This document shows, in pieces, positions 1-64,000 of a stretch of 64,000 nucleotides of DNA. The notes under the pieces were generated by a model that made no database searches, was not told the origin of the DNA, and saw nothing but the letters and a program-made list of their open reading frames with translations. Source of the DNA: an uncultured Candidatus Saccharibacteria bacterium (lineage in GTDB: Bacteria > Patescibacteriota > Minisyncoccia > Ryanbacterales > GWA2-47-10b); the NCBI GenBank assembly GCA_964356915.1, contig CAYHJF010000001.1:146200-210199 (forward strand), written 5' to 3'. How positions within the stretch are numbered: position 1 is the stretch's first letter; every line of letters starts with the position of its first letter. The position numbers and the translations under genes were made by a program.

Positions 1-152
1 AAAATCGTGAACAAACCAAAAAGTAACACCACCGCAAGCAGAAGCATCGTCGCCACCATATTGGGCATCCAAATATCAAACGGATTTGCAAGTAGTATTA
101 ATAGAATGAGAAGTACGAAAGTTACGATAAATTCTGATAATGCATTATTCAT
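1..152 (-). CDS. small hydrophobic membrane protein, 5-prime part only (runs off window start)
   Basis: ATG at 150-152 (rc). Translation [38 protein letters not shown]... is strongly hydrophobic. Start overlaps the stop of the upstream XRE regulator gene by 8 nt (ATGAATAA), typical operon coupling. Confidence 0.3.
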
Positions 153-348
153 AAGTAAAAATATGTTCGATGGGTTTTTTAAATAATCGTGCGATTTTAA
201 ACGCAAGTAAAAGTGAGGGAACGTAGTTTCCTTTTTCAATTGCAATAATTGTCTGCCGTGTCACACCAACTTTATCAGCAAGTTCTTCTTGTGTGAGATT
301 AACGCGCGCACGTAATACCGATACGCTATTTAAGATCGACTCTTTCAT
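145..348 (-). CDS. XRE/Cro-C1 family helix-turn-helix transcriptional regulator (67 aa)
   Basis: [23 protein letters not shown] is a canonical XRE HTH motif. Size and pattern match short phage-like repressors. Confidence 0.75.
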
Positions 349-545
349 ACAATATGTTCATCGTAGCGCACGAACTATGTATGTCAAATATACTTTACAT
401 CCGCGCTCACGTCATAACACTAGGTGCACTTGACATGCCCTGCTTATCATTATAAAATCTTTTCAGTATTTTTCATTGTCCTCGAACCTCCCTCATATCA
501 ATAATTGAACGAAAAAACGTCCACAACCCAAGGGAGGGTCGAACA

Positions 546-791
546 ATGACAACCGTACACCTACAATATGAAGGCGAGCCGTGGTGCATCGCCCACTATC
601 AATTCCACCGCCAGCTCCGTCATGAACTAAGCTTGCTCGAGAGCCTAAGCACAAACGCATGTGCTTTCGAGCTACCACGTGACCAAATAGAGATTGTATC
701 TATCATAGAACTATTACGTGGCGTCGGTATCGACATCAAAATCGTTGCGGGCAAATGCCCCGCAAGCGAAGACGGTATCGAAACGTATTAA
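546..791 (+). CDS. hypothetical small protein (81 aa), divergent from the XRE regulator
   Basis: ORF with putative RBS (agggagggtcgaacaATG) followed directly by a strong hairpin terminator. No recognisable motif. Confidence 0.35.
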   Translation: MTTVHLQYEGEPWCIAHYQFHRQLRHELSLLESLSTNACAFELPRDQIEIVSIIELLRGVGIDIKIVAGKCPASEDGIETY

Positions 792-797
792 TCAAAC

Positions 798-828
798 AAA
801 AGCGCGACTGATAGTCGCGCTTTTTTAT
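798..828 (+). terminator. rho-independent terminator
   Basis: agcgcgact-gat-agtcgcgct perfect 9-bp stem followed by TTTTTT, immediately after the stop of ORF 546..791. Confidence 0.7.
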
Positions 829-1023
829 ATCAAAAAGTAATTCAAAAAATCTTATGCGGTCGCGAGTAAAATAAAAAAACAACTTTTACTAACCAATCAT
901 CGACAGCATTAAAATGCTACGAAGCGTACTCCAACGAGAACAAGGAGTACAACGATCATAACCATCGTGCGTTGATTCATGGTTTTAGTATATCAAATGA
1001 ATATGATAGAGTGAAAGCCACTA

Positions 1024-1094
1024 CGGGATGTAGTATACCGGCAGTACGCATGCATGGGGTGCATGTAGACCGGGTTCAATTCCCGGCATCCCGA
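1024..1094 (+). tRNA. tRNA-Pro (anticodon GGG), no encoded CCA
   Basis: Cloverleaf folded by hand. Acceptor cgggatg/catcccg 7 bp. D arm gta/tac. Anticodon stem catgc/gcatg with loop atGGGgt. T arm ccggg-ttcaatt-cccgg. Discriminator a. Confidence 0.65.
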
Positions 1095-1178
1095 TAAATA
1101 AGTACGAATTTTAATGACGGGTATTGAACGCGTGCTGGGGGCATGCGGGGCTTTGCACTAAGCGAAGCGCAGAAAAAG

Positions 1179-1195
1179 AATTCCCAGCATCCCGA
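1179..1195 (+). repeat. 17-bp direct repeat of the tRNA-Pro(GGG) 3-prime end (aattcccagcatcccga vs aattcccggcatcccga), att-like remnant
   Basis: 16/17 identity with positions 1078-1094, located 85 bp downstream of the tRNA. Confidence 0.5.
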
Positions 1196-1204
1196 CACTC
1201 AAAC

Positions 1205-1240
1205 AAAAACGCCCATAGTATGAGCGTTTTTGTTTACTTA
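1205..1240 (-). terminator. hairpin terminator downstream of rpmB (bidirectional-looking)
   Basis: aaaacgc-ccatagtatga-gcgtttt with flanking A/T runs, directly 3-prime of the rpmB stop on the minus strand. Confidence 0.45.
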
Positions 1241-1252
1241 TGAACAAAGTTC

Positions 1253-1444
1253 TTATTTTACAGGCTGTTTTTGTTTCTTGAGACAACTTGTGCACATTTT
1301 TACTCGAGGCCCATCTCCAATACGCCCCCACTGTAAATTTGGGTATTTCCGTTCCCACTTTGTCGGGTTATAATGAGCACGCAAAAGACGGCGCTTCCCG
1401 CCCATTCGTGAACCTTTACCACATATTGCGCAAACTTTTGACAT
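1253..1444 (-). CDS. rpmB: 50S ribosomal protein bL28 (Zn-ribbon form)
   Basis: MSKVCAICGK...HYNPTKWERKYPNLQWGRI...CTSC has the L28 signature (CxxCGK ... PNLQ ... RI) with a C4 zinc ribbon. Start taken at the internal Met (MSKV) rather than the ORF-track Met. Confidence 0.6.
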   Translation of the reverse strand: MSKVCAICGKGSRMGGKRRLLRAHYNPTKWERKYPNLQWGRIGDGPRVKMCTSCLKKQKQPVK

Positions 1445-1488
1445 AGTCTTCTTACAAATTTGTAACCTCATTGTTATAACACACGTAT

Positions 1489-2112
1489 ATGCCTGATGCA
1501 ATATCTCTCGTCTTTGGACTCGCCATTCTCGTCATGTCAGTCGTCATCCATGAGGTATCCCACGGAATCGCCGCCTACCTCCTCGGTGATAAAACTGCCT
1601 ACTATGAAGGCAGATTGACACTCAATCCAATCCCACACATCGATCCTTTTGGGTCAATTCTTTTACCGCTCCTCCTAAGCCTCACAGGAAGTCCTTTTTT
1701 AATCGGATGGGCAAAACCTGTACCATTTAACCCCTACAACCTCATAAAAGCACCGAAATGGGGGCCAGGTATCGTTGCTGCCGCAGGGCCTATCTCTAAC
1801 CTGGTAATCGCAACGTTCTTCGGAATTTTAATTCGTCTTGGGGGACACAACATCATTCCATTTCCTCAACAATTTCTTGAGATTTCAGCTCTCATCGCCC
1901 TCCTCAATATCGCACTTGCGGTTTTTAACCTCGTTCCTATCCCACCTCTCGATGGATCAAAAGTACTCATCGCTGCCTTACCGGATCGCCTGCACAACAT
2001 CGCGATCGCACTCGAAGCATGGGGCTTCGTGCTACTCATCGCCTTTATTCTATTATTCTCGCCGGTTGTTAGTGTTATTACCTCAATACTCTTTCGCATC
2101 ATCGTTGGATAA
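1489..2112 (+). CDS. site-2 protease family (peptidase M50) zinc metalloprotease
   Basis: Polytopic membrane protein with HEVSHG (HExxH) in the first TM region and LNLVPIPPLDGSK (the LDG motif of the M50/SpoIVFB family). Confidence 0.7.
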   Translation: MPDAISLVFGLAILVMSVVIHEVSHGIAAYLLGDKTAYYEGRLTLNPIPHIDPFGSILLPLLLSLTGSPFLIGWAKPVPFNPYNLIKAPKWGPGIVAAAGPISNLVIATFFGILIRLGGHNIIPFPQQFLEISALIALLNIALAVFNLVPIPPLDGSKVLIAALPDRLHNIAIALEAWGFVLLIAFILLFSPVVSVITSILFRIIVG

Positions 2113-2120
2113 TAAATTTT

Positions 2121-2654
2121 ATGATGCCATCAAAAATCGCATTTACCGACCTCGAGATGACGGGACTCAATCCGACAGAACACGAGATTATAGAAATTGG
2201 GCTCATTGTCGCAGATGCTACAACACTTCAAGAGCTCGATCGATTTGAAACGCGCGTACACCCACAACATTTAGAAACCGCGAACTACCAATCACTTCAG
2301 TTCACCGGATACAATGAACAAAACTGGGCAAATGCACTCTCGCTCAAGGATGCGCTAACAGAATATTCAAAGCGCGCTACTGGATCAGTGTTTGCTGCAT
2401 GGAACACTCCGTATGATTGGATGTTTTTAGTAGCTGCGTACCAAAAAGAAAGACTAGAGATACCCCTCGACTATCACACGCTCGACATCTTTTCTATTGC
2501 ATACGAAAAAATGCGTGACGATGAACACTTTAGTATCAAACTTACAAAACTCTGTACATCTCTTGGGATCCCGCGCGAACCAATGCCTCATCGCGCAATC
2601 AACGGCGCAGAACAAGCGTTTGAACTCTACAAAAAACTGCGAGAACAAATTTAG
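2121..2654 (+). CDS. DEDD-type 3-prime-5-prime exonuclease (DnaQ/oligoribonuclease-like)
   Basis: N-terminal Exo I motif AFTDLEMTGL ... EIIEIG. Conserved H near the C-terminus (MPHRAINGAEQ). Size 177 aa. Confidence 0.65.
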   Translation: MMPSKIAFTDLEMTGLNPTEHEIIEIGLIVADATTLQELDRFETRVHPQHLETANYQSLQFTGYNEQNWANALSLKDALTEYSKRATGSVFAAWNTPYDWMFLVAAYQKERLEIPLDYHTLDIFSIAYEKMRDDEHFSIKLTKLCTSLGIPREPMPHRAINGAEQAFELYKKLREQI

Positions 2655-2666
2655 AACTTATAATTT

Positions 2667-2741
2667 TGGTGCCCTCGGTAGGAATCGAACCTACATTAAC
2701 TCCTTAGAAGGGAGCCGTTCTATCCATTGAACTACGGGGGC
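2667..2741 (-). tRNA. tRNA-Arg (anticodon TCT) with encoded CCA
   Basis: rc = GCCCCCGTAGTTCAATGGATAGAACGGCTCCCTTCTAAGGAGTTAATGTAGGTTCGATTCCTACCGAGGGCACCA. D stem gttc/gaac. Anticodon stem gctcc/ggagt, loop cTTCTaa. T arm gtagg-ttcgatt-cctac. One C-A mismatch in the acceptor stem. Confidence 0.65.
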
Positions 2742-2768
2742 GCGCTACTATGTATAGTAGTAGATATC

Positions 2769-3101
2769 TTACTCGAATGGAGTTCTCGATGGAAGATCCG
2801 CTCCTGACCCTGCTAACACCTCTGCTCTATTCGCCAAAATCGCACGCACGTCATCAAGTAGCTTACGATTCAATCTCTTCACTCCCGGGTCAAGAGAAAG
2901 CTCGGTACCCGAAGGAAGAGGAGCCTCTGTGTGAAATAAAAACACGTATCCATCGTACGCCACAACGCCAACAAGCAATCCTCCAAGCACAATCAGAGAA
3001 AGGCGCCATAATAAGGAGCCGTGGACCAGAATATTTGTCTTTTGCGCGGAACTTTTCCGTCGCAACGAGAAATGCATTGAAATAGGAAGATTAAATTTCA
3101 T
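2769..3101 (-). CDS. hypothetical membrane protein, last gene of the pilus cluster (PilP-like by position only)
   Basis: Start overlaps the pilO-like stop by 4 nt. One TM helix (LSLIVLGGLLVGVVAY). No conserved motif recognised. Confidence 0.35.
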   Translation of the reverse strand: MKFNLPISMHFSLRRKSSAQKTNILVHGSLLWRLSLIVLGGLLVGVVAYDGYVFLFHTEAPLPSGTELSLDPGVKRLNRKLLDDVRAILANRAEVLAGSGADLPSRTPFE

Positions 3102-3607
3102 AGCGCTGCAATTGACATAGTAATCTGAGTTGAATTCGCAAGGATTGAAAGTTGGTTAATCGTTATAAAAAAGCGTTCATTTTCAAGCTCGCGGAGCATT
3201 CTAATAACATTTGTATAGGAACCATTAACTGTCAAACTTACGCCCACCTTCCCTGCCTCAAGTGCTCCTGGTGGAGTGATGGATACCTGCCCAAGATTGT
3301 TCCGCTTGATAATTTCATCGATAAATAAAACGAGCTCGAGTTCTTTTTTATCATCGTTCGCGATGAAAAATAAATTCTCAATCTTCGTAATATCTTTTTG
3401 CGCATCCTCATACTCTGGTAAAATTTGTCCGCGATATGCTCGTAACTCTTGTTCCGTTGTCCGAATCTCTTTTTCCATCTCAAAAAATTTATTTGATAAT
3501 GGAAAAATCTGGTAAAAAACAAGATACGCAAATACCGCACAAAGTGCCGCGTTTGCTAGCACGACACCCGCAGTCGTCAAAATAAATTTTTTCTGAATAG
3601 GCATCAT
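3098..3607 (-). CDS. pilO: type IV pilus assembly protein PilO-like
   Basis: N-terminal TM followed by coiled-coil (EKEIRTTEQELRAYRGQILP). Size and position after the pilN-like gene. 4-nt overlaps with neighbours. Confidence 0.5.
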   Translation of the reverse strand: MMPIQKKFILTTAGVVLANAALCAVFAYLVFYQIFPLSNKFFEMEKEIRTTEQELRAYRGQILPEYEDAQKDITKIENLFFIANDDKKELELVLFIDEIIKRNNLGQVSITPPGALEAGKVGVSLTVNGSYTNVIRMLRELENERFFITINQLSILANSTQITMSIAAL

Positions 3608-4152
3608 AACTGTATACGAAGCGTAAGATTAAAATCAGCGTTCTGCTCTTTTAAAATGTTTGTTACTGGGGAATCGTATGATTTTACCTTTGGATGAGCT
3701 TTGAGTGCATCAAAAAAGCTCAAAAAAGAGGAGCGCGTATTCGCAATGCCCGACAATTTGATTACACCTCCCGGCTTACCATCAACCTGCGCCCGATCAA
3801 GCTCAATACTCGTGAGATGAATATCGGAGCCAACTTTATTTATGATTTCTTCTAAAGATCTCATCACTGGTAACGTATCTTTCCCATACCCAGCAACATT
3901 TCGTAATAACGTATTTACTTTACCAAGTCGCTTTCCTGTCTCATCAAGCTCTTTAAATTCCTGACTTTTCTGAATCGATGAGAGGTAATCCTGTTTTGCG
4001 TCAAAACGAAATGTAAGGGCAAAAAATGAAGGTAACAAAAGTAAATCTCCCGCGAGTGCGACCACGCCAAAATAAAGTCCAAATGTAACAACATATCGCC
4101 GCCACGCCTCATACCGAAGTTCTTTTTTATATGAATCAGGAAGTAAGTTCAT
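3604..4152 (-). CDS. pilN: type IV pilus assembly protein PilN-like
   Basis: Short cytoplasmic N-terminus (MNLLPDSYKKELRYEAWRRY) then a TM then periplasmic domain, the classic PilN architecture. Immediately follows pilM. Confidence 0.55.
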   Translation of the reverse strand: MNLLPDSYKKELRYEAWRRYVVTFGLYFGVVALAGDLLLLPSFFALTFRFDAKQDYLSSIQKSQEFKELDETGKRLGKVNTLLRNVAGYGKDTLPVMRSLEEIINKVGSDIHLTSIELDRAQVDGKPGGVIKLSGIANTRSSFLSFFDALKAHPKVKSYDSPVTNILKEQNADFNLTLRIQL

Positions 4153-5219
4153 ACGATGTTGAGAGAAACAATATCACCGCCACGCAGTGCGAGACCAAAT
4201 GTAGTCGCATATCTCATAGTCTCGCGTGCCGTGATCGAAGGAATTTGTTTTTCAAGATTAAATATATTTTCCCAAATACGAGCTCGCTCAACTGGGATAC
4301 GAAGTTCTTGGGCGAGAAATTCTGGTAATCCATGCAGCAGGGCATCGCCTCCACATAAATACACGCGAGAAACCGGATCACGCTCCGGATATCGTCTCTC
4401 CCAAAAACCAATCTGGCGATCGGCCTCATCTTTCAGCGCAACGAGCGCGGGCGTCAGGCTCTTGATAATATCTTCGGACATTGCATCAAAACCTCTTCCA
4501 AACTTTACCTCTTTAGCCTGCTCGGGTGTTAGTTGAAGTGCGTTCATTAAAATCGCATCAATATCGCGCCCGCCAACTTTCACCGTAGAGGTAAAGTTCA
4601 CGGTACCCTCCGAGACAATAGAAAATGTCGTTCGCGTCTTACCAAGATCACCGACTAAAAAAACACCTTTGGTATTTCTTGGTACAACCGCGCGCGCGAT
4701 CGCCTGCGACTCAAGCTCGAAAACAAGCGGGAGAAAACCTGCTTTTTGGACTGCGTTCATATATGACTCGACTGTCGCTTTTGGATAGGCAGTGACAACA
4801 ACGTCCATTGTAGGACGACTACGCTCAGCGAGATCGAGGACTTGATAGTCAAAATACAAATCTGCTGGAGGGAATGGAATATGCTCTTCAAGCTGAAACT
4901 CAAGAGCTTGGCGTAACTCACCCAAAGGAATGCGCTGCGTGCGGATAAGTCGTAAAAATCCCTTTTCTTCAGGCAAAGATAAAATAAGATACGGGTCTCG
5001 AAGCTTTTTCTTTCCTCCAAAATTTTGAATGCGCTTTAATGCTTCACCAAGAGCAACTTCATCTTTGATCTCACCGGCATCAATAATACCTTTGGCGAGA
5101 GGTTCCTCTCCAAAAAATGTAACGTCTTGTTCATCCTTATGCTTATCAAGACGCAAATATTTAAATGATTCGTCAGAGATATCGAGGCCTATGACTGAAA
5201 ACAAAAACGGGTTTGCCAT
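4149..5219 (-). CDS. pilM: type IV pilus assembly protein PilM (actin-like ATPase fold)
   Basis: N-terminal IGLDISDESFKYLRL (actin/HSP70-like phosphate-1 motif as in PilM/FtsA), 356 aa, followed by pilN/pilO. Confidence 0.7.
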   Translation of the reverse strand: MANPFLFSVIGLDISDESFKYLRLDKHKDEQDVTFFGEEPLAKGIIDAGEIKDEVALGEALKRIQNFGGKKKLRDPYLILSLPEEKGFLRLIRTQRIPLGELRQALEFQLEEHIPFPPADLYFDYQVLDLAERSRPTMDVVVTAYPKATVESYMNAVQKAGFLPLVFELESQAIARAVVPRNTKGVFLVGDLGKTRTTFSIVSEGTVNFTSTVKVGGRDIDAILMNALQLTPEQAKEVKFGRGFDAMSEDIIKSLTPALVALKDEADRQIGFWERRYPERDPVSRVYLCGGDALLHGLPEFLAQELRIPVERARIWENIFNLEKQIPSITARETMRYATTFGLALRGGDIVSLNIV

Positions 5220-5240
5220 GCCCGTTTATTATATCGCACT

Positions 5241-7613
5241 TTATTCAATTTCGTGAAATTCTGTGATATCAAGATTTGCGGACGATGGAGTACAAGAAAG
5301 GCATGCCGCTCCCTTTCTGTACGTAAGAACACTCTTATCACGAATCTCAAGACCTGCCGCAACAACCTGACTCAAAAGAGGATTGTCATTAATTAGCAGC
5401 CTACCAAAGGGCACGAACACGGATCCTCGCAACTTCGCTATAGCTGGATTATCCATTGTAAAAACTTCATTTGAGCTCAATGTGTTGAATGAGTTCTGTA
5501 GAGAATATAGATATACATCGTCTTTATACGCCGGATTTCTTGTTAAGTAGGAATTTTTACATCCCGCGTATGAAGATGGATTACATCCGATAATTTCTGG
5601 GCCGGAGTTGGTGACACTTACCGTTCCATCAAAGAGAACTGCGGCAAAGACTGGATCTGGTGTCGTATTGCCAGGCTTATCGAGATAAATACCGCATTTC
5701 TGAGCCGACGTACAACTAATATTCGCCGCTCCAGTAAAGTAAAAGATGGGCTCCTGATTTGCTGGCACAGATAAGATTAGCTTGCCATTACCTGAGATGG
5801 TCAGGCTGCCATATTTGCCCGGCTGTATCGTAGTTGTCGCACTACCAGCAATACTAATATTTGTACCTTCGGCAACTGGCGTTGTTACATTGTAACCATC
5901 CGCTGTCGTCTTCCATGTCTTAATGAGTGTTTTTGGTGAATTACCATCTCCCTCAGGAGTAAATAACATTGGCAATATACCAGGACCTGACGCAAAAGGA
6001 CCTGTACCTGAAGCTGGCACCGTAGACGTCGCTGGCGCAGGATACGGAGAAGAGTTTACACACTCAGCAGCAACTGACATCGTATTGTCACAATATTTCT
6101 TACAATATGTAGTACTCGGAGATGGACCATCGGCACAATCCTGAGTTGCACCATAAGGCTGTGGAGGATAGCGCACATCGGTACGTGCATATCCATAGTG
6201 GAATGCTCCTGTTGTAGAGGCAAGCTGACCCGCATTACCTTCGACCTGCTGTGCCTTCAAAAGCCCGTCGGTTGCAGCAACACGTTGCGTATCCATCGAC
6301 ATAGAACGCGTGAGAAAGCGCGTATTACTTGCAGAATCTTTTGTCTCTTCTCCTTGAAAAATTTTAAACGCTATCGAGCGTGTTGATGTCAATGTATCCC
6401 AACCCGCAGCCTCTTGGCGTAGCTCGGCATCAACAGCAAATTTAAGTGCTGGCGCGTGCCATTCGGCAGTTCCATATGTTTGGTCAGGAGTTGAACCACA
6501 TGAATCTCCATAACATGCCGGATAATTAATATGATTCGGAATTGTAATTCCCTGCGGCACATACGAATTATTTTTTGACATAAATACCCAATGATTTGAA
6601 GCATCCCCGCCCGATCCTGTAAGCGAAAGAACTAACCAGTATTTTTCACCTTCAACCATTGGAAAGTCACTCGAATAATCAGTAAGAAAATCAAAACACT
6701 TCCACTCAAAATTAGTAGTCGCGTTGCTTGCATTCAGCGTCTTTAATTGATTTGTATGATATGAAGAATCATTCGCATCATATGGAGATCCTCCACGAGT
6801 AGCCGTACTCGATGCCACTGACGCCCCAACGGGATCATTGGGCTCAATTGTTAATTGTAACGCGGGAGGAGTTCCTACTTTTTTCAAATATACACACGCG
6901 CGCATCGCATATGCGGTAACAGCCGGAACAAAAGCCTGCGCCATATCTTTTTTACCTACAGTACCAAGCTTCACCGTAATAGAATCCCAGCTCGCCCAGT
7001 TATCCGATGGCTTATTTACACAGTTACCATTTTCTTTTGGATTGCATTGGGCCCACGTTGAGCTCGCGGCGATTGAATTCGCAACCATAATATCTCCGTA
7101 TACAACGGGAGCAGTGGCACCACTCGCATCAATCGTACTGTTTGAATAAAAAGTAGTAGACTCACCAATATTCACACTGCGAACAGTAGGGCTATCGTTT
7201 ACACGAACTGTCAAAAATCCTATTTGTGCGGCATTATTGAGATCGGGAAAACCGCCATCGAGAGATCCTCCATCAAAGACAATTCGCGCGCTTCGGTGAC
7301 GATTTGAAAGATTACTCCGTGATACAAGCGTGTATGGACCAGTTCCACTAATCGTCACGCTCGCCGTTGCGCTATTGAGCGTAACGCTCTCTGGAGTCGC
7401 ATATGTCTGCGTATTTTGAATACGAGATGCGACTTCTTCTATCCCAGACTCCGCAGTAATAAAACTCTTTTTTGCGTATGCAAGCTCACGAGCACGATTG
7501 AGCTCAGTCACCGCAATATATCCATATGCTCCAAGGATTAAAAGCGAGATAAAAAAGAAAAATAGCACTGCCATCAATGCTGCCTGTCCTTTGGTATATA
7601 AAATCTTATTCAT
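5241..7613 (-). CDS. large (790 aa) pilus-associated extracellular protein with N-terminal pilin-like TM anchor; candidate tip adhesin or GspK/PilX-like minor pilin
   Basis: N-terminus KGQAALMAVLFFFFISLLILGAY resembles a prepilin leader without Glu5 (as in GspK-type minor pilins). The rest is S/T/N/G-rich with many Cys pairs. Sits between pilin genes and pilM. Confidence 0.4.
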   Translation of the reverse strand: MNKILYTKGQAALMAVLFFFFISLLILGAYGYIAVTELNRARELAYAKKSFITAESGIEEVASRIQNTQTYATPESVTLNSATASVTISGTGPYTLVSRSNLSNRHRSARIVFDGGSLDGGFPDLNNAAQIGFLTVRVNDSPTVRSVNIGESTTFYSNSTIDASGATAPVVYGDIMVANSIAASSTWAQCNPKENGNCVNKPSDNWASWDSITVKLGTVGKKDMAQAFVPAVTAYAMRACVYLKKVGTPPALQLTIEPNDPVGASVASSTATRGGSPYDANDSSYHTNQLKTLNASNATTNFEWKCFDFLTDYSSDFPMVEGEKYWLVLSLTGSGGDASNHWVFMSKNNSYVPQGITIPNHINYPACYGDSCGSTPDQTYGTAEWHAPALKFAVDAELRQEAAGWDTLTSTRSIAFKIFQGEETKDSASNTRFLTRSMSMDTQRVAATDGLLKAQQVEGNAGQLASTTGAFHYGYARTDVRYPPQPYGATQDCADGPSPSTTYCKKYCDNTMSVAAECVNSSPYPAPATSTVPASGTGPFASGPGILPMLFTPEGDGNSPKTLIKTWKTTADGYNVTTPVAEGTNISIAGSATTTIQPGKYGSLTISGNGKLILSVPANQEPIFYFTGAANISCTSAQKCGIYLDKPGNTTPDPVFAAVLFDGTVSVTNSGPEIIGCNPSSYAGCKNSYLTRNPAYKDDVYLYSLQNSFNTLSSNEVFTMDNPAIAKLRGSVFVPFGRLLINDNPLLSQVVAAGLEIRDKSVLTYRKGAACLSCTPSSANLDITEFHEIE

Positions 7614-7619
7614 AGATAC

Positions 7620-8120
7620 TTAGTAACTCCCTCGTAGAATCGCAAGTGCAGAATACGATCGCGTTACGTAATATTTTCCACGACCAGACTCTACGGTCAT
7701 TGTAACTCGAATACCATTTGAAACCGTACCGCTCAACTGATCAAAATCAAACGCGGTAACTGTTACATCCGGAGCTGTTAGATCGGCACCTGCAATCGTT
7801 ATTTTATTTGAAGCGTATGCAATCGTACGCGACGTACCTCCAGGACATGCAGTTGCACTTGAAAAATCAGCGAACGTATCAAGCGTAATACTCGTTCCGC
7901 TAAACGTGGTGACACTACATGCGAGGCGCAACTCGCGCACAATCCGCTCAAGAGCAGTATCTGCAGCTTCCGCAACTCGTTGCTCGCTTCGTGCCTTACC
8001 ATATGTCTGTGAAAGCTGGACGATACTAAAGGCAACAAAAACAATAGTCATCGTTAGTATTGCGATGTAAACCACAAGCTCCATCAACGTTGTCCCTCGC
8101 TTCATCATATTAGTTGCCAA
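7620..8120 (-). CDS. type IV pilin-like protein (prepilin N-terminal motif)
   Basis: MKRG|TTLMELVVYIAIL: G-x-x-x-E5 class III signal followed by a hydrophobic helix. Confidence 0.6.
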   Translation of the reverse strand: MATNMMKRGTTLMELVVYIAILTMTIVFVAFSIVQLSQTYGKARSEQRVAEAADTALERIVRELRLACSVTTFSGTSITLDTFADFSSATACPGGTSRTIAYASNKITIAGADLTAPDVTVTAFDFDQLSGTVSNGIRVTMTVESGRGKYYVTRSYSALAILRGSY

Positions 8121-8616
8121 AAAGATCTGCGATATAAAAATCGACTGACTCCGTAAACTGATCCCACGAAGCCGTCACTGTGACACGTTTTGTATCCGAA
8201 TCGAGCGTACTCCCCGAGCAGACTCCCGTCGTAACGCCAACGATATCACCCGTAGAACTATTCCGACATACATCCTGTATATTCATCGCGACTTTAACAT
8301 TGGCGGTGATCGCCGTTGGGCACGGGGAAGTCGCGGTCAGCACATATGCCCCCGCGACATACGTAAGACAATAATTTGGTGTTGTAGAAAGCGTAAGAGC
8401 TGGCGATGCAATATTCGCCGTCCAACCCGAATCTCGCCTATATCGCATCGCCTCTACCGCCTCTTCCAAAATAAATAATGCCTGCGTGCGGCGTGCGGCA
8501 CGTGTTACTGATCGATCAGCAAGAATTACCGCTCCATAAATTGTTGAAAAAGATGCCGCCAATACTCCAAGAGCGACGATAAGTTCTACAATCGAAAATC
8601 CGCGACTTCGATGCAT
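8110..8616 (-). CDS. type IV pilin-like protein
   Basis: RG|FSIVELIVALGVL canonical prepilin cleavage/methylation motif. Confidence 0.65.
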   Translation of the reverse strand: MHRSRGFSIVELIVALGVLAASFSTIYGAVILADRSVTRAARRTQALFILEEAVEAMRYRRDSGWTANIASPALTLSTTPNYCLTYVAGAYVLTATSPCPTAITANVKVAMNIQDVCRNSSTGDIVGVTTGVCSGSTLDSDTKRVTVTASWDQFTESVDFYIADLFGN

Positions 8617-8625
8617 GATTCTATT

Positions 8626-9207
8626 TTACGGTAATGTAGCAATGACGCCAGTAGGACGCACTGTAATAATGCGTGTATCGTTGATGCGCTCAGCCGTAAA
8701 CTGCACGAGCACACCATTTGGAGAGGTCGGAGAACACGTAGCAACGGCAGCAACACTCTGAAGCGCGTTTCCCGCAGTCCTTCGCTCTGCCTCACCAGTT
8801 ATTCGTTTAAAATAAATCTCTGGACGGGGGTCTGGCTGTGTATTCCCCGATATACAAATAACACTCATTGTGACTTCGCCCGGTATCGTATATGTTTCCT
8901 CTACCGTTAATGTCTGCGGAGCGCCTGTAGAATATTGAAAAAGTCTAATCTCTTTTGTCGCTGAATCAAAATGAATTCCGTATTGTGTCCCTGTACTTGT
9001 GCTGTCCTGTGAGGCGAGCGTTCTACTGCGCGCCTTCCCAAGCATGGCATATGTAGTCTCCGCGGCAGCGTTAAGTCCTTGGCGAGCCACAAATCGAGAA
9101 TATACCCCAACGAGTAGAGAAGAAATGACGGCCATAACAACTACAACAATAACAAGCTCGAGCATCGCAATACCTCGCTTTTGATTAAATCGCGCTCGAT
9201 ATTCCAT
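8626..9207 (-). CDS. type IV pilin (candidate major pilin)
   Basis: KRG|IAMLELVIVVVVMAVI prepilin motif. First pilin gene after pilC. Confidence 0.65.
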   Translation of the reverse strand: MEYRARFNQKRGIAMLELVIVVVVMAVISSLLVGVYSRFVARQGLNAAAETTYAMLGKARSRTLASQDSTSTGTQYGIHFDSATKEIRLFQYSTGAPQTLTVEETYTIPGEVTMSVICISGNTQPDPRPEIYFKRITGEAERRTAGNALQSVAAVATCSPTSPNGVLVQFTAERINDTRIITVRPTGVIATLP

Positions 9208-10426
9208 ACATTGGCTGAATCATTGAAACCGCGAAGAATCCGACAAATCCTCCAATCACAACCATCAACAAAGGCTCAATAACCGTTGAAAGATTACTCG
9301 TTGCATCCGATACCTGCCCCTCGTAGAAAAGAGCGACCTCGTTAAGCATCTTTGAACTCTCACCTGTCTCTTCTCCGACTGCGAGCATCTCACCCATCAG
9401 TGATGGATAGAGATGTTCATATTTCAAAAAAACTTTCGATATTGTCTCTCCTTTCTGAATGGAACTTTTTGCTTCCTGTAAAATGCTTGAGTACAAATGA
9501 TTTTGTATGATACGCGAGGTAATATCGAGCGCCTCGAGTACCTGTACGCCCGATGAAATCAAAGACGCGAGCGTACGCGCAGTACGAGCTGCATTAAATT
9601 TTTTCGCGATAGGTCCTATGATCGGAGCACGCACCGTAAAATTATCTATCAGATTTTTTCCTTGTTTCGTATGTACACCATATCGCACAGCAAAGACAGT
9701 CCCCACAAACCCAACAAGAGCCAAAAATCCGTGATTCTGCAAAAACTTCGATGTATTAATAATGAGCTGGGTACTAAACGGTAAATCAATCTTTAAATCT
9801 TCAAACACTTGAGTGAGTGTTGGCACGACATAAATCATCATCAACACGCCAATCAAAATCATGGCGCAGATAACAATTAATGGATACATCATGGCGCCGC
9901 GTATTTTCCGACGCAAATCATAATCAGACTGCATTTGAGTCGCGAGCACAGTCAATGCCTCTCGGAGCTGCCCGGACTTTTCACCCGCCTCTACCATCGC
10001 TGTATATAATGGAGGAAATACATCCGCATGAGTCCCAAGTGATTCAGAAAACGTCTTACCCTTGCGTACCTGTTCAACTACATCAGCAACTACTTCTTTA
10101 TAATGTGGATTTTGAGATTCGCGGGAGAGCGCCTCTAGCGCGCGTGTAAGCGGCAACCCCGCACCAATCATAACCCCAAGATTTTTTGAAAAAAGAATCT
10201 TGTCGATTAATTTAATGCGATTAAATATATTGAGAACGCGCTTGGAAAGCTGTGCTTGAGCTTGGTTAACGGCACTCTTACTCGATCCATCGGACTCCGA
10301 AGCAGAGAGGAGCATAAAGCCCTCTTGGCGAAGAACGCGAGCAAGCTCAAATCGATCACTCGCATCACGAACTCCCATCACCTCCTGTCCTTCCCGATCT
10401 CGAGATTTGTAATTAAAACGTGCCAT
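9185..10426 (-). CDS. pilC: type IV pilus assembly platform protein PilC (GspF family)
   Basis: Two GspF-type repeats (KNLGVMIGAGLPLTRALEAL ... SLMGEMLAVGEETGES) and three TM segments. 413 aa. Confidence 0.8.
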   Translation of the reverse strand: MARFNYKSRDREGQEVMGVRDASDRFELARVLRQEGFMLLSASESDGSSKSAVNQAQAQLSKRVLNIFNRIKLIDKILFSKNLGVMIGAGLPLTRALEALSRESQNPHYKEVVADVVEQVRKGKTFSESLGTHADVFPPLYTAMVEAGEKSGQLREALTVLATQMQSDYDLRRKIRGAMMYPLIVICAMILIGVLMMIYVVPTLTQVFEDLKIDLPFSTQLIINTSKFLQNHGFLALVGFVGTVFAVRYGVHTKQGKNLIDNFTVRAPIIGPIAKKFNAARTARTLASLISSGVQVLEALDITSRIIQNHLYSSILQEAKSSIQKGETISKVFLKYEHLYPSLMGEMLAVGEETGESSKMLNEVALFYEGQVSDATSNLSTVIEPLLMVVIGGFVGFFAVSMIQPMYGISSAI

Positions 10427-10485
10427 GCAAAAAGTCGTATTACTTACTATAGTAACACGACTTTTTGTAGATACGATGAATATCT

Positions 10486-12243
10486 TTACTCTTGAGTAAC
10501 TCGGAGCACCTCTTCAATTGTAGTCCTTCCTTCGGCTGCCTTAAAAATACCATCTTCAAGCATCGTCATCATGCCAGTCTTACGCGCGAGCGTATCAATA
10601 TCAGCCGCTGATGCATTTTTAATAACCATTTCTTTAATCGCCGGCGTCACTTGCAACACCTCATGAATGCTAATACGCCCTTGATATCCATCTGGTACAT
10701 CGGGCGTTGGCTCAGGAACGTAAAATGTTATATCTTCGAGCTGATCTTTTGGCCCGATAATTTTCTCAGTTCGTAAAAATTTCAACATGCGCTCAACATC
10801 AATAATATGCTCGAGCTGCGTAATCTCATCTTTATTTAGTTTATGTGGTTTCTTTGATTTATACAGTGTGCGAACAAGACGCTGAGCAATAATCACATTG
10901 ACTGTAGATGAAATTAAAAATGGCTCAACACCAAGATCAATGAGACGAGGAAGGGCGCCTGCGGCAGAATTAGTATGCAGCGTTGAAACAACGAGGTGAC
11001 CGGTGAGGGCAGCGTTAATCGCAAGATTGGCAGTCTCAGTATCACGAATCTCACCAACCATGATGATATCGGGGTCTTGGCGCAGTAACGATCGAAGTCC
11101 GTTTGCAAACGTAAACCCAATATCGGGACGAATCTGCGATTGATTCACGCGTTGCATACGATACTCGATCGGATCCTCAACGGTAGAGATATTAACCTCT
11201 GCGGAATTTAGTAAATCAAGCACCGTATATAGTGTTGTCGTCTTACCAGATCCCGTAGGCCCCGTAGCAAGAATCATGCCAACTGTTCGTTGGATATTTC
11301 TATGCAATGCCTCGAGCCCCTCGCCATGAAACCCCAGCGATTCAAGTGTAAAGCCCTGTGAATTTTCAGGGAGCAAACGCATAACAATTTTTTCACCATC
11401 ATAGACGGGAAGAACGGAAACACGAAAAGAGATCTTATACTCTGCCGTGTCTATCTTAAAACGTCCGTCTTGCGGCAAACGCTTTTCATCAAGTTTAAGT
11501 CCTGCGAGCACTTTTACGCGCGCAACGATCGCGGGAGCAACTTTTTTTGGTAATACCATCGCATCACGCAAAATACCGTCAATACGATATCGTACGACGA
11601 GTTCATTTTCAAATGGCTCGATATGAATATCAGAAACTTTTTGTAAAATCGCGTGCCGCACAAGCGTATCCACGATTTTTACAATCGGGAGTTCTTCGGC
11701 AATTTTCTTAAGATCAATCTCTCCCGCTTCCGTAGCCTCATCCGTCTTTACTCCAGCCGCGGTCAATAACTCGCTGTCACCTTTGATAATCTCGCCAAAT
11801 TCTACCTCGAGACTTTTTTGGTAAAGCGACAACAAATACTTCATTGACGCATCACTTGTTAACCGCGGCTTGATATCGAGATCGGCCTTTTTGCGGATAA
11901 ATTCGATCGTCTCCAAATCCTCCGGATCAAGCATTGCGACTTCGAGACTTCTTCCTTCCTTCTTATACGCCACCACATTATGCGTACGAGCAATCGGCTC
12001 TGGGATGATCTGAAGAACGATTGGATCAACCTTCTCACCCTCAAGACTGACAAAAGGAATGCCTAAAATATAACTTTGAAGCCGCCCAAGATCTTTTGCC
12101 GAAAGCTTTCCTTCTGTAACAAGAACGTCACCTGCGCGCTTATGTTCTGTCTCCGCTTTTTTGAGTGCAGCATCAATATCAGGTTCTGAAACAAGACCTG
12201 TATCAAGCAGAAAGGATTTAAATTGCTTCGGATCTATCCTCAT
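10486..12243 (-). CDS. pilB: type IV pilus assembly ATPase PilB (GspE family)
   Basis: N-terminal GSPII_E_N-like region. Walker A GPTGSGKTTTLY. Asp box and His box (VGEIRDTETA ... LVVSTLHTNSAAG). 585 aa. Confidence 0.85.
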   Translation of the reverse strand: MRIDPKQFKSFLLDTGLVSEPDIDAALKKAETEHKRAGDVLVTEGKLSAKDLGRLQSYILGIPFVSLEGEKVDPIVLQIIPEPIARTHNVVAYKKEGRSLEVAMLDPEDLETIEFIRKKADLDIKPRLTSDASMKYLLSLYQKSLEVEFGEIIKGDSELLTAAGVKTDEATEAGEIDLKKIAEELPIVKIVDTLVRHAILQKVSDIHIEPFENELVVRYRIDGILRDAMVLPKKVAPAIVARVKVLAGLKLDEKRLPQDGRFKIDTAEYKISFRVSVLPVYDGEKIVMRLLPENSQGFTLESLGFHGEGLEALHRNIQRTVGMILATGPTGSGKTTTLYTVLDLLNSAEVNISTVEDPIEYRMQRVNQSQIRPDIGFTFANGLRSLLRQDPDIIMVGEIRDTETANLAINAALTGHLVVSTLHTNSAAGALPRLIDLGVEPFLISSTVNVIIAQRLVRTLYKSKKPHKLNKDEITQLEHIIDVERMLKFLRTEKIIGPKDQLEDITFYVPEPTPDVPDGYQGRISIHEVLQVTPAIKEMVIKNASAADIDTLARKTGMMTMLEDGIFKAAEGRTTIEEVLRVTQE

Positions 12244-12608
12244 TCGCCAAGGACCTCTTTGACCTTCGCGAGCACTTCTTTAAGCGCATAATTTGCCTTG
12301 ATAAGATACCCGCGTGCACCAAGTTCAATCGATTTCATTACATCCTCACTCTCTTCAAGATTAGTTAACACAAGTACCGGAATATGTTTTGTCGTATCAT
12401 TCGATTTCATCTCTTTCAAAACATCAAATCCGTGCTTCTTCGGCAAAATAAGATCAAGCAACACGAGATCTGGTTTTGTTTCCGTAAGCTTTGTAGCAGC
12501 CTCCTCTCCATCAAATGCCTGCATAATTGTATACCCCGCACCTTCAAATGACTGCTTTAACGCATCCTGCAATGCCACCTCATCTTCTACAACAAGAATA
12601 GTTTTCAT
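12240..12608 (-). CDS. single-domain response regulator (CheY-like receiver)
   Basis: MKTILVVEDE ... DLVLLDLILP...HGFDVL...K: receiver-domain D/D/K residues. Start placed at the internal Met with RBS (agagga). Directly follows the kinase stop. Confidence 0.7.
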   Translation of the reverse strand: MKTILVVEDEVALQDALKQSFEGAGYTIMQAFDGEEAATKLTETKPDLVLLDLILPKKHGFDVLKEMKSNDTTKHIPVLVLTNLEESEDVMKSIELGARGYLIKANYALKEVLAKVKEVLGE

Positions 12609-12610
12609 AA

Positions 12611-13642
12611 TTATTTTTTTTCCTCTTGCTCCGCGCTCTGCTGTGACGCGCCTTGAATTAATGGGAGCCCAAACCAAAATGTCGATCCTTTACCTTCAAG
12701 CGAAGCAAACCCAACTCGTCCGCTCATCGCCTCAACAAGTGACTTCACAAGATACAAACCAAGGCCTGTACCGTGCGTACGAAGTCGAATTGCATTTTCC
12801 GCTCGAAAAAATTTTGTAAAAATCTGCGCCTGCTCTTTGATTGGAATACCAACACCCGTATCACTCACCTCGATACGGCCTGTGGCGCCGTCCTTGATAA
12901 TACGGATGGTCACTTCCCCTTGCTTCAGAGTATAGCGTAACGCATTGTCAATCAAATTTTCTGTCACCCAACGTAACTTTGATTGGTCAGCGAAAACCCA
13001 CAAAGGTCGCGCCTCTATTTCACACTCAATGCGTACCTCTGCTTGGGCTGCGAGCGGTTCATACCCTTTGGCGATTTGTTCAACAAACGAGTCAAGAGAA
13101 ATCATGACTGGGCGAAGAATCAATCGATCGTCTTCAATACGATTCACCTCGAGCAAATCATTAACAAGTACGATCATCCGTTCATTTTGCTCACGAAGCC
13201 CTCCCATCGTTGTCTGAAACTCTTGGGGCAAATCTTTCATCTTCTCGAGCATAATCTCAAGCTGCCACTTGATCGCGGACAATGGGGAGCGTAGTTGGTG
13301 AGAAACGATATTAACAAATTCTGACTTCATGCGCGACGCCTCAGCCAGCTTTTGAAATGCCGCTACGAACGCGTGCCCAATAATAAAGAGGAAGCCCGCC
13401 ATAATAGAAACCGCCATTACGACAACTGCAGGGTCATCTGAATACGCTCGCGCGAGCACAGTTGTAATCAACATCGCGGCGATAATAATAATACCCATCA
13501 CAATAAATAAAAATTGCGGACAGGCAAAAATGGAGACTTTATAGTACCCGCATTGCTCCTTAATATTGAGGCCCCGAAAAAATCCTTGGAACATTACTTC
13601 TATTATATGCAAATGAGGACCTCTTGACACTGGGTATAACAA
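12611..13642 (-). CDS. sensor histidine kinase (2 TM, HisKA + HATPase_c)
   Basis: H-box SHQLRSPL. N, D and G boxes (NLIDNALRYT, DTGVGIP, GTGLGL). Two N-terminal TM helices. True start may be the internal Met at 13594. Confidence 0.75.
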   Translation of the reverse strand: MLYPVSRGPHLHIIEVMFQGFFRGLNIKEQCGYYKVSIFACPQFLFIVMGIIIIAAMLITTVLARAYSDDPAVVVMAVSIMAGFLFIIGHAFVAAFQKLAEASRMKSEFVNIVSHQLRSPLSAIKWQLEIMLEKMKDLPQEFQTTMGGLREQNERMIVLVNDLLEVNRIEDDRLILRPVMISLDSFVEQIAKGYEPLAAQAEVRIECEIEARPLWVFADQSKLRWVTENLIDNALRYTLKQGEVTIRIIKDGATGRIEVSDTGVGIPIKEQAQIFTKFFRAENAIRLRTHGTGLGLYLVKSLVEAMSGRVGFASLEGKGSTFWFGLPLIQGASQQSAEQEEKK

Positions 13643-13673
13643 TGCTACGCTGTAGGCATTCCTGATGTTCTTG

Positions 13674-13706
13674 AAAAGGTCCGCGCCGCGGGCCTTTTTT
13701 GTAAGA
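13674..13706. other. GC-rich hairpin flanked by A-run and T-run in the divergent kinase/nusA intergenic region
   Basis: aaaa-ggtccg-cgccg-cgggcc-tttttt. Confidence 0.3.
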
Positions 13707-13749
13707 TGGAATCCCTATTATTCGCCTACATACTTTTAGGAAACTGCTC

Positions 13750-14937
13750 ATGGATCTTAAAAACCTCAAAGCAGCTCTCGATGAGCTCGCTGAAGAAAAA
13801 GGAATCGCAAAAGAAAAGGTCATTGAAACAATTGAGATGGCTCTTGCTGCCGCCTATAAACGTGATTACGGAAAAAAGGCTCAAATCGTACGTGCAATAT
13901 TTGACCTCGATACCGGTGGCGCATCGTTCCGTCAAATAAAAATCGTTCTCGATGAATCAATGATCAAGCCTGAGGATGAAACGGGCGGAGAAGAATCTGA
14001 AACTCAAGAAGAGTCAGTGGATGGCATCAAGAAAGTCCGTTTTAATGAAGAGCGCCACATCATGATCGATGAAGCTCGTAAGCTCAAAAAAGATGTCACA
14101 CCTGGTGAGGAACTCGAGTTTCCTCTAGAAATGCATAAAGACTACGGAAGAATCGCCGCGCAAACCGCGAAACAAGTCATCATCCAACGCATTCGAGAGG
14201 CGGAACGAGAAGCAATCTTTGATGAATTCCGTGGAAAAGATGGCTCTGTCGTAAGTGGCATCGTGCAACGAGTTGAGGGACGCAACGTATTCCTTGATCT
14301 CGGCCGTACAACCGCACTCCTTCCTTATGAAGAACAAATTCCTCATGAACGCTATCGCATGGGCGAGCGCATTAAAGGCCTTTTGCTGTTTTCTGAAAAA
14401 GGCACTCGTATGCCAAGCCTCTTTATCTCGCGCTCTCATCCAAAGTTCGTACTTAAACTCTTTGAAATGGAAGTCCCCGAGATCGCTCAAGGTCTTGTCG
14501 AGGTAAAAAATATTGCCCGTGAAGCTGGCTCTCGATCAAAAATCGCTGTTTCCTCAAAAGAAGACGGCGTCGATCCGGTCGGATCGCTCGTTGGACAAAA
14601 GGGCGTTCGTGTTGATACGGTCATCGCAGAACTTGGTGGTGAAAAAATCGATATTATTGAATGGTCTGACAATGCCGAACGCTTTATTAAAAATTCTTTG
14701 TCCCCCGCAAAAGTTCTTAGTATCGAACTCGATGCAGGAATGGCTACGGCGACCGTAACCGTAGACGAAGGCCAACTTTCCCTCGCGATTGGACGCAATG
14801 GACAAAACGTTCGTCTTGCCGCGAAACTGACTGGGTGGAAGATCGATATTGTAGGGCCAAACGCATCCCCTACTACAGATGAACCATCTGAAGAAAATGT
14901 CGAGACAAAAGAAAACAACGAATCATTAGAAGAATAA
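13750..14937 (+). CDS. nusA: transcription termination/antitermination factor NusA
   Basis: N-terminal NusA domain ([14 protein letters not shown]), S1 and two KH domains (GxxG motifs such as [11 protein letters not shown]), acidic tail. Confidence 0.85.
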
Positions 14938-14947
14938 CCTATTATAT

Positions 14948-16990
14948 ATGGAAGCAGCACTTTCATTCGTACAAAAATTTAGTGAGATTATTGTATTTGG
15001 ATCGTCGGTCATTGCCATCATTACCGCACTCTTACTCCGTCGCTCGATCGCCAAGCTGCCAGAAGGCACAGAAAAAATGCAAGAAATTGCAGAAGCAATT
15101 CGCGAAGGATCGTTTGCGTTTCTCAAGCGTCAATATACTACAATAGCAATCGTTGCTGTCATACTATTTGTTGCGCTGTTCTTTACCTTTAACCACGAGA
15201 CTGCTTTCGGTTTTGCAGTTGGCGCAGTTACCTCCGCGCTTGCAGGATATATTGGTATGCAAACTGCAGTTATGGCAAATGTTCGCACGACTGAAGCAGC
15301 TCGCCATAGCATCAAGTCAGCATTTAACGTCGCCTACCGTGGCGGCGCAGTAACAGGATTTCTTGTTGCAGGATTGGCACTTCTTGCCGTATCACTCTCA
15401 TATGCCATGTCGATCATCCAAAACCCTCAAACCGATCTCAGCGGCCTCATTGGTCTTGGCTTCGGTGCATCCCTAATCTCTGTCTTTGCTCGCTTAGGTG
15501 GAGGAATCTTTACCAAAGGCGCTGACGTTGGAGCAGATTTAGTCGGGAAAGTAGAAGCTGGAATCCCAGAAGATGATCCTCGAAACCCTGCGGTTATTGC
15601 AGATAACGTTGGTGATAACGTTGGAGACGACGCTGGTATGGCCGCTGATCTTTTTGAAACTTATGCGGTCACACTTGTTGCCGTATTATTACTTTCAGGA
15701 TATCTCGATGATCGATTTGCAATTTACCCCCTTCTTTTAGGAGCAGTTGCACTCATCGCATCAATTATAGGATTCTTCTTCGCAAAAGTTGAGAACGAGC
15801 ACACAATTATGCGCGGTCTCTACCGCTCACTTCTTGCAACATGTATTTTTTCAGCCGGAGGATTTTTACTCGTTTCTCGTTCACTCTTCCCAACACTTTG
15901 GCAACCACTCTTTTACTCCAGCCTCGTTGGTCTCGGAGTAACTGCGGGTATGGTCTTGGTCACAGAATACTACACATCAAAAAGCTATCGCCCCGTAAAA
16001 GGAATCGCGGAAGCATCTGAATCAGGACATGGTACCAACGTAATTATGGGGCTCGCTTACGGCATGGAAGCAACATTTGCGCCGATCATTATCATCACCG
16101 CAGGCATGCTCATTTCATTTGCGTTCGCTGGACTGTATGGCGTCGCGATTGCCGCATTCAGCATGGTTTCACTCTCTGGCATTATCGTCTCCATCGATGC
16201 GTTTGGTCCAATTACTGACAACGCAGGAGGTATTGCGGAGATGGCAGGACTTCCTGCCGACGTTCGCAAAAATACCGATCCACTTGACGCAGTCGGAAAC
16301 ACAACGAAAGCGGTTACCAAAGGATATGCTATCGCATCGGCAGGACTCGCGGCTATCGTTCTCTTTTCAGTTTATGTAAATGAAGTGCATCGATTACTTC
16401 GCGGAGCGGCAGACTTTGCAGGAGGAGATGTCTCATTCGATATCTCAAACCCCCTCGTTCTTGCGGGACTCTTCATTGGAGGCTCTCTTCCATATCTCTT
16501 TGGCTCAATGGCGATGCGTGCCGTCGGAAAAGCTGCGGGCTCAATCGTCACCGAAGTACGCCGACAATTTCGTGAGATCCCCGGTATTATGGAAGGAACA
16601 GGAAAACCTGACTATGCTCGCGCCGTTGATATCGTTACTCGCGCAGCACTTCGTGAGATGGTTCTCCCTGCAATCGTGCCTATCGCGGTCACGCTCGGGG
16701 TCGGATTTATCCTCGGCCCTATCGCACTCGGCGGACTTCTCATTGGCGTTATCGTTACCGGACTCTTCGTTGGACTCTCTATGACATCAGGAGGAGCTGC
16801 GTGGGACAACGCAAAGAAATATATTGAAGACGGACATCATGGTGGCAAGAAATCTCCCGCTCACCAAGCAGCAGTTACCGGAGACACGGTCGGCGATCCC
16901 TACAAAGACACTGCGGGTCCTGCGATCAACCCAATGATCAAAGTAGTGAATATCGTTGCACTTCTCATTGTCGGCCTCTTAATTGGTTAA
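14948..16990 (+). CDS. hppA: membrane-bound proton/sodium-translocating pyrophosphatase
   Basis: About 15 TM helices. Signature [19 protein letters not shown] and DNVGDNVGD of V-type H+-PPases. 680 aa. Confidence 0.85.
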
Positions 16991-16996
16991 TACTCT

Positions 16997-18010
16997 ATGA
17001 ATTCAACCGTAACAAACCTCCCGAAATCACGGATCGAGGTTAAAGGAACTCTACCCGCATCAACGTTTGATGAATGGGTCAAAAAAGCAACTGCAGTATT
17101 TGTTGAGAACACTGAGATCCAAGGGTTTCGAAAAGGAAAAGCGCCAGAAAAAATGGTTGTCGAATCAGTGGGAGACGGACGTATCCTCGAAGCAGCCGCG
17201 GAAAAAGCATTGCAAGCCGAATGGCCAACTATTCTTGCGGAGCACAAAATCGAAGCAATTGGCCCCGCAGAATTTCACATCCTCAAACTTGCGCGTGGGA
17301 ATGATCTTGAATGGAAGGCAGAAGTCACCATACTTCCCGTAATCACACTCCCTGACTACAAAACGATCGCAAAAGAAGCAAACACAAAAAAAGAAAAAAT
17401 TGATCCGGAGCCAACTGAAAAAGAAATTGAAGAAACACTTCAATACATCGCGCGTTCACGTACCGAGGAAGGAAAAGAACCTCCAACGATCGACGACGAC
17501 TACGCTCGGGTAATTGGGAACTTTTCGGACTTGGCTGCGTTAAAGAAGAGTATCGAAGATGGTATTCGTCTTGAAAAAGACCAAAAAAATCGCGAGGCTC
17601 ATCGGATGGCAATTATTACTACAATCGCAGAGATCATTATGATGGATATCCCAGATCTCCTCATTACCATGGAAAAAGAAAAAATGCTCCATGAACTTCA
17701 AAGCAGTATCGCTGAGATGGGACTTGAATGGAATAAGTATCTCGAACACCTCAAAAAAACAGAAGAGAGTCTTAAACAAGAATGGGATAAGGACGCTGAA
17801 AAACGCGTACGCGTTGCATTCTCACTTCGTGAAATCGCACGCACAGAATCCATCGAACCAAGCCCCGAAGAAATAAAAGAAAAAGTCGACTACTACCTTG
17901 CACCGTATTCTGAAGAAGAACAAGCAAATCTTGACCATCACCGCATCGAAGAATACGCTAGAGGTACTATTAGAAATGAAAAAGTATTTCAACTTCTCGA
18001 AACATGTTAA
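16997..18010 (+). CDS. tig: trigger factor (short form)
   Basis: N-terminal ribosome-binding signature GFRKGKAP. Located immediately upstream of clpP (conserved tig-clpP synteny). 337 aa, apparently lacking a full PPIase domain. Confidence 0.65.
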
Positions 18011-18594
18011 TCCCAACAGTCATTGAAAAATCAACGTATGGCGAACGTGCCTACGACATATACTCGCGACTCTTAAAAGACCGCATCGTATTTTTAGGCA
18101 CCGGTATTAATGATCAAGTTGCAAACGCGATCATCGCCCAATTTTTGTTTCTTGAACTTCAAGATCCAAAAGAAGACATCCACTTTTACATCAACTCTCC
18201 TGGTGGATCGGTTTCGGCAACACTTGCAATCTACGACACCATGCAACATGTCAAACCAAATATTGCGACAATCTGCATAGGACTTGCCGCATCTGGTGGA
18301 GCAATTTTGCTCGCCGGAGGACAGAAGGGTAAACGTTATGCGCTTCCAAACTCTGAAGTCATGATTCATCAAGTACTTGGTGCGGCCGAGGGACAAGCAA
18401 CTGAAATCGAAATTTCAGCCCGACACATCCTTAAGATTAAAGATCGGCTCAATAAAATTCTCTCAAAACACTCCGGCCAATCATACGACAAAATTGAAAA
18501 AGATACCGACCGCGACTTCTTTATGGACGCCGATGAAGCAAAAAAATATGGCCTCATCGATGAGGTCATCAAGCCAAAAGGTGGCGGAAAATAG
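18004..18594 (+). CDS. clpP: ATP-dependent Clp protease proteolytic subunit
   Basis: [15 protein letters not shown] (Ser nucleophile), MIHQ (His), and the rest of the ClpP family pattern. 196 aa. Confidence 0.9.
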
Positions 18595-18600
18595 AAGAAT

Positions 18601-18631
18601 ATAAAATGCCCTCAACGGGGCATTTTGTTTT
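18601..18631 (+). terminator. rho-independent terminator after clpP
   Basis: aaaatgccc-tcaacg-gggcatttt followed by T-run. Confidence 0.7.
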
Positions 18632-18642
18632 AAAAAGATATC

Positions 18643-19245
18643 TCATGTCGGAAGTTTTGTTATTGCAACAAGAAGTTTACGTACACAATCAATCTGCATG
18701 ATCGCTGCTGTGCGCCACGCCCCAACAGACCGATATCCACCAATATTCCCGAGAATATGAAAGAACTCACGAGCATGTTTGTCGAGCATTTCGGTTGTAA
18801 CCTCTTTCACGGCCAGCGGCTTTCCTCTCTGATCCAACCGTACAAGCTCAGAATTGATTAAACCGCTCGGAGTGACGACATTGCGATACCCAAAATAGAT
18901 ACGCTCTGCAAGTGTATTGGTAGGTAGAGCTATCGTAGATGCAAGACGCGGAACCCATTGCCCGCTTTCTCTCAATCCAGAAACTGTACATACCACACAC
19001 TGTGGTCCCTTTCGTCCCGAAATGAATTTTGGGACAACCTGTATCTCTTGATGAGCGAAATACGTATCCCTCTCCTCGGGGAAAGAAAGGCCTTGAGGAT
19101 AAAAATCCACCTCCTCCCACACGTCTCGCTCATATCCATATTCCCGTAACACAATATCTTCTGTCATCCTTAACGCCAAAAGAGTTGGTACAAAAAGCTT
19201 TTGAGGCGAAAAATTATGGTGACCGCTAAAGCGCCAGCTGTTCAT
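18643..19245 (-). CDS. hypothetical protein (200 aa)
   Basis: Long ORF with good spacing to neighbours. No motif recognised by eye. Confidence 0.4.
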   Translation of the reverse strand: MNSWRFSGHHNFSPQKLFVPTLLALRMTEDIVLREYGYERDVWEEVDFYPQGLSFPEERDTYFAHQEIQVVPKFISGRKGPQCVVCTVSGLRESGQWVPRLASTIALPTNTLAERIYFGYRNVVTPSGLINSELVRLDQRGKPLAVKEVTTEMLDKHAREFFHILGNIGGYRSVGAWRTAAIMQIDCVRKLLVAITKLPT

Positions 19246-19315
19246 AGCACATAACCTCTAAGAACAGATTTACATAAAAATCATATTTTGTCAATATGCG
19301 TGTACCACCAACTTC

Positions 19316-20893
19316 CTACACGAGCAGTCTCGGCAACAGATCAATGCCTGTCATCTCAGCTGGGACTTCAAGCTGCATAAGGTTAAGCATCGTAGGCCCT
19401 ATATCGGAAAGCACTCCCTCAACACTTGCGAGCGCTGCCTTTACCTCCTGCTCGGAACGCGGAGTTTTACGCTTAAACTGTTTTCCAAAAAGGTAAAATG
19501 GTACGGGATTCGATGAATGTTTTGTCCGAGGTTCGCCGGTAATACGATAACGCTTCTCTTCTGCGTTGCCATGATCAGCCGTCAGGATCATCACGCCTCC
19601 TACTTCAAGTATTTTTTCTTTAATACGTCCGAGACATTCATCAAGTATCTCGATTGACTTTGTTGTTGCGTCAAAATCACCCGTATGCCCAACCATATCT
19701 GCATTGGCAAAATTTACTAAAATAAAATCGTAGTTCCCAATCTCCGCGAGCAATGCATCGGTAATCTCGCGAGCCGACATCTCAGGCTTTTGATTAAACG
19801 GTACGCGAGCGGAAGGAATCAATTTTCGATCTTCCCCCGGAAACGGCTGTTCTTTTCCTCCATTAAAAAAGTACGTTACATGAGCATACTTTTCTGTCTC
19901 GGCGACATGTAACTGCTTAAGGTTTGCGTATGAAATAACGCGAGCAAGTGGCCATTCAATATCAAGCGGAGGAAATGCTACATGCGCATTGAGGCCCTTT
20001 TCGTACTCCGTCATTGTTACCGTAAATACATCGGTTAATGCTGTACGTGGAAAACGAACAAAGTCGTGATCCAAAAATGAATGTGTAATCTGACGGATAC
20101 TATCTTCCCGAAAATTAAATATTACTACCGCATCACCATTTTGGATTCTCCCCTTAGGCTTCCCTTCAGCATCAATACGCCACGCCGGCGTAAAGAACTC
20201 ATCGGTAATGCCTGCCTGATATTGCTCATCGATAAATTTTCCCGGACGATCAAACGTCGCCCCCTTTACCCCTACAAGACAATCATACGCCTGTTGAGTC
20301 AGCTCCCAACGCTCCTCTCGATCCATTGAAAAATGCCTCCCCATAATAGAAGCGATGTACGCCTTGGGGAACTGTCCTTCGATACGCTCCTCAAGTTGCG
20401 GTAAAAATGTCTTCATTTCACGTACTGGAGCATCACGGCCATCCCCAAAAAGGTGGAGTGCGATCTTTTCAAGCCCCTGCTCATGGGCAAATTTCATGAG
20501 CGCATAAAGATGATCGACATAAGCATGCACGGATCCACTCGAAAAAAGCCCCACAACATGAAACGTACTATTATTCGTCTTTACATGCTGGGCGGCATTT
20601 ATAAATGCTTGGTTTTCAAAAAATGTTCCGTCCTGGATTGAGACGATAATGCGTGGAAGATGATGGTAAAGCACCCGACCCGATCCCATTGTGAGGTGAC
20701 CGACCTCCGAGTTGCCCTCCTCTCCCCATGGTAACCCGACCGCGAGGCCAGAAGCCTGCAATGTCGTCATGAGATACCACTGATTCAGATCATCAAGTTG
20801 AGGATGTTTAGCCATCTGTAGCGGTGATTCTCCAGGGAGCGTATTAACTCCAAAGCCATCAAAGATCGCTAATACAAGCGGGCGAAAATTCAT
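19316..20893 (-). CDS. gpmI: 2,3-bisphosphoglycerate-independent phosphoglycerate mutase
   Basis: N-terminal LAIFDGFG (iPGM LxILDGWG motif), metal-binding residues of the alkaline-phosphatase-like core (TADHGN). 525 aa. Confidence 0.85.
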   Translation of the reverse strand: MNFRPLVLAIFDGFGVNTLPGESPLQMAKHPQLDDLNQWYLMTTLQASGLAVGLPWGEEGNSEVGHLTMGSGRVLYHHLPRIIVSIQDGTFFENQAFINAAQHVKTNNSTFHVVGLFSSGSVHAYVDHLYALMKFAHEQGLEKIALHLFGDGRDAPVREMKTFLPQLEERIEGQFPKAYIASIMGRHFSMDREERWELTQQAYDCLVGVKGATFDRPGKFIDEQYQAGITDEFFTPAWRIDAEGKPKGRIQNGDAVVIFNFREDSIRQITHSFLDHDFVRFPRTALTDVFTVTMTEYEKGLNAHVAFPPLDIEWPLARVISYANLKQLHVAETEKYAHVTYFFNGGKEQPFPGEDRKLIPSARVPFNQKPEMSAREITDALLAEIGNYDFILVNFANADMVGHTGDFDATTKSIEILDECLGRIKEKILEVGGVMILTADHGNAEEKRYRITGEPRTKHSSNPVPFYLFGKQFKRKTPRSEQEVKAALASVEGVLSDIGPTMLNLMQLEVPAEMTGIDLLPRLLV

Positions 20894-21020
20894 ATATTTT
20901 AGTATAGCACAGAGGCGTATCTCGCCCGAATTTTGCGGGGTTGACTTTGCCTATAATCAAAATAGTATTAAAGATACTACATTTATTTGAACGTTATGAG
21001 TCTAGGATCACTTACATTTT

Positions 21021-22550
21021 ATGGAACCCCTCACACAACTATTGGTTGTGGCGGCGGTTTTTCTCGTGGGATCGGGAATCGGATACTTCACGCGAAAAAT
21101 TGTTGCTCAACAACAGAAAAATTCGATCGAGCTATCGATCAAAAAGGCGACCCTCGAAGCTGAGAACGAAGCTCAGCGAATTGTCTTAGAAGCAAAAGAA
21201 AAAGCGACAAAGATCCTCGATGAGATAAAAGACGAGGAAAAAATTCGCGAAGCAGAGTACCACAAACGCGAAGAGCGCTTTGCAAAAAAAGAAGAGCAGT
21301 TTGAAGATAAAGCTCAAGACTTAGAAAAAGAAAAGAAAGATCTCCGAGAAAAAGTAGAGCGTGTTCGTGGCGCACAAGAAGCGCTCAAGCTCAAAGAAGA
21401 AGAGAAGCGTCTTGAACTCGAGCGTGTCGCGGGACTTTCTCGCGAAGAAGCCAAAGATACGCTGTATGCTGCAGTTGAAAAAGATTATGAAGGAGACCTT
21501 CTCGAACGCCTCCATAAACTCGAAATGACTGGTGAAGAGCGCCTGCAACGAAAAGCGCGCGACATTCTGGCATCTCTCATTCAACGCATTGCCACCTCAA
21601 CGGCATCCGAAGTTACAACAACAAGCATTACAATTCCGTCAGAAGATCTCAAAGGGAAAATCATTGGACGTGAAGGACGAAACATTCGTTCACTTGAGCG
21701 TGCCGCGGGTGTAGAGATTATTGTTGATGACACGCCCGGAGCAATCATTATTTCTGGATTTGATCCTGTCCGCCGTCACATTGCAAAAATGGCGCTTGAA
21801 GATTTGATTACCGATGGTCGCATCCAACCAGCAAAGATTGAGGAAGCGGTTGAAAAAGCAAAATCGCAAATTGAAAAAATAATGAAAGAAGCTGCGGAAG
21901 CTGCAGCATACGAAGTCGGAGTCTTTGACCTCGATCCTCGGCTCATGCAACTTTTAGGTAGACTTCGCTTTCGCACAAGCTATGGTCAAAATGTCCTCCA
22001 GCACTCAATCGAAATGTCTCACCTCTCTGGAATGCTCGCGAGCGAACTTGGCGCCGATGTTGGCGTCGCAAAAAAAGGAGCGCTCTTGCATGACATCGGA
22101 AAGGCAGTTGATCATGAAGTACAAGGAACTCACGTTGAAATCGGTCGACGTATTCTTCAAAAATTTGGCGTTGAATTGCCCGTTATTCAGGCGATGCAAT
22201 CACACCATGAAGAATATCCATACGAAACACTTGAATCAATCATCGTCCAAACCGCTGATGCAATCTCCGCTTCCCGCCCTGGTGCGCGCCGCGACTCTGT
22301 AGAAAATTATCTCAAGCGACTCGAAGATCTTGAATCAATCGCAACTTCTTTTGACGGAGTTGAAAAATCATATGCAATTCAAGCAGGTCGCGAAATCCGA
22401 GTGTTCGTAACGCCAGATAAAATAAATGATCTTGAAGCTCGCGCGATCGCTCGACAAATCGCAGACCGCGTAGAACAAGAACTCAAGTATCCGGGTGAAA
22501 TCAAAGTTGTCGTCATTCGTGAAAATCGCGTCATCGAATACGCTCGCTAA
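21021..22550 (+). CDS. rny: ribonuclease Y
   Basis: N-terminal TM, long K/E-rich coiled coil, KH domain (IIGREGRNIRSLE), HD domain (LLHDIGKAVDHE). 509 aa. Confidence 0.85.
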   Translation: MEPLTQLLVVAAVFLVGSGIGYFTRKIVAQQQKNSIELSIKKATLEAENEAQRIVLEAKEKATKILDEIKDEEKIREAEYHKREERFAKKEEQFEDKAQDLEKEKKDLREKVERVRGAQEALKLKEEEKRLELERVAGLSREEAKDTLYAAVEKDYEGDLLERLHKLEMTGEERLQRKARDILASLIQRIATSTASEVTTTSITIPSEDLKGKIIGREGRNIRSLERAAGVEIIVDDTPGAIIISGFDPVRRHIAKMALEDLITDGRIQPAKIEEAVEKAKSQIEKIMKEAAEAAAYEVGVFDLDPRLMQLLGRLRFRTSYGQNVLQHSIEMSHLSGMLASELGADVGVAKKGALLHDIGKAVDHEVQGTHVEIGRRILQKFGVELPVIQAMQSHHEEYPYETLESIIVQTADAISASRPGARRDSVENYLKRLEDLESIATSFDGVEKSYAIQAGREIRVFVTPDKINDLEARAIARQIADRVEQELKYPGEIKVVVIRENRVIEYAR

Positions 22551-22565
22551 AAAATATCGAACACT

Positions 22566-22598
22566 AAAACAACCGCCACGTAAGGCGGTTGTTTTTAT
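22566..22598 (+). terminator. rho-independent terminator after rny
   Basis: aaaacaaccgcc-acgtaa-ggcggttgtttt then T-run. Confidence 0.75.
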
Positions 22599-22617
22599 AT
22601 AAAATTCAAAATAAAAA

Positions 22618-22835
22618 AAAGTCCGGTGCGGCTGCTCGCTTGTAGCGAGACAGCCGCCCGGGGTTCAGATCTTGTCGTCCTGGCTAGACGACGTTCTTCT
22701 CGGCGAGCCAGCCGGACTTGGTGGTCAGGGTGGCGGCCGGTTCACGGGCTCGGGCCATGGAGACCTCCTCGTGAAGAGCGCTCGAGAGCGCCAGTTCGGG
22801 GAACAGGTACGTTTGTAATCTTACGACATCTTAAA
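22618..22835 (+). ncRNA. candidate structured ncRNA (GC-rich non-coding island, identity unknown)
   Basis: About 215 nt at roughly 65% GC in a roughly 45% GC genome. No credible ORF on either strand (translations are Arg/Trp-rich nonsense). Multiple perfect nested stems: gcggctg-ctcgct-tgt-agcgag-a-cagccgc, gtcgtc-ctggcta-gacgac, gcgctc/gagcgc. Confidence 0.35.
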
Positions 22836-22875
22836 ATACCGCGCAAGCCCCTTTTAACCATCTCCACAGAAAAGT

Positions 22876-22904
22876 GTTGCAAATCAAAGCGACATTGGTA
22901 CTAT
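22876..22904 (+). promoter_or_regulatory. candidate sigma-70 promoter for hupA
   Basis: TTGCAA, 16-17 nt spacer, TACTAT, about 65 nt upstream of the hupA start. Pattern match only. Confidence 0.25.
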
Positions 22905-22970
22905 GAACCTACAAGAAAGTAACCTACGGAAAGGTCGAGTTAGATATCATTTTCGTAACACTAGTTCACC

Positions 22971-23243
22971 ATGAATAAAGGCGATCTCGTCGAATCAGTA
23001 TTCAACAAAATTGGAGGCACAAAGAAAGGAGCCGAAGAAGCAGTTGAAACAGTTTTCGACACAATCACAAAAGCACTTTCAAAAGGTGACGAGGTAGCAG
23101 TATCAGGCTTCGGTACGTTTCTTGTAAAGAAACGCCAAGCTCGCACTGCTCGCAACCCTCGCACCGGAGCAACGGTTCATGTACCTGCAACACAGGTTCC
23201 AAAGTTCCGTCCAGGCAAAGGCCTCAAAGAAGCAGTTAAGTAA
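22971..23243 (+). CDS. hupA: DNA-binding protein HU
   Basis: MNKGDLVESV...VSGFGTFLVKKRQARTARNPRTGATVHVPA: full HU/IHF family signature including the Arg-rich beta-arm. 90 aa. Confidence 0.85.
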   Translation: MNKGDLVESVFNKIGGTKKGAEEAVETVFDTITKALSKGDEVAVSGFGTFLVKKRQARTARNPRTGATVHVPATQVPKFRPGKGLKEAVK

Positions 23244-23261
23244 TAAAATTCTTCGTATGAC

Positions 23262-23292
23262 AAAAAATTCCTTTAACGAGGAATTTTTTGTT
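23262..23292 (+). terminator. rho-independent terminator after hupA
   Basis: aattcct-ttaacg-aggaatt followed by TTTTT. Confidence 0.6.
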
Positions 23293-23550
23293 TCTTCTCA
23301 CTAAACGTCAATCCAATGAAATCTATGAAAGCTTCTACTTTTGATCTCATGGGTAGCGCCTTGGCAAAAAAAAAATACAAAAACTTCGCCATGAAAGAGC
23401 ACCATTTAAGCATGCGCGCTTTTTATGTATCTATCTCAAAACTGAATTCAAAGACGATGTCTCGCACATTCAACGTAGTGTGAAACGGCCTATATACGCA
23501 GCTCGGAAATTAAATCCTTTTCAATTTCATAGTCTTTCTGTAGAATATCT

Positions 23551-23593
23551 GTGCCGCCGTAAACCCTTCTTTCGAAGGGGATGAAGGCGGCAC
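23551..23593 (+). other. 43-nt nested perfect hairpin abutting the 5-prime end of tRNA-Gly
   Basis: gtgccgcc-gtaaa-cccttc-ttt-c-gaaggg-gatgaa-ggcggcac. An 8-bp outer stem plus a 6-bp inner stem, ending 2 nt before the tRNA. Confidence 0.4.
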
Positions 23594-23595
23594 GA

Positions 23596-23667
23596 GCGGT
23601 CGTCGTATAACGGCTATTATGGCTGCCTTCCAAGCAGCAGACGCGGGTTCGACTCCCGCCGACCGCA
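23596..23667 (+). tRNA. tRNA-Gly (anticodon TCC), no encoded CCA
   Basis: Acceptor gcggtcg/cgaccgc perfect. Anticodon stem gctgc/gcagc, loop ctTCCaa at positions 32-38. T arm gcggg-ttcgact-cccgc. Discriminator a. Confidence 0.7.
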
Positions 23668-23688
23668 CACACCAAAAAGACTCAAACT

Positions 23689-23720
23689 AAAAACCGTCTT
23701 ATAACAAAGACGGTTTTTAG
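23689..23720. terminator. bidirectional terminator (tRNA-Gly on plus, repeat-protein gene on minus)
   Basis: aaaaaccgtctt-tataaca-aagacggttttt, with A-run and T-run on both sides. Confidence 0.7.
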
Positions 23721-23733
23721 TTTATCTAATCTC

Positions 23734-26025
23734 TTACGGGTATGTTTCCCAGTAGTCGTTTTCGGATTCGGTCATGTGTGGCGGAAAAACTTTTGGAGAT
23801 TCTGCCGAGTCAAAGACTGGCAAATTTTCCGGAGCATGAGGCTCTGATCGAGGAGGCACTGGAGTTGGAGAAATATTTTTTATTCCGCCATCCGATGCAC
23901 CCGACGAAGGAGACTCATTTTCTTTTTTATCAGCATGATCGCGCATGAGATGCGCGATAAACAATGCCAACGTAATCAACCACAATAACCATCCGATACT
24001 GCACCACTCTTCGAGCCAATTGAGAAAATTGAACAACCCCGCGGTAAGGAATGCCCCAAACGGACGACGCTCGCTAGCAGGCTCAATCGTCGGTTGTTCG
24101 GGTGTTGGAATTGAAACTTCTGGAAACGTAGGGACGGACGGTGTAATCGGTAAAACTGTAGATCCGGAATTCTGTACAGGAATAAATTGTGAAGGTGCTG
24201 GTTGTGTTGCGGGAACACTGACTGTCACTATTGGCGTAAGAACGACTTGTGTACTTGGTGTGCCTGGAGGTTGAAGTGGAACGATGGGGCCATTGCCTCC
24301 TCCGCCACCTCCTCCACCCCCACCACCTCCGCCTCCGGAGCCAGTGTTGGTAGTACCTCCATTATTATTTCCATTATTATTTTTTGGACGAACCTCTATC
24401 ACGACATCTCGTGTTGTAGTTGCTCGTCCATCTGATGCGAAGAATTTTGCGGTCGATGTACCAATTTGCGACTCGCTCGGAGTCCAAACAAATTGATTTG
24501 TACTCGTCGAGTACGTAGCACCATTTGGTAATTCGAATGTGATCGTAACAAGATCACCATCAGGATCATTTACACTTTCGAAAAATGAAACTGACTCTCC
24601 AACAATCGCGGTCGCGGATGTCGGACCGAAAAATACTGGAGCGTGATTTCCTTCAAAAACAAAAATGATTACTTCTCGCGTCGTGGTCGCGATTCCATCT
24701 GAAGCGAAAAATCTCACCGTCGATGTACCACTCTGCATTTCTGTTGGCGTCCAGACAAACTCTCCTGCCGCGCTGTACGTGGCACCACTTGGAAGTTCGC
24801 TGGTAACTTCAACGAGATCTCCATCGGGGTCGTTTACTGTTTCAAAAAATGAAACGGGACTACCTACGATAGTGATTGCTGATGTTGGACCGAAAAATAC
24901 TGGAGCGTGATTATTACTTTCAAGAACGTAAACGATAACCTCTTGTGTTGTCGTTCCCGTTCCATCAAACGCGTAGAATGTTGTAGTCGCAGTACCTGCA
25001 ACTACGGGAGTCCACTCAAAAAGTCCTGTGCTTGTGGCATACGATGCGCCGTCTGGCAAAATCGCCGAGACTACCACCAAATCACCATCAAGATCATTAG
25101 CCGTCTTTGAGAAACTCACGGAAGCGCCAACCGTTGTCGTCGCTGATGTTGGGCCAAAAAACGTAGGAAGATGATTACTATCTGAATCATCCAAAGGAGA
25201 AACTACAATAATAACTTCCCGTGTTGTTGTGCCAACTCCGTCAAACCCACGAAATAATACCGTCGATGTACCACTCTGCATTTCTGTTGGCGTCCAGACA
25301 AACTCTCCTGCCGCGCTGTACGTGGCACCACTTGGAAGTTCGCTGGTAACTTCAACGAGATCTCCATCGGGGTCGTTTACTGTTTCAAAAAATGAAACGG
25401 GACTACCTACGATAGTGATTGCTGATGTTGGACCAACCCAACTTGGAAGCTGATTTACTAATGGATCTTTGAGAACAGTAACGAGAACATTATATGTCGA
25501 CGTTCCTGTACCATCAAAACCAAAGAAATGGATAGGATATGAACCCTGCGCAGTCGGTGTCCATGTGAACTTCCCTATTATGCCGTCATACGATGCTCCA
25601 CTTGGAAGATCGCTGGTAACCTCTACCAAATCTCCATCAGGATCATTGACCGTGATAAAAAATGATACGGGATTACCCGTAACCGCAAACGCAGTTACCG
25701 GACCTGCAAAAACAGGGAGTTGATTTGTAACAAGAGAAGAAAACGCAGTCATCATAACTGCCGAGTTTTCAGATGCGTCATCTCCAGCATCAGGAAGCGT
25801 ATACGAATTCTTAGATTCCCCCCGATAATCTGATTCCGATGACTCACTTTCTACAACTTCTTCTACAACTACAGAAGACTCTGATTCTTCGGAGACTGAA
25901 CCTTCAGTTCCCGTGGAAATGATAGTCGCATCAGACGACCCTAAATCAGAAATCTTCTCACCAAGTGCATACAATGGGGAAACAACCAATGTAAGAGAAA
26001 AGAATATTGCAAATATTCTTTTCAT
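23734..26025 (-). CDS. cell-surface protein with six tandem roughly 95-aa Ig/cadherin-like repeats (DPDGD motif), Gly/Asn linker, Pro-rich stalk and C-terminal TM anchor
   Basis: Signal peptide MKRIFAIFFSLTLVVSPLYALG. Repeats of the form FFGPTSA..VG.PVSFF.TVNDPDGDLVEVTS.LP.GA.Y......F.WTPT. G15 run and NNNGNNNGG. PxxP-rich segment. Hydrophobic helix near the C-terminus. Confidence 0.6.
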   Translation of the reverse strand: MKRIFAIFFSLTLVVSPLYALGEKISDLGSSDATIISTGTEGSVSEESESSVVVEEVVESESSESDYRGESKNSYTLPDAGDDASENSAVMMTAFSSLVTNQLPVFAGPVTAFAVTGNPVSFFITVNDPDGDLVEVTSDLPSGASYDGIIGKFTWTPTAQGSYPIHFFGFDGTGTSTYNVLVTVLKDPLVNQLPSWVGPTSAITIVGSPVSFFETVNDPDGDLVEVTSELPSGATYSAAGEFVWTPTEMQSGTSTVLFRGFDGVGTTTREVIIVVSPLDDSDSNHLPTFFGPTSATTTVGASVSFSKTANDLDGDLVVVSAILPDGASYATSTGLFEWTPVVAGTATTTFYAFDGTGTTTQEVIVYVLESNNHAPVFFGPTSAITIVGSPVSFFETVNDPDGDLVEVTSELPSGATYSAAGEFVWTPTEMQSGTSTVRFFASDGIATTTREVIIFVFEGNHAPVFFGPTSATAIVGESVSFFESVNDPDGDLVTITFELPNGATYSTSTNQFVWTPSESQIGTSTAKFFASDGRATTTRDVVIEVRPKNNNGNNNGGTTNTGSGGGGGGGGGGGGGGNGPIVPLQPPGTPSTQVVLTPIVTVSVPATQPAPSQFIPVQNSGSTVLPITPSVPTFPEVSIPTPEQPTIEPASERRPFGAFLTAGLFNFLNWLEEWCSIGWLLWLITLALFIAHLMRDHADKKENESPSSGASDGGIKNISPTPVPPRSEPHAPENLPVFDSAESPKVFPPHMTESENDYWETYP

Positions 26026-26180
26026 AATGATTGTTTATTATGCGCACGAAAGCCAATAAAAATTGCTAGTATGCACTCACTTCAATTCCAACTATTCGAT
26101 TGTAAAAGAGCATATTGAATGGCAAAACTTTACCACATTTAAAAGATTTTTGCAAGCATTCCAACATTTTTTTAAATATA

Positions 26181-26216
26181 AAAATGCCCCGAAATATTCG
26201 GGGCACGCTGTTTTAT
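26181..26216 (-). terminator. rho-independent terminator after the S/T-rich protein gene
   Basis: tgccccgaa-atat-ttcggggca, with T-run on the minus strand. Confidence 0.6.
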
Positions 26217-26217
26217 T

Positions 26218-27894
26218 CTAGTTGCAACCAAGTCCTTCATCGGTTGCACCATCACAATCATTGTCGAGGTGATCGCAACCAAACAAAGATTCGGGCTGAG
26301 ACGCAATGTCTGGGTTACAGAACAAGTAATGAGTAGGATTTGATGTAACACACACCGCATGTCCAACCGCACACTGACCAAGTTGGCCAGTATTGCAGGT
26401 CTGTCCACCTTGAGGATTCCCCTCGTCGACGGAGCCGTCACAATCATTGTCGATATTGTCACAAAGTTCGCTCGCTGCTTGCGCGGGGATGCACGCACCC
26501 CATGCGTTATTCGAGCACGTCTGTGTGCCGTTACGACATGCGCCAACAGCGCCGGAAGCGGTACACGCCCGTTGCTGACCGTTGCTACATACGAGCAACG
26601 TAGTCGACGTTGTCGTACTCGTCGAAGTCGTAGTCGATGACGTGCTCGAAGTTGTTGAAGTCGAGGTAGTCGTCGATGACGATGTCGTTGAGGTTGACGT
26701 AGTTGAAGTGGTTGTACTAGTCGAGGTCGACGTTGTCGTAGGCCTTGATGTACTCGTCGTGGTCGATGTAGACGTTGTAGACGTGGATGTAGTCGTCGTA
26801 CTTGTGGTGGTAGTTGTTGAAGTCGTACTCACCCTAGTAGTTGACGTTGTCGTACTCGTCGAAGTCGTAGTCGATGACGTGCTCGAAGTTGTTGAAGTCG
26901 AGGTAGTCGTCGATGACGATGTCGTTGAGGTTGACGTAGCGATAACTCCACGACACACATTCGGATACGACTTAAACTGCGGTACCGCAAGGATATCCGT
27001 GCAGTCAATCTTGAAATCAGCAACGCACTGAACGCACGTTGCCATATCGAGCATCCCGCCAATAGAGCGGGCGCAAATCTGACCATTTGGTCGTACTACA
27101 TCGGTACAAGTTGAAATGAATCCAACTTGTACGGGCGTAAAGTCGGTCGGATCTTCAGGAAATCCGCAGCGACGATCAGCGCCGCCACACGCCTGACAAA
27201 TCTTCTCGAGCATACGCTCTCGTTGAACTGCAACTAAACGGTCGGCTGCTCCATCGCCAGGCAAATGACAGTCAGTACTATGTGTACCGGCAATACGATT
27301 TGTCCAGCATGTTGAGAGCACTTTCGCCTTCTTACGTTGAAAGGCAACGGCATACTTGAGATTCGCACGCTGACACTTGAGTACTGCGGCCGTAGGATTT
27401 GGCTGCAATGCGTCAGCATAAAGATCGACTGACTGATCAACTGCGATCTTCCCAATACAGGAAAGGCAGTGGTATACGTCATCAAAATTGTTAATGGAGT
27501 TATCACAGCCCCTGTTTTCGAAATCAGGACACTGACTCCCCCACCCAATATCACTAGGCGCGACATCATTAACCCCATCACAATCGCCATCGCAGCACTG
27601 CGATCGAATATTGCGATGAAGACGAATATCACGCCTTGCGAGCCGACGCGATTGAGCCGGATCTGTCACACAGTCGATTCCCCAAGGCAGATAACCCCTG
27701 AGCCTCTTATCCTCGCATGACAGCTGATCGCGAAGACGACCATCTACATATGCGGCAAAACCCTTACTAAGGGTAGTTTGACACGTATTCATATTGGAAG
27801 CGGATACTGGCGCAGCAAATATCGACGCCGAGAGAAAAACAAACAATGCGATTGCTCGCATGAGACTCCTTCCATTTCTTGCCCTAAATTTCAA
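26218..27894 (-). CDS. secreted Cys-rich protein with a roughly 150-aa mucin-like Ser/Thr low-complexity region
   Basis: Signal peptide (MRAIALFVFLSASIFAAPVSA). Cys-rich N- and C-terminal domains (CxxxxC, DNDCDG repeats). Central TSTSTTSSSTTT... tract encoded by tandemly repeated DNA. Confidence 0.55.
   Translation of the reverse strand: MKFRARNGRSLMRAIALFVFLSASIFAAPVSASNMNTCQTTLSKGFAAYVDGRLRDQLSCEDKRLRGYLPWGIDCVTDPAQSRRLARRDIRLHRNIRSQCCDGDCDGVNDVAPSDIGWGSQCPDFENRGCDNSINNFDDVYHCLSCIGKIAVDQSVDLYADALQPNPTAAVLKCQRANLKYAVAFQRKKAKVLSTCWTNRIAGTHSTDCHLPGDGAADRLVAVQRERMLEKICQACGGADRRCGFPEDPTDFTPVQVGFISTCTDVVRPNGQICARSIGGMLDMATCVQCVADFKIDCTDILAVPQFKSYPNVCRGVIATSTSTTSSSTTTSTSTTSSTSSTTTSTSTTTSTTRVSTTSTTTTTSTTTTSTSTTSTSTTTSTSRPTTTSTSTSTTTSTTSTSTTSSSTTTSTSTTSSTSSTTTSTSTTTSTTLLVCSNGQQRACTASGAVGACRNGTQTCSNNAWGACIPAQAASELCDNIDNDCDGSVDEGNPQGGQTCNTGQLGQCAVGHAVCVTSNPTHYLFCNPDIASQPESLFGCDHLDNDCDGATDEGLGCN
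26596..26940. repeat. tandem DNA repeat (unit about 242 bp, two copies with roughly 100-bp exact identity) inside the S/T-rich coding region
   Basis: gtcgtactcgtcgaagtcgtagtcgatgacgtgctcgaagttgttgaagtcgaggtagtcgtcgatgacgatgtcgttgaggttgacgtag occurs at 26609-26700 and again at 26849-26940. Confidence 0.7.
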
Positions 27895-28135
27895 GGGGCG
27901 CTAGAGCTGAAACTACAATAAAATTAGAAAAAAATCAAGTATCACAAACAAAAAAAATACCCGCGGCTACGGCAAAAAAATCTTAGAACAAGATCTAAAA
28001 CAAAAGATTAAGTAGTTTTTTCGAAAAAACCTGAGAATCTTAGACCAAAAACATCCACCCCTAATACTCGATACTCTGCGCAGAGTATCAATAAACTCTC
28101 ACAAAGCACTAAATCAATTGCACGCCACGTTTTTG

Positions 28136-28206
28136 TCGGAGAGCCGGGAATCGAACCCGGTCTACCTGCTCCCAAAGCAGGTGTACTGCCGGTATACTAC
28201 TCTCCG
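28136..28206 (-). tRNA. tRNA-Pro (anticodon TGG), no encoded CCA
   Basis: rc = CGGAGAGTAGTATACCGGCAGTACACCTGCTTTGGGAGCAGGTAGACCGGGTTCGATTCCCGGCTCTCCGA. Anticodon stem cctgc/gcagg, loop ttTGGga. D arm nearly identical to tRNA-Pro(GGG) at 1024. Confidence 0.7.
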
Positions 28207-28216
28207 TTTTGAAAAC

Positions 28217-28937
28217 AATTTCACGTGAAATTGTTTTCACGTGAAATCATGCATCAAGCATAACATTTTCAATATGCTTGATTATAGCGGTATTTCTTAA
28301 AAAATCTAATAAAACACTGAAAACATCTACCTGCCAATCATTTTCTATATTTTTCTCTATTAAATAAGCTTCTATTACTCGCAAAAGATTTCTCTGCTTG
28401 TGAAAATGAACGTTGTCTTCCGGTCTATAATCATCATAATTGCTGTTTTCACGTGAAATTTCAATTTTTAACTTTTTATTTGTGAAACTATATCGTGAAA
28501 ATATACGTGAAACAATGTTTTGGTCTTTTTTATCTATTTCACGTGAAATAGTTCTTGATTTAACCTCTATAAAATGAATTATTCCGTCTTTTTGAGCGAC
28601 TATATCAATCTCGCCAATCTTTCTTAGATAATTTCGATCAAGGACGGTAAAGCCAGACCTCTCAATATAGCGAACCACTGTATCTTCCGCGATATTACCA
28701 ATTCGTCTATTTTTACTGTATTTCTCTTTATCAGACATTTATAAAAGACATTTATACACAGAAACAGGCCTTTATACATGGGTTATTAACAGATATAGCT
28801 GAAATGTTATTAAACAGACATTGCTTATAAAAGACACTATATAAGACAATTGCACTTGTGGGGTAGAAAAGTAATTCTATGACTTTTCCCTGTTCTCTCT
28901 TTCACGTGAAATTGAAACGCTAGACTTTCACGTGAAA
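28217..28937. repeat. seven copies of the 12-bp perfect palindrome TTTCACGTGAAA (one split into half-sites) over about 720 bp
   Basis: Copies at about 28218, 28234, 28448, 28491/28503 (half-sites), 28537, 28899 and 28925. Two lie just 3-prime of the nuclease gene stop, three lie inside its coding sequence (encoding ISRE twice), and two lie upstream. Confidence 0.75.
28247..28738 (-). CDS. YraN/UPF0102-family endonuclease-like protein (163 aa; longer than the usual roughly 120 aa)
   Basis: RRIGNIAEDTVVRYIERSGFTVLDRNYLRKIGEIDIVAQKDGIIHFIEVKSR matches the YraN pattern (GxxGE..A...L...G..IL.RN.R...GEIDIIA...L.FVEVK.R). The C-terminal half carries insertions encoded by the palindrome copies. Confidence 0.55.
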   Translation of the reverse strand: MSDKEKYSKNRRIGNIAEDTVVRYIERSGFTVLDRNYLRKIGEIDIVAQKDGIIHFIEVKSRTISREIDKKDQNIVSRIFSRYSFTNKKLKIEISRENSNYDDYRPEDNVHFHKQRNLLRVIEAYLIEKNIENDWQVDVFSVLLDFLRNTAIIKHIENVMLDA

Positions 28938-29048
28938 CCGCCTATCGGATAAATCTTATCAATCCTGATGAGATCTACTGCTTTATCGACATGTACTGCA
29001 TTTATAAAATGCTTGTAACGCTCTAAAGCTTCGAATACTTATTTGTTG

Positions 29049-29119
29049 TGGACCTAGGGAGAATCGAACTCCCGTCCCGGCAATGCGAATGCCGTGTACT
29101 ACCACTATACGATAGGCCC
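29049..29119 (-). tRNA. tRNA-Ala (anticodon CGC), no encoded CCA
   Basis: rc = GGGCCTATCGTATAGTGGTAGTACACGGCATTCGCATTGCCGGGACGGGAGTTCGATTCTCCCTAGGTCCA. G3:U70 Ala identity pair present. Anticodon stem cggca/tgccg, loop ttCGCat. Confidence 0.7.
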
Positions 29120-29263
29120 AAGACTTTTGTAGTGTAAACAACTATCTTTCTCTTTTCAAACTAAAAAATTTAGCTTGAAAAGAGATTCCTATACTTAATA
29201 TATTGCTCTTTATTAATATAACTTTTCTTCGAAAAATCCTTTCGGCGGTCATAAGATTGAAAC

Positions 29264-31525
29264 TTGATCAGCCAAATTATTTATAACAATCCCGCGCGTA
29301 ATATGTTTGAAGAACTAGAGAAAGGAACTGTCTCGCCTAGTAAGCCAACGATATCGCCCCATATTCTATTGGGAGTGATTGGCATTATATTCATCTTCGC
29401 AGTTGGAATTTTTACAACGTGGATTAGCAGGGCATCAGTAGAACTAAATATGACTGAAGCGGCTCCAAGATCAAAACTCTCAAGAGCCACAACCATTGCC
29501 GTAAAGGCATTTCCTACAGCGGAAGGATATGGGGCCGACACCATTGGAGGACGCGGAGGAAAGATAATTCAAGTTACTAATCTTAACGACTCAGGTCCTG
29601 GTAGTTTTCGTGAAGCGGTCATGACTTCAGGACCACGTATTATTGTTTTCCGTGTAGGAGGAGTCATTAAATTAGAAAGTAATATCGTTATCTCGGAACC
29701 ATTCCTTACTATCGCGGGTCAAACCGCTCCAGGTGATGGTATTGTGATCCGTAACTATACCGTGGAGATTACGGCCTCGGATGTCATCGTGCGCAACATG
29801 CGCTTCCGCGTAGCCGACGCTGAAGATGGTGGCGATCCCTGTTGTCGTCGCGCGCTATCTATTGGAGCCGGCGCAAATGGAGCATCTCGCGTTATTCTTG
29901 ATCATGTATCTGCAAGCTGGGGAGTTGATCAAACTATCGACGTTCATCGCTCTTCTGATGTCACCATCCAATGGAGCCTAATCAGCGAATCGCTTAATAA
30001 AAGTCTTCACGTAGAAGATACTCGCCAACAACACGCGTTTGCTTCTTTGAATTACTCTGGCAGCCGTGTTACGTATCATCATAATCTTTACGCTGAACAT
30101 CGTGGTCGCGTTCCCCGATTTGATGCCCAGAAACAGGCTGACTTTGTAAACAATGTTATCTATGATTGGCATGCGAATGATATTGATGGTCTTGGAGGCG
30201 CTACTACGGTCAATGTAGTAAAAAATTACTTCAAAATGCGACCCGGTACTGTTGCCGCGCGCCCCATAACTCTTCGCGATAATGCGAAAGTATATTTGGA
30301 AGGTAATATCGGTCCCTCAACCACAGAAACAAGCGACCAGTGGCAAATGACCCAAGGATCGCCCGGCACTGGGATTGTACCGCTCGCGGCCACCAGCTTC
30401 CGTTCACTCACGCGATTTGTGAACAAACCGATCGCCGAAGACCCAGCCGCGGTTGCATTCTCTCGTGTTACAAGCGGGGATAGCGTTGGAGCGACCCGCG
30501 GTACCAATGCTGACGGTTCACCAAAAAACACGCGAGACACTACTGACGCACGCGTTATAAATGCAGTCGTCACAGATACTGGAAAAATTATTGATAAAGT
30601 TTTTCCTGCGAGTACAAATCATCCCTGGTATGGAACGGTCTGTTATCCGACAAGTACTCAAGCCGCGTGCCAAGCTTCCGATCTTCCAGAGGGAACATTC
30701 CCAACTTACCAAAGCGGCCCTCCTTACCCGGATACTGATTCGGATGGAATTGCTGATAGCTGGGAATTTTTCCACGGCCTTAAACATAATGATGCGACCG
30801 ACGGCAACCAATATGCATCAAATGGTTATACAAATATTGAAAATTATATAAACGAGCTCGCAGGAGATACTACAGCGCTTCCGCCGCCGCCCATGCCCCC
30901 AACTGACAACAGTGCTCCTTCAATTTCTCTCCAACAACCAGCAACCACCGCAAGCGTGTACCTCACAAACGCGACAACAATCACTACGGCCGTTACGGCA
31001 TCGGATACAAATGGCATCGGCTCAATCGCATGGAAAAATACTTCTGGAAATACGAGCGGGGGTACCATTCAAAAAACCTCTACTACTTATGAAGCAGCGA
31101 TTCCACTTGTGAAGGGAAAGAATAAAATTACATTTACAGCAAAAGATCCGTCAGGGAATGCGAGCTACGCCTCCATATCAATCTACTATCTCGATCCCTC
31201 TGACTCTCTCGACTACTCCATAAGCGGCACACATCAAATTGGGATAAGACGAACTCAAACAGCAAAAACTGATTTTAGTGCAATAATGGCATCGGGCAAA
31301 ATTCCACCATCATTTTCGTGGTCAGTGTCAGGACTCCCCAATACCGTAACTGCCGCATTTACTTCTCCGAACACACCCTTACCGACTGGGGCTATCGGTA
31401 CTTCAAACACGCTCTCGATAACTCCGAGCTCCCAAGCTCCGTTGGGAAACATACCGATAACAATATCCGTAACCTCAGGAAGTGTAGTGAAAACATTTAT
31501 ATTGAATGCAAATCTCGCATTGTAA
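29264..31525 (+). CDS. membrane-anchored right-handed beta-helix protein, pectate-lyase-like, with C-terminal Ig-like region
   Basis: N-terminal TM (ILLGVIGIIFIFAVGIF). AEGYGADTIGGRGGKIIQVTNLNDSGPGSFREAV..GPRIIVFRVGGVIKL...ISEPFLTIAGQTAPG resembles pectate lyase / beta-helix lyase N-terminal signatures. S/T-rich C-terminal domains. Confidence 0.45.
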   Translation: MISQIIYNNPARNMFEELEKGTVSPSKPTISPHILLGVIGIIFIFAVGIFTTWISRASVELNMTEAAPRSKLSRATTIAVKAFPTAEGYGADTIGGRGGKIIQVTNLNDSGPGSFREAVMTSGPRIIVFRVGGVIKLESNIVISEPFLTIAGQTAPGDGIVIRNYTVEITASDVIVRNMRFRVADAEDGGDPCCRRALSIGAGANGASRVILDHVSASWGVDQTIDVHRSSDVTIQWSLISESLNKSLHVEDTRQQHAFASLNYSGSRVTYHHNLYAEHRGRVPRFDAQKQADFVNNVIYDWHANDIDGLGGATTVNVVKNYFKMRPGTVAARPITLRDNAKVYLEGNIGPSTTETSDQWQMTQGSPGTGIVPLAATSFRSLTRFVNKPIAEDPAAVAFSRVTSGDSVGATRGTNADGSPKNTRDTTDARVINAVVTDTGKIIDKVFPASTNHPWYGTVCYPTSTQAACQASDLPEGTFPTYQSGPPYPDTDSDGIADSWEFFHGLKHNDATDGNQYASNGYTNIENYINELAGDTTALPPPPMPPTDNSAPSISLQQPATTASVYLTNATTITTAVTASDTNGIGSIAWKNTSGNTSGGTIQKTSTTYEAAIPLVKGKNKITFTAKDPSGNASYASISIYYLDPSDSLDYSISGTHQIGIRRTQTAKTDFSAIMASGKIPPSFSWSVSGLPNTVTAAFTSPNTPLPTGAIGTSNTLSITPSSQAPLGNIPITISVTSGSVVKTFILNANLAL

Positions 31526-31585
31526 TAATTGAAACGCCGTAAGTAAAAGTTTGAAATTCATTAATTCATCGAGCGCCAAGGATGG

Positions 31586-32374
31586 CTATGAAACATAAAA
31601 AACGTGTTCTTCCTGACTAGCAGCATGCGATTCTTTTTCTCGTGCGACAGCTCCGTATGCAATCAAAAATGCGACTAGATACACGAGCCTCAGCGCGATC
31701 AAATTCCAACCAACTACAAATCCTATTTGATCGATAACACCTACTGATACATACATCACAATAGATAACACGGAGAGCACTTCGTGCCCGGCTCCATTCC
31801 CATGCATATATCGTATTGCCTCATATACTGTCTCGAGAATACTAACAATAATCATGGGGGCCATGGCGATGATTGCAAATAAAGAAGCGGGGAAGAGAAC
31901 AAAATATTTTGTACTAAAAAAATCTGGAGGCAACGCTTCGATGCCATATATAAGTGTTGCTATAAAACCAAAAAAGCCAAGTAAGATATAGCATCCCTGA
32001 ACAATATATCCCGTCCGTCCACCTGAAACTATCTTGTTGATTAGATACGGAGCGAGAAAAACACCCGATACATAAAGAAAGAGCTGTGAACCGTAGAAAA
32101 ATAATTTATCTATACTAAAAATCTCATACGCTGAAAAAACATTCCGAATCGTACTTGAAATCCACAAAAAACCTGTCGCGATCCAAAAATAAGCAAAGAG
32201 TTTTTGCTGACGAGAAAGAAATCCTGACTTTAAAATACTCCACCCAAGAGAGAACGACGAAAGGGCAATAATAAGCACTACCACCGCATTGAGTAAACGC
32301 CCTGTAAGTGGTAGGGCATGTTCAAGAGCTACCATTTTTTTATTATACCAGACCGAACCTCCATAAGCGGACAT
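31586..32374 (-). CDS. polytopic membrane protein, hypothetical (about 7 TM)
   Basis: Hydrophobicity pattern only. Confidence 0.4.
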   Translation of the reverse strand: MSAYGGSVWYNKKMVALEHALPLTGRLLNAVVVLIIALSSFSLGWSILKSGFLSRQQKLFAYFWIATGFLWISSTIRNVFSAYEIFSIDKLFFYGSQLFLYVSGVFLAPYLINKIVSGGRTGYIVQGCYILLGFFGFIATLIYGIEALPPDFFSTKYFVLFPASLFAIIAMAPMIIVSILETVYEAIRYMHGNGAGHEVLSVLSIVMYVSVGVIDQIGFVVGWNLIALRLVYLVAFLIAYGAVAREKESHAASQEEHVFYVS

Positions 32375-32435
32375 ATTGATATATGTCTATGTATATGATA
32401 AGGTGGCAATTCACTTTCTTTGACAAAGGACTCGA

Positions 32436-33254
32436 ATGAAGCGCGCGACTGAAGCAGAAATCTTTCAGGCATACACAAAACGCGTCCGAATACTGACTCC
32501 CGAATATACCGAGGATCTAATCCCATGGCATCTCGATGGTAATGCATCGCCCGACCCGGATCTTTTCCGTTATATACAACATATCGAAGCGCTTACAGCA
32601 GTAGTCTACGGACCCTATCTTGAACTGACTCCGTCTGGACGCCATCCCGTTATCTCAGTATTCTTAAAACGCTGGGTAACGGAAGAAACAACTCACGGAG
32701 AACTCTTTGCGAGATATCTTCAACTGCGCGGTATCGAAATTCATCCGCTCCCACAGCATACTGGGCTCGATAGATTTTTCGAAGTTATTCGAACGCTACC
32801 GGAAAATCTTGCCGGTAGCGCATTCATCACACTTCACATGGTATGGGGTGCAGCAAATGAATTTACGACGCTCGCGCTCTACCAACGTATACGAAAACTT
32901 TCCCGCGACCCTGTTTTGAGCGCGATACTCGATGGAGTCATAATCGAAGAGGGGAGACATGCTATGTTTTATAACGACATAGCACGACTACGTCTCGGAA
33001 AATCGCGCTTTGAGCAAATCTTTGTGCGTACCGTGATGAAACTCCTCTGGCAACCTGTTGGATCGGGCGACCTCGATCCTACCCCCGCGCTACAAATATT
33101 TGCCGGCGATGGAATCCACATATTTTGCGACAAGGTCACCGCACGAATTAATCGCTTACCAGGCCTTGCCGATCTCTGTCTCACTCTTGCGGTTCAGTCC
33201 GCAATGCAAAAACGTAATATTCCTTTTCTTCCAGAGAAAAGACCGACCACCTGA
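32436..33254 (+). CDS. ferritin-like di-iron carboxylate protein (acyl-ACP-desaturase-like EExxH x2)
   Basis: Two EExxH motifs about 90 aa apart (EETTHGE, EEGRHAM), as in the di-iron desaturase/ferritin-like superfamily. Confidence 0.4.
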   Translation: MKRATEAEIFQAYTKRVRILTPEYTEDLIPWHLDGNASPDPDLFRYIQHIEALTAVVYGPYLELTPSGRHPVISVFLKRWVTEETTHGELFARYLQLRGIEIHPLPQHTGLDRFFEVIRTLPENLAGSAFITLHMVWGAANEFTTLALYQRIRKLSRDPVLSAILDGVIIEEGRHAMFYNDIARLRLGKSRFEQIFVRTVMKLLWQPVGSGDLDPTPALQIFAGDGIHIFCDKVTARINRLPGLADLCLTLAVQSAMQKRNIPFLPEKRPTT

Positions 33255-33320
33255 TTGGTGGTTTTTTTATTTTTATCTCTACCAAATGAAAGACTAACCG
33301 CAACGGTTAGTCTTTCATTT
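33248..33320 (+). terminator. two tandem hairpin terminators after the di-iron protein gene
   Basis: accacc-tgatt-ggtggt + T8, then atgaaagactaaccg-caa-cggttagtctttcat + T6. Confidence 0.65.
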
Positions 33321-33323
33321 TTT

Positions 33324-33355
33324 GTCGGAATGCCGAGAATCGAACTCGGCCTTCA
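33324..33355 (-). pseudogene. tRNA 3-prime-half fragment (T arm plus acceptor), a near-duplicate of the tRNA-Pro(CGG) 3-prime end
   Basis: gaaggccgagttcgattctcggcattccgac vs gaaggccgagttcgattctcggcaccccgac of the intact tRNA. No matching 5-prime half. Preceded by a 9-bp hairpin gagaatgcc-ggg-ggcattctc. Confidence 0.5.
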
Positions 33356-33412
33356 CAATTTTCTTTTCGAAAATTCTAGAGAATGCCCCCGGCATTCTCG
33401 TTGAACACTTAG

Positions 33413-33483
33413 TCGGGGTGCCGAGAATCGAACTCGGCCTTCGCGCACCCGAAGCGCGCGTACTGCCGATATACTACACCCCG
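33413..33483 (-). tRNA. tRNA-Pro (anticodon CGG), no encoded CCA
   Basis: rc = CGGGGTGTAGTATATCGGCAGTACGCGCGCTTCGGGTGCGCGAAGGCCGAGTTCGATTCTCGGCACCCCGA. Anticodon stem cgcgc/gcgcg, loop ttCGGgt. An alternative register would give TCG (Arg), but the D arm and acceptor match the other two Pro tRNAs. Confidence 0.6.
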
Positions 33484-33489
33484 ACCAAG

Positions 33490-33533
33490 TACTCAACCCC
33501 AAATCGTGCGTACTGCCGGCATACTACATCCCG
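33490..33533 (-). pseudogene. tRNA-Pro 5-prime-half fragment (acceptor plus D arm identical to tRNA-Pro(GGG) 5-prime half), truncated
   Basis: rc = CGGGATGTAGTATGCCGGCAGTACGCACGATTTGGGG..., with no T arm or 3-prime acceptor following. Confidence 0.5.
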
Positions 33534-33578
33534 ATAGTATTCATGCGATACCAATACGCACTATCGATATACACAATA

Positions 33579-35045
33579 TTATTTCACCCAATGTTTTTTC
33601 TTGATCTCTCCTACCTTTTCTTCTTCGAGAGCCGATGACTTATTCTTTGCTTCTTTTGCTAAATTTGCAAGTTCTGAATCAGAGAGAGAAACGAGCTCAT
33701 TGAGACGTTCTGTAAGATATTTTTTTGTATTACGCTTTGGATCATCAAGCACTTCTTCGAGGAGCGCGTTGAGAAGCATTCCTATGCGCGGCCCTGGATC
33801 AAGCTTTCCAATCTTCATAACCGCATCTCCATTAATTTTTAGCATCTTCACTGAGATGGGATCGCGTGAAAGTTTTTCGATAAGAAAACGAAAGTGACGC
33901 AACTTATAAGGCTCTGCCTTAGGTACGCCTGATCCGATCCGATCGCACACACGAACCTTGATCAAGTCTTCCATATTTTCTGGACCAACTTTTCTAATAA
34001 GACGCCTCACCGATCCTTCGCCAACCTCATCCACGTTGTAGTAAAAAAGATGAAACCGAACAAGAGTCGTTACCTTTGCGACTAATTCACTCGGATACTT
34101 CAAACGCTTGAGGATTTCTTCTGTCATTGTCCCACCGACAATTTCATGCCCATAAAACGTAGAGTCTGGACCGTCTCCACGCTTTGCCCGCGGTTTACCA
34201 ACGTCATGTAACAAAGCGGCGAGCCGTACATCGAGCGCCCAATGCTTTGACGCCGCATGACGCAACGCGTATAGATTGTGCTCCCATACAGAAAAAATAT
34301 GATGCTTGTTTTGCCCCACAGCAAACCCCTCTTCGAGTTCTGGCATTACATATTTTAAAACACCGAGTTCACGCATCCGATCTAAAACCACATGCGGCTC
34401 CGGAGACATAATAATTTTTGAAAATTCATCTCGAATACGTTCCTGAGAAATAAATCTCAAAAGCTTTGCTTCTTTTTTTATCGCGGCCTCTGTCTCTGGC
34501 TCAAGTGAAAATCCGAGCTCAGCGACCAAACGAAGTGCTCGCATAATACGTAGCGCGTCTTCTTTAAATCGCTCGACTGGTTTTCCAACCGCACGTAAGA
34601 TACCTTCTTTAAAATCTTTTTTTCCGTTAAATAAATCTATCACTTCATCCGTTCGTACATTGAGCGCCACGGCATTGATAGTAAAATCGCGACGAGCAAG
34701 ATCATCCTTGAGAGATTTCCCAAATTCAACTTTATCCGGATGACGCTTATCAGAGTACTTTGATTCTGTGCGATAAGGTGTTACCTCAACCATCTTCAGT
34801 GATTCGTCAGAGACATTTTTAGGAAATATGGCAACGGTGCCAAAATCATTTTCATAAACACTGTCAGGAAATATTTTTTGAATTTCTGACGGTGTCGCGC
34901 TCGTCGTAATATCCCAATCCTTTGGTTTGCGCCCTATTAAAAGATCTCTCACGCATCCGCCAACGATATACGCTTCAAAATGAGCGGCTTCAAGTGCTTC
35001 TATAACAGCGACTATTTCTTTAGGAATCGGAGCTTGTTTAGACAT
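33579..35045 (-). CDS. cca: CCA-adding tRNA nucleotidyltransferase with C-terminal HD domain
   Basis: Pol-beta-like head (FEAYIVGGCVRDLLIGRKPKDWDITT), RRDFTINA, HD motif (LAALLHDVGKP). 488 aa. Consistent with tRNAs lacking an encoded CCA. Confidence 0.8.
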   Translation of the reverse strand: MSKQAPIPKEIVAVIEALEAAHFEAYIVGGCVRDLLIGRKPKDWDITTSATPSEIQKIFPDSVYENDFGTVAIFPKNVSDESLKMVEVTPYRTESKYSDKRHPDKVEFGKSLKDDLARRDFTINAVALNVRTDEVIDLFNGKKDFKEGILRAVGKPVERFKEDALRIMRALRLVAELGFSLEPETEAAIKKEAKLLRFISQERIRDEFSKIIMSPEPHVVLDRMRELGVLKYVMPELEEGFAVGQNKHHIFSVWEHNLYALRHAASKHWALDVRLAALLHDVGKPRAKRGDGPDSTFYGHEIVGGTMTEEILKRLKYPSELVAKVTTLVRFHLFYYNVDEVGEGSVRRLIRKVGPENMEDLIKVRVCDRIGSGVPKAEPYKLRHFRFLIEKLSRDPISVKMLKINGDAVMKIGKLDPGPRIGMLLNALLEEVLDDPKRNTKKYLTERLNELVSLSDSELANLAKEAKNKSSALEEEKVGEIKKKHWVK

Positions 35046-35153
35046 GGTATATCTGACTTTAGAGAAATAAATGAGGGTATCTATGACGTCGATCTCTAGA
35101 CTATAGTCTCGCTAACACCTAGACAGTGATCGTGGATAATACTCTCAACATTG

Positions 35154-35226
35154 TCCGCCCGGTAGGATTCGAACCTACGACCATCTCCTTAAGAGGGAGT
35201 TGCTCTACCAACTGAGCTACGGGCGG
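35154..35226 (-). tRNA. tRNA-Lys (anticodon CTT), no encoded CCA
   Basis: rc = CCGCCCGTAGCTCAGTTGGTAGAGCAACTCCCTCTTAAGGAGATGGTCGTAGGTTCGAATCCTACCGGGCGGA. Anticodon loop ctCTTaa. Confidence 0.7.
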
Positions 35227-35295
35227 ATTGTTCCTACATTATATAGAAAATAAGGTGAGTTTCAATCATTCGATTCAATAACGTAACTAGACACT

Positions 35296-36489
35296 CTAAT
35301 TAACCCTTTCTCCCTTTTGAAATCGCTGGTCAATTGCAATGCCATGATTTGCAAGATCCATCATCGCTACCTTCCTTACATGACTATCAAGGGCCTCGGG
35401 AGGAAACACGCCTCGCTTTTTAATATTTGGAATCAACGCAGAAAATACATACGCCGCGGTCCCTGTTGGGTAAGAAATGTACGTACCGCCAGGGAAAATC
35501 TTATTGATAGCTTTCAAGTCTGGAAAAATGGCGCTCATTTTAATTCTTAAATTTTTATTGTGTTTTTTTCCAACTACTTCAACAGTCAAAGCAAAAATCG
35601 CATTTTCAATAATCCCATTACGGATCATGGTGCGCATCATATCAGGAGGGGGAACGGCTGGAGCAAGCTTCTTGAAAAGCTCGAGCGGCGCAAACTTTAC
35701 ACCACCGATAGCAACGGGCTTTTTACTAAACAAACCGAGGCTTGAAAGTGCCTTTGAAAATTCAATATCGGCTCCTGCTGATTTAAAATCAACATTTTTC
35801 GTTTTAATAAAATAGGGGATTGTCGCCACTTCATCACCATAAATACTAAACGCTCGTTTCGTTCCTAACTGACCAGGAAATTCATAATCTTCCGGATCAT
35901 GGAACGGTTTCGTTGTTTTAAATTTTCCGTTCTTATAGACGAGCGGAGGCGCGGTTAGATCATCAAATGTCGTTTCTGCAGACCATGAAAATACGAACTC
36001 GCTCGCTTTTTGTTCCTCAACACATCGAATATGGATTGAATCGACGACATCAAACATATCTGCAGCTTCCCGCGCAAGAAGATTTGTAACACCCGGCGCA
36101 ACACCAGTATTGATTAAACCCGTAAGGCCTGCTCGTTCGAATCTCTTATTAAATTTAAATTGTTCAACTGTCTTAAGATCCTTAAGCTCTGAAGCAAGGT
36201 CCTGATAGTGAGCACCCACCTTCAGAGCTGCCTCCATAATATTCACATTAAAACGTGGGAGACTTGCATTAATAATCAGATCGACTCCTACTGCTCTTCT
36301 TACAATGTCATTTATATTCGCTGCATCGAGAGAAATGAGTTTTATTTTTTTATTATGTACTTTAATAAAACTGCGAGCACGCTTCAAATCATTTGAACCA
36401 CATAAAACCTCTGAAACCCTCTTATCAGTACTCAAATGGTGAGTAATCACGGAACTAACTGCGCCAGCTCCCACGATCAATATCTTCAT
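35296..36489 (-). CDS. saccharopine-dehydrogenase-family NAD(P)-binding oxidoreductase
   Basis: N-terminal Rossmann motif MKILIVGAGAVSS. About 400 aa with the C-terminal fold typical of saccharopine/carboxynorspermidine dehydrogenases (family level only). Confidence 0.45.
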   Translation of the reverse strand: MKILIVGAGAVSSVITHHLSTDKRVSEVLCGSNDLKRARSFIKVHNKKIKLISLDAANINDIVRRAVGVDLIINASLPRFNVNIMEAALKVGAHYQDLASELKDLKTVEQFKFNKRFERAGLTGLINTGVAPGVTNLLAREAADMFDVVDSIHIRCVEEQKASEFVFSWSAETTFDDLTAPPLVYKNGKFKTTKPFHDPEDYEFPGQLGTKRAFSIYGDEVATIPYFIKTKNVDFKSAGADIEFSKALSSLGLFSKKPVAIGGVKFAPLELFKKLAPAVPPPDMMRTMIRNGIIENAIFALTVEVVGKKHNKNLRIKMSAIFPDLKAINKIFPGGTYISYPTGTAAYVFSALIPNIKKRGVFPPEALDSHVRKVAMMDLANHGIAIDQRFQKGERVN

Positions 36490-36559
36490 AAGTTTATTAT
36501 ATAGAAGTTCTCTTTAGAGTAACAAGGATTTTAATCGGCTAATACAATTTCTTTTAACA

Positions 36560-36598
36560 AAACAAAACGCCGAGCATAAAGCTCGGCGTTTTGTTTTG
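36560..36598. terminator. bidirectional terminator
   Basis: aacgccgagc-ataaa-gctcggcgtt flanked by A-run and T-run. Confidence 0.65.
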
Positions 36599-36600
36599 TG

Positions 36601-36672
36601 TGCTCCCGGAGGGATTCGAACCCCCAATACTAGTTCCGAAGACTAGTGTGATATCCATTTCACCACAGGAGC
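36601..36672 (-). tRNA. tRNA-Arg (anticodon TCG), no encoded CCA
   Basis: rc = GCTCCTGTGGTGAAATGGATATCACACTAGTCTTCGGAACTAGTATTGGGGGTTCGAATCCCTCCGGGAGCA. Anticodon stem ctagt/actag, loop ctTCGga. Amino-acid identity from the anticodon only. Confidence 0.55.
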
Positions 36673-36754
36673 ATGCTTCTATATTATGTAGCATACAAAG
36701 TTACAAGAGAAAAATAAAACGCTCTCCGTATTTTGGAGAGCGTTGATTCAACAT

Positions 36755-38164
36755 TCATCGAGGTAACCCTCGACTCACGTCTTTTTTGATAAAGAGCACG
36801 TAACCATCCGAGGCAACGCCCACGACCGAAAGATCGATTTTGGCGCCACGCTCCATCCATTCGTCCTCGAGCGGGTAATGGTAAAACCCTGAGTAGATGG
36901 TTCGTCCATCGACATCCCAGACCGTGAGGTGTAAAGATGTCGGTTCACGACCATCAAGGGTTATGATTTTCCACTGAGTCCGCGTAAATGAAACGTCGAG
37001 CTCGCGCAACGGCTCCTCGAGACGAAATACGTACCGCACGATGGAGCCAACTTCCGCCACATCGACAGCTTGATGATACACATCAAGGCTTGCGAGTGAC
37101 ACAGATGCTGGAGCTCGATATGGAACATCCGGCTTCCAAAGAGGATCTTTCATCATGATGACGTATAGAACGGCAATCACCATGAGTGCTCCGACGACGA
37201 ATCGACGAAATCCTGAAGATCTTACGAGAGCCGTCATGATAATGACGACGATGAGTACCGTGAATACAATTATATATGGCACATCACCGACCTCACTAAG
37301 GCGCTGCCTCATTCTTTCAATGAACGGACGTGGATCGCCGAGATCTAAGTCCGGCATCGTTGGGAATGAAATGTGAGGCATTGCTGGCAACGAAACACTT
37401 GGAAGAGAAATATGAGGAAGCTCTGTAGGAAGATAGCTCGTCGGGTCCTTATACCCGTATTTCGCGCGAATATCTCGCTCCATTTGTGGAAGCTTCTCGA
37501 GAATCTGTATTTGCTCTGGCGAGAGCGACTTTATCTTTGCCGTCTCACGCAATGCCTTACCAATCGCTCGGAGAGGATCAAGCTCGCGCTCCATTTGAGC
37601 ATGCTTAACCTCAAGAACAACATCATCGGTAAACATTCCACCGAAAAGCCCGCATGACTTTACGATGAAGAGCATCCCAATGATTACGGAAAGTGCGATC
37701 ATCCAGCGTCGCGCGGGATGCGTTTCCCACTCACGCGGAAGACTGAGCCCCCACGCAACAAGAAACATCAAAACCGCAAGCACAAGCCAGAGTGGGCTGT
37801 AGTTATGCCACGCCCACGGCAACAATTGCCATGCGCCAACAGTCACAAGAATAATCGCGCCCGCAAGAATAATTCCGTTTCTGCGAGGAGCAATTGTCGC
37901 CCATGCAGCCCCGAACGCTCCTCCAATACGCGACCGTATTGATACACGCGGAGTTGAAACAATAACCGGAGCTGGCACTGGCATTACTGCCGGCGTAGAC
38001 GCAATACTAGATGCTCGTGAAGACGGCTGCTGACCACGATTTGATACCGTGAGATCCCATAGCCGCACAACAATCGCACCACCAACAACAAGTACAGCAA
38101 TTACTGTAAAGAAAATCTCCATTACGGAGTCCCTCCACTCGTAGGCGTCCCGCCACTCTTCCAA
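36755..38164 (-). CDS. polytopic membrane protein, hypothetical (469 aa)
   Basis: Multiple TM helices, Pro-rich linker, C-terminal soluble domain. No motif recognised. Confidence 0.4.
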   Translation of the reverse strand: MEEWRDAYEWRDSVMEIFFTVIAVLVVGGAIVVRLWDLTVSNRGQQPSSRASSIASTPAVMPVPAPVIVSTPRVSIRSRIGGAFGAAWATIAPRRNGIILAGAIILVTVGAWQLLPWAWHNYSPLWLVLAVLMFLVAWGLSLPREWETHPARRWMIALSVIIGMLFIVKSCGLFGGMFTDDVVLEVKHAQMERELDPLRAIGKALRETAKIKSLSPEQIQILEKLPQMERDIRAKYGYKDPTSYLPTELPHISLPSVSLPAMPHISFPTMPDLDLGDPRPFIERMRQRLSEVGDVPYIIVFTVLIVVIIMTALVRSSGFRRFVVGALMVIAVLYVIMMKDPLWKPDVPYRAPASVSLASLDVYHQAVDVAEVGSIVRYVFRLEEPLRELDVSFTRTQWKIITLDGREPTSLHLTVWDVDGRTIYSGFYHYPLEDEWMERGAKIDLSVVGVASDGYVLFIKKDVSRGLPR

Positions 38165-39624
38165 CGCTTCATCATACCTCCGATAAGACTGGTAACCCGC
38201 CCAATTGCGGCCGACACTTTCGATTTCTTGGGATCCTTCTTCTTAACCGTCTCGAACACTTTCGTCGCTTGAGCGGTAAGAGCGCCGATACTAAGAGGTC
38301 CGCCACCATCTCCCGAGTTAATGACGACAGCAACATTACCTTCCTTGATCGCGTCCATTTGACGCTCGAGGAGGCCCAGCGTTGCAGCCTGCTCAGGAGA
38401 AAGACCAGCACCATCTCGAATCTTGGTAATCCGAGCGGCTTCACCTTCGCCCTCAAGTTCGCGGCGTACTTTTTCGGCAGCACCGAGTCGTTCGATACCA
38501 CGTCCTTCGCCGTCAGCCTCGAGGAAACGAGCGTCGCCCGTTGCCCGCCCTTGGATGCGCTTGCGTCGCGCTTCTTCGGTTGCCTTACTAAGCACAACGT
38601 CAACGATCATGAAGCGCTTCAGTTTGATACCCCACTCATTGAGTTGAGCCTCTACTGAAGCGCAGATCTGCGAGTTAAGTGAACTTTCTTTTTCTTTCTT
38701 ACCATCGTCCTTGTTATCAATAATTTTCGCCACCTTCTCAGCAAGCACATCATCAACGTTCATGCCACCGAGCATTGTACGAATACGATCCTCGATCATT
38801 GAGAGAACGGCATGGATATAATCATCGACAAGATATGTAGCCTCAAAAGCTGATTTCTGATCGCGACGGTACTCGACCTCAATGATCAATTCACACTTGA
38901 GACCAACCGTATCATCAGCGACATCAACCTGACTCCGGAACTCAACTTTCGAATCCTTTCCGTCACGCCTGAGCTCTCTTTGAAGTGCGATCTCTTCTTC
39001 TGTTGTCCCTTCGGGGAAACCAAGAAGCCACAATGTCAATTTGCGATCTCCGATATAGAGCCGCTTCTTTACGTAGAAGATTCCAGGGATAATGAGATAG
39101 AATCCCTGTGGAAGAGTCTTGCAATAGATACCAAAGAGCTCAACCACATCAACGTATTGTTGAGGAATGATACGTGCACATCCATAGAAAAAAACAGCGA
39201 AAACGATAGCAGGCCATACTTTTGCCGCGCCCGAGAGAAAAAATACTCCCGCGATCGCAAACAAAAATAAAATACCCACTATGGTAAATGAAAAACGCAT
39301 CCAAATCTTCGGCAGAAAACCAAAACCCTGATCCTCTGTATCCAGAAGAGTGGGATTTTTTTTGTGACGATGCCACATGTAGAACCCGCCAAAAGCAAAT
39401 ACCAATGCTGTCACTTCGAACAAGAAGAATGGTGAATATGAATCTTTCACCCACCATGCAAGAAATACAGCTATACCCATAAGAAGACCATCGATAATAA
39501 TCTGCCAACGTTTCATAGATGCCTTTGCACCCACAAGAAGACCATCGACAATCATATGCCAACGTTTCATAGATGCCTTTGCACCCACAAGAAGACCATC
39601 GACAATCATATGCCAACGTTTCAT
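38122..39624 (-). CDS. SPFH/band-7 (flotillin-like) membrane protein with tandemly repeated N-terminus
   Basis: Two TM helices. SPFH core (YVDVVELFGIYCKTLPQGFYLIIPG...). C-terminal coiled-coil E/A/R-rich flotillin-like tail. Three in-frame MKRW(H/Q)(M/I)I(V/I)DGLL starts; the likely true start is the third (about 39516). Confidence 0.55.
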   Translation of the reverse strand: MKRWHMIVDGLLVGAKASMKRWHMIVDGLLVGAKASMKRWQIIIDGLLMGIAVFLAWWVKDSYSPFFLFEVTALVFAFGGFYMWHRHKKNPTLLDTEDQGFGFLPKIWMRFSFTIVGILFLFAIAGVFFLSGAAKVWPAIVFAVFFYGCARIIPQQYVDVVELFGIYCKTLPQGFYLIIPGIFYVKKRLYIGDRKLTLWLLGFPEGTTEEEIALQRELRRDGKDSKVEFRSQVDVADDTVGLKCELIIEVEYRRDQKSAFEATYLVDDYIHAVLSMIEDRIRTMLGGMNVDDVLAEKVAKIIDNKDDGKKEKESSLNSQICASVEAQLNEWGIKLKRFMIVDVVLSKATEEARRKRIQGRATGDARFLEADGEGRGIERLGAAEKVRRELEGEGEAARITKIRDGAGLSPEQAATLGLLERQMDAIKEGNVAVVINSGDGGGPLSIGALTAQATKVFETVKKKDPKKSKVSAAIGRVTSLIGGMMKRWKSGGTPTSGGTP

Positions 39625-39650
39625 AGACGCCTTTCTTGCCCTTTATCACG
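39490..39650. repeat. three tandem copies of a 54-bp repeat covering the SPFH gene start and RBS region
   Basis: ccaacgtttcatagatgcctttgcacccacaagaagaccatcgacaatcatatg unit. Period exactly 54 (copies anchored at 39505, 39559, 39613). The third copy is diverged (gacgcctttcttgccc). Confidence 0.7.
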
Positions 39651-39727
39651 TCAAAGAGCTTTGCACTACTATATAAGGCTTTTTCTTATTTGTCAAGGTC
39701 TTTTCTGGCGCCTTCACGAAGAAAGGA

Positions 39728-39756
39728 TTGACAAATAGGATAAATAATGCTAATAT
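39728..39756 (+). promoter_or_regulatory. near-consensus sigma-70 promoter (TTGACA - 17 nt - TAATAT) driving the GC-rich non-coding region
   Basis: TTGACA at 39728-39733, 17-nt spacer, TAATAT at 39751-39756. Confidence 0.55.
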
Positions 39757-39764
39757 ATTTATCG

Positions 39765-40306
39765 AGAGCAAGGACTGCCCAAATTCTTATATAAATTAAA
39801 TAATCTTGGGCTCTTTCCTTGCTCCATCATGAAACCTAATAAACACAGAAATTGGGTTGCGCGATGGAGCTGGGGGAATATACTAGCTCTAGACTTGGTG
39901 AGGGGACTCGAGCCTCTCCCAAGGTGGGGGTCTACTATGGTCAGCGAGTGGTCTCGTCGAGCAGCGCGAGGACATGCGCGCTTCGACTCAGCGATCGTCC
40001 AGAAGCGCGAACGCGTCACTGAACGAATCGCACCCACAACCAGCGGACAGCTCGCTGGAGCGCACCCGGGGCAGACTGCCAAAACGGCTGCCACCACCAC
40101 ACACAAGCGTCCTCCTCAGTAGGACGCCCCTCCACGCCCGGCCTTCAGGGGGCCGAATCATCAGTCGGAGAAACCCGACCGAATAGAGGCGCTCACCCGG
40201 CGCCCAAAAGCAGATCGATACACTGTACAAAGTATCGGCGGAAGAGTGCCCCGCCAAGGCATTCAAAAAAAAGGGGGACCTGCGCAAGCGGGCCCCCATT
40301 TTTCTT
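39765..40306 (+). ncRNA. candidate large structured ncRNA (about 520 nt, GC-rich, unidentified) with its own promoter and terminator
   Basis: No protein-like ORF on either strand. Sharp GC rise. At least 8 perfect local hairpins (gctccatc/gatggagc, gcgtcct-cctcagt-aggacgc, ggcgc-tcacccg-gcgcc, cgatac-actgtacaaa-gtatcg and others). Upstream consensus promoter, terminal terminator. Confidence 0.4.
40272..40306. terminator. bidirectional GC-clamp terminator (ends the ncRNA candidate on plus and xer on minus)
   Basis: aaaaaaaa-ggggg-acctgcgcaagcgggc-ccccc-attttt. Confidence 0.6.
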
Positions 40307-40326
40307 TGTAAAAAATTTTTGAAAAA

Positions 40327-41202
40327 CTACTTTCTTCTACGTCCGTGAAATGCCTTGTGCACATCTCGTAACTGCCGATCGGTTACGTGCGTATAAATTT
40401 GTGTCGTCGTAATCGATGAGTGCCCCAACAGTGCCTGTACCGATCGAAGATCCGCGCCATTGATAAGTAAGTCAGTCGCAAACATATGACGCAGCGTATG
40501 AGGTGTTACCTTTGACCCAATACCAGCAGCAATCGCATATCTATGTACAAGACGCTCAATTTGCCGAACTGTAAGGCGAGTTGGTTTTTTTCCTGTAGCA
40601 ACAAATAATGCCTCTAAAATATCTTCTCGGCGAGCAAAATAATCTTTCAAAATCTGCTTTGCTTCAGAAGAAAGAAAAACAAGGCGCACCTTTCCACCTT
40701 TCCCGCGAACAGAAAATTCATCTCGTTTGAGATCGATGGAATCTTGATTAAGGGCAACGAGTTCAGAGATTCGAAGACCCGTAGAAAACAAAAGCTCTAA
40801 AATCGCACGGTCTCGCAACCCCTGCAACGTCGATGTTTTTGGCGTAGCAAGTAATCGTTCAAGATCTTCAATGCGCGGGATATCAATGTCTCGATCCTGA
40901 AGTTTTGCAAGTTCTATTCGATCGGGTGCAAGTGATACTATCTCTCGGCGTACAAGATATTTTAGAAATTGCCTCAACGCGATGAGATGATAATTACGCG
41001 TACGAACAGAAAGATGCTCTCGATTGAGCCACAATCGAAAAGCGCGTATATGATCATCATTAATATCGGCAGGGGATTCTATCTGCTCCCGCAAAAAAAA
41101 TCGTTCGAGGTAATGACGATAATTTTCAATCGTTTTTTGAGACCTTCCGCGCCCAAGCTCGAGGTCTTCAAGAAACTCTCGGAGAGCAATCTTAATATTC
41201 AT
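40327..41202 (-). CDS. xerC: tyrosine site-specific recombinase, XerC/XerD family
   Basis: N-terminal SAM-like core-binding domain. Catalytic R...HxxR...Y (GLRISEL, HTLRHMFAT, LGHSSITTTQIYTHV). 291 aa. Confidence 0.8.
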   Translation of the reverse strand: MNIKIALREFLEDLELGRGRSQKTIENYRHYLERFFLREQIESPADINDDHIRAFRLWLNREHLSVRTRNYHLIALRQFLKYLVRREIVSLAPDRIELAKLQDRDIDIPRIEDLERLLATPKTSTLQGLRDRAILELLFSTGLRISELVALNQDSIDLKRDEFSVRGKGGKVRLVFLSSEAKQILKDYFARREDILEALFVATGKKPTRLTVRQIERLVHRYAIAAGIGSKVTPHTLRHMFATDLLINGADLRSVQALLGHSSITTTQIYTHVTDRQLRDVHKAFHGRRRK

Positions 41203-41292
41203 AGATATTTATAGGCAATGTCGCACAATATTAGTGTACCTGAGCGGGGGCTTGATTTAAATAGAAAAGTCGTATATAATGGCGTTCATATT

Positions 41293-41559
41293 ATGTTGTC
41301 GACAAAAACTAAAACAAAGGTGATCGGAAAACACCAGATCCATGAAAAAGACACGGGTTCTTCAGCCGTGCAAATCGCCCTGCTTTCAGAGCGTATTGAT
41401 TCGCTCGCAGAGCATCTCAAAAAGTATAAAAAAGACAACCACTCTCGTCGTGGTCTCTTGAAGATGGTTGCAAAACGTAAATCTCTTCTCGAATACTTAG
41501 CGTCAGGTGACCAAAAAGTATTGTTGGATCTTCGGAAGAAATTCGGTCTCAAAAAATAA
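41293..41559 (+). CDS. rpsO: 30S ribosomal protein uS15
   Basis: DTGSSAVQIALLSERIDSLAEHLKKYKKDNHSRRGLLKMVAKRKSLLEYL is the full S15 signature. Start set at the internal Met (MLSTKTK...) to give the usual 88 aa. Confidence 0.85.
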   Translation: MLSTKTKTKVIGKHQIHEKDTGSSAVQIALLSERIDSLAEHLKKYKKDNHSRRGLLKMVAKRKSLLEYLASGDQKVLLDLRKKFGLKK

Positions 41560-42096
41560 ATGAGCGATCTTAAACACAAAGACCAGCGCGTCGCTGTATT
41601 CATCGATGCGCAGAATCTTTATCATTCAGCACGTAGTCTGTTTGGCGCCCGAGTCAATTTTAAAGAAGTTCTCAAGATAGCGGTCAGCGGGCGCAAACTC
41701 ATTCGAGCATTTGGATACGTGATTAGTACAAAAACGGGAGAGGAGCAACCATTTTTTGAATCTCTCACGAGCCTCGGCATCGAAACACGAGCAAAAGAAC
41801 TCCAAGAATTTTTCGGTGGCGCAAAAAAAGCCGACTGGGATGTTGGTCTTGCTATCGACGCGGTTCGTACCGCGGAGATTGTCGATACCGTCATCATCTG
41901 TTCCGGAGATGGGGACTTTGTACCACTCGTTGAGTATTTAAAAAATAATGGAAGACGGGTAGAAGTCATCGCATTTGGCCGCAGCTCATCACTCAAACTT
42001 AAAGAAGCGGCTGATGACTTTACCGATCTTGGTGCATCACAGAAATTTTTGATGCGCATTCACCGCAATACTAGGAAGACTGAAAACGATGCTTGA
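41560..42096 (+). CDS. NYN-domain (LabA/DUF88-like PIN-fold) putative ribonuclease
   Basis: VAVFIDAQNLY ... DVGLAIDAV ... VIICSGDGDFVPLVEYLKNNGRRVEVIAF, the acidic-residue pattern of NYN domains. Inserted between rpsO and pnp. Confidence 0.6.
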   Translation: MSDLKHKDQRVAVFIDAQNLYHSARSLFGARVNFKEVLKIAVSGRKLIRAFGYVISTKTGEEQPFFESLTSLGIETRAKELQEFFGGAKKADWDVGLAIDAVRTAEIVDTVIICSGDGDFVPLVEYLKNNGRRVEVIAFGRSSSLKLKEAADDFTDLGASQKFLMRIHRNTRKTENDA

Positions 42097-44236
42097 ACGC
42101 ACAAAATTTGAAACTACTGTCGCTGGTAAAAAAATAATTGTTGAATTTAATCCGATCGCCTCGCAGGCAAACGGTTCTGTTATGGTTCGTATGGGGGATA
42201 CCATCATTTTAGGCACGGCCGTCATGTCAAAAAATGCCCGCGAATCAATTGATTTTTTCCCACTCGTCGTTGATTACGAGGAAAAATATTACGCGGCCGG
42301 ACGAATCTTGGGATCTCGCTTCGTACGTAGAGAGGGACGCCCTTCTGAAGAAGCCGTTCTTATCTCGCGTCTCATTGACCGTACGATCCGTCCTCTTTTC
42401 GATCATCGTATTCGTAACGATGTACAGGTTGTTCTCATGGCACTTTCAGTTGACGAAGAAAACAGTCCTGATATCCCCGCAATTATGGCGGCATCACTCG
42501 CACTCGGTACATCAAATATTCCATGGGATGGGCCGGTAGCAGGAGCGCGCATTGCTCATATCGATGGAAATTTTGTCGTAAACCCAACTGATACAGAACG
42601 AGCGCTCTCAGAGATGGACCTTATCATCGCGGGAGGACATGGTCACATCAACATGATCGAAGGCAAAGCAAAAGAAATTCCTGAAGAACGCATACTTCAA
42701 GCTTTCGAAACCGCACTCAAAGAAATCGACCAACTCTCAAAGTTTCAAGAAGAGATTATTTCAAAAATCGGAAAAGAAAAATCTATACCAAAAATTGAAG
42801 AAGTTCCAGCAGAAGCTCACGACTCTCTTCAAAAACATTTTCGTACACGAATTGGCGATGCAATGTATACGCTTGGCAAAAAAGAACGCGAGCATGCGCT
42901 CTCAGATCTAAAATTTGAGTGGATGGAATCAATAAAAGAACGTTGCCCTGAACTCTCAAAGGGTATGGCGTCTTTACTCTTTGAAGAGACAATTGATGAA
43001 ACTGTTCATGAAAGAATATTAACAAAAGGAGAGCGCCCCGATGGACGCCACGTAAAAGAAGTTCGCCCACTACTTGCAGAAACAAGTCTTCTCCCGCGCG
43101 CACATGGATCCGGACTTTTTTTTCGCGGAGATACTCATATTCTATCGACCGTAACACTTGGAGCGCCGGGGGATGAGTTGCTGATCGAAGGCATGGATGT
43201 ACGAACAAAGAAACATTTCATTCATCACTATAACTTTCCTCCATTTTCAGTAGGAGAAACTGGACGCATGGGGTCTCCTGGACGGCGCGAGATCGGTCAC
43301 GGAGCTCTTGCAGAAAAAGCTCTTGAAGCAATTATTCCTCCAAAAGAAGTGTTCCCTTATACAATTCGTATCGTCTCCGAAACACTCTCATCAAATGGAT
43401 CGTCTTCGATGGGATCAGTTTGCGCATCTCTTTTAGCACTTATGGATGCAGGTGTACCGATTAAAAAACCGGTCGCGGGAATCGCGATGGGTCTCATGAT
43501 GGAAAGTGACACAAACTATAAAGTGCTTACTGACCTCCAAGGACCTGAGGATCATCATGGCGACATGGATTTTAAGGCCGCTGGAACAAAAGATGGTCTT
43601 ACTGCGATTCAAATGGATGTAAAGGTAAAAGGCGTAACGTTGGGGATTCTCAAAGATGCACTCGCAGATGCAAAAGATGCTCGCATGAAAATCATGAGCG
43701 TACTCTTAGAATGTATTGGTGAATCACGCAAAACACTCTCTCCCTATGCGCCTCGTATCATTCAAATGCAAATCCCAATTGATAAAATTCGCGACGTCAT
43801 TGGCCCAGGCGGTAAAACAATCAACGAGATTATTGCCGAAACTGGAGCTCAAATCGATATCGAACAAACCGGCGATATCTATATTACCGGTATGACTCAA
43901 GAAGCAGCCGAAAAGGCACAAGAACGAATCGCCCTCATTACAAAAGAAATTGAAGTTGGAACTATTTATAAGGGCAAGGTAACGCGCATCTTTGAATTTG
44001 GCGCGATGGTTGAAGTCGCTCCAAAACAAGAAGGTCTTGTTCATATCTCTGAACTTGCTCATCAGCGAGTTAACAAGGTTAGCGATGTCGTACAAGTCGG
44101 CGATGAAGTAACCGTACAAGTTACGCAAATTGATAGTCTTGGACGCATCAATCTCTCTATCAAAGCACTCACGGAAAAACCCGATGGTATGCCTGATGAG
44201 GAAAATCACAAACCTCGTCCGCAACACCGACGCTAA
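42089..44236 (+). CDS. pnp: polyribonucleotide nucleotidyltransferase (PNPase)
   Basis: Two RNase PH domains, KH (IGPGGKTINEII) and S1 (GTIYKGKVTRIFEFGAMVEV) domains. 715 aa. Confidence 0.9.
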   Translation: MLERTKFETTVAGKKIIVEFNPIASQANGSVMVRMGDTIILGTAVMSKNARESIDFFPLVVDYEEKYYAAGRILGSRFVRREGRPSEEAVLISRLIDRTIRPLFDHRIRNDVQVVLMALSVDEENSPDIPAIMAASLALGTSNIPWDGPVAGARIAHIDGNFVVNPTDTERALSEMDLIIAGGHGHINMIEGKAKEIPEERILQAFETALKEIDQLSKFQEEIISKIGKEKSIPKIEEVPAEAHDSLQKHFRTRIGDAMYTLGKKEREHALSDLKFEWMESIKERCPELSKGMASLLFEETIDETVHERILTKGERPDGRHVKEVRPLLAETSLLPRAHGSGLFFRGDTHILSTVTLGAPGDELLIEGMDVRTKKHFIHHYNFPPFSVGETGRMGSPGRREIGHGALAEKALEAIIPPKEVFPYTIRIVSETLSSNGSSSMGSVCASLLALMDAGVPIKKPVAGIAMGLMMESDTNYKVLTDLQGPEDHHGDMDFKAAGTKDGLTAIQMDVKVKGVTLGILKDALADAKDARMKIMSVLLECIGESRKTLSPYAPRIIQMQIPIDKIRDVIGPGGKTINEIIAETGAQIDIEQTGDIYITGMTQEAAEKAQERIALITKEIEVGTIYKGKVTRIFEFGAMVEVAPKQEGLVHISELAHQRVNKVSDVVQVGDEVTVQVTQIDSLGRINLSIKALTEKPDGMPDEENHKPRPQHRR

Positions 44237-44255
44237 TTTCCTGTACAATAGAACG

Positions 44256-45083
44256 ATGACAGATGATGGGCGTCCGACTATTCGGACGATGAAAACAGAC
44301 GTTGACGAACTCCTCACAAAAGAACCGGAGTCAATTTTGAAATCCATCACTGACGGTCCGCGTGAACGCTACGAACGTGGCTACGCTCCACCTCACGGTC
44401 AAAAAAATTATCTCCGTATTATACTTGGCATACTCTTGATGTTTGGTATTACAGGAGCAGGAATTGGCATCTACTCTCTTTTTGCCCCAAAACCAATTCC
44501 TCCCAAATTGCCCCTCGCGATCCCGCGCTCATTCATACCAACCGACTCAACTCACGAGCTTAAGATTACAGCGGGGGATAGAACTGGACTTATTGGCGCA
44601 CTTCAAGATTTAAGAACATCACCAAACAAATCATTCGCCCACATACCTTTTATTGTGGCAGAATTTACAAAAGATCCTCATGTAGGCACAATCCAAGAAT
44701 TTTTTGGAACACTGCGCATCACACTTCATCCTGATGTTGAAAAAAGTCTCACGGGAAAATGGAATATCCTATCCTCCAAAGGTGGAATCATTTTGGTTTT
44801 TGAAATCAAAGATGAGCAAAAGGCTCTGGGGGGCATGTTACGGTGGGAAGAAAAATTCGTACAAGACCTAACACCCGTTACGGGCGTTGCTCCCGAAGGT
44901 ACAATTGAATTTCACGATATTGTAATAAAAAACAACATCGCTCGCGTCGTTACACTCTCAGAAACAGAGGACCGATCAATCGGATACGCCATACTCCCAC
45001 AGGGGTTTCTTTTAATCACGACCTCGGAGGCGTCTCTTCGCGAATCAATCGACCGATTTATTGCCGGGCCCATTACAAACTGA
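44256..45083 (+). CDS. hypothetical membrane-anchored protein
   Basis: Single TM (ILGILLMFGITGAGIGIYSLF). Start chosen downstream of the pnp stop. No motif recognised. Confidence 0.35.
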   Translation: MTDDGRPTIRTMKTDVDELLTKEPESILKSITDGPRERYERGYAPPHGQKNYLRIILGILLMFGITGAGIGIYSLFAPKPIPPKLPLAIPRSFIPTDSTHELKITAGDRTGLIGALQDLRTSPNKSFAHIPFIVAEFTKDPHVGTIQEFFGTLRITLHPDVEKSLTGKWNILSSKGGIILVFEIKDEQKALGGMLRWEEKFVQDLTPVTGVAPEGTIEFHDIVIKNNIARVVTLSETEDRSIGYAILPQGFLLITTSEASLRESIDRFIAGPITN

Positions 45084-45095
45084 TACGATACTCTT

Positions 45096-45449
45096 ATGAA
45101 CATGAAAGAATTTGAATCATTACTCCTCGCTGAAAAAACAGAACTCGAACGGTCACTTAAAGCAACAGGAATGTCGGATCCTGCGCATCAAGAAGAAACT
45201 GATACGGTTCGTCCTAACATGAATCTTGATCCTGCCGATAAAATGGATGTTGCTGATGAACTCGAAGAGTACGAGACCGATGTTACAATCAACGCGACAC
45301 TAGATAGTCAATATGAAAATGTGCTCGCGGCACTCGAACGAATTAAAGAAGGGACGTATGGAACTTGCGAAGTTGGAGGCGAGATGATGAACGAAGAACG
45401 ATTACGGGCAAACCCCGCAGCCCGCACCTGCGTTGAACATTCTCAGTAA
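45096..45449 (+). CDS. DksA/TraR-family-like protein (2-Cys variant of the C4 finger)
   Basis: Coiled-coil N-terminus. C-terminal GTCEVGGEMMNEERLRANPAARTCVEH resembles the DksA/TraR zinc-finger region (CxxC...RL.A.P.A..C..C) but has only two Cys. Confidence 0.4.
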   Translation: MNMKEFESLLLAEKTELERSLKATGMSDPAHQEETDTVRPNMNLDPADKMDVADELEEYETDVTINATLDSQYENVLAALERIKEGTYGTCEVGGEMMNEERLRANPAARTCVEHSQ

Positions 45450-45450
45450 T

Positions 45451-45478
45451 AAAAAATGCCCTGGTGGGCATTTTTTAT
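45451..45478 (+). terminator. rho-independent terminator
   Basis: aaaaaatgccc-tggt-gggcatttttt. Confidence 0.7.
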
Positions 45479-45643
45479 TTTATAGAAGTCCAAACTCGCC
45501 AACTGGGGAAATGTACCGTAAGTACAATAAAAATACTATAAACAATAAAACTACGATACCGAGCGCAAATGGCACTGTACGATTCATGTATCTATAATAC
45601 GCAACTTATTGCGAAAAAACGAGCAGGCTGTTAAAACAAACAT

Positions 45644-47164
45644 ATGTCGAGCACTCTTGTATCCGGACAGGTCGTAGGTCTGAAAGGCGTTCGCATTGAT
45701 GTTGAGATCGATCTTTTACCCGGACTTCATCGTTTTACAATCGTTGGACTTCCTGACAAAGCAACTGAAGAAGCGCGTGAACGAGTATCCGCAGCGATTA
45801 AAAACTCTAACTTTCGTCCTCCCCAAAAGAAAAATCACCGTATCACCGTAAATCTCGCGCCGGCAGATCTCCCCAAAGAAGGCGCCTTATTTGATATACC
45901 GATCGCGCTCGGATATCTACGTGAATCTGAACAGTTAAAATTTGACCCGCAAGGAAAATTTTTCGTAGGAGAGCTCGCACTCGATGGTACCGTACGACCT
46001 GTGCGTGGCATACTACCTCTCGCTATCGCGGCTCGTGATTTTGGATGCACGGAGCTTTTTATCCCAAAAGAAAACGTACCTGAAGCATCTTTGATTGATG
46101 GGATTTCTATCTTTGAAGTCTCGACGTTGCGCGCGCTTACTGATCACCTCACAGGAACAGCACCCATCACACCAACAGCTCATAGAAAATTTGTACCAAC
46201 TCCTCATGAAACACGACATGATTTTCATGACATTAAAGGGCAAGAATTCGCGAAGCGAGGATTAGAAATCGCGGCAGCGGGAAATCATCATGTCGCATTT
46301 ATTGGACCCCCAGGAACAGGTAAGACACTCCTCGCGCGAGCGCTAGCCTCTGTTTTGCCACCGCTTTCTTTTAAGGAAGCTCTTGAAATCACATCAATCC
46401 ATAGTATTGCAGGCTCACTCGGACAAGGAGTCATGAGTACTCGTCCTTATCGTAGCCCACACCATACAACATCCTACGTCGCCCTCATTGGAGGTGGAAC
46501 AATTCCAAAGCCAGGAGAGATCACTCTCGCCCATAAAGGAGTACTATTCCTTGATGAATTTCCTGAATTTGAGCGACGTGTCATTGAAACGCTTCGCGAA
46601 CCACTCGAGGAGCGCTCGGTCACCGTCTCACGCGCCAAAGGTTCAATGAATTTCCCTGCTGACATCATGCTTGTTGCAGCAATGAATCCGTGTCCGTGCG
46701 GGAATCGCGGGTCTCAAAAAGAATGCGTCTGCGCGCCTCGAGATCTTCTGCGCTATTCAAGAAAAATATCTGGCCCAATCATTGATCGTATTGATATTTG
46801 GCTCACAATGTCTCCCGTAGACTATAAAAAATTGGAAGAAAAATCTTCCGGAGAATCTTCCACCCTCATACGAAAACGTGTTGAGAAAGCACGTTTACTC
46901 CAACAAAAACGTTTTTCAAAAACTACAATCTCCACAAACAGTCAGATGGGCATTAAAGAACTTAAAACATTCGCCTCTCTCGGCGAAGATGAGCAACAAT
47001 TACTCGAAGTTGCGGCAAAAAAACTCGACCTCTCCGCACGAGCATACCATCGAGTTATTAAGGTTGCGCGCACAATCGCAGATCTTGAAAACTCAAAGAC
47101 GATTAAAAAGGAACACCTTTTGGAAGCTCTTCGCTATAGACCACACCTTGAGACCCTTGAGTAA
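45644..47164 (+). CDS. comM: YifB/ComM-family Mg-chelatase-like AAA+ ATPase
   Basis: N-terminal Lon-protease-like domain. Walker A GPPGTGKT, Walker B LFLDEF. C-terminal Mg-chelatase ChlI domain and Cys cluster (CPCGNRGSQKECVC). 506 aa. Confidence 0.8.
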   Translation: MSSTLVSGQVVGLKGVRIDVEIDLLPGLHRFTIVGLPDKATEEARERVSAAIKNSNFRPPQKKNHRITVNLAPADLPKEGALFDIPIALGYLRESEQLKFDPQGKFFVGELALDGTVRPVRGILPLAIAARDFGCTELFIPKENVPEASLIDGISIFEVSTLRALTDHLTGTAPITPTAHRKFVPTPHETRHDFHDIKGQEFAKRGLEIAAAGNHHVAFIGPPGTGKTLLARALASVLPPLSFKEALEITSIHSIAGSLGQGVMSTRPYRSPHHTTSYVALIGGGTIPKPGEITLAHKGVLFLDEFPEFERRVIETLREPLEERSVTVSRAKGSMNFPADIMLVAAMNPCPCGNRGSQKECVCAPRDLLRYSRKISGPIIDRIDIWLTMSPVDYKKLEEKSSGESSTLIRKRVEKARLLQQKRFSKTTISTNSQMGIKELKTFASLGEDEQQLLEVAAKKLDLSARAYHRVIKVARTIADLENSKTIKKEHLLEALRYRPHLETLE

Positions 47165-47181
47165 CTGAGTACAATAGAATA

Positions 47182-47841
47182 ATGCGCATCTCTGAACTTA
47201 TGACGAAGGAAGTACTTTCCGTTCTTCCCTCAACTCCATTTATTCAGGCGGCTGCACTGTTAGTAAAAAATAATTACTCTGGGCTTCCTGTAGTGGACGA
47301 AGAAAATAACATCGTCGGAGTTTTGACCGAATATGACATGATCATCAGAGGGTCGCAACTCCACATGCCCACATTTATATCATTACTTGAACAATTGCCC
47401 GTTCACTCACGAGACAAATCGCCCTTTAACGCGAATCTTCAAAAAATCATAGACCTGAAAGTAGCAGATGTCATGAATCCAGACCCACTTACCACTGAAG
47501 AAAACAGCTCTATCGATGATGTTGTTCGAATATTCGCCGAGCATCACCGAGTCAATCCAATCCCCGTCATTTCACATGATAAAAAACTCGTTGGCATCAT
47601 AAGCAGATTTGATATTATTAAATTTTTTGCTCCTGCAGACGTCTTAGAAGCTCAGGAAATAGCAAATAAACGAAATCTGGATACGAGTATTAGCCTATTC
47701 ATTCGATCGTTCCGGCGACGCTTCGTGCTTGTTTCGCGCTACCGCACAGCATACTGGCTTCTCATCAGCTTCTCCTTCATGCTCATCGGGTTCATTATCG
47801 CCATGGCCTTGATGCTAAGAATCGTCATCAACGGCTATTAG
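47182..47841 (+). CDS. CBS-pair domain protein with C-terminal TM anchor
   Basis: Two CBS motifs (GLPVVDEENNIVGVLTEYDMI; PIPVISHDKKLVGIISRFDIIKF) and a terminal hydrophobic helix. Confidence 0.6.
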   Translation: MRISELMTKEVLSVLPSTPFIQAAALLVKNNYSGLPVVDEENNIVGVLTEYDMIIRGSQLHMPTFISLLEQLPVHSRDKSPFNANLQKIIDLKVADVMNPDPLTTEENSSIDDVVRIFAEHHRVNPIPVISHDKKLVGIISRFDIIKFFAPADVLEAQEIANKRNLDTSISLFIRSFRRRFVLVSRYRTAYWLLISFSFMLIGFIIAMALMLRIVINGY

Positions 47842-47870
47842 TAACACGGACTTAAAAAGCCTTCTTACTA

Positions 47871-47900
47871 TAAAACGCCCCTTGGGGGGCGTTTTATTTT
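47871..47900. terminator. bidirectional terminator between the CBS gene and the M23 peptidase gene
   Basis: aaaacgcccc-ttgg-ggggcgtttt. Confidence 0.7.
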
Positions 47901-47924
47901 ATCTACTATTTTTATTTTTGAAAA

Positions 47925-48971
47925 CTAAAAAGGATTTTTTGCTCCACGAATCTCAAAGTGAAGATGACAACCAGTTGACTTACCTGTCGTACCAACAAGA
48001 CCAATGAGCTGGCCTTGCGTAACGCCCGCAGCAACTGATACGTCAACGGAACTTAAGTGCGCATACAATGTCTGCGTACCATTTGGATGCGCGATCGCGA
48101 CATACTTTCCATATCCTCCATTCCATCCGGACGAACGAGCGATCGCGACAGTACCACCAGCAGAAGCATACACGGGAGTCCCACATGAGTTAGCAAGATC
48201 AACGCCATTATATCCATGCACTCCACGAGATCGACGTCCTCCTGAAACTGGACGAATATAATACCCCGCAATTTCTGGACCTCCTGCACGCACATAAGTA
48301 GGAGTGCTACCACTCGGTCGCGTATCGACAGGTGGAGCCGTGAGCTCACCATCGGGCACAAGAACTACTGACCCCGCAGCAAGCGCCTCTCCAACCGTCA
48401 GGCCGTTGAAATCATAAATATCATCGGGATCACCACCATATTTTTTTGCGATCGATGCAACCGTATCGCCCCTTGCAACAGTATGCTTCACACCAGAGAC
48501 CGGAAGAATAACGAGTACTTGCCCAGGTTTAATTGACCCTGTACGCGAGATATCATTTGCCCAGCGAATCGTTGCTGGAGTAATATCAAATGTTTCTGCA
48601 ATAAGTGAAATTGTGTCACCCTCCCGTACTGTGTATGTCGTAATACGATATGACTGACTGAGTTCGGCTACATCTGCAATACTACCCATCGGCCCCACAA
48701 CGGGGACAAGCGCCGCATCATCAACGATCTCAAGACCGCCACCCCCAACTGCAATTTTTGGATCCGAGTTCTGAACTGCAGACAAAAAAGGGAATGGCTT
48801 TGCGGTCGCCTCCGTTGTCTCGGCTGCCGCATCAATTGACCATCCAAAGAAGCTTTTTATAAATCCCGTGAAACTAAAAGCGCTCGCCTGAAGAGGGAGC
48901 GCGAAAAGCAGTGACGCAATAAAAATAGCGCCTAACGTACCCCTTGAAACATGATTTTTTTGTCTTAACAC
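47925..48971 (-). CDS. LysM-domain M23 family metallopeptidase (peptidoglycan hydrolase)
   Basis: Signal/TM. Two LysM motifs (YTVREGDTISLIAETFDI; HTVARGDTVASIAKKYGG). M23 HxxxD and HLHFE active-site motifs (GVDLAN..GTPVYA...HLHFEIR). Confidence 0.75.
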   Translation of the reverse strand: MLRQKNHVSRGTLGAIFIASLLFALPLQASAFSFTGFIKSFFGWSIDAAAETTEATAKPFPFLSAVQNSDPKIAVGGGGLEIVDDAALVPVVGPMGSIADVAELSQSYRITTYTVREGDTISLIAETFDITPATIRWANDISRTGSIKPGQVLVILPVSGVKHTVARGDTVASIAKKYGGDPDDIYDFNGLTVGEALAAGSVVLVPDGELTAPPVDTRPSGSTPTYVRAGGPEIAGYYIRPVSGGRRSRGVHGYNGVDLANSCGTPVYASAGGTVAIARSSGWNGGYGKYVAIAHPNGTQTLYAHLSSVDVSVAAGVTQGQLIGLVGTTGKSTGCHLHFEIRGAKNPF

Positions 48972-49136
48972 GCGTATTCAATAGATGAAGGAAGTTTGAT
49001 AAGGCGTCTACAGCCCTCTCATACCCCTCTGTAACCGTCCACATATCATAGCTTTTTTAAGGTCATTTTTCAATGATTCTGTGGACGTAAAAAGTGGCTT
49101 GAAATAAGGACTTTTTACCCTTACAGTGAGATAATC

Positions 49137-51065
49137 GTGGCAATTCTCGACGGGCTCAATGATCGACAAAAAGAGGCAGTTTTGACTCAAAACGGGCCTT
49201 TATTAGTTATTGCCGGCGCAGGATCAGGAAAAACAAAAACTATCACTCACCGAATCGCCCATTTAATCGCAAACGGCGTAGAACCCAGTAAAATCCTTGC
49301 GGTTACATTCACCAATAAAGCCGCCGAAGAAATGAAAGAGCGGGTCTTCGCGCTCCTTCAAAAAGAAGGGCTGCATTCCTCAGAATGGAACCGTCCTTTT
49401 ATTGGAACCTTTCATGCGCTCGGTGTATCCATACTTCGCAGTCATGGATCTGCGATTGGCATCCCAAAAAACTTCAACATTCTCGACGAAGAAGACACTC
49501 GTCAAGTTTTTAAAAATCTCGTAAAAGAGTACGAACTTGATCCTGATGTATACGCACCCCAGCGCATACGATCGATCATCTCGAAATTAAAGCAGGACCT
49601 AACAGACCCCGCGCTCTATGCGGAACGTGTTGGCGCAAGTCCCTTTGAGCGCGCGGTCCTCATGATATACGGAGCGTATGAAGCAAATCTTTTCAAAACT
49701 CACGCCCTCGACTTTGACGATCTTTTAATGAAAACAATTATCTTATTTGAAAAATCAGAAACTGCGCGAGCATACTACGAACAACGCTGGGATTACATCC
49801 ATATCGACGAGTACCAAGACACAAATCAAGCGCAATATCTTCTCTCGCGTATTCTCGCGAGACGCACGAGCAACATCACAGTCGTTGGAGACGTTGATCA
49901 GGCGATTTATTCTTGGCGAGGGGCTGATTGGAGAAATATCTTACAATTTGAAGAAGATTGGCAAAATACAAAAACTATTCTTCTTGAAGAAAACTATCGC
50001 TCAACAGAAGTTATTCTTGAGGCTGCCAATGCGCTCATAGAGCACAATACGGAACGAAAAGAAAAAATTCTCTGGACTCAACGTAAAGGTGGGGAAAAAA
50101 TTGGACTCATCATTCTTGAAGATGAAAAGATGGAAGCACTCTTCATCGCTACCTACATACAACTTCTTGAAAAAAATGGCGCGCGTCTCGACGAGATAGC
50201 AGTACTTTTTCGTACCAATGCGCAATCGCGCGCAATCGAAGAAATGTTTTTAAAAAGAAAAATTCCTTACCGTCTTGTTTCTGGAGTTCGCTTTTATGAA
50301 CGAAAAGAAATTAAAGATGTTCTTGCGTATCTCAAATTCGCCTCAAACCCGTCTGATACGCTTTCTCAAAAAAGAATCTTGAATACACCTCCACGCGGTA
50401 TCGGCAAAGTTACCATGCTTAAATATCTAGGCGGAATGGCACTCGGGCGCCCTGAACAAGAGAAAATAGCCCGATTCCAAGACGTTATGGCTCGCATACA
50501 AAATGATATTACTTCTCTCCCAACATCCACAGCATTAAAAAATCTCCTCAATCATGCCGGCTTTGCATTCCACTATAAGGGGAACAAACTCGAGGAAGAC
50601 CGCTGGCAAAACATTCAAGAACTTCTTTCAGTTGCTCAAAAATTTGATAGCGTCAGTCCTCCCGAGGGGATTGAACGATTACTAACTGAAGCAGCACTGA
50701 TGAGCGAAACTGAAGAAACGGAAATACCGGAACATCAAGTCACACTCCTTACCGCACACTCAGCAAAGGGTCTTGAGTATCGCCATGTTATCATTGCCGG
50801 CATGGAAGAAGGATTATTTCCTCACAGTCTTTCCGAAACAAATTCGGACGTGGAAGAAGAGCGGCGACTTTTTTATGTTGCTCTCACACGAGCAAAAGAG
50901 AAACTTATTATCACACTCTCTCATAAACGGATGATTTTTGGAGAAACGTCTTACAATGATCCGTCTCGATTCTTAGGAGAAATCCCTGATCACCTTATCG
51001 AACATGCCTCTCTTGATCCACGCCACGACTCATCATATGAAGAAGAAACCATCTCGTTTGACTAA
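49137..51065 (+). CDS. pcrA: UvrD/PcrA-type ATP-dependent DNA helicase
   Basis: Motif I AGAGSGKTKTITHR, motif II DEYQDTN, and the rest of the SF1 helicase motifs through VALTRAKE. 642 aa. Confidence 0.85.
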   Translation: MAILDGLNDRQKEAVLTQNGPLLVIAGAGSGKTKTITHRIAHLIANGVEPSKILAVTFTNKAAEEMKERVFALLQKEGLHSSEWNRPFIGTFHALGVSILRSHGSAIGIPKNFNILDEEDTRQVFKNLVKEYELDPDVYAPQRIRSIISKLKQDLTDPALYAERVGASPFERAVLMIYGAYEANLFKTHALDFDDLLMKTIILFEKSETARAYYEQRWDYIHIDEYQDTNQAQYLLSRILARRTSNITVVGDVDQAIYSWRGADWRNILQFEEDWQNTKTILLEENYRSTEVILEAANALIEHNTERKEKILWTQRKGGEKIGLIILEDEKMEALFIATYIQLLEKNGARLDEIAVLFRTNAQSRAIEEMFLKRKIPYRLVSGVRFYERKEIKDVLAYLKFASNPSDTLSQKRILNTPPRGIGKVTMLKYLGGMALGRPEQEKIARFQDVMARIQNDITSLPTSTALKNLLNHAGFAFHYKGNKLEEDRWQNIQELLSVAQKFDSVSPPEGIERLLTEAALMSETEETEIPEHQVTLLTAHSAKGLEYRHVIIAGMEEGLFPHSLSETNSDVEEERRLFYVALTRAKEKLIITLSHKRMIFGETSYNDPSRFLGEIPDHLIEHASLDPRHDSSYEEETISFD

Positions 51066-51801
51066 TACCGTGCCGACCAGACCAAATAAACTACTTGGCC
51101 AAAATTTTTTGCGCTCAGAAAAAATTGTACTTAAAATCATCGATACGGCAAAACTTTCTTCGAGTGACACTGTGCTTGAAGTGGGACCGGGGAAAGGCAT
51201 ACTCACAAAAGAACTCGTCTCTCGAGCAGGTCATGTTATCGCAATCGAAAAAGATGCGCGATTCGCTGAACATATTAAACAAGAATTCGCTCGCGAAAAA
51301 AACTTAGAAATACTCTGTAACGACATCCTTCGTATCGACCGTGAGCTCATCGGCCTTCGAGAAGGAGACTACACTATCGTCGCAAATCTTCCTTACTATC
51401 TTACGTCTCATTTTCTTAGACTTTTTTTAGAAAAATCGCCACGACCAAAAACAATGGTCCTTATGGTACAAAAAGAAGTTGCGCTTCGCATCATTGCTTC
51501 ACCTCCTAATATGAATTTACTTGCGCTGTCCGTCCAAGCATTCGGAAGACCACGTATCGTTGTACGCGTGCCCAAAGAGCTTTTCAGTCCAAAACCAAAA
51601 GTTGACTCCGCTGTTATTGAAATATCTCAAATAAGCGAAAAGTTCTTTACAGACAACCACATTACGCCATCTCAATTCTTTCAACTTACTAAAAAAGCAT
51701 TTGCACAAAAGCGCAAAATGCTTAGAAACTCACTTGGCATCAACTCTGAAAAGCGCCCTCAAGAACTTTCGCTTGAAGATTGGTTAGTTCATCTGCGTTG
51801 A
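51037..51801 (+). CDS. rsmA: 16S rRNA (adenine1518/1519-N6)-dimethyltransferase RsmA/KsgA
   Basis: LGQNFL, VLEVGPGKGILT (SAM motif I), NLPY motif. Start at the internal Met overlapping the helicase end. Confidence 0.8.
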   Translation: MKKKPSRLTNTVPTRPNKLLGQNFLRSEKIVLKIIDTAKLSSSDTVLEVGPGKGILTKELVSRAGHVIAIEKDARFAEHIKQEFAREKNLEILCNDILRIDRELIGLREGDYTIVANLPYYLTSHFLRLFLEKSPRPKTMVLMVQKEVALRIIASPPNMNLLALSVQAFGRPRIVVRVPKELFSPKPKVDSAVIEISQISEKFFTDNHITPSQFFQLTKKAFAQKRKMLRNSLGINSEKRPQELSLEDWLVHLR

Positions 51802-52956
51802 ACCATTTTCGCCCGTAGACCCACCACTTCCCTCTGAACTATTTGAATTACCGGAATCATCAGTACCTTGATTTTCGTTTGTTTTCTGTGGGTCATCGCA
51901 AGCGCATTTATTTGTATATTCGGAGACATTACCAATGGTTGGTGGAAAGATTCCATCCCAAATTGCATTATTCCATCCCTCGCACGTCTTATTGAGACAC
52001 CCTAGATGAATGTCACAAAGCTCTGACTGTGCATCTTTACCTGCAAATGGCCCACAATCGGTCATGAAAACAGGGATATATCCGTAAAACTTAATCCCGC
52101 AATTACAACAAAAAGAGTAAAAATCCTTTCCTACGTTGCCTTGTGCAGGATTGATACCCTTGAAACACGTATCAAAGGTCTCCCAAATCCCAGGAACATT
52201 AATTTGGGCGTGAGCCTCTGGCACCGCAGTAAATACAAGAGAAATAACACGTCCTAACTGCTCTTCATAATCAGCGATAACGGGGTGAGACAAGTCAAAA
52301 ACATCAAAAATCGATGCCTGAGGTCTACGTAAAAGAGCTTTTCTTTGCTCAAGCAGTCTCGGATATCCCTTTGTAACTGCATACCGCGCCGCCGCTCGAG
52401 CCTTTTCGTCAGGATATGCTCCGTGATCAATAAGAATCTCTTGTGTCGCACCTAAAAACTCCAAGACCCGAGGCTCTGTATCAAGTGCCTTGCGTTTCTG
52501 CGAGTCAATCCATCCAATTTCAATGAGCTGACCTTGAATATGGTTAAGGCTTGCAAGATAAAAACTTGGGAACAAGTCATCAAAAATCTCCCGTTCGCTC
52601 AATACTTTCTGTGCGGGAAGATTCTGAGGGTTTTTTATAGGATTAACGATCGGCTTTGTGATAGAGCTGAAAGGATCCACAATATTCTCAAATGGAACGG
52701 GGACAATGGTCTGACCCCCAAAACCACCTCCACTCTCTCCAAATGCGTTCAATATCTGCTGATTTTTTGGCTTATTTGTGTCTTGAGGTCTCGTAAGAGA
52801 TACATTTGGCGTTTCCACTCCAACCTGATGAACATTTCCAGTAAAAAAACCACCGAGCACTCCGAGTGCAATAATAAAAACCCCCACAATGCCAACAAGT
52901 TGCAAACGACCAATTTCCATCAACGCCAGTATACACCCGAAAAATTCTTTATCCAC
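51784..52956 (-). CDS. hypothetical N-terminally anchored extracytoplasmic protein with Cys-rich C-terminal region
   Basis: TM helix near the N-terminus. Cys cluster (CFKG..CCNCG..C..CD..C..C..C.C). S/G-rich tail. Divergent from the secretion operon. Confidence 0.35.
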   Translation of the reverse strand: MDKEFFGCILALMEIGRLQLVGIVGVFIIALGVLGGFFTGNVHQVGVETPNVSLTRPQDTNKPKNQQILNAFGESGGGFGGQTIVPVPFENIVDPFSSITKPIVNPIKNPQNLPAQKVLSEREIFDDLFPSFYLASLNHIQGQLIEIGWIDSQKRKALDTEPRVLEFLGATQEILIDHGAYPDEKARAAARYAVTKGYPRLLEQRKALLRRPQASIFDVFDLSHPVIADYEEQLGRVISLVFTAVPEAHAQINVPGIWETFDTCFKGINPAQGNVGKDFYSFCCNCGIKFYGYIPVFMTDCGPFAGKDAQSELCDIHLGCLNKTCEGWNNAIWDGIFPPTIGNVSEYTNKCACDDPQKTNENQGTDDSGNSNSSEGSGGSTGENGSTQMN

Positions 52957-52972
52957 AAATAATTAAGGACTT

Positions 52973-53878
52973 TTGCACAGGATTGAGTGGTATAATAATA
53001 GCGGTGAAAAATATTCACCAACCACTTTGAGTTACATGCCTTCGAAAAAAATTCTTTTTGCCATCACCCTTGCTCTCACCATTATCGGTGGTACTGTTTT
53101 TGTCTCTAATCACAACGAAAGTCAAAAGAATATCATCCCAAAGCATGAGGCGGCGCTAAAAGCAGAGGTTATTCGTTCAGGAAAAGATTGGCAAAACACA
53201 CTTTCCGATAATCAATCCTTAAGCGGAAAGCAATTTACAACAAACCCCGAACAGAATCTCTTTGAAAACCTGGTACGCGGATATGGAGAAACGGTTATTT
53301 CAAACCAAACAACCAACCTCTCACAAGAATCGCTCCAAAATATTGCGGACGCCGTTGCGGCTGATGCTGACCTATCGGTAAAGGCAAATAAAAACCCTTA
53401 CTCCGCGACCGACGTAATGGTAGATCAGAAAGAAACGGTGAAAGAATACTTTAATAATGTTGCTCGCATAAGTAAGAAGTATTTTCCCGACAACTCAAAC
53501 AATGAAATTCTCGTAATAGGCAAAGCAGCCGCGACCAAACAAGTACAGACATTAGCAGAAGAGTTACAGTCTCATCATTATAGTTATAGCCAAGTAGCAA
53601 AAGAACTTGCTCGCGTTCATGTTCCACCGGAAGCGGTTGAAGTACATGTGGCATTTCTCAACTCATTTGCAAATGTTGCGCTCGCGATAGATGAAATTAG
53701 CGCGTTTAGCAGGAAAGACCCCCTCACTGGAGTACTTGGAATGGAAAACTACAAACTTGAACTTATTGAAGTCCCAAAAATATTTGCAAAAGCAAAGGCA
53801 CTAGCTCAAGCAAATCACATCGTATTTGCATCCGATGAGCCTGGGTACGAACTTCAAAAATATTTTGACAAAATATGA
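52973..53878 (+). CDS. hypothetical membrane-anchored protein (first gene of the secretion-system operon)
   Basis: TM (ILFAITLALTIIGGTVFV). True start possibly the internal Met at 53036. 4-nt overlap with the next gene. Confidence 0.35.
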   Translation: MHRIEWYNNSGEKYSPTTLSYMPSKKILFAITLALTIIGGTVFVSNHNESQKNIIPKHEAALKAEVIRSGKDWQNTLSDNQSLSGKQFTTNPEQNLFENLVRGYGETVISNQTTNLSQESLQNIADAVAADADLSVKANKNPYSATDVMVDQKETVKEYFNNVARISKKYFPDNSNNEILVIGKAAATKQVQTLAEELQSHHYSYSQVAKELARVHVPPEAVEVHVAFLNSFANVALAIDEISAFSRKDPLTGVLGMENYKLELIEVPKIFAKAKALAQANHIVFASDEPGYELQKYFDKI

Positions 53879-54867
53879 TCTCTAAACGCTACCAAAAAAT
53901 TATTGCGACATCTCTCCTTTTACTTTTGGTACACGCGGAGATTGCGCTCGCTGTCGTACCAACATGGGATGTAGGATTGAACGGACCTCCTCCAACTTTA
54001 AGTTTGGGTAACTACGGGATTCTCACTGCTCAAAGCGGTTGGGATGTAAGTAAAGAAAAGCAAATTGTTCTTCCGAGCCTTGATCTTTCCTCTATTGGAA
54101 GTTTTGCCTCAAGTGTTGCTGACGCGGCAGCATCTGCGGCATCAAACCTTATTCCTTCATGGGATAATATTATGTGGTATTTAACCCGCCTGATTGTGCA
54201 AGAATTGAAAAAAGAAGTCATTAGCTGGGCACAAGGAGGATTTCAAGGCGGGCCATCATTTATTGAGAACCCTGAACGATTTTTCACGAATGTGGGAGAC
54301 CAAGCATCTGCAATATTTATGGAAGAATTGGGCACTCGACTGACGGGAAATCCAAATTTTCTCTGTGAAGATTTCTCGTTCCAAATTCAACTCGCACTCC
54401 CCGGATATGGTAAATATGAAACACGCGCGGGATGTACAATCAACAAAGCAACCGAAAACTTTAAAAACATGTCGCAACACTTTGATAACTTTGAGAAAGG
54501 CGGATGGAAATCATTCGTTAATATCTCTCAAGAACAAAATAATTTTGGTGGGGCATACATGATGACATTTGATGCACGAAACGCTGCGATCAACCAGGCG
54601 ATTGGGAATCGCGCAGCAGCAGCTGGGTGGTCACAAGGATATCTTGGATCAGAAAATTGCCCTCCTGGCGCGCGAACACAATATGGGTGTCGAGGCTTTA
54701 AAGTCCAAACCCCTGGGAAACTTATCGGTGACCGTGTCGCACAAGCAGTGGGTACCGACTTTGAATCAGTTATCACCGCCGATGAGGTGGGGGAGGTGAT
54801 ACAAGTTCTTATCGATATGGCGATACAAAAGGTTGTTACCGATCTCGCGAATGGAGATAACGAATAA
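53875..54867 (+). CDS. hypothetical secreted protein (signal peptide)
   Basis: MISKRYQKIIATSLLLLLVHAEIALA signal peptide. Translationally coupled on both sides. Confidence 0.35.
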   Translation: MISKRYQKIIATSLLLLLVHAEIALAVVPTWDVGLNGPPPTLSLGNYGILTAQSGWDVSKEKQIVLPSLDLSSIGSFASSVADAAASAASNLIPSWDNIMWYLTRLIVQELKKEVISWAQGGFQGGPSFIENPERFFTNVGDQASAIFMEELGTRLTGNPNFLCEDFSFQIQLALPGYGKYETRAGCTINKATENFKNMSQHFDNFEKGGWKSFVNISQEQNNFGGAYMMTFDARNAAINQAIGNRAAAAGWSQGYLGSENCPPGARTQYGCRGFKVQTPGKLIGDRVAQAVGTDFESVITADEVGEVIQVLIDMAIQKVVTDLANGDNE

Positions 54868-54869
54868 TT

Positions 54870-57401
54870 ATGAAATTCTTTTCAAAATTTATCATCGTAG
54901 CTATCGTTCTCTCTATACTTTTCGCACCCGTGCAACCAGCACTTGCAAGTCACGATGGAACATCTCACGAAGAACCAAATTACACGCCCGCCCAAGACCC
55001 TAACAGTGAAAAGGTTATAAGAGACTCTGGAGTTCAAAATCGTCCGGGGGCAACACAGCGCGGAGGGATCCCCGATCCAGCGCACGGGATGGTTACTCCT
55101 GCGGGAGGGACTCCACCGACGGAGGCAGCCGCTGACACTGGCTGCATTAAAACAGGACCTCTTGGCGTTCCGTACCCTGGTGACTTAAAGATGTGTGTCG
55201 TAGAAATTTTTGCTCACATAGCAAACTGGGTAATGTGGGGCATGTCATGGTTTGTCTGGATGTCAGCAAAGTTTCTTAACATGGCTCTTGCCATTCAAAA
55301 CGAAGCGTTTATCGATCCTGTTCTTGTAAATGTCGGGTGGCAGATTGCGCGTGACACCGTAAACATGTTCTTTATTCTGGTTATACTCGTTATTGCGATT
55401 TCAATGATCCTTGGCCTCGGACAATATGGAACTAGTCAGACGCTCGTATCTCTCCTCATATCTGCCGTGCTCATTAACTTTAGCCTCCCGCTCACGGGTA
55501 TTGTTATTGATTTTTCAAATACACTTGGTAATACCTTCTACGACAAAATGGGAAGCGAGCAGGATAACGACATCGCTGGCATGGAAGGCATACGAAAACG
55601 CGATATCTCTGTCGTGTTAGTCAGTGGATTTGCCGTTCAAAAAACATTTCAAACAACGGGAACCGCTACTTTTGGGTCATCATTCAATACAATATCGAAC
55701 ATCATTCTCAATGGACTCATGGGATCTATTCTCATGGCCATTATGTCATTCACACTCCTTGCGGCTACGGCACTCTTGATTATGCGAATTATCGTGCTCT
55801 GGATACTAATGATCCTCTCGCCACTCGCTTTCTTCGCAAATGGAGTCCCAAGCTTAAAAGGATACTTTGGCACCTGGGCAAGTAAGCTTATGCGACAAGC
55901 ATTTTTCTATCCCGCCTATATGTTTATGCTCTATCTCGTCGTATCGGCAATCGACGGGGGAGTTATTGAGCATCTCTTTAAAAGCCAACACGCGCTGAGT
56001 ACCGCAAGCATGTTTCAATCAGCCGAAGCACAAGCATTTACGGGAGCGATCACATCAAAGGTAAATATCATCCTTGGATTCGTCTTTTTGGGAGCTCTAA
56101 ATATCGCTGCTCTCACCGTGGCAACAAGCATGGGTGCCTATGGAGCGGGCGCTGTCATGAAGCAATGGGGGAGCGTCTCTGGTCAAGCACGATCTCTCGG
56201 AAGACGAATCGCCACCTCTCCACTACGCTCACGCGCAGCAGGAGCGGTCGCATCTGGAGTTGCCACGACCACTGGGTCTGCCGCTGGCCTTGCCGGTCGT
56301 ATACCTCTTATCGGCAACGCAACAGCTCGTGGGCTTGCTCGTGCTGGCAGTGCCCCTCAACGAGCCTATACCAAAGCGGCCGAAGAGCGCGCCACTCAAC
56401 GAACTGACTACATGAAGACGCTCTCTCCGCGAGACTTTACCGCAAGCATGCACACAATAACGCAACCTCAAGATCAGGCACGTGCCTGGAAAAATGCCAA
56501 CGATTCACAGCGCGCTTCATATATGCAAAGTCTTGATCCTCAAGCACAAGTACAGTTCATCAACTCAGTCCATGGACACGTCGCCCAGCAACAAGGAACT
56601 CGTGAAGCTGACGCATTTAGGAAACAGGCAGCCTTGTCTGGAGGTGGGGTCGGAACCGCACTCACGGCACTCTACGGTCAGCAAAGCCCCATACTACAAA
56701 GATTTAATGGGAGAGCTGCTACCGATATTACAGACGCGGAGTTTGCTGCAGCGGGCACAACGCGCTCACAATACACAACAGAACGTCAATCTCGCATGGG
56801 TAACTTGGTACGCAATATGAGTGAAGGTGATCTTGGAAAAGTTGCCGCCGCATCAGTCGCAGGGGACACTGATTTCCGTCGTGCACTCCTCGAACAAGGA
56901 AAAGATGTAAACAAGCTTACTGAGATCAAAGAAGGTGTGAGCGAAGATACACGACGAGCATATGAAGAGTTCTCAGCTCTTACAAAGAACCCCTCGCGTG
57001 CAGTAGAGCTACGCTATGGTATGCCCGAACCTCAAGCAGGTGCCTCTCAACAAGAGATCGATGCGTTCCAAGGGAATATGAATGAATGGGTTGGGAATAT
57101 GGATGACAAGACGGTCAGTAAGCTCGATGCAAACGCGATTAGAAATAATCACTACTTGCAAAACGCCATGGCACAGATGTTTAGCCCTCAAGACATTAAG
57201 CGTGTTGCAAGTAACACTGAACGGGCGCAGGCTTTGCACGATCTCTTTTATCGAGATCAGGGCGTTAATCGCTCACCAGAATTTAATCAATTTGTACAAG
57301 ATAATCAGAGACTTTCAAAAGGAATTAAAGGAAACGCTGGAGTCCGATCAGTCATATTCGGCGGTCGCGTAGCAACAAAGCGTGATGTCGATACTCCATA
57401 A
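54870..57401 (+). CDS. VirB6/TrbL-like polytopic membrane protein with long hydrophilic C-terminal tail
   Basis: Signal peptide, at least 6 TM helices in the central 350 aa, then a roughly 400-aa A/G/R/Q-rich soluble tail. This architecture and its position upstream of VirB3/VirB4-like genes fit T4SS VirB6 homologues. Confidence 0.45.
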   Translation: MKFFSKFIIVAIVLSILFAPVQPALASHDGTSHEEPNYTPAQDPNSEKVIRDSGVQNRPGATQRGGIPDPAHGMVTPAGGTPPTEAAADTGCIKTGPLGVPYPGDLKMCVVEIFAHIANWVMWGMSWFVWMSAKFLNMALAIQNEAFIDPVLVNVGWQIARDTVNMFFILVILVIAISMILGLGQYGTSQTLVSLLISAVLINFSLPLTGIVIDFSNTLGNTFYDKMGSEQDNDIAGMEGIRKRDISVVLVSGFAVQKTFQTTGTATFGSSFNTISNIILNGLMGSILMAIMSFTLLAATALLIMRIIVLWILMILSPLAFFANGVPSLKGYFGTWASKLMRQAFFYPAYMFMLYLVVSAIDGGVIEHLFKSQHALSTASMFQSAEAQAFTGAITSKVNIILGFVFLGALNIAALTVATSMGAYGAGAVMKQWGSVSGQARSLGRRIATSPLRSRAAGAVASGVATTTGSAAGLAGRIPLIGNATARGLARAGSAPQRAYTKAAEERATQRTDYMKTLSPRDFTASMHTITQPQDQARAWKNANDSQRASYMQSLDPQAQVQFINSVHGHVAQQQGTREADAFRKQAALSGGGVGTALTALYGQQSPILQRFNGRAATDITDAEFAAAGTTRSQYTTERQSRMGNLVRNMSEGDLGKVAAASVAGDTDFRRALLEQGKDVNKLTEIKEGVSEDTRRAYEEFSALTKNPSRAVELRYGMPEPQAGASQQEIDAFQGNMNEWVGNMDDKTVSKLDANAIRNNHYLQNAMAQMFSPQDIKRVASNTERAQALHDLFYRDQGVNRSPEFNQFVQDNQRLSKGIKGNAGVRSVIFGGRVATKRDVDTP

Positions 57402-57406
57402 ATATT

Positions 57407-57994
57407 ATGTCTTACCCAAGAACTGAAATAGAAAAACGATACGAAAACCTTCCTGAATCACTCAAGGAGCTTTTGTTTGCGGACGAAACAACCGAACACA
57501 TTGAAGCGCTCGGACAAAAGTATAATTTACTTCTCGATAAAACTGGCGCCCTTTCCGAAGAGGTGGGATACTTTGTTCTTGGTCTCACTCATCCAAAAAA
57601 TTTCCGCGGGCGGATCATTAGCGCGACAGGTGTATCTGATATTCAAGCAAACGAAATTATCGAAGACCTCAACAACTCCCTTTTCCGACCGCTCCGTAAC
57701 GAACTCATGGCGCTTCACGGGGAAGGGGACGCAGCGTTTATAACAACAGTCACTCCGAAACCGGAGAGCGCATTCTCATACCAAAGCATTAAACCGAAAC
57801 CGATTCCTTCGGCGCCAGTTTTCAGCTCAACTACATCTCCCGCCCAATCTCAACAAACAACAACGCCATCTCAATCCGTACAATCACCTCAAGTAACTGA
57901 GACTCGACCGAGCGCAACTGAAAAACTCGTACCTTCATCTCCTCAGACCCAAAGCACGATTATCAATGATCCGTACCGTGAGATACCTACATAA
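57407..57994 (+). CDS. hypothetical protein with S/T/P/Q-rich C-terminus
   Basis: ORF with RBS spacing. Low-complexity tail (SAPVFSSTTSPAQSQQTTTPSQSVQSPQ). Confidence 0.3.
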   Translation: MSYPRTEIEKRYENLPESLKELLFADETTEHIEALGQKYNLLLDKTGALSEEVGYFVLGLTHPKNFRGRIISATGVSDIQANEIIEDLNNSLFRPLRNELMALHGEGDAAFITTVTPKPESAFSYQSIKPKPIPSAPVFSSTTSPAQSQQTTTPSQSVQSPQVTETRPSATEKLVPSSPQTQSTIINDPYREIPT

Positions 57995-58002
57995 TATTTC
58001 CC

Positions 58003-58413
58003 ATGCAACAGTTTCAAGTTCCACAATTCATTGATGTCGAAGATAAAATCTTCGGACAGCTTACCGCAAAGCAATTTCTTTACCTCTTAGGAGGTGGAGC
58101 GTTTATGCTCGTCTTTTGGCTCATGCGCCTACCTACGATCATACTTTTTTTTCTTATGGCTCTATTTGGTGGATTCTTTGGAGCGCTCGCATTCGCAAAA
58201 GTTAACGGCCAACCATTTGTCGTATTTCTCAATAATGCCGCAAACCACTACATACACCAGCGCATCTACATATGGAAGCGCCGAGAAAAAAAAGCCGAGG
58301 CAGCCGCAGAAATAGCCGCCGCCACAACTCCATATACGCCCAAACTTACAAAAAATGCTCTCAAAGAACTATCCTGGTCGCTTGATATTAAGAACGTTGA
58401 ACATAGACGATAA
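58003..58413 (+). CDS. VirB3-like small two-TM protein
   Basis: 136 aa with two adjacent TM helices (FLYLLGGGAFMLVFWLM; IILFFLMALFGGFFGALAF), immediately upstream of the VirB4 genes with a 1-nt overlap. This is the conserved VirB3-VirB4 arrangement. Confidence 0.4.
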   Translation: MQQFQVPQFIDVEDKIFGQLTAKQFLYLLGGGAFMLVFWLMRLPTIILFFLMALFGGFFGALAFAKVNGQPFVVFLNNAANHYIHQRIYIWKRREKKAEAAAEIAAATTPYTPKLTKNALKELSWSLDIKNVEHRR

Positions 58414-59087
58414 TGGCATTTGTTGAATCAAAACTCGCCGCAAAAGCAGCCGCATCCCAAGAGCTCGTCCCTATTCGAGAAGTTCGTAATGGCGTCGTTA
58501 TTTTAAAGGATGGCTCTCTTCGTGTTGTATTGATGGCCTCGAGTCTCAATTTTGCTCTCAAATCAGCCGTGGAGCAGGATGCTATCATTCTTCAGTACCA
58601 AAATTTTCTTAATTCTCTCGATTTCTCAATCGAGTTTTTCATTCAATCCCGCAAACTCAATATCGAGCCTTACCTTGAAACACTACGCGCACGACTCAAA
58701 GTAGAAACAAGCGAGCTTTTGAAAATTCAGATCTCTGAATATATTACATTTGTAAAAGATTTTGTAACAACAGCAAATATTGTTTCGAAAACATTCTATG
58801 TTGTTATTACATACGTTCCATCTTCAATTACCGTGAACTCAGCGACTGGTGGTTTTTTTGGAAAAAAGAACTCTGGGAAGGCCTTCGATGAATCAAAATT
58901 TCAAGAATATCAAGTGCAACTCTCTCAACGCTCAAGCGTAGTTATCGACGGACTCGCACGATGCGGCGTGCGCGCAGTACCACTCAACACAGAAGAACTC
59001 ATTGAACTTTATTATGGTCTTTACAACCCAGGTGAAGCGGAAAAGGGGGGCGCACCCGAACTTCTCAGTCAGGAGCAACAAGGATAA
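58413..59087 (+). CDS. VirB4/TrbE N-terminal domain encoded as a separate ORF
   Basis: LVPIREVRNGVVILKDGSLRVVLMASSLNFALKSAVEQDAIIL resembles the N-terminus of Gram-positive-type VirB4 ATPases (ip..i.dGiivtkDg.y..il.v.piNf.l.s..Eq). Ends 4 nt before the VirB4 core ORF in a different frame. Confidence 0.5.
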   Translation: MAFVESKLAAKAAASQELVPIREVRNGVVILKDGSLRVVLMASSLNFALKSAVEQDAIILQYQNFLNSLDFSIEFFIQSRKLNIEPYLETLRARLKVETSELLKIQISEYITFVKDFVTTANIVSKTFYVVITYVPSSITVNSATGGFFGKKNSGKAFDESKFQEYQVQLSQRSSVVIDGLARCGVRAVPLNTEELIELYYGLYNPGEAEKGGAPELLSQEQQG

Positions 59088-59091
59088 TTAT

Positions 59092-60909
59092 ATGGGAATT
59101 TTTGACTTTCTATCAAAAAAAGAACCGAGCAGCGAAGCTCTGCCCGTTCTTCCGCAAGAAATTTATACTTCCGGACTTTTAGAGCTACAAGACGTTATCG
59201 CACCGTCTGCACTTGAGGTCAATTCAAACTACATCCGACTCGGAGAAAAGCTCGCGCGTACTATTTTCGTATTCGCGTACCCACGGTTTCTTGCAACAGG
59301 GTGGTTTTCGACAACGATAAACCTCGATAAAATTTTTGATGTCGCGATTTACATTCACCCCGTCGACACAAGTATTGTTATGCGACAACTTCGAAAAAAG
59401 GTTGCGCAGGTACAGTCACAGATCTCTACACGAGAAGAAAAGGGGCTCGTCCGTGATCCAATGCTCGATACTGCACACCAAGATCTCGAAAGTCTTCGCG
59501 ATAAACTTACTCAGGCACAAGAAAAGCTCTTTCAGTTTGGAATCTATCTCACGATCTACGCGAACACCATAGAAGAACTCAATCAAAATGAGACTGAAAT
59601 TAAATCGCTTTTAGAGGCTCGCCTCGTCTATTCAAAACCCGCACTCTTTCAACAGAAAGAGGGTCTCAATACCGTATTTCCATTTGGGAAAGATGAAATC
59701 GGCGTATACAGCTTCTTTAACTCATCCCCCGCCTCATCTGTCTTTCCATTTGTCTCCTTTGATCTCACCTCAAACAAAGGGATCTTGTTTGGCATCAACC
59801 GCCACAACAACTCCCTCATTCTCTTCGATCGCTTTGGAATGGAAAATTATAACTCAGTTATGTTCGCAAAGTCTGGATCTGGAAAATCATATACTACCAA
59901 ACTTGAGATTCTTCGCTCTCTTATGTTTGATACTGACGTAATCGTCATCGACCCAGAACGCGAATATGAGTACCTTGCCGAGTCCGTAGGGGGGCGCTAT
60001 TTTAATATCTCTCTTACCTCAAAGCACCACATCAATCCATTTGATTTACCCGTGCCTCGCGAAGATGAATCGCCTGCAGATGTCCTACGCTCGCACATCA
60101 TTGGACTCGTCGGGCTATTCCGACTCATGCTTGGCGGTCTCACACCTGAAGAGGATGCAATTATCGACCGCGCGATCACAGAAACATATGCCGCGCGAGA
60201 CATTACACCTAATGCTGATTTTTCTCAAACAGCCCCTCCAACTCTATCAGATCTCCAGCTCGTACTTGCAAACATGCAGGGCGGGGAAAATCTTGGAATA
60301 CGTCTTAAAAAATATACGGAAGGTACTTGGGCTGGGTTTATTAACCAACCCTCAAACGTTAACATCAATCAACGGCTAATCGTCTTTTCAATCCGTGACA
60401 TGGAAGAAGAGCTTCGCCCAATCGCAATGTATCTTATCGTTAACTATATCTGGAGCGCAGTACGTCGAAGTCTCAAAAAACGCCTACTCGTCATCGATGA
60501 GGCGTGGATCATGATGAAATCTCAAGACAGCGCATCTTTTCTTTACGGCCTTGTAAAGCGGGCTCGCAAATATTATCTTGGCGTCGCTACTATTACGCAA
60601 GATGTCGCTGATTTTATGCAATCACCGTATGGCAAGCCAATTGTCACTAACTCATCGATTCAACTTCTTCTTAAGCAATCTCCTGCCTCCATTAACGCAG
60701 TCCAAGATATTTTTAATCTTACTGAAGAGGAAAAGTTTCTTCTTCTGGAATCTGACGTTGGGGAGGGGATCTTCTTTGCAGGCCTTAAACACGTAGCGAT
60801 TAAAGTACAGGCATCCTATACCGAGCATCAAATCATCACTTCTGATCCAAAAGAACTTCTTGCCATTAAACAAGCAAAAGATTCAATACAAACAGGGGGC
60901 ACCTTTTAG
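59092..60909 (+). CDS. VirB4/TrbE/CagE-family type IV secretion ATPase (core and C-terminal ATPase domains)
   Basis: YPRFLATGWFSTTINLD (VirB4 middle-domain pattern), Walker A MFAKSGSGKS, Walker B LLVIDEAW, ITQDVADF. Start at MGIFDF with RBS aggat. Confidence 0.7.
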   Translation: MGIFDFLSKKEPSSEALPVLPQEIYTSGLLELQDVIAPSALEVNSNYIRLGEKLARTIFVFAYPRFLATGWFSTTINLDKIFDVAIYIHPVDTSIVMRQLRKKVAQVQSQISTREEKGLVRDPMLDTAHQDLESLRDKLTQAQEKLFQFGIYLTIYANTIEELNQNETEIKSLLEARLVYSKPALFQQKEGLNTVFPFGKDEIGVYSFFNSSPASSVFPFVSFDLTSNKGILFGINRHNNSLILFDRFGMENYNSVMFAKSGSGKSYTTKLEILRSLMFDTDVIVIDPEREYEYLAESVGGRYFNISLTSKHHINPFDLPVPREDESPADVLRSHIIGLVGLFRLMLGGLTPEEDAIIDRAITETYAARDITPNADFSQTAPPTLSDLQLVLANMQGGENLGIRLKKYTEGTWAGFINQPSNVNINQRLIVFSIRDMEEELRPIAMYLIVNYIWSAVRRSLKKRLLVIDEAWIMMKSQDSASFLYGLVKRARKYYLGVATITQDVADFMQSPYGKPIVTNSSIQLLLKQSPASINAVQDIFNLTEEEKFLLLESDVGEGIFFAGLKHVAIKVQASYTEHQIITSDPKELLAIKQAKDSIQTGGTF

Positions 60910-60912
60910 TGT

Positions 60913-61431
60913 ATGGACGAAGAATACGAATTTGCAGCAGACCTACATAGCTCTCGATTATTAGATGCTGAGAGATTAAAACATCTCGTAGTCGATGCTG
61001 CGGAACGAGTCGCTCGAAAACTCAACGAGCTTATTGCTCAAGGACATGACACTACAGCGTTTTCAATTGCCTTATTTCTTGCCCTACTCAAAGATGTCGT
61101 ACTAGATTTTCTCCTTGATTTTACCGGTATCGGACTTATTCCTGTTCTTGGCCAATTACCTGGACTCTTTGTAAGTGCCGCTCTCATGTACTTTTTATGG
61201 GGGAAAGGATGGTTTTTGGCGCCTCGAGTACGAATTATCTGGTGGATCTTTGGATTTTTCTTTGATAACCTACCTCTTTTTGAAGAATTGCCCATCACAA
61301 TCATTGTAGTTCTTTACGCATGGCACATTGTTCGTAAACGAGCGGAGAAAGCCCAAGCTCAACTTGAGAATCTCAACTCCCTAACTGAAAGAGAACTGGA
61401 AGAGATTGAGGATGAGTTAGTTATAGCCTAA
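60913..61431 (+). CDS. small polytopic membrane protein (candidate pilin/VirB2-like or accessory subunit)
   Basis: 3-4 hydrophobic helices in 172 aa. Tightly linked to VirB4. Confidence 0.3.
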   Translation: MDEEYEFAADLHSSRLLDAERLKHLVVDAAERVARKLNELIAQGHDTTAFSIALFLALLKDVVLDFLLDFTGIGLIPVLGQLPGLFVSAALMYFLWGKGWFLAPRVRIIWWIFGFFFDNLPLFEELPITIIVVLYAWHIVRKRAEKAQAQLENLNSLTERELEEIEDELVIA

Positions 61432-61459
61432 CGATGCCAGGAACGTTATAATAAAAGAA

Positions 61460-62638
61460 GTGATGCATACGCTCAGAAAAAAAATATCAGCAACATTGCC
61501 TATCTTGATTATAATCTCGTGCTTCTTCGCGTCTTCTGTATCAGCCCAAGAAATCGCATCCACAACACCTCAAGTTTTTACCCCACAAGACCTTACCGTT
61601 GAGCAACAACTCATCATACGAAAACAAATCCTTGATCTATTTGGCATCCCTACCGACGCTCAAATTAGTCTTTTTGATACGATAAAGGGAAATCCATTTG
61701 GAAATAGCCTACCAGGAAAACTTGACCCTCTTCGTGATGTGGAGATTGTTGTTGGAGACGAAGCACTACAACCAGGAACACGCGGATCTTTATATGTAGT
61801 CGCGGCAAACACAAACCTACGCCAATCAACAATCACGTGGTCACGAAACAACAAGATAGAAGCCTCAGGGAAAGGAGCAACTGTTTTTTCCTTTCCTGTA
61901 GGAGCGATCGGATCGCGTGATATTATAAAAGTGACTATACGAACGCCTGAAGGTAGCGTGAAGCAGCTAACCAAAACCATTAACCCCGCGCGCATTCACT
62001 TTGCCTGGTCAACAGACTCCTACACCCCGACATGGTATCGAGGAAAAGCTCTTCCAGTCCCTGGTTCAGGCATTAGTGTAACCGCCTTTCCTGAAGTCCG
62101 AGTAAATAATATTCCTGTCCCTCAGGCAAACCTTGATTACGAATGGTCTGTAAATGATGAGGTGCGCCTACGAGAACAACGGGGGGCATCAACGTTTTCT
62201 TTTTTGACATCGGAGTTCCAGCGTACACCCTATCAAATTAGCGTGCGGGTACGTGACTCTCAGCGTAATGTTGTCCACCGAGAAACAATATTAATAAAAA
62301 CTGTAAGTCCATTTATCAGATTTTATCGAGAGGACGCGCTTTATGGACTCATGACAAATGCTTCCATCCAAAATCTTGTACTAAAACCAGGTGATGATTC
62401 TTTAATTGATTTTGAGCCTTACCACATGCCCTACGGCGCACTTGATAATATGGCTTTCCGGTGGGATTTTGGATCCAATCAAGGACAGCAAACAGGGATT
62501 AATGACCGCAAGCTACGCATCACCACTCCATCAGACGGACTCTCCAGTTGGTCTCTCTCAATATCATACTCAACTCCCTCACATGTGCTCTTGCGTGGAA
62601 AATCTGACCTCTTAACTATCAGTAATCAATCTCTCTAA
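61460..62638 (+). CDS. hypothetical secreted protein (signal peptide)
   Basis: MMHTLRKKISATLPILIIISCFFASSVSA signal. Beta-rich composition. Confidence 0.35.
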   Translation: MMHTLRKKISATLPILIIISCFFASSVSAQEIASTTPQVFTPQDLTVEQQLIIRKQILDLFGIPTDAQISLFDTIKGNPFGNSLPGKLDPLRDVEIVVGDEALQPGTRGSLYVVAANTNLRQSTITWSRNNKIEASGKGATVFSFPVGAIGSRDIIKVTIRTPEGSVKQLTKTINPARIHFAWSTDSYTPTWYRGKALPVPGSGISVTAFPEVRVNNIPVPQANLDYEWSVNDEVRLREQRGASTFSFLTSEFQRTPYQISVRVRDSQRNVVHRETILIKTVSPFIRFYREDALYGLMTNASIQNLVLKPGDDSLIDFEPYHMPYGALDNMAFRWDFGSNQGQQTGINDRKLRITTPSDGLSSWSLSISYSTPSHVLLRGKSDLLTISNQSL

Positions 62639-62641
62639 ATT

Positions 62642-63856
62642 ATGTCTCGCAGAACTCAAATAATTCTCGGCATCATCGCCATCATACTCATTATCGCCCT
62701 TGGCGTGTGGCTCTTTTTACGGAACCGAACTGGGTCCACAGCAGGAGGAGGGCTACCATTTTTTGGAGGAGGGAATCTACCTTCAACAGGAGGGAATGGG
62801 GGATCTTTGGGCGGAGGATCGACTCCTGGAGGAGAGCTGGAGAATATTCCTACGGGCGGTACTGTACCCGTAACTGAAGAAGAGAAAAAGCGTCTCGTCC
62901 AGCTCACCCATGAACCAACAATTGGAGCTACTGTAAGTCCAGCTGAAAATCGAGTTATGTACTTCAAACTTGGTCTCGGACATCTTTTTGACACCGCATT
63001 TGACGGAGAAGGTGGGGAAGTGAACCTCTCCACAATCACAACAAAAAATATCATTGACGTGGACTGGTCAACAAAAAAAACGTATGCCTTTGTCACTGGG
63101 CTTATTAACGACTCTGTTGAAAATCACTGGTTTCACATAACAAGCACTTCTACAGTAGAACACGGCACGTTTCGTGAACCGATCGTAAGTGCGGATTTTT
63201 CTCCATCAGCAGAAAAGCTCGTTACCATAGTAAGAGCCGGGAAAACATCGACCGTACGTACCTCGAACCCCGATGGATCAAATATGAAACAACTTATCGC
63301 ACAACAAATCCCCGATCTAGATGTCGAGTGGATTAGGCAAGATCTCGTATTTCTTAAAACGAAAACTTCTGCGTTCGCAGAAACTCTCCTTGAGACTGTT
63401 TCTATTCCTTCCGGAATATCAACGTTCGTACCATTCAACCAAAAAGGAGTTGATGTTTTATGGCACCCCGATGGTGACCAATATCTCGCATCTGTAAGCG
63501 ATGATAATGGGGCCTTTAGTAGCATCACACTTCGATCGCGCACATCTCCAAATTACAAACCATTTCTCTATCGCACCGTACCCGAAAAATGTTACTTCTC
63601 TAAAAAAGATTCGAAAGTTCTCTATTGTGCAATTCCGAAAAATTTTACCGTTGACTCTATGCCTGACATTTGGTGGCAAGGAAGTATACAGTTCTCTGAT
63701 GAGCTCTGGAAAATCAATATCGAAAGTGGCGAAACAACAATTCTTCTTGATGGTGGTGGCTTCGACATAACAAACCTGTTTACATCTCCAAATGAAAATT
63801 TCATTTTCTTTATTAATAAAAATGACCTAACTCTTTGGAGCTATAGACTTTTATAA
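62642..63856 (+). CDS. membrane-anchored Gly-rich, beta-propeller-like (PD40/TolB-like repeats) protein
   Basis: N-terminal TM (IILGIIAIILIIALGVWLF), G-rich linker, recurring xPDGxx motifs (SNPDGSNM; WHPDGDQYLA; SPNENFIFF) as in TolB/DPP-IV-type propellers. Confidence 0.35.
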   Translation: MSRRTQIILGIIAIILIIALGVWLFLRNRTGSTAGGGLPFFGGGNLPSTGGNGGSLGGGSTPGGELENIPTGGTVPVTEEEKKRLVQLTHEPTIGATVSPAENRVMYFKLGLGHLFDTAFDGEGGEVNLSTITTKNIIDVDWSTKKTYAFVTGLINDSVENHWFHITSTSTVEHGTFREPIVSADFSPSAEKLVTIVRAGKTSTVRTSNPDGSNMKQLIAQQIPDLDVEWIRQDLVFLKTKTSAFAETLLETVSIPSGISTFVPFNQKGVDVLWHPDGDQYLASVSDDNGAFSSITLRSRTSPNYKPFLYRTVPEKCYFSKKDSKVLYCAIPKNFTVDSMPDIWWQGSIQFSDELWKINIESGETTILLDGGGFDITNLFTSPNENFIFFINKNDLTLWSYRLL

Positions 63857-63858
63857 GT

Positions 63859-64000
63859 ATGAAAAAAAATACCGCGCGTATACTAACCCTTACTCTTATA
63901 GCGATCGCTCTTCCGCTCTTCGTTTCCGCAGAAATTCAATATGGCCTATCAGCTCCTCTACCAGGAGGATCCTTGGCCACAAAGACAAGCCCTCAGATCG
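63859..64000 (+). CDS. signal-peptide protein, 5-prime part only (runs off window end)
   Basis: ATG at 63859. MKKNTARILTLTLIAIALPLFVSAEIQYG... is a typical Sec signal. Continues past the window. Confidence 0.3.
   Translation, partial: MKKNTARILTLTLIAIALPLFVSAEIQYGLSAPLPGGSLATKTSPQI

Follow-up and report, generated by a model that had tools for sequence, protein, structure and literature searches.

A TrsD-like protein and a short VirB4 ATPase encoded by adjacent genes in a presumed type IV secretion locus of Patescibacteria

The window analysed here, a 64,000-nt stretch of contig CAYHJF010000001.1 (assembly GCA_964356915.1), contains an operon-like run of ten genes that presumably constitutes a chromosomal type IV secretion system (T4SS) cluster (Table 1). 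Most members of this run are without a family match, and a Pfam and NCBIfam search of six neighbouring cluster genes returned no matches. A promoter and terminator scan of positions 52500-64000 gave no enrichment over shuffled sequences and no plus-strand match at the junction described below. Three consecutive genes of the run, encoding a PrgI/VirB3-like protein, ORF1 and ORF2, are tightly packed. The TAA of the PrgI-like gene overlaps the ATG of ORF1 by 1 nt, the stop codon of ORF1 occupies 59085-59087, and the ATG of ORF2 lies 7 nt past the first base of that stop, which places ORF2 in the +1 frame. A previous sequence-only reading of this DNA had described a VirB4 encoded in two ORFs, 4 nt apart and with a +1 frame change, in which a TAA is followed by ttat and then by an ATG with a good ribosome-binding site; the coordinates agree with this description, AAGGA being located 7 nt upstream of the ATG. 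Its length for ORF1 (224 aa) holds as well, whereas ORF2 comprises 605 aa and not 606. The longest mechanical ORF in the ORF2 frame opens at TTG 59002 (635 aa), but this codon was rejected as the start, as homologues align from ATG 59092 and the alignment includes query residue 1 in most loci.

Table 1. Features of the presumed T4SS locus and of the trsD-like/virB4 junction (window coordinates)
Feature	Position	Strand	Evidence or remark
PrgI/VirB3-like small membrane protein, 136 aa	58003..58413	+	Pfam PF12666 PrgI, E 1.4e-9, above cutoff
ORF1, TrsD-like protein, 224 aa, ATG start	58413..59087	+	Separate protein homologous to VirB4 residues 1 to ~200
Shine-Dalgarno-like AAGGA within the last trsD-like codons, 7 nt before the virB4 ATG	59080..59084	+	Read from the sequence; putative function
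Spacer ttat, 4 nt, TAA to ATG	59088..59091	+	Sequence
ORF2, short-form VirB4 ATPase, 605 aa + stop, ATG 59092	59092..60909	+	NCBIfam CD1110, Pfam, PDB, BLASTP
Walker A of ORF2	59866-59892	+	Motif AKSGSGKSY
Walker B of ORF2	60484-60507	+	Motif LLVIDEAW
Operon-like run, ten genes, gaps -4 to +28 nt	52973..63856	+	Presumed chromosomal T4SS cluster; membership inferred from adjacency only
KsgA, near the T4SS locus	51004..51801	-	Present in the window
M23/LysM peptidase, near the T4SS locus	47925..48971	-	Present in the window

ORF2 is a VirB4 of the short form. It matches the NCBIfam model NF045971 (conju_CD1110) with 360.7 bits (cutoff 325; E 1.5e-107) over model positions 178-734 of 752 and Pfam P-loop_TraG with 86.7 bits (cutoff 25.8; E 1.7e-24), and its residues 227-583 match the VirB4 C-terminal ATPase domain of PDB 4AG5 (E 4.4e-45). 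Both nucleotide-binding motifs are intact, with the Walker A core GSGKS at residues 261-265 (within residues 259-267) and the Walker B motif at residues 465-472. The polypeptide begins at CD1110 position 178 and is without the complete N-terminal domain of the ~800-aa form of VirB4, being composed of the distal part of that domain and the RecA-like ATPase domain. The missing N-terminal part would be supplied by ORF1, and the short form is typical of the TrsE/CPR clade. A T4SS membrane component adjoins in the form of the PrgI/VirB3-like gene.

For ORF1, profile similarity to VirB4 was found at positions 99-234 of 894 in VirB4_plasma (E 3.7e-8) and at positions 2-122 of 752 in CD1110 VirB4 (E 8.5e-5), in both cases below the family cutoff. 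The match to the TrsD/TraD model NF041427, an NCBIfam model built on Firmicutes plasmids, reached 22.8 bits (E 6.9e-5) and did not attain the curated cutoff of 200. Together with the CD1110 and 4AG5 matches of ORF2, the VirB4_plasma and CD1110 similarity corroborates the earlier assignment of ORF1 to the N-terminal domain and of ORF2 to the middle and ATPase parts. A Pfam scan of ORF1, run with a copy of the database without PF26593, yielded just a sub-threshold TraC_F_IV match (E 0.1); precomputed hits on homologues place PF26593 ('TraC-like') in all of the best 120 of the 7,416 ORF1 homologues retrieved by protein search, and these 120 are all 215-238 aa long. When the PDB was searched by sequence profile with the ORF1 alignment, chance matches alone were obtained (E > 1). 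The AlphaFold2 model of ORF1 has a mean pLDDT of 72, with low confidence at residues 1-17, 140-154 and 205-224, and in a Foldseek search with this model TrwK/VirB4 of R388 occupied PDB ranks 1-12 (probability 0.80-0.99, E 4e-3 to 8e-2). As evidence for ORF1 as the VirB4 N-terminal region, this predicted fold is supportive rather than decisive. With its 224 aa, ORF1 falls within the ~200-230-aa size of stand-alone VirB4 N-terminal homologues, and its placement is likewise as expected for one, with a short VirB4 directly downstream and a VirB3-like gene upstream.

When every GTDB species was represented by a single genome, 80 loci with ORF1 relatives at 50-69% identity were recovered, all of them in Patescibacteria MAGs (Ryanbacteria, Giovannonibacteria, Niyogibacteria, Tagabacteria, Vogelbacteria, Paceibacterota and similar). 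The counterparts of ORF1 and ORF2 were separate ORFs in 79 of the 79 loci that extended far enough, and the split first noticed in the window is hence present in the related genomes too. The junction was measurable in 78 of these 79 loci which, with the window included, gave 79 junctions. Among them the stop-to-start distance ranged from -14 to +485 nt, and the frame offsets 0, 1 and 2 were seen 17, 39 and 23 times, respectively. The stretch of the ORF2 frame that stays open across the end of ORF1 is not conserved among the relatives, and RNA folding of the junction against shuffled sequence revealed no structure (z +1.2). In the full-length loci, identity to the window was 50-69% for ORF1 and 68-85% for ORF2, ORF1 being the faster-evolving of the two. 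A profile search with ORF1 against 1.84 billion cluster representatives returned 3,270 clusters (50% identity) at E <= 0.001, and all but one of the top 150 were stand-alone proteins; more than 7,400 homologues of about 215-240 aa exist in this stand-alone form. ORF1 homologues of 300-443 aa were considered as truncated fusions, and this was rejected, as their extra length consists of low-complexity tails on TrsD-like proteins.

In pairs with dS < 1, dN/dS was 0.04-0.12 for ORF1 and, in four such pairs, 0.02-0.04 for ORF2, values that argue for strong purifying selection on both genes. A 20-sequence alignment of ORF1 contains 55 invariant columns, among them P206 and P215 near the C-terminus. 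A run of six G residues (59046-59051) lies 34 nt before the ORF1 stop, and the residues past it (APE...), read in the frame of ORF1, agree with the consensus of the family; because P206 and P215 are conserved downstream in that frame, the run hides no indel. On the alignments, the break in VirB4 falls in a short and poorly conserved linker extending from the ELYxxLYNP motif to the DVIAP...GEK motif, and this linker is probably disordered.

A single natural counterpart of the unbroken protein was recovered. P0203 (797 aa; MAG GCA_964615945.1) is an uninterrupted TrsD-VirB4 fusion in one ORF that aligns collinearly first to ORF1 (46% identity) and then to ORF2 (57%), and because it aligns to both in order, it shows that ORF1 and ORF2 are two halves of one VirB4. 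Its contig carries a PrgI gene upstream, a gene of ~165 aa downstream and dnaA nearby. The fusion junction, CGC CAA GGG ATG GGC GGA, corresponds to the window sequence CAA CAA GGA TAA ttat ATG GGA minus 7 nt (TAA plus ttat). Such fusions are rare: none occurs in the 79 species loci, and a single one stands among the top 150 cluster representatives.

Programmed frameshifting can be expected only where relatives keep the same frame relation and conserve a slippery site. Because neither is present, there appears to be no programmed frameshift at this junction, and a +1 ribosomal frameshift or a stop-codon bypass that would produce a full-length VirB4 of ~830 aa is very improbable, even though no stop interrupts the ORF2 frame from 59002 onwards, so that it overlaps ORF1 by 86 nt, the summed length of the ORFs equals that of a canonical VirB4, and P0203 demonstrates that a fused form exists. 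All three frame offsets and spacers of up to 485 nt occur in the relatives, the overlap is not maintained and stimulatory RNA structure is missing; moreover, a good Shine-Dalgarno sequence and an ATG stand exactly where the homologues start, and the C-terminus of ORF1 is kept in its own frame as far as P215. Of the slippery-sequence and frameshift signals that the sequence-only reading proposed to look for, neither a conserved frame or spacer nor junction RNA structure was seen. Even less credible is the idea that a single virB4 gene was interrupted in this genome, whether by a pseudogenising mutation of recent date or by an indel arising in sequencing or assembly. The G6 homopolymer located before the stop is of the indel-prone kind and would suit such an event, but the residues encoded after it follow the consensus, the two-ORF state recurs in 79 of 79 independent assemblies of different species, and homologues of the ORF1 size stand alone in their thousands. 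Values of dN/dS far below 1 in both genes (0.02-0.12), the Shine-Dalgarno sequence and ATG that ORF2 has of its own, and its intact Walker motifs also speak against decay. Of the four options that had been entertained for the break, the genuine split with separate translation is therefore retained, and the programmed frameshift, the pseudogenising mutation and the sequencing indel are rejected, as 79 of 79 relatives are split.

A different objection concerns function rather than the reality of the split, namely that the TrsD-like protein merely descends from the VirB4 N-terminus and now acts as an independent T4SS accessory factor (an adaptor, a regulator or a substrate-recruitment module). 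TrsD genes of Gracilibacteria mostly do not lie beside virB4, ORF1 evolves faster than ORF2, many homologues bear long low-complexity C-terminal tails, and the longest spacers suggest that expression of the two genes can be uncoupled. This proposal nevertheless seems unlikely, since what the TrsD-like protein covers (CD1110 positions 2-122) is just what the short VirB4 (178-734) lacks, adjacency is near-universal in this lineage, at least one MAG carries a viable fused form, and the trsD-like gene, lying after the VirB3-like gene and before virB4, occupies precisely the place expected of the N-terminus.

The pair is thus very probably composed of two separate genes, transcribed together and each translated on its own, encoding a TrsD-like protein and a short VirB4, of a chromosomal T4SS of Patescibacteria (CPR, Paceibacteria-type). 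Comparison of the loci shows an old split that has been conserved and is maintained by selection: it is taken as genuine and ancient because the ORFs are separate in every one of the 79 loci, spacer and frame vary, dN/dS is low and stand-alone homologues are so numerous. Following co-transcription, the ribosome would terminate at the TAA and initiate or re-initiate at the ATG 4 nt further on by means of AAGGA, in a form of translational coupling; the 1-nt overlap between the PrgI-like stop and the ORF1 start suggests coupling at that boundary too. The TrsD-like and short VirB4 polypeptides would then reassemble non-covalently. In R388, VirB4 protomers are paired into dimers through their N-terminal domains, which are also embedded in the membrane and touch VirB3 and VirB8 (PMC12857230). 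By analogy, the TrsD-like piece may act in trans as the N-terminal domain of VirB4, contacting VirB3 (here the PrgI-like protein encoded directly upstream); it would also bring the ATPase together as dimers and fix it to the membrane, forming a link from the PrgI/VirB3-like protein to the short ATPase.

The two-gene arrangement of trsD and virB4 has already been described and is the normal state of the family in Patescibacteria, where TrsD, a remote homologue of the N-terminal portion of VirB4 (Quinonero-Coronel et al. 2025, PMC12102498), is the most abundant T4SS component, with 2,272 homologues of which 1,664 have virB4 adjoining (PMC12102498). The same study reports that TrsD homologues of Gracilibacteria are mostly located away from virB4, that KsgA is frequent near virB4, and that VirB1 homologues with M23 or LysM domains occur, their association with virB4 being found mainly in Paceibacteria (PMC12102498). 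It also lists a TrsD homologue as essential in Ca. Southlakia epibionticum ML1 (PMC12102498, citing Wang 2023), and in the one species tested, the T4SS of Patescibacteria is reported to be indispensable for living as an epibiont. The main text of Guglielmini 2014 (PMC4027160) was checked for a statement on TrsD, and the word is absent from it. What the present analysis contributes beyond the published work is a statistical description of the junction, covering spacer and frame variation, together with dN/dS values and one natural fusion. For specialists there is nothing new in the arrangement itself; a two-piece ATPase with its break in a linker that is probably disordered is useful to know for structural and genetic work, and, in annotation, an adjacent 'hypothetical protein' and 'short VirB4/DUF87' in CPR genomes should be neither flagged as frameshifted pseudogenes nor merged.

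Among known systems, the closest counterpart is the Patescibacteria TrsD and VirB4 pair of Quinonero-Coronel et al. 2025 (PMC12102498). They agree in taxon, with Ryanbacteria, Giovannonibacteria and other Paceibacteria-type MAGs as the nearest relatives of the window; a TrsD-like gene adjoins virB4 and follows PrgI/VirB3, the chromosomal locus has KsgA and an M23/LysM peptidase in its vicinity, and nothing substantive differs in the window. P0203 belongs to the same family and likewise has PrgI upstream, but it is one ORF whereas the window pair is split; in L082, a PrgI gene holds the position of the PrgI/VirB3-like gene of the window. Canonical VirB4 proteins (the CD1110 family of Firmicutes ICEs, TrwK of R388 and TraC of F) share the ATPase domain and Walker motifs with ORF2 but are single chains, in contrast to the two polypeptides of the window. 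The CD1110 model is covered from position 2 to 734 of 752 by ORF1 and ORF2 together, and the N-terminal region of TrwK is resembled by the predicted structure of ORF1. In 7O41/8RTB, TrwM is the protein touched by the N-terminal domain of TrwK.

Outside Patescibacteria, the same organization is displayed by the pSK41/pGO1 system (MPF_FATA, pGO1 subclass). In pSK41 of Staphylococcus aureus, a 135-aa gene (TrsC-like) is followed by trsD (227 aa, annotated as TrsD/TraD family) and the 672-aa DUF87 ATPase TrsE, so that gene order and sizes match those of the window (135/227/672 aa versus 136/224/605 aa). BLASTP of ORF2 against TrsE (E 1e-34) gives a collinear alignment that opens at residue 34 of ORF2 and residue 36 of TrsE, and because this alignment begins near both N-termini, the break point is identical in pSK41 and the window. 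The likeness of TrsD to ORF1 is remote, the ORF1 profile being collinear with TrsD over 176 columns but weakly so (19% identity, hhalign E 0.012). It is conceivable, though rather doubtful, that the identical break in Patescibacteria and pGO1/pSK41 reflects a single ancient fission, with separate expression of the N-terminal piece subsequently exploited for function. If so, the T4SS of CPR bacteria would be tied specifically to the pGO1 subclass, variable TrsD:VirB4 stoichiometry and the use of lineage-specific low-complexity TrsD tails as adaptors might be among the forms that this exploitation takes, and rare secondary re-fusions such as P0203 would represent natural experiments. The settings of the two systems are distinct, as the pSK41 system is plasmid-borne and equipped with a relaxase and a coupling protein for conjugation, whereas the locus of the window is chromosomal and lies among housekeeping genes.

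At the locus designated L082:544-2937 (MAG GCA_964615945.1, contig CAZTUR010000004.1), the trsD-like gene and virB4 form one uninterrupted open reading frame encoding a TrsD-VirB4 fusion of 797 aa that belongs to the same family as the window pair, and this fusion is known from that one contig, as assembled. Its junction corresponds to the trsD-virB4 junction of the window without the 7 nt of TAA plus ttat, and the AAGGG-ATG of the former virB4 start is retained inside the fused frame. Such fusions are rare, being found in 1 of 150 top cluster representatives and in none of the 79 species loci. Among relatives, seven loci (L021, L025, L051, L068, L075, L077 and L010) carry the two genes in-frame and separated by a stop codon plus 0-1 codons, with the virB4 ATG of L025 lying immediately 3' of the trsD-like TAA; judging from these sequences, loss of the stop codon would suffice for fusion. 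Many TrsD-like homologues (e.g. P0201, P0181, P0191, P0161, P0210, P0174, P0138, P0194 and P0130) reach 280-443 aa without being fused to the ATPase; at their C-termini they carry long tails of low complexity, enriched in P, Q, T and A, which account for the extra length.

The strongest sigma-70-like match of the region (11/12; TTGATA, 18 nt, TATAAT) falls exactly at the trsD-virB4 junction. It is probably a chance product of the AT-rich spacer, since the total number of such matches in the region was not above that in shuffles.

Features of the window around the trsD-like gene and virB4
Feature	Position	Strand	Remarks
PNPase	42089..44236
ComM/Mg-chelatase-like ATPase	45644..47164
M23 peptidase	47925..48971	-	two LysM domains; just upstream of cluster
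UvrD	49137..51065
KsgA	51004..51801	+	just upstream of cluster
Gene cluster	52973..63856	+	ten tightly packed genes; intergenic gaps -4 to +28 nt
843-aa protein	54870..57401	+	numerous hydrophobic segments within first half; two genes upstream of PrgI
Sigma-70-like match	59116..59087	-

Six genes of the cluster lack a family match (starts among them: 52973, 53875, 54870, 57407, 60913 and 61460/62642), and L082 has a comparable gene of ~165 aa 3' of virB4. The 843-aa protein, which matched nothing in Pfam or NCBIfam, is by its position alone a candidate VirB6-like channel subunit. Eight tRNA genes, including three for tRNA-Pro (GGG, TGG, CGG) and two for tRNA-Arg, occur at 1024..36672, all inside the first 37 kb of the window. 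The presence of UvrD, the ComM/Mg-chelatase-like ATPase and PNPase shows that the locus is chromosomal. It is possible that the M23/LysM peptidase represents a VirB1 analogue; together with KsgA, it fits the pattern reported for virB4 neighbourhoods in Patescibacteria (PMC12102498).
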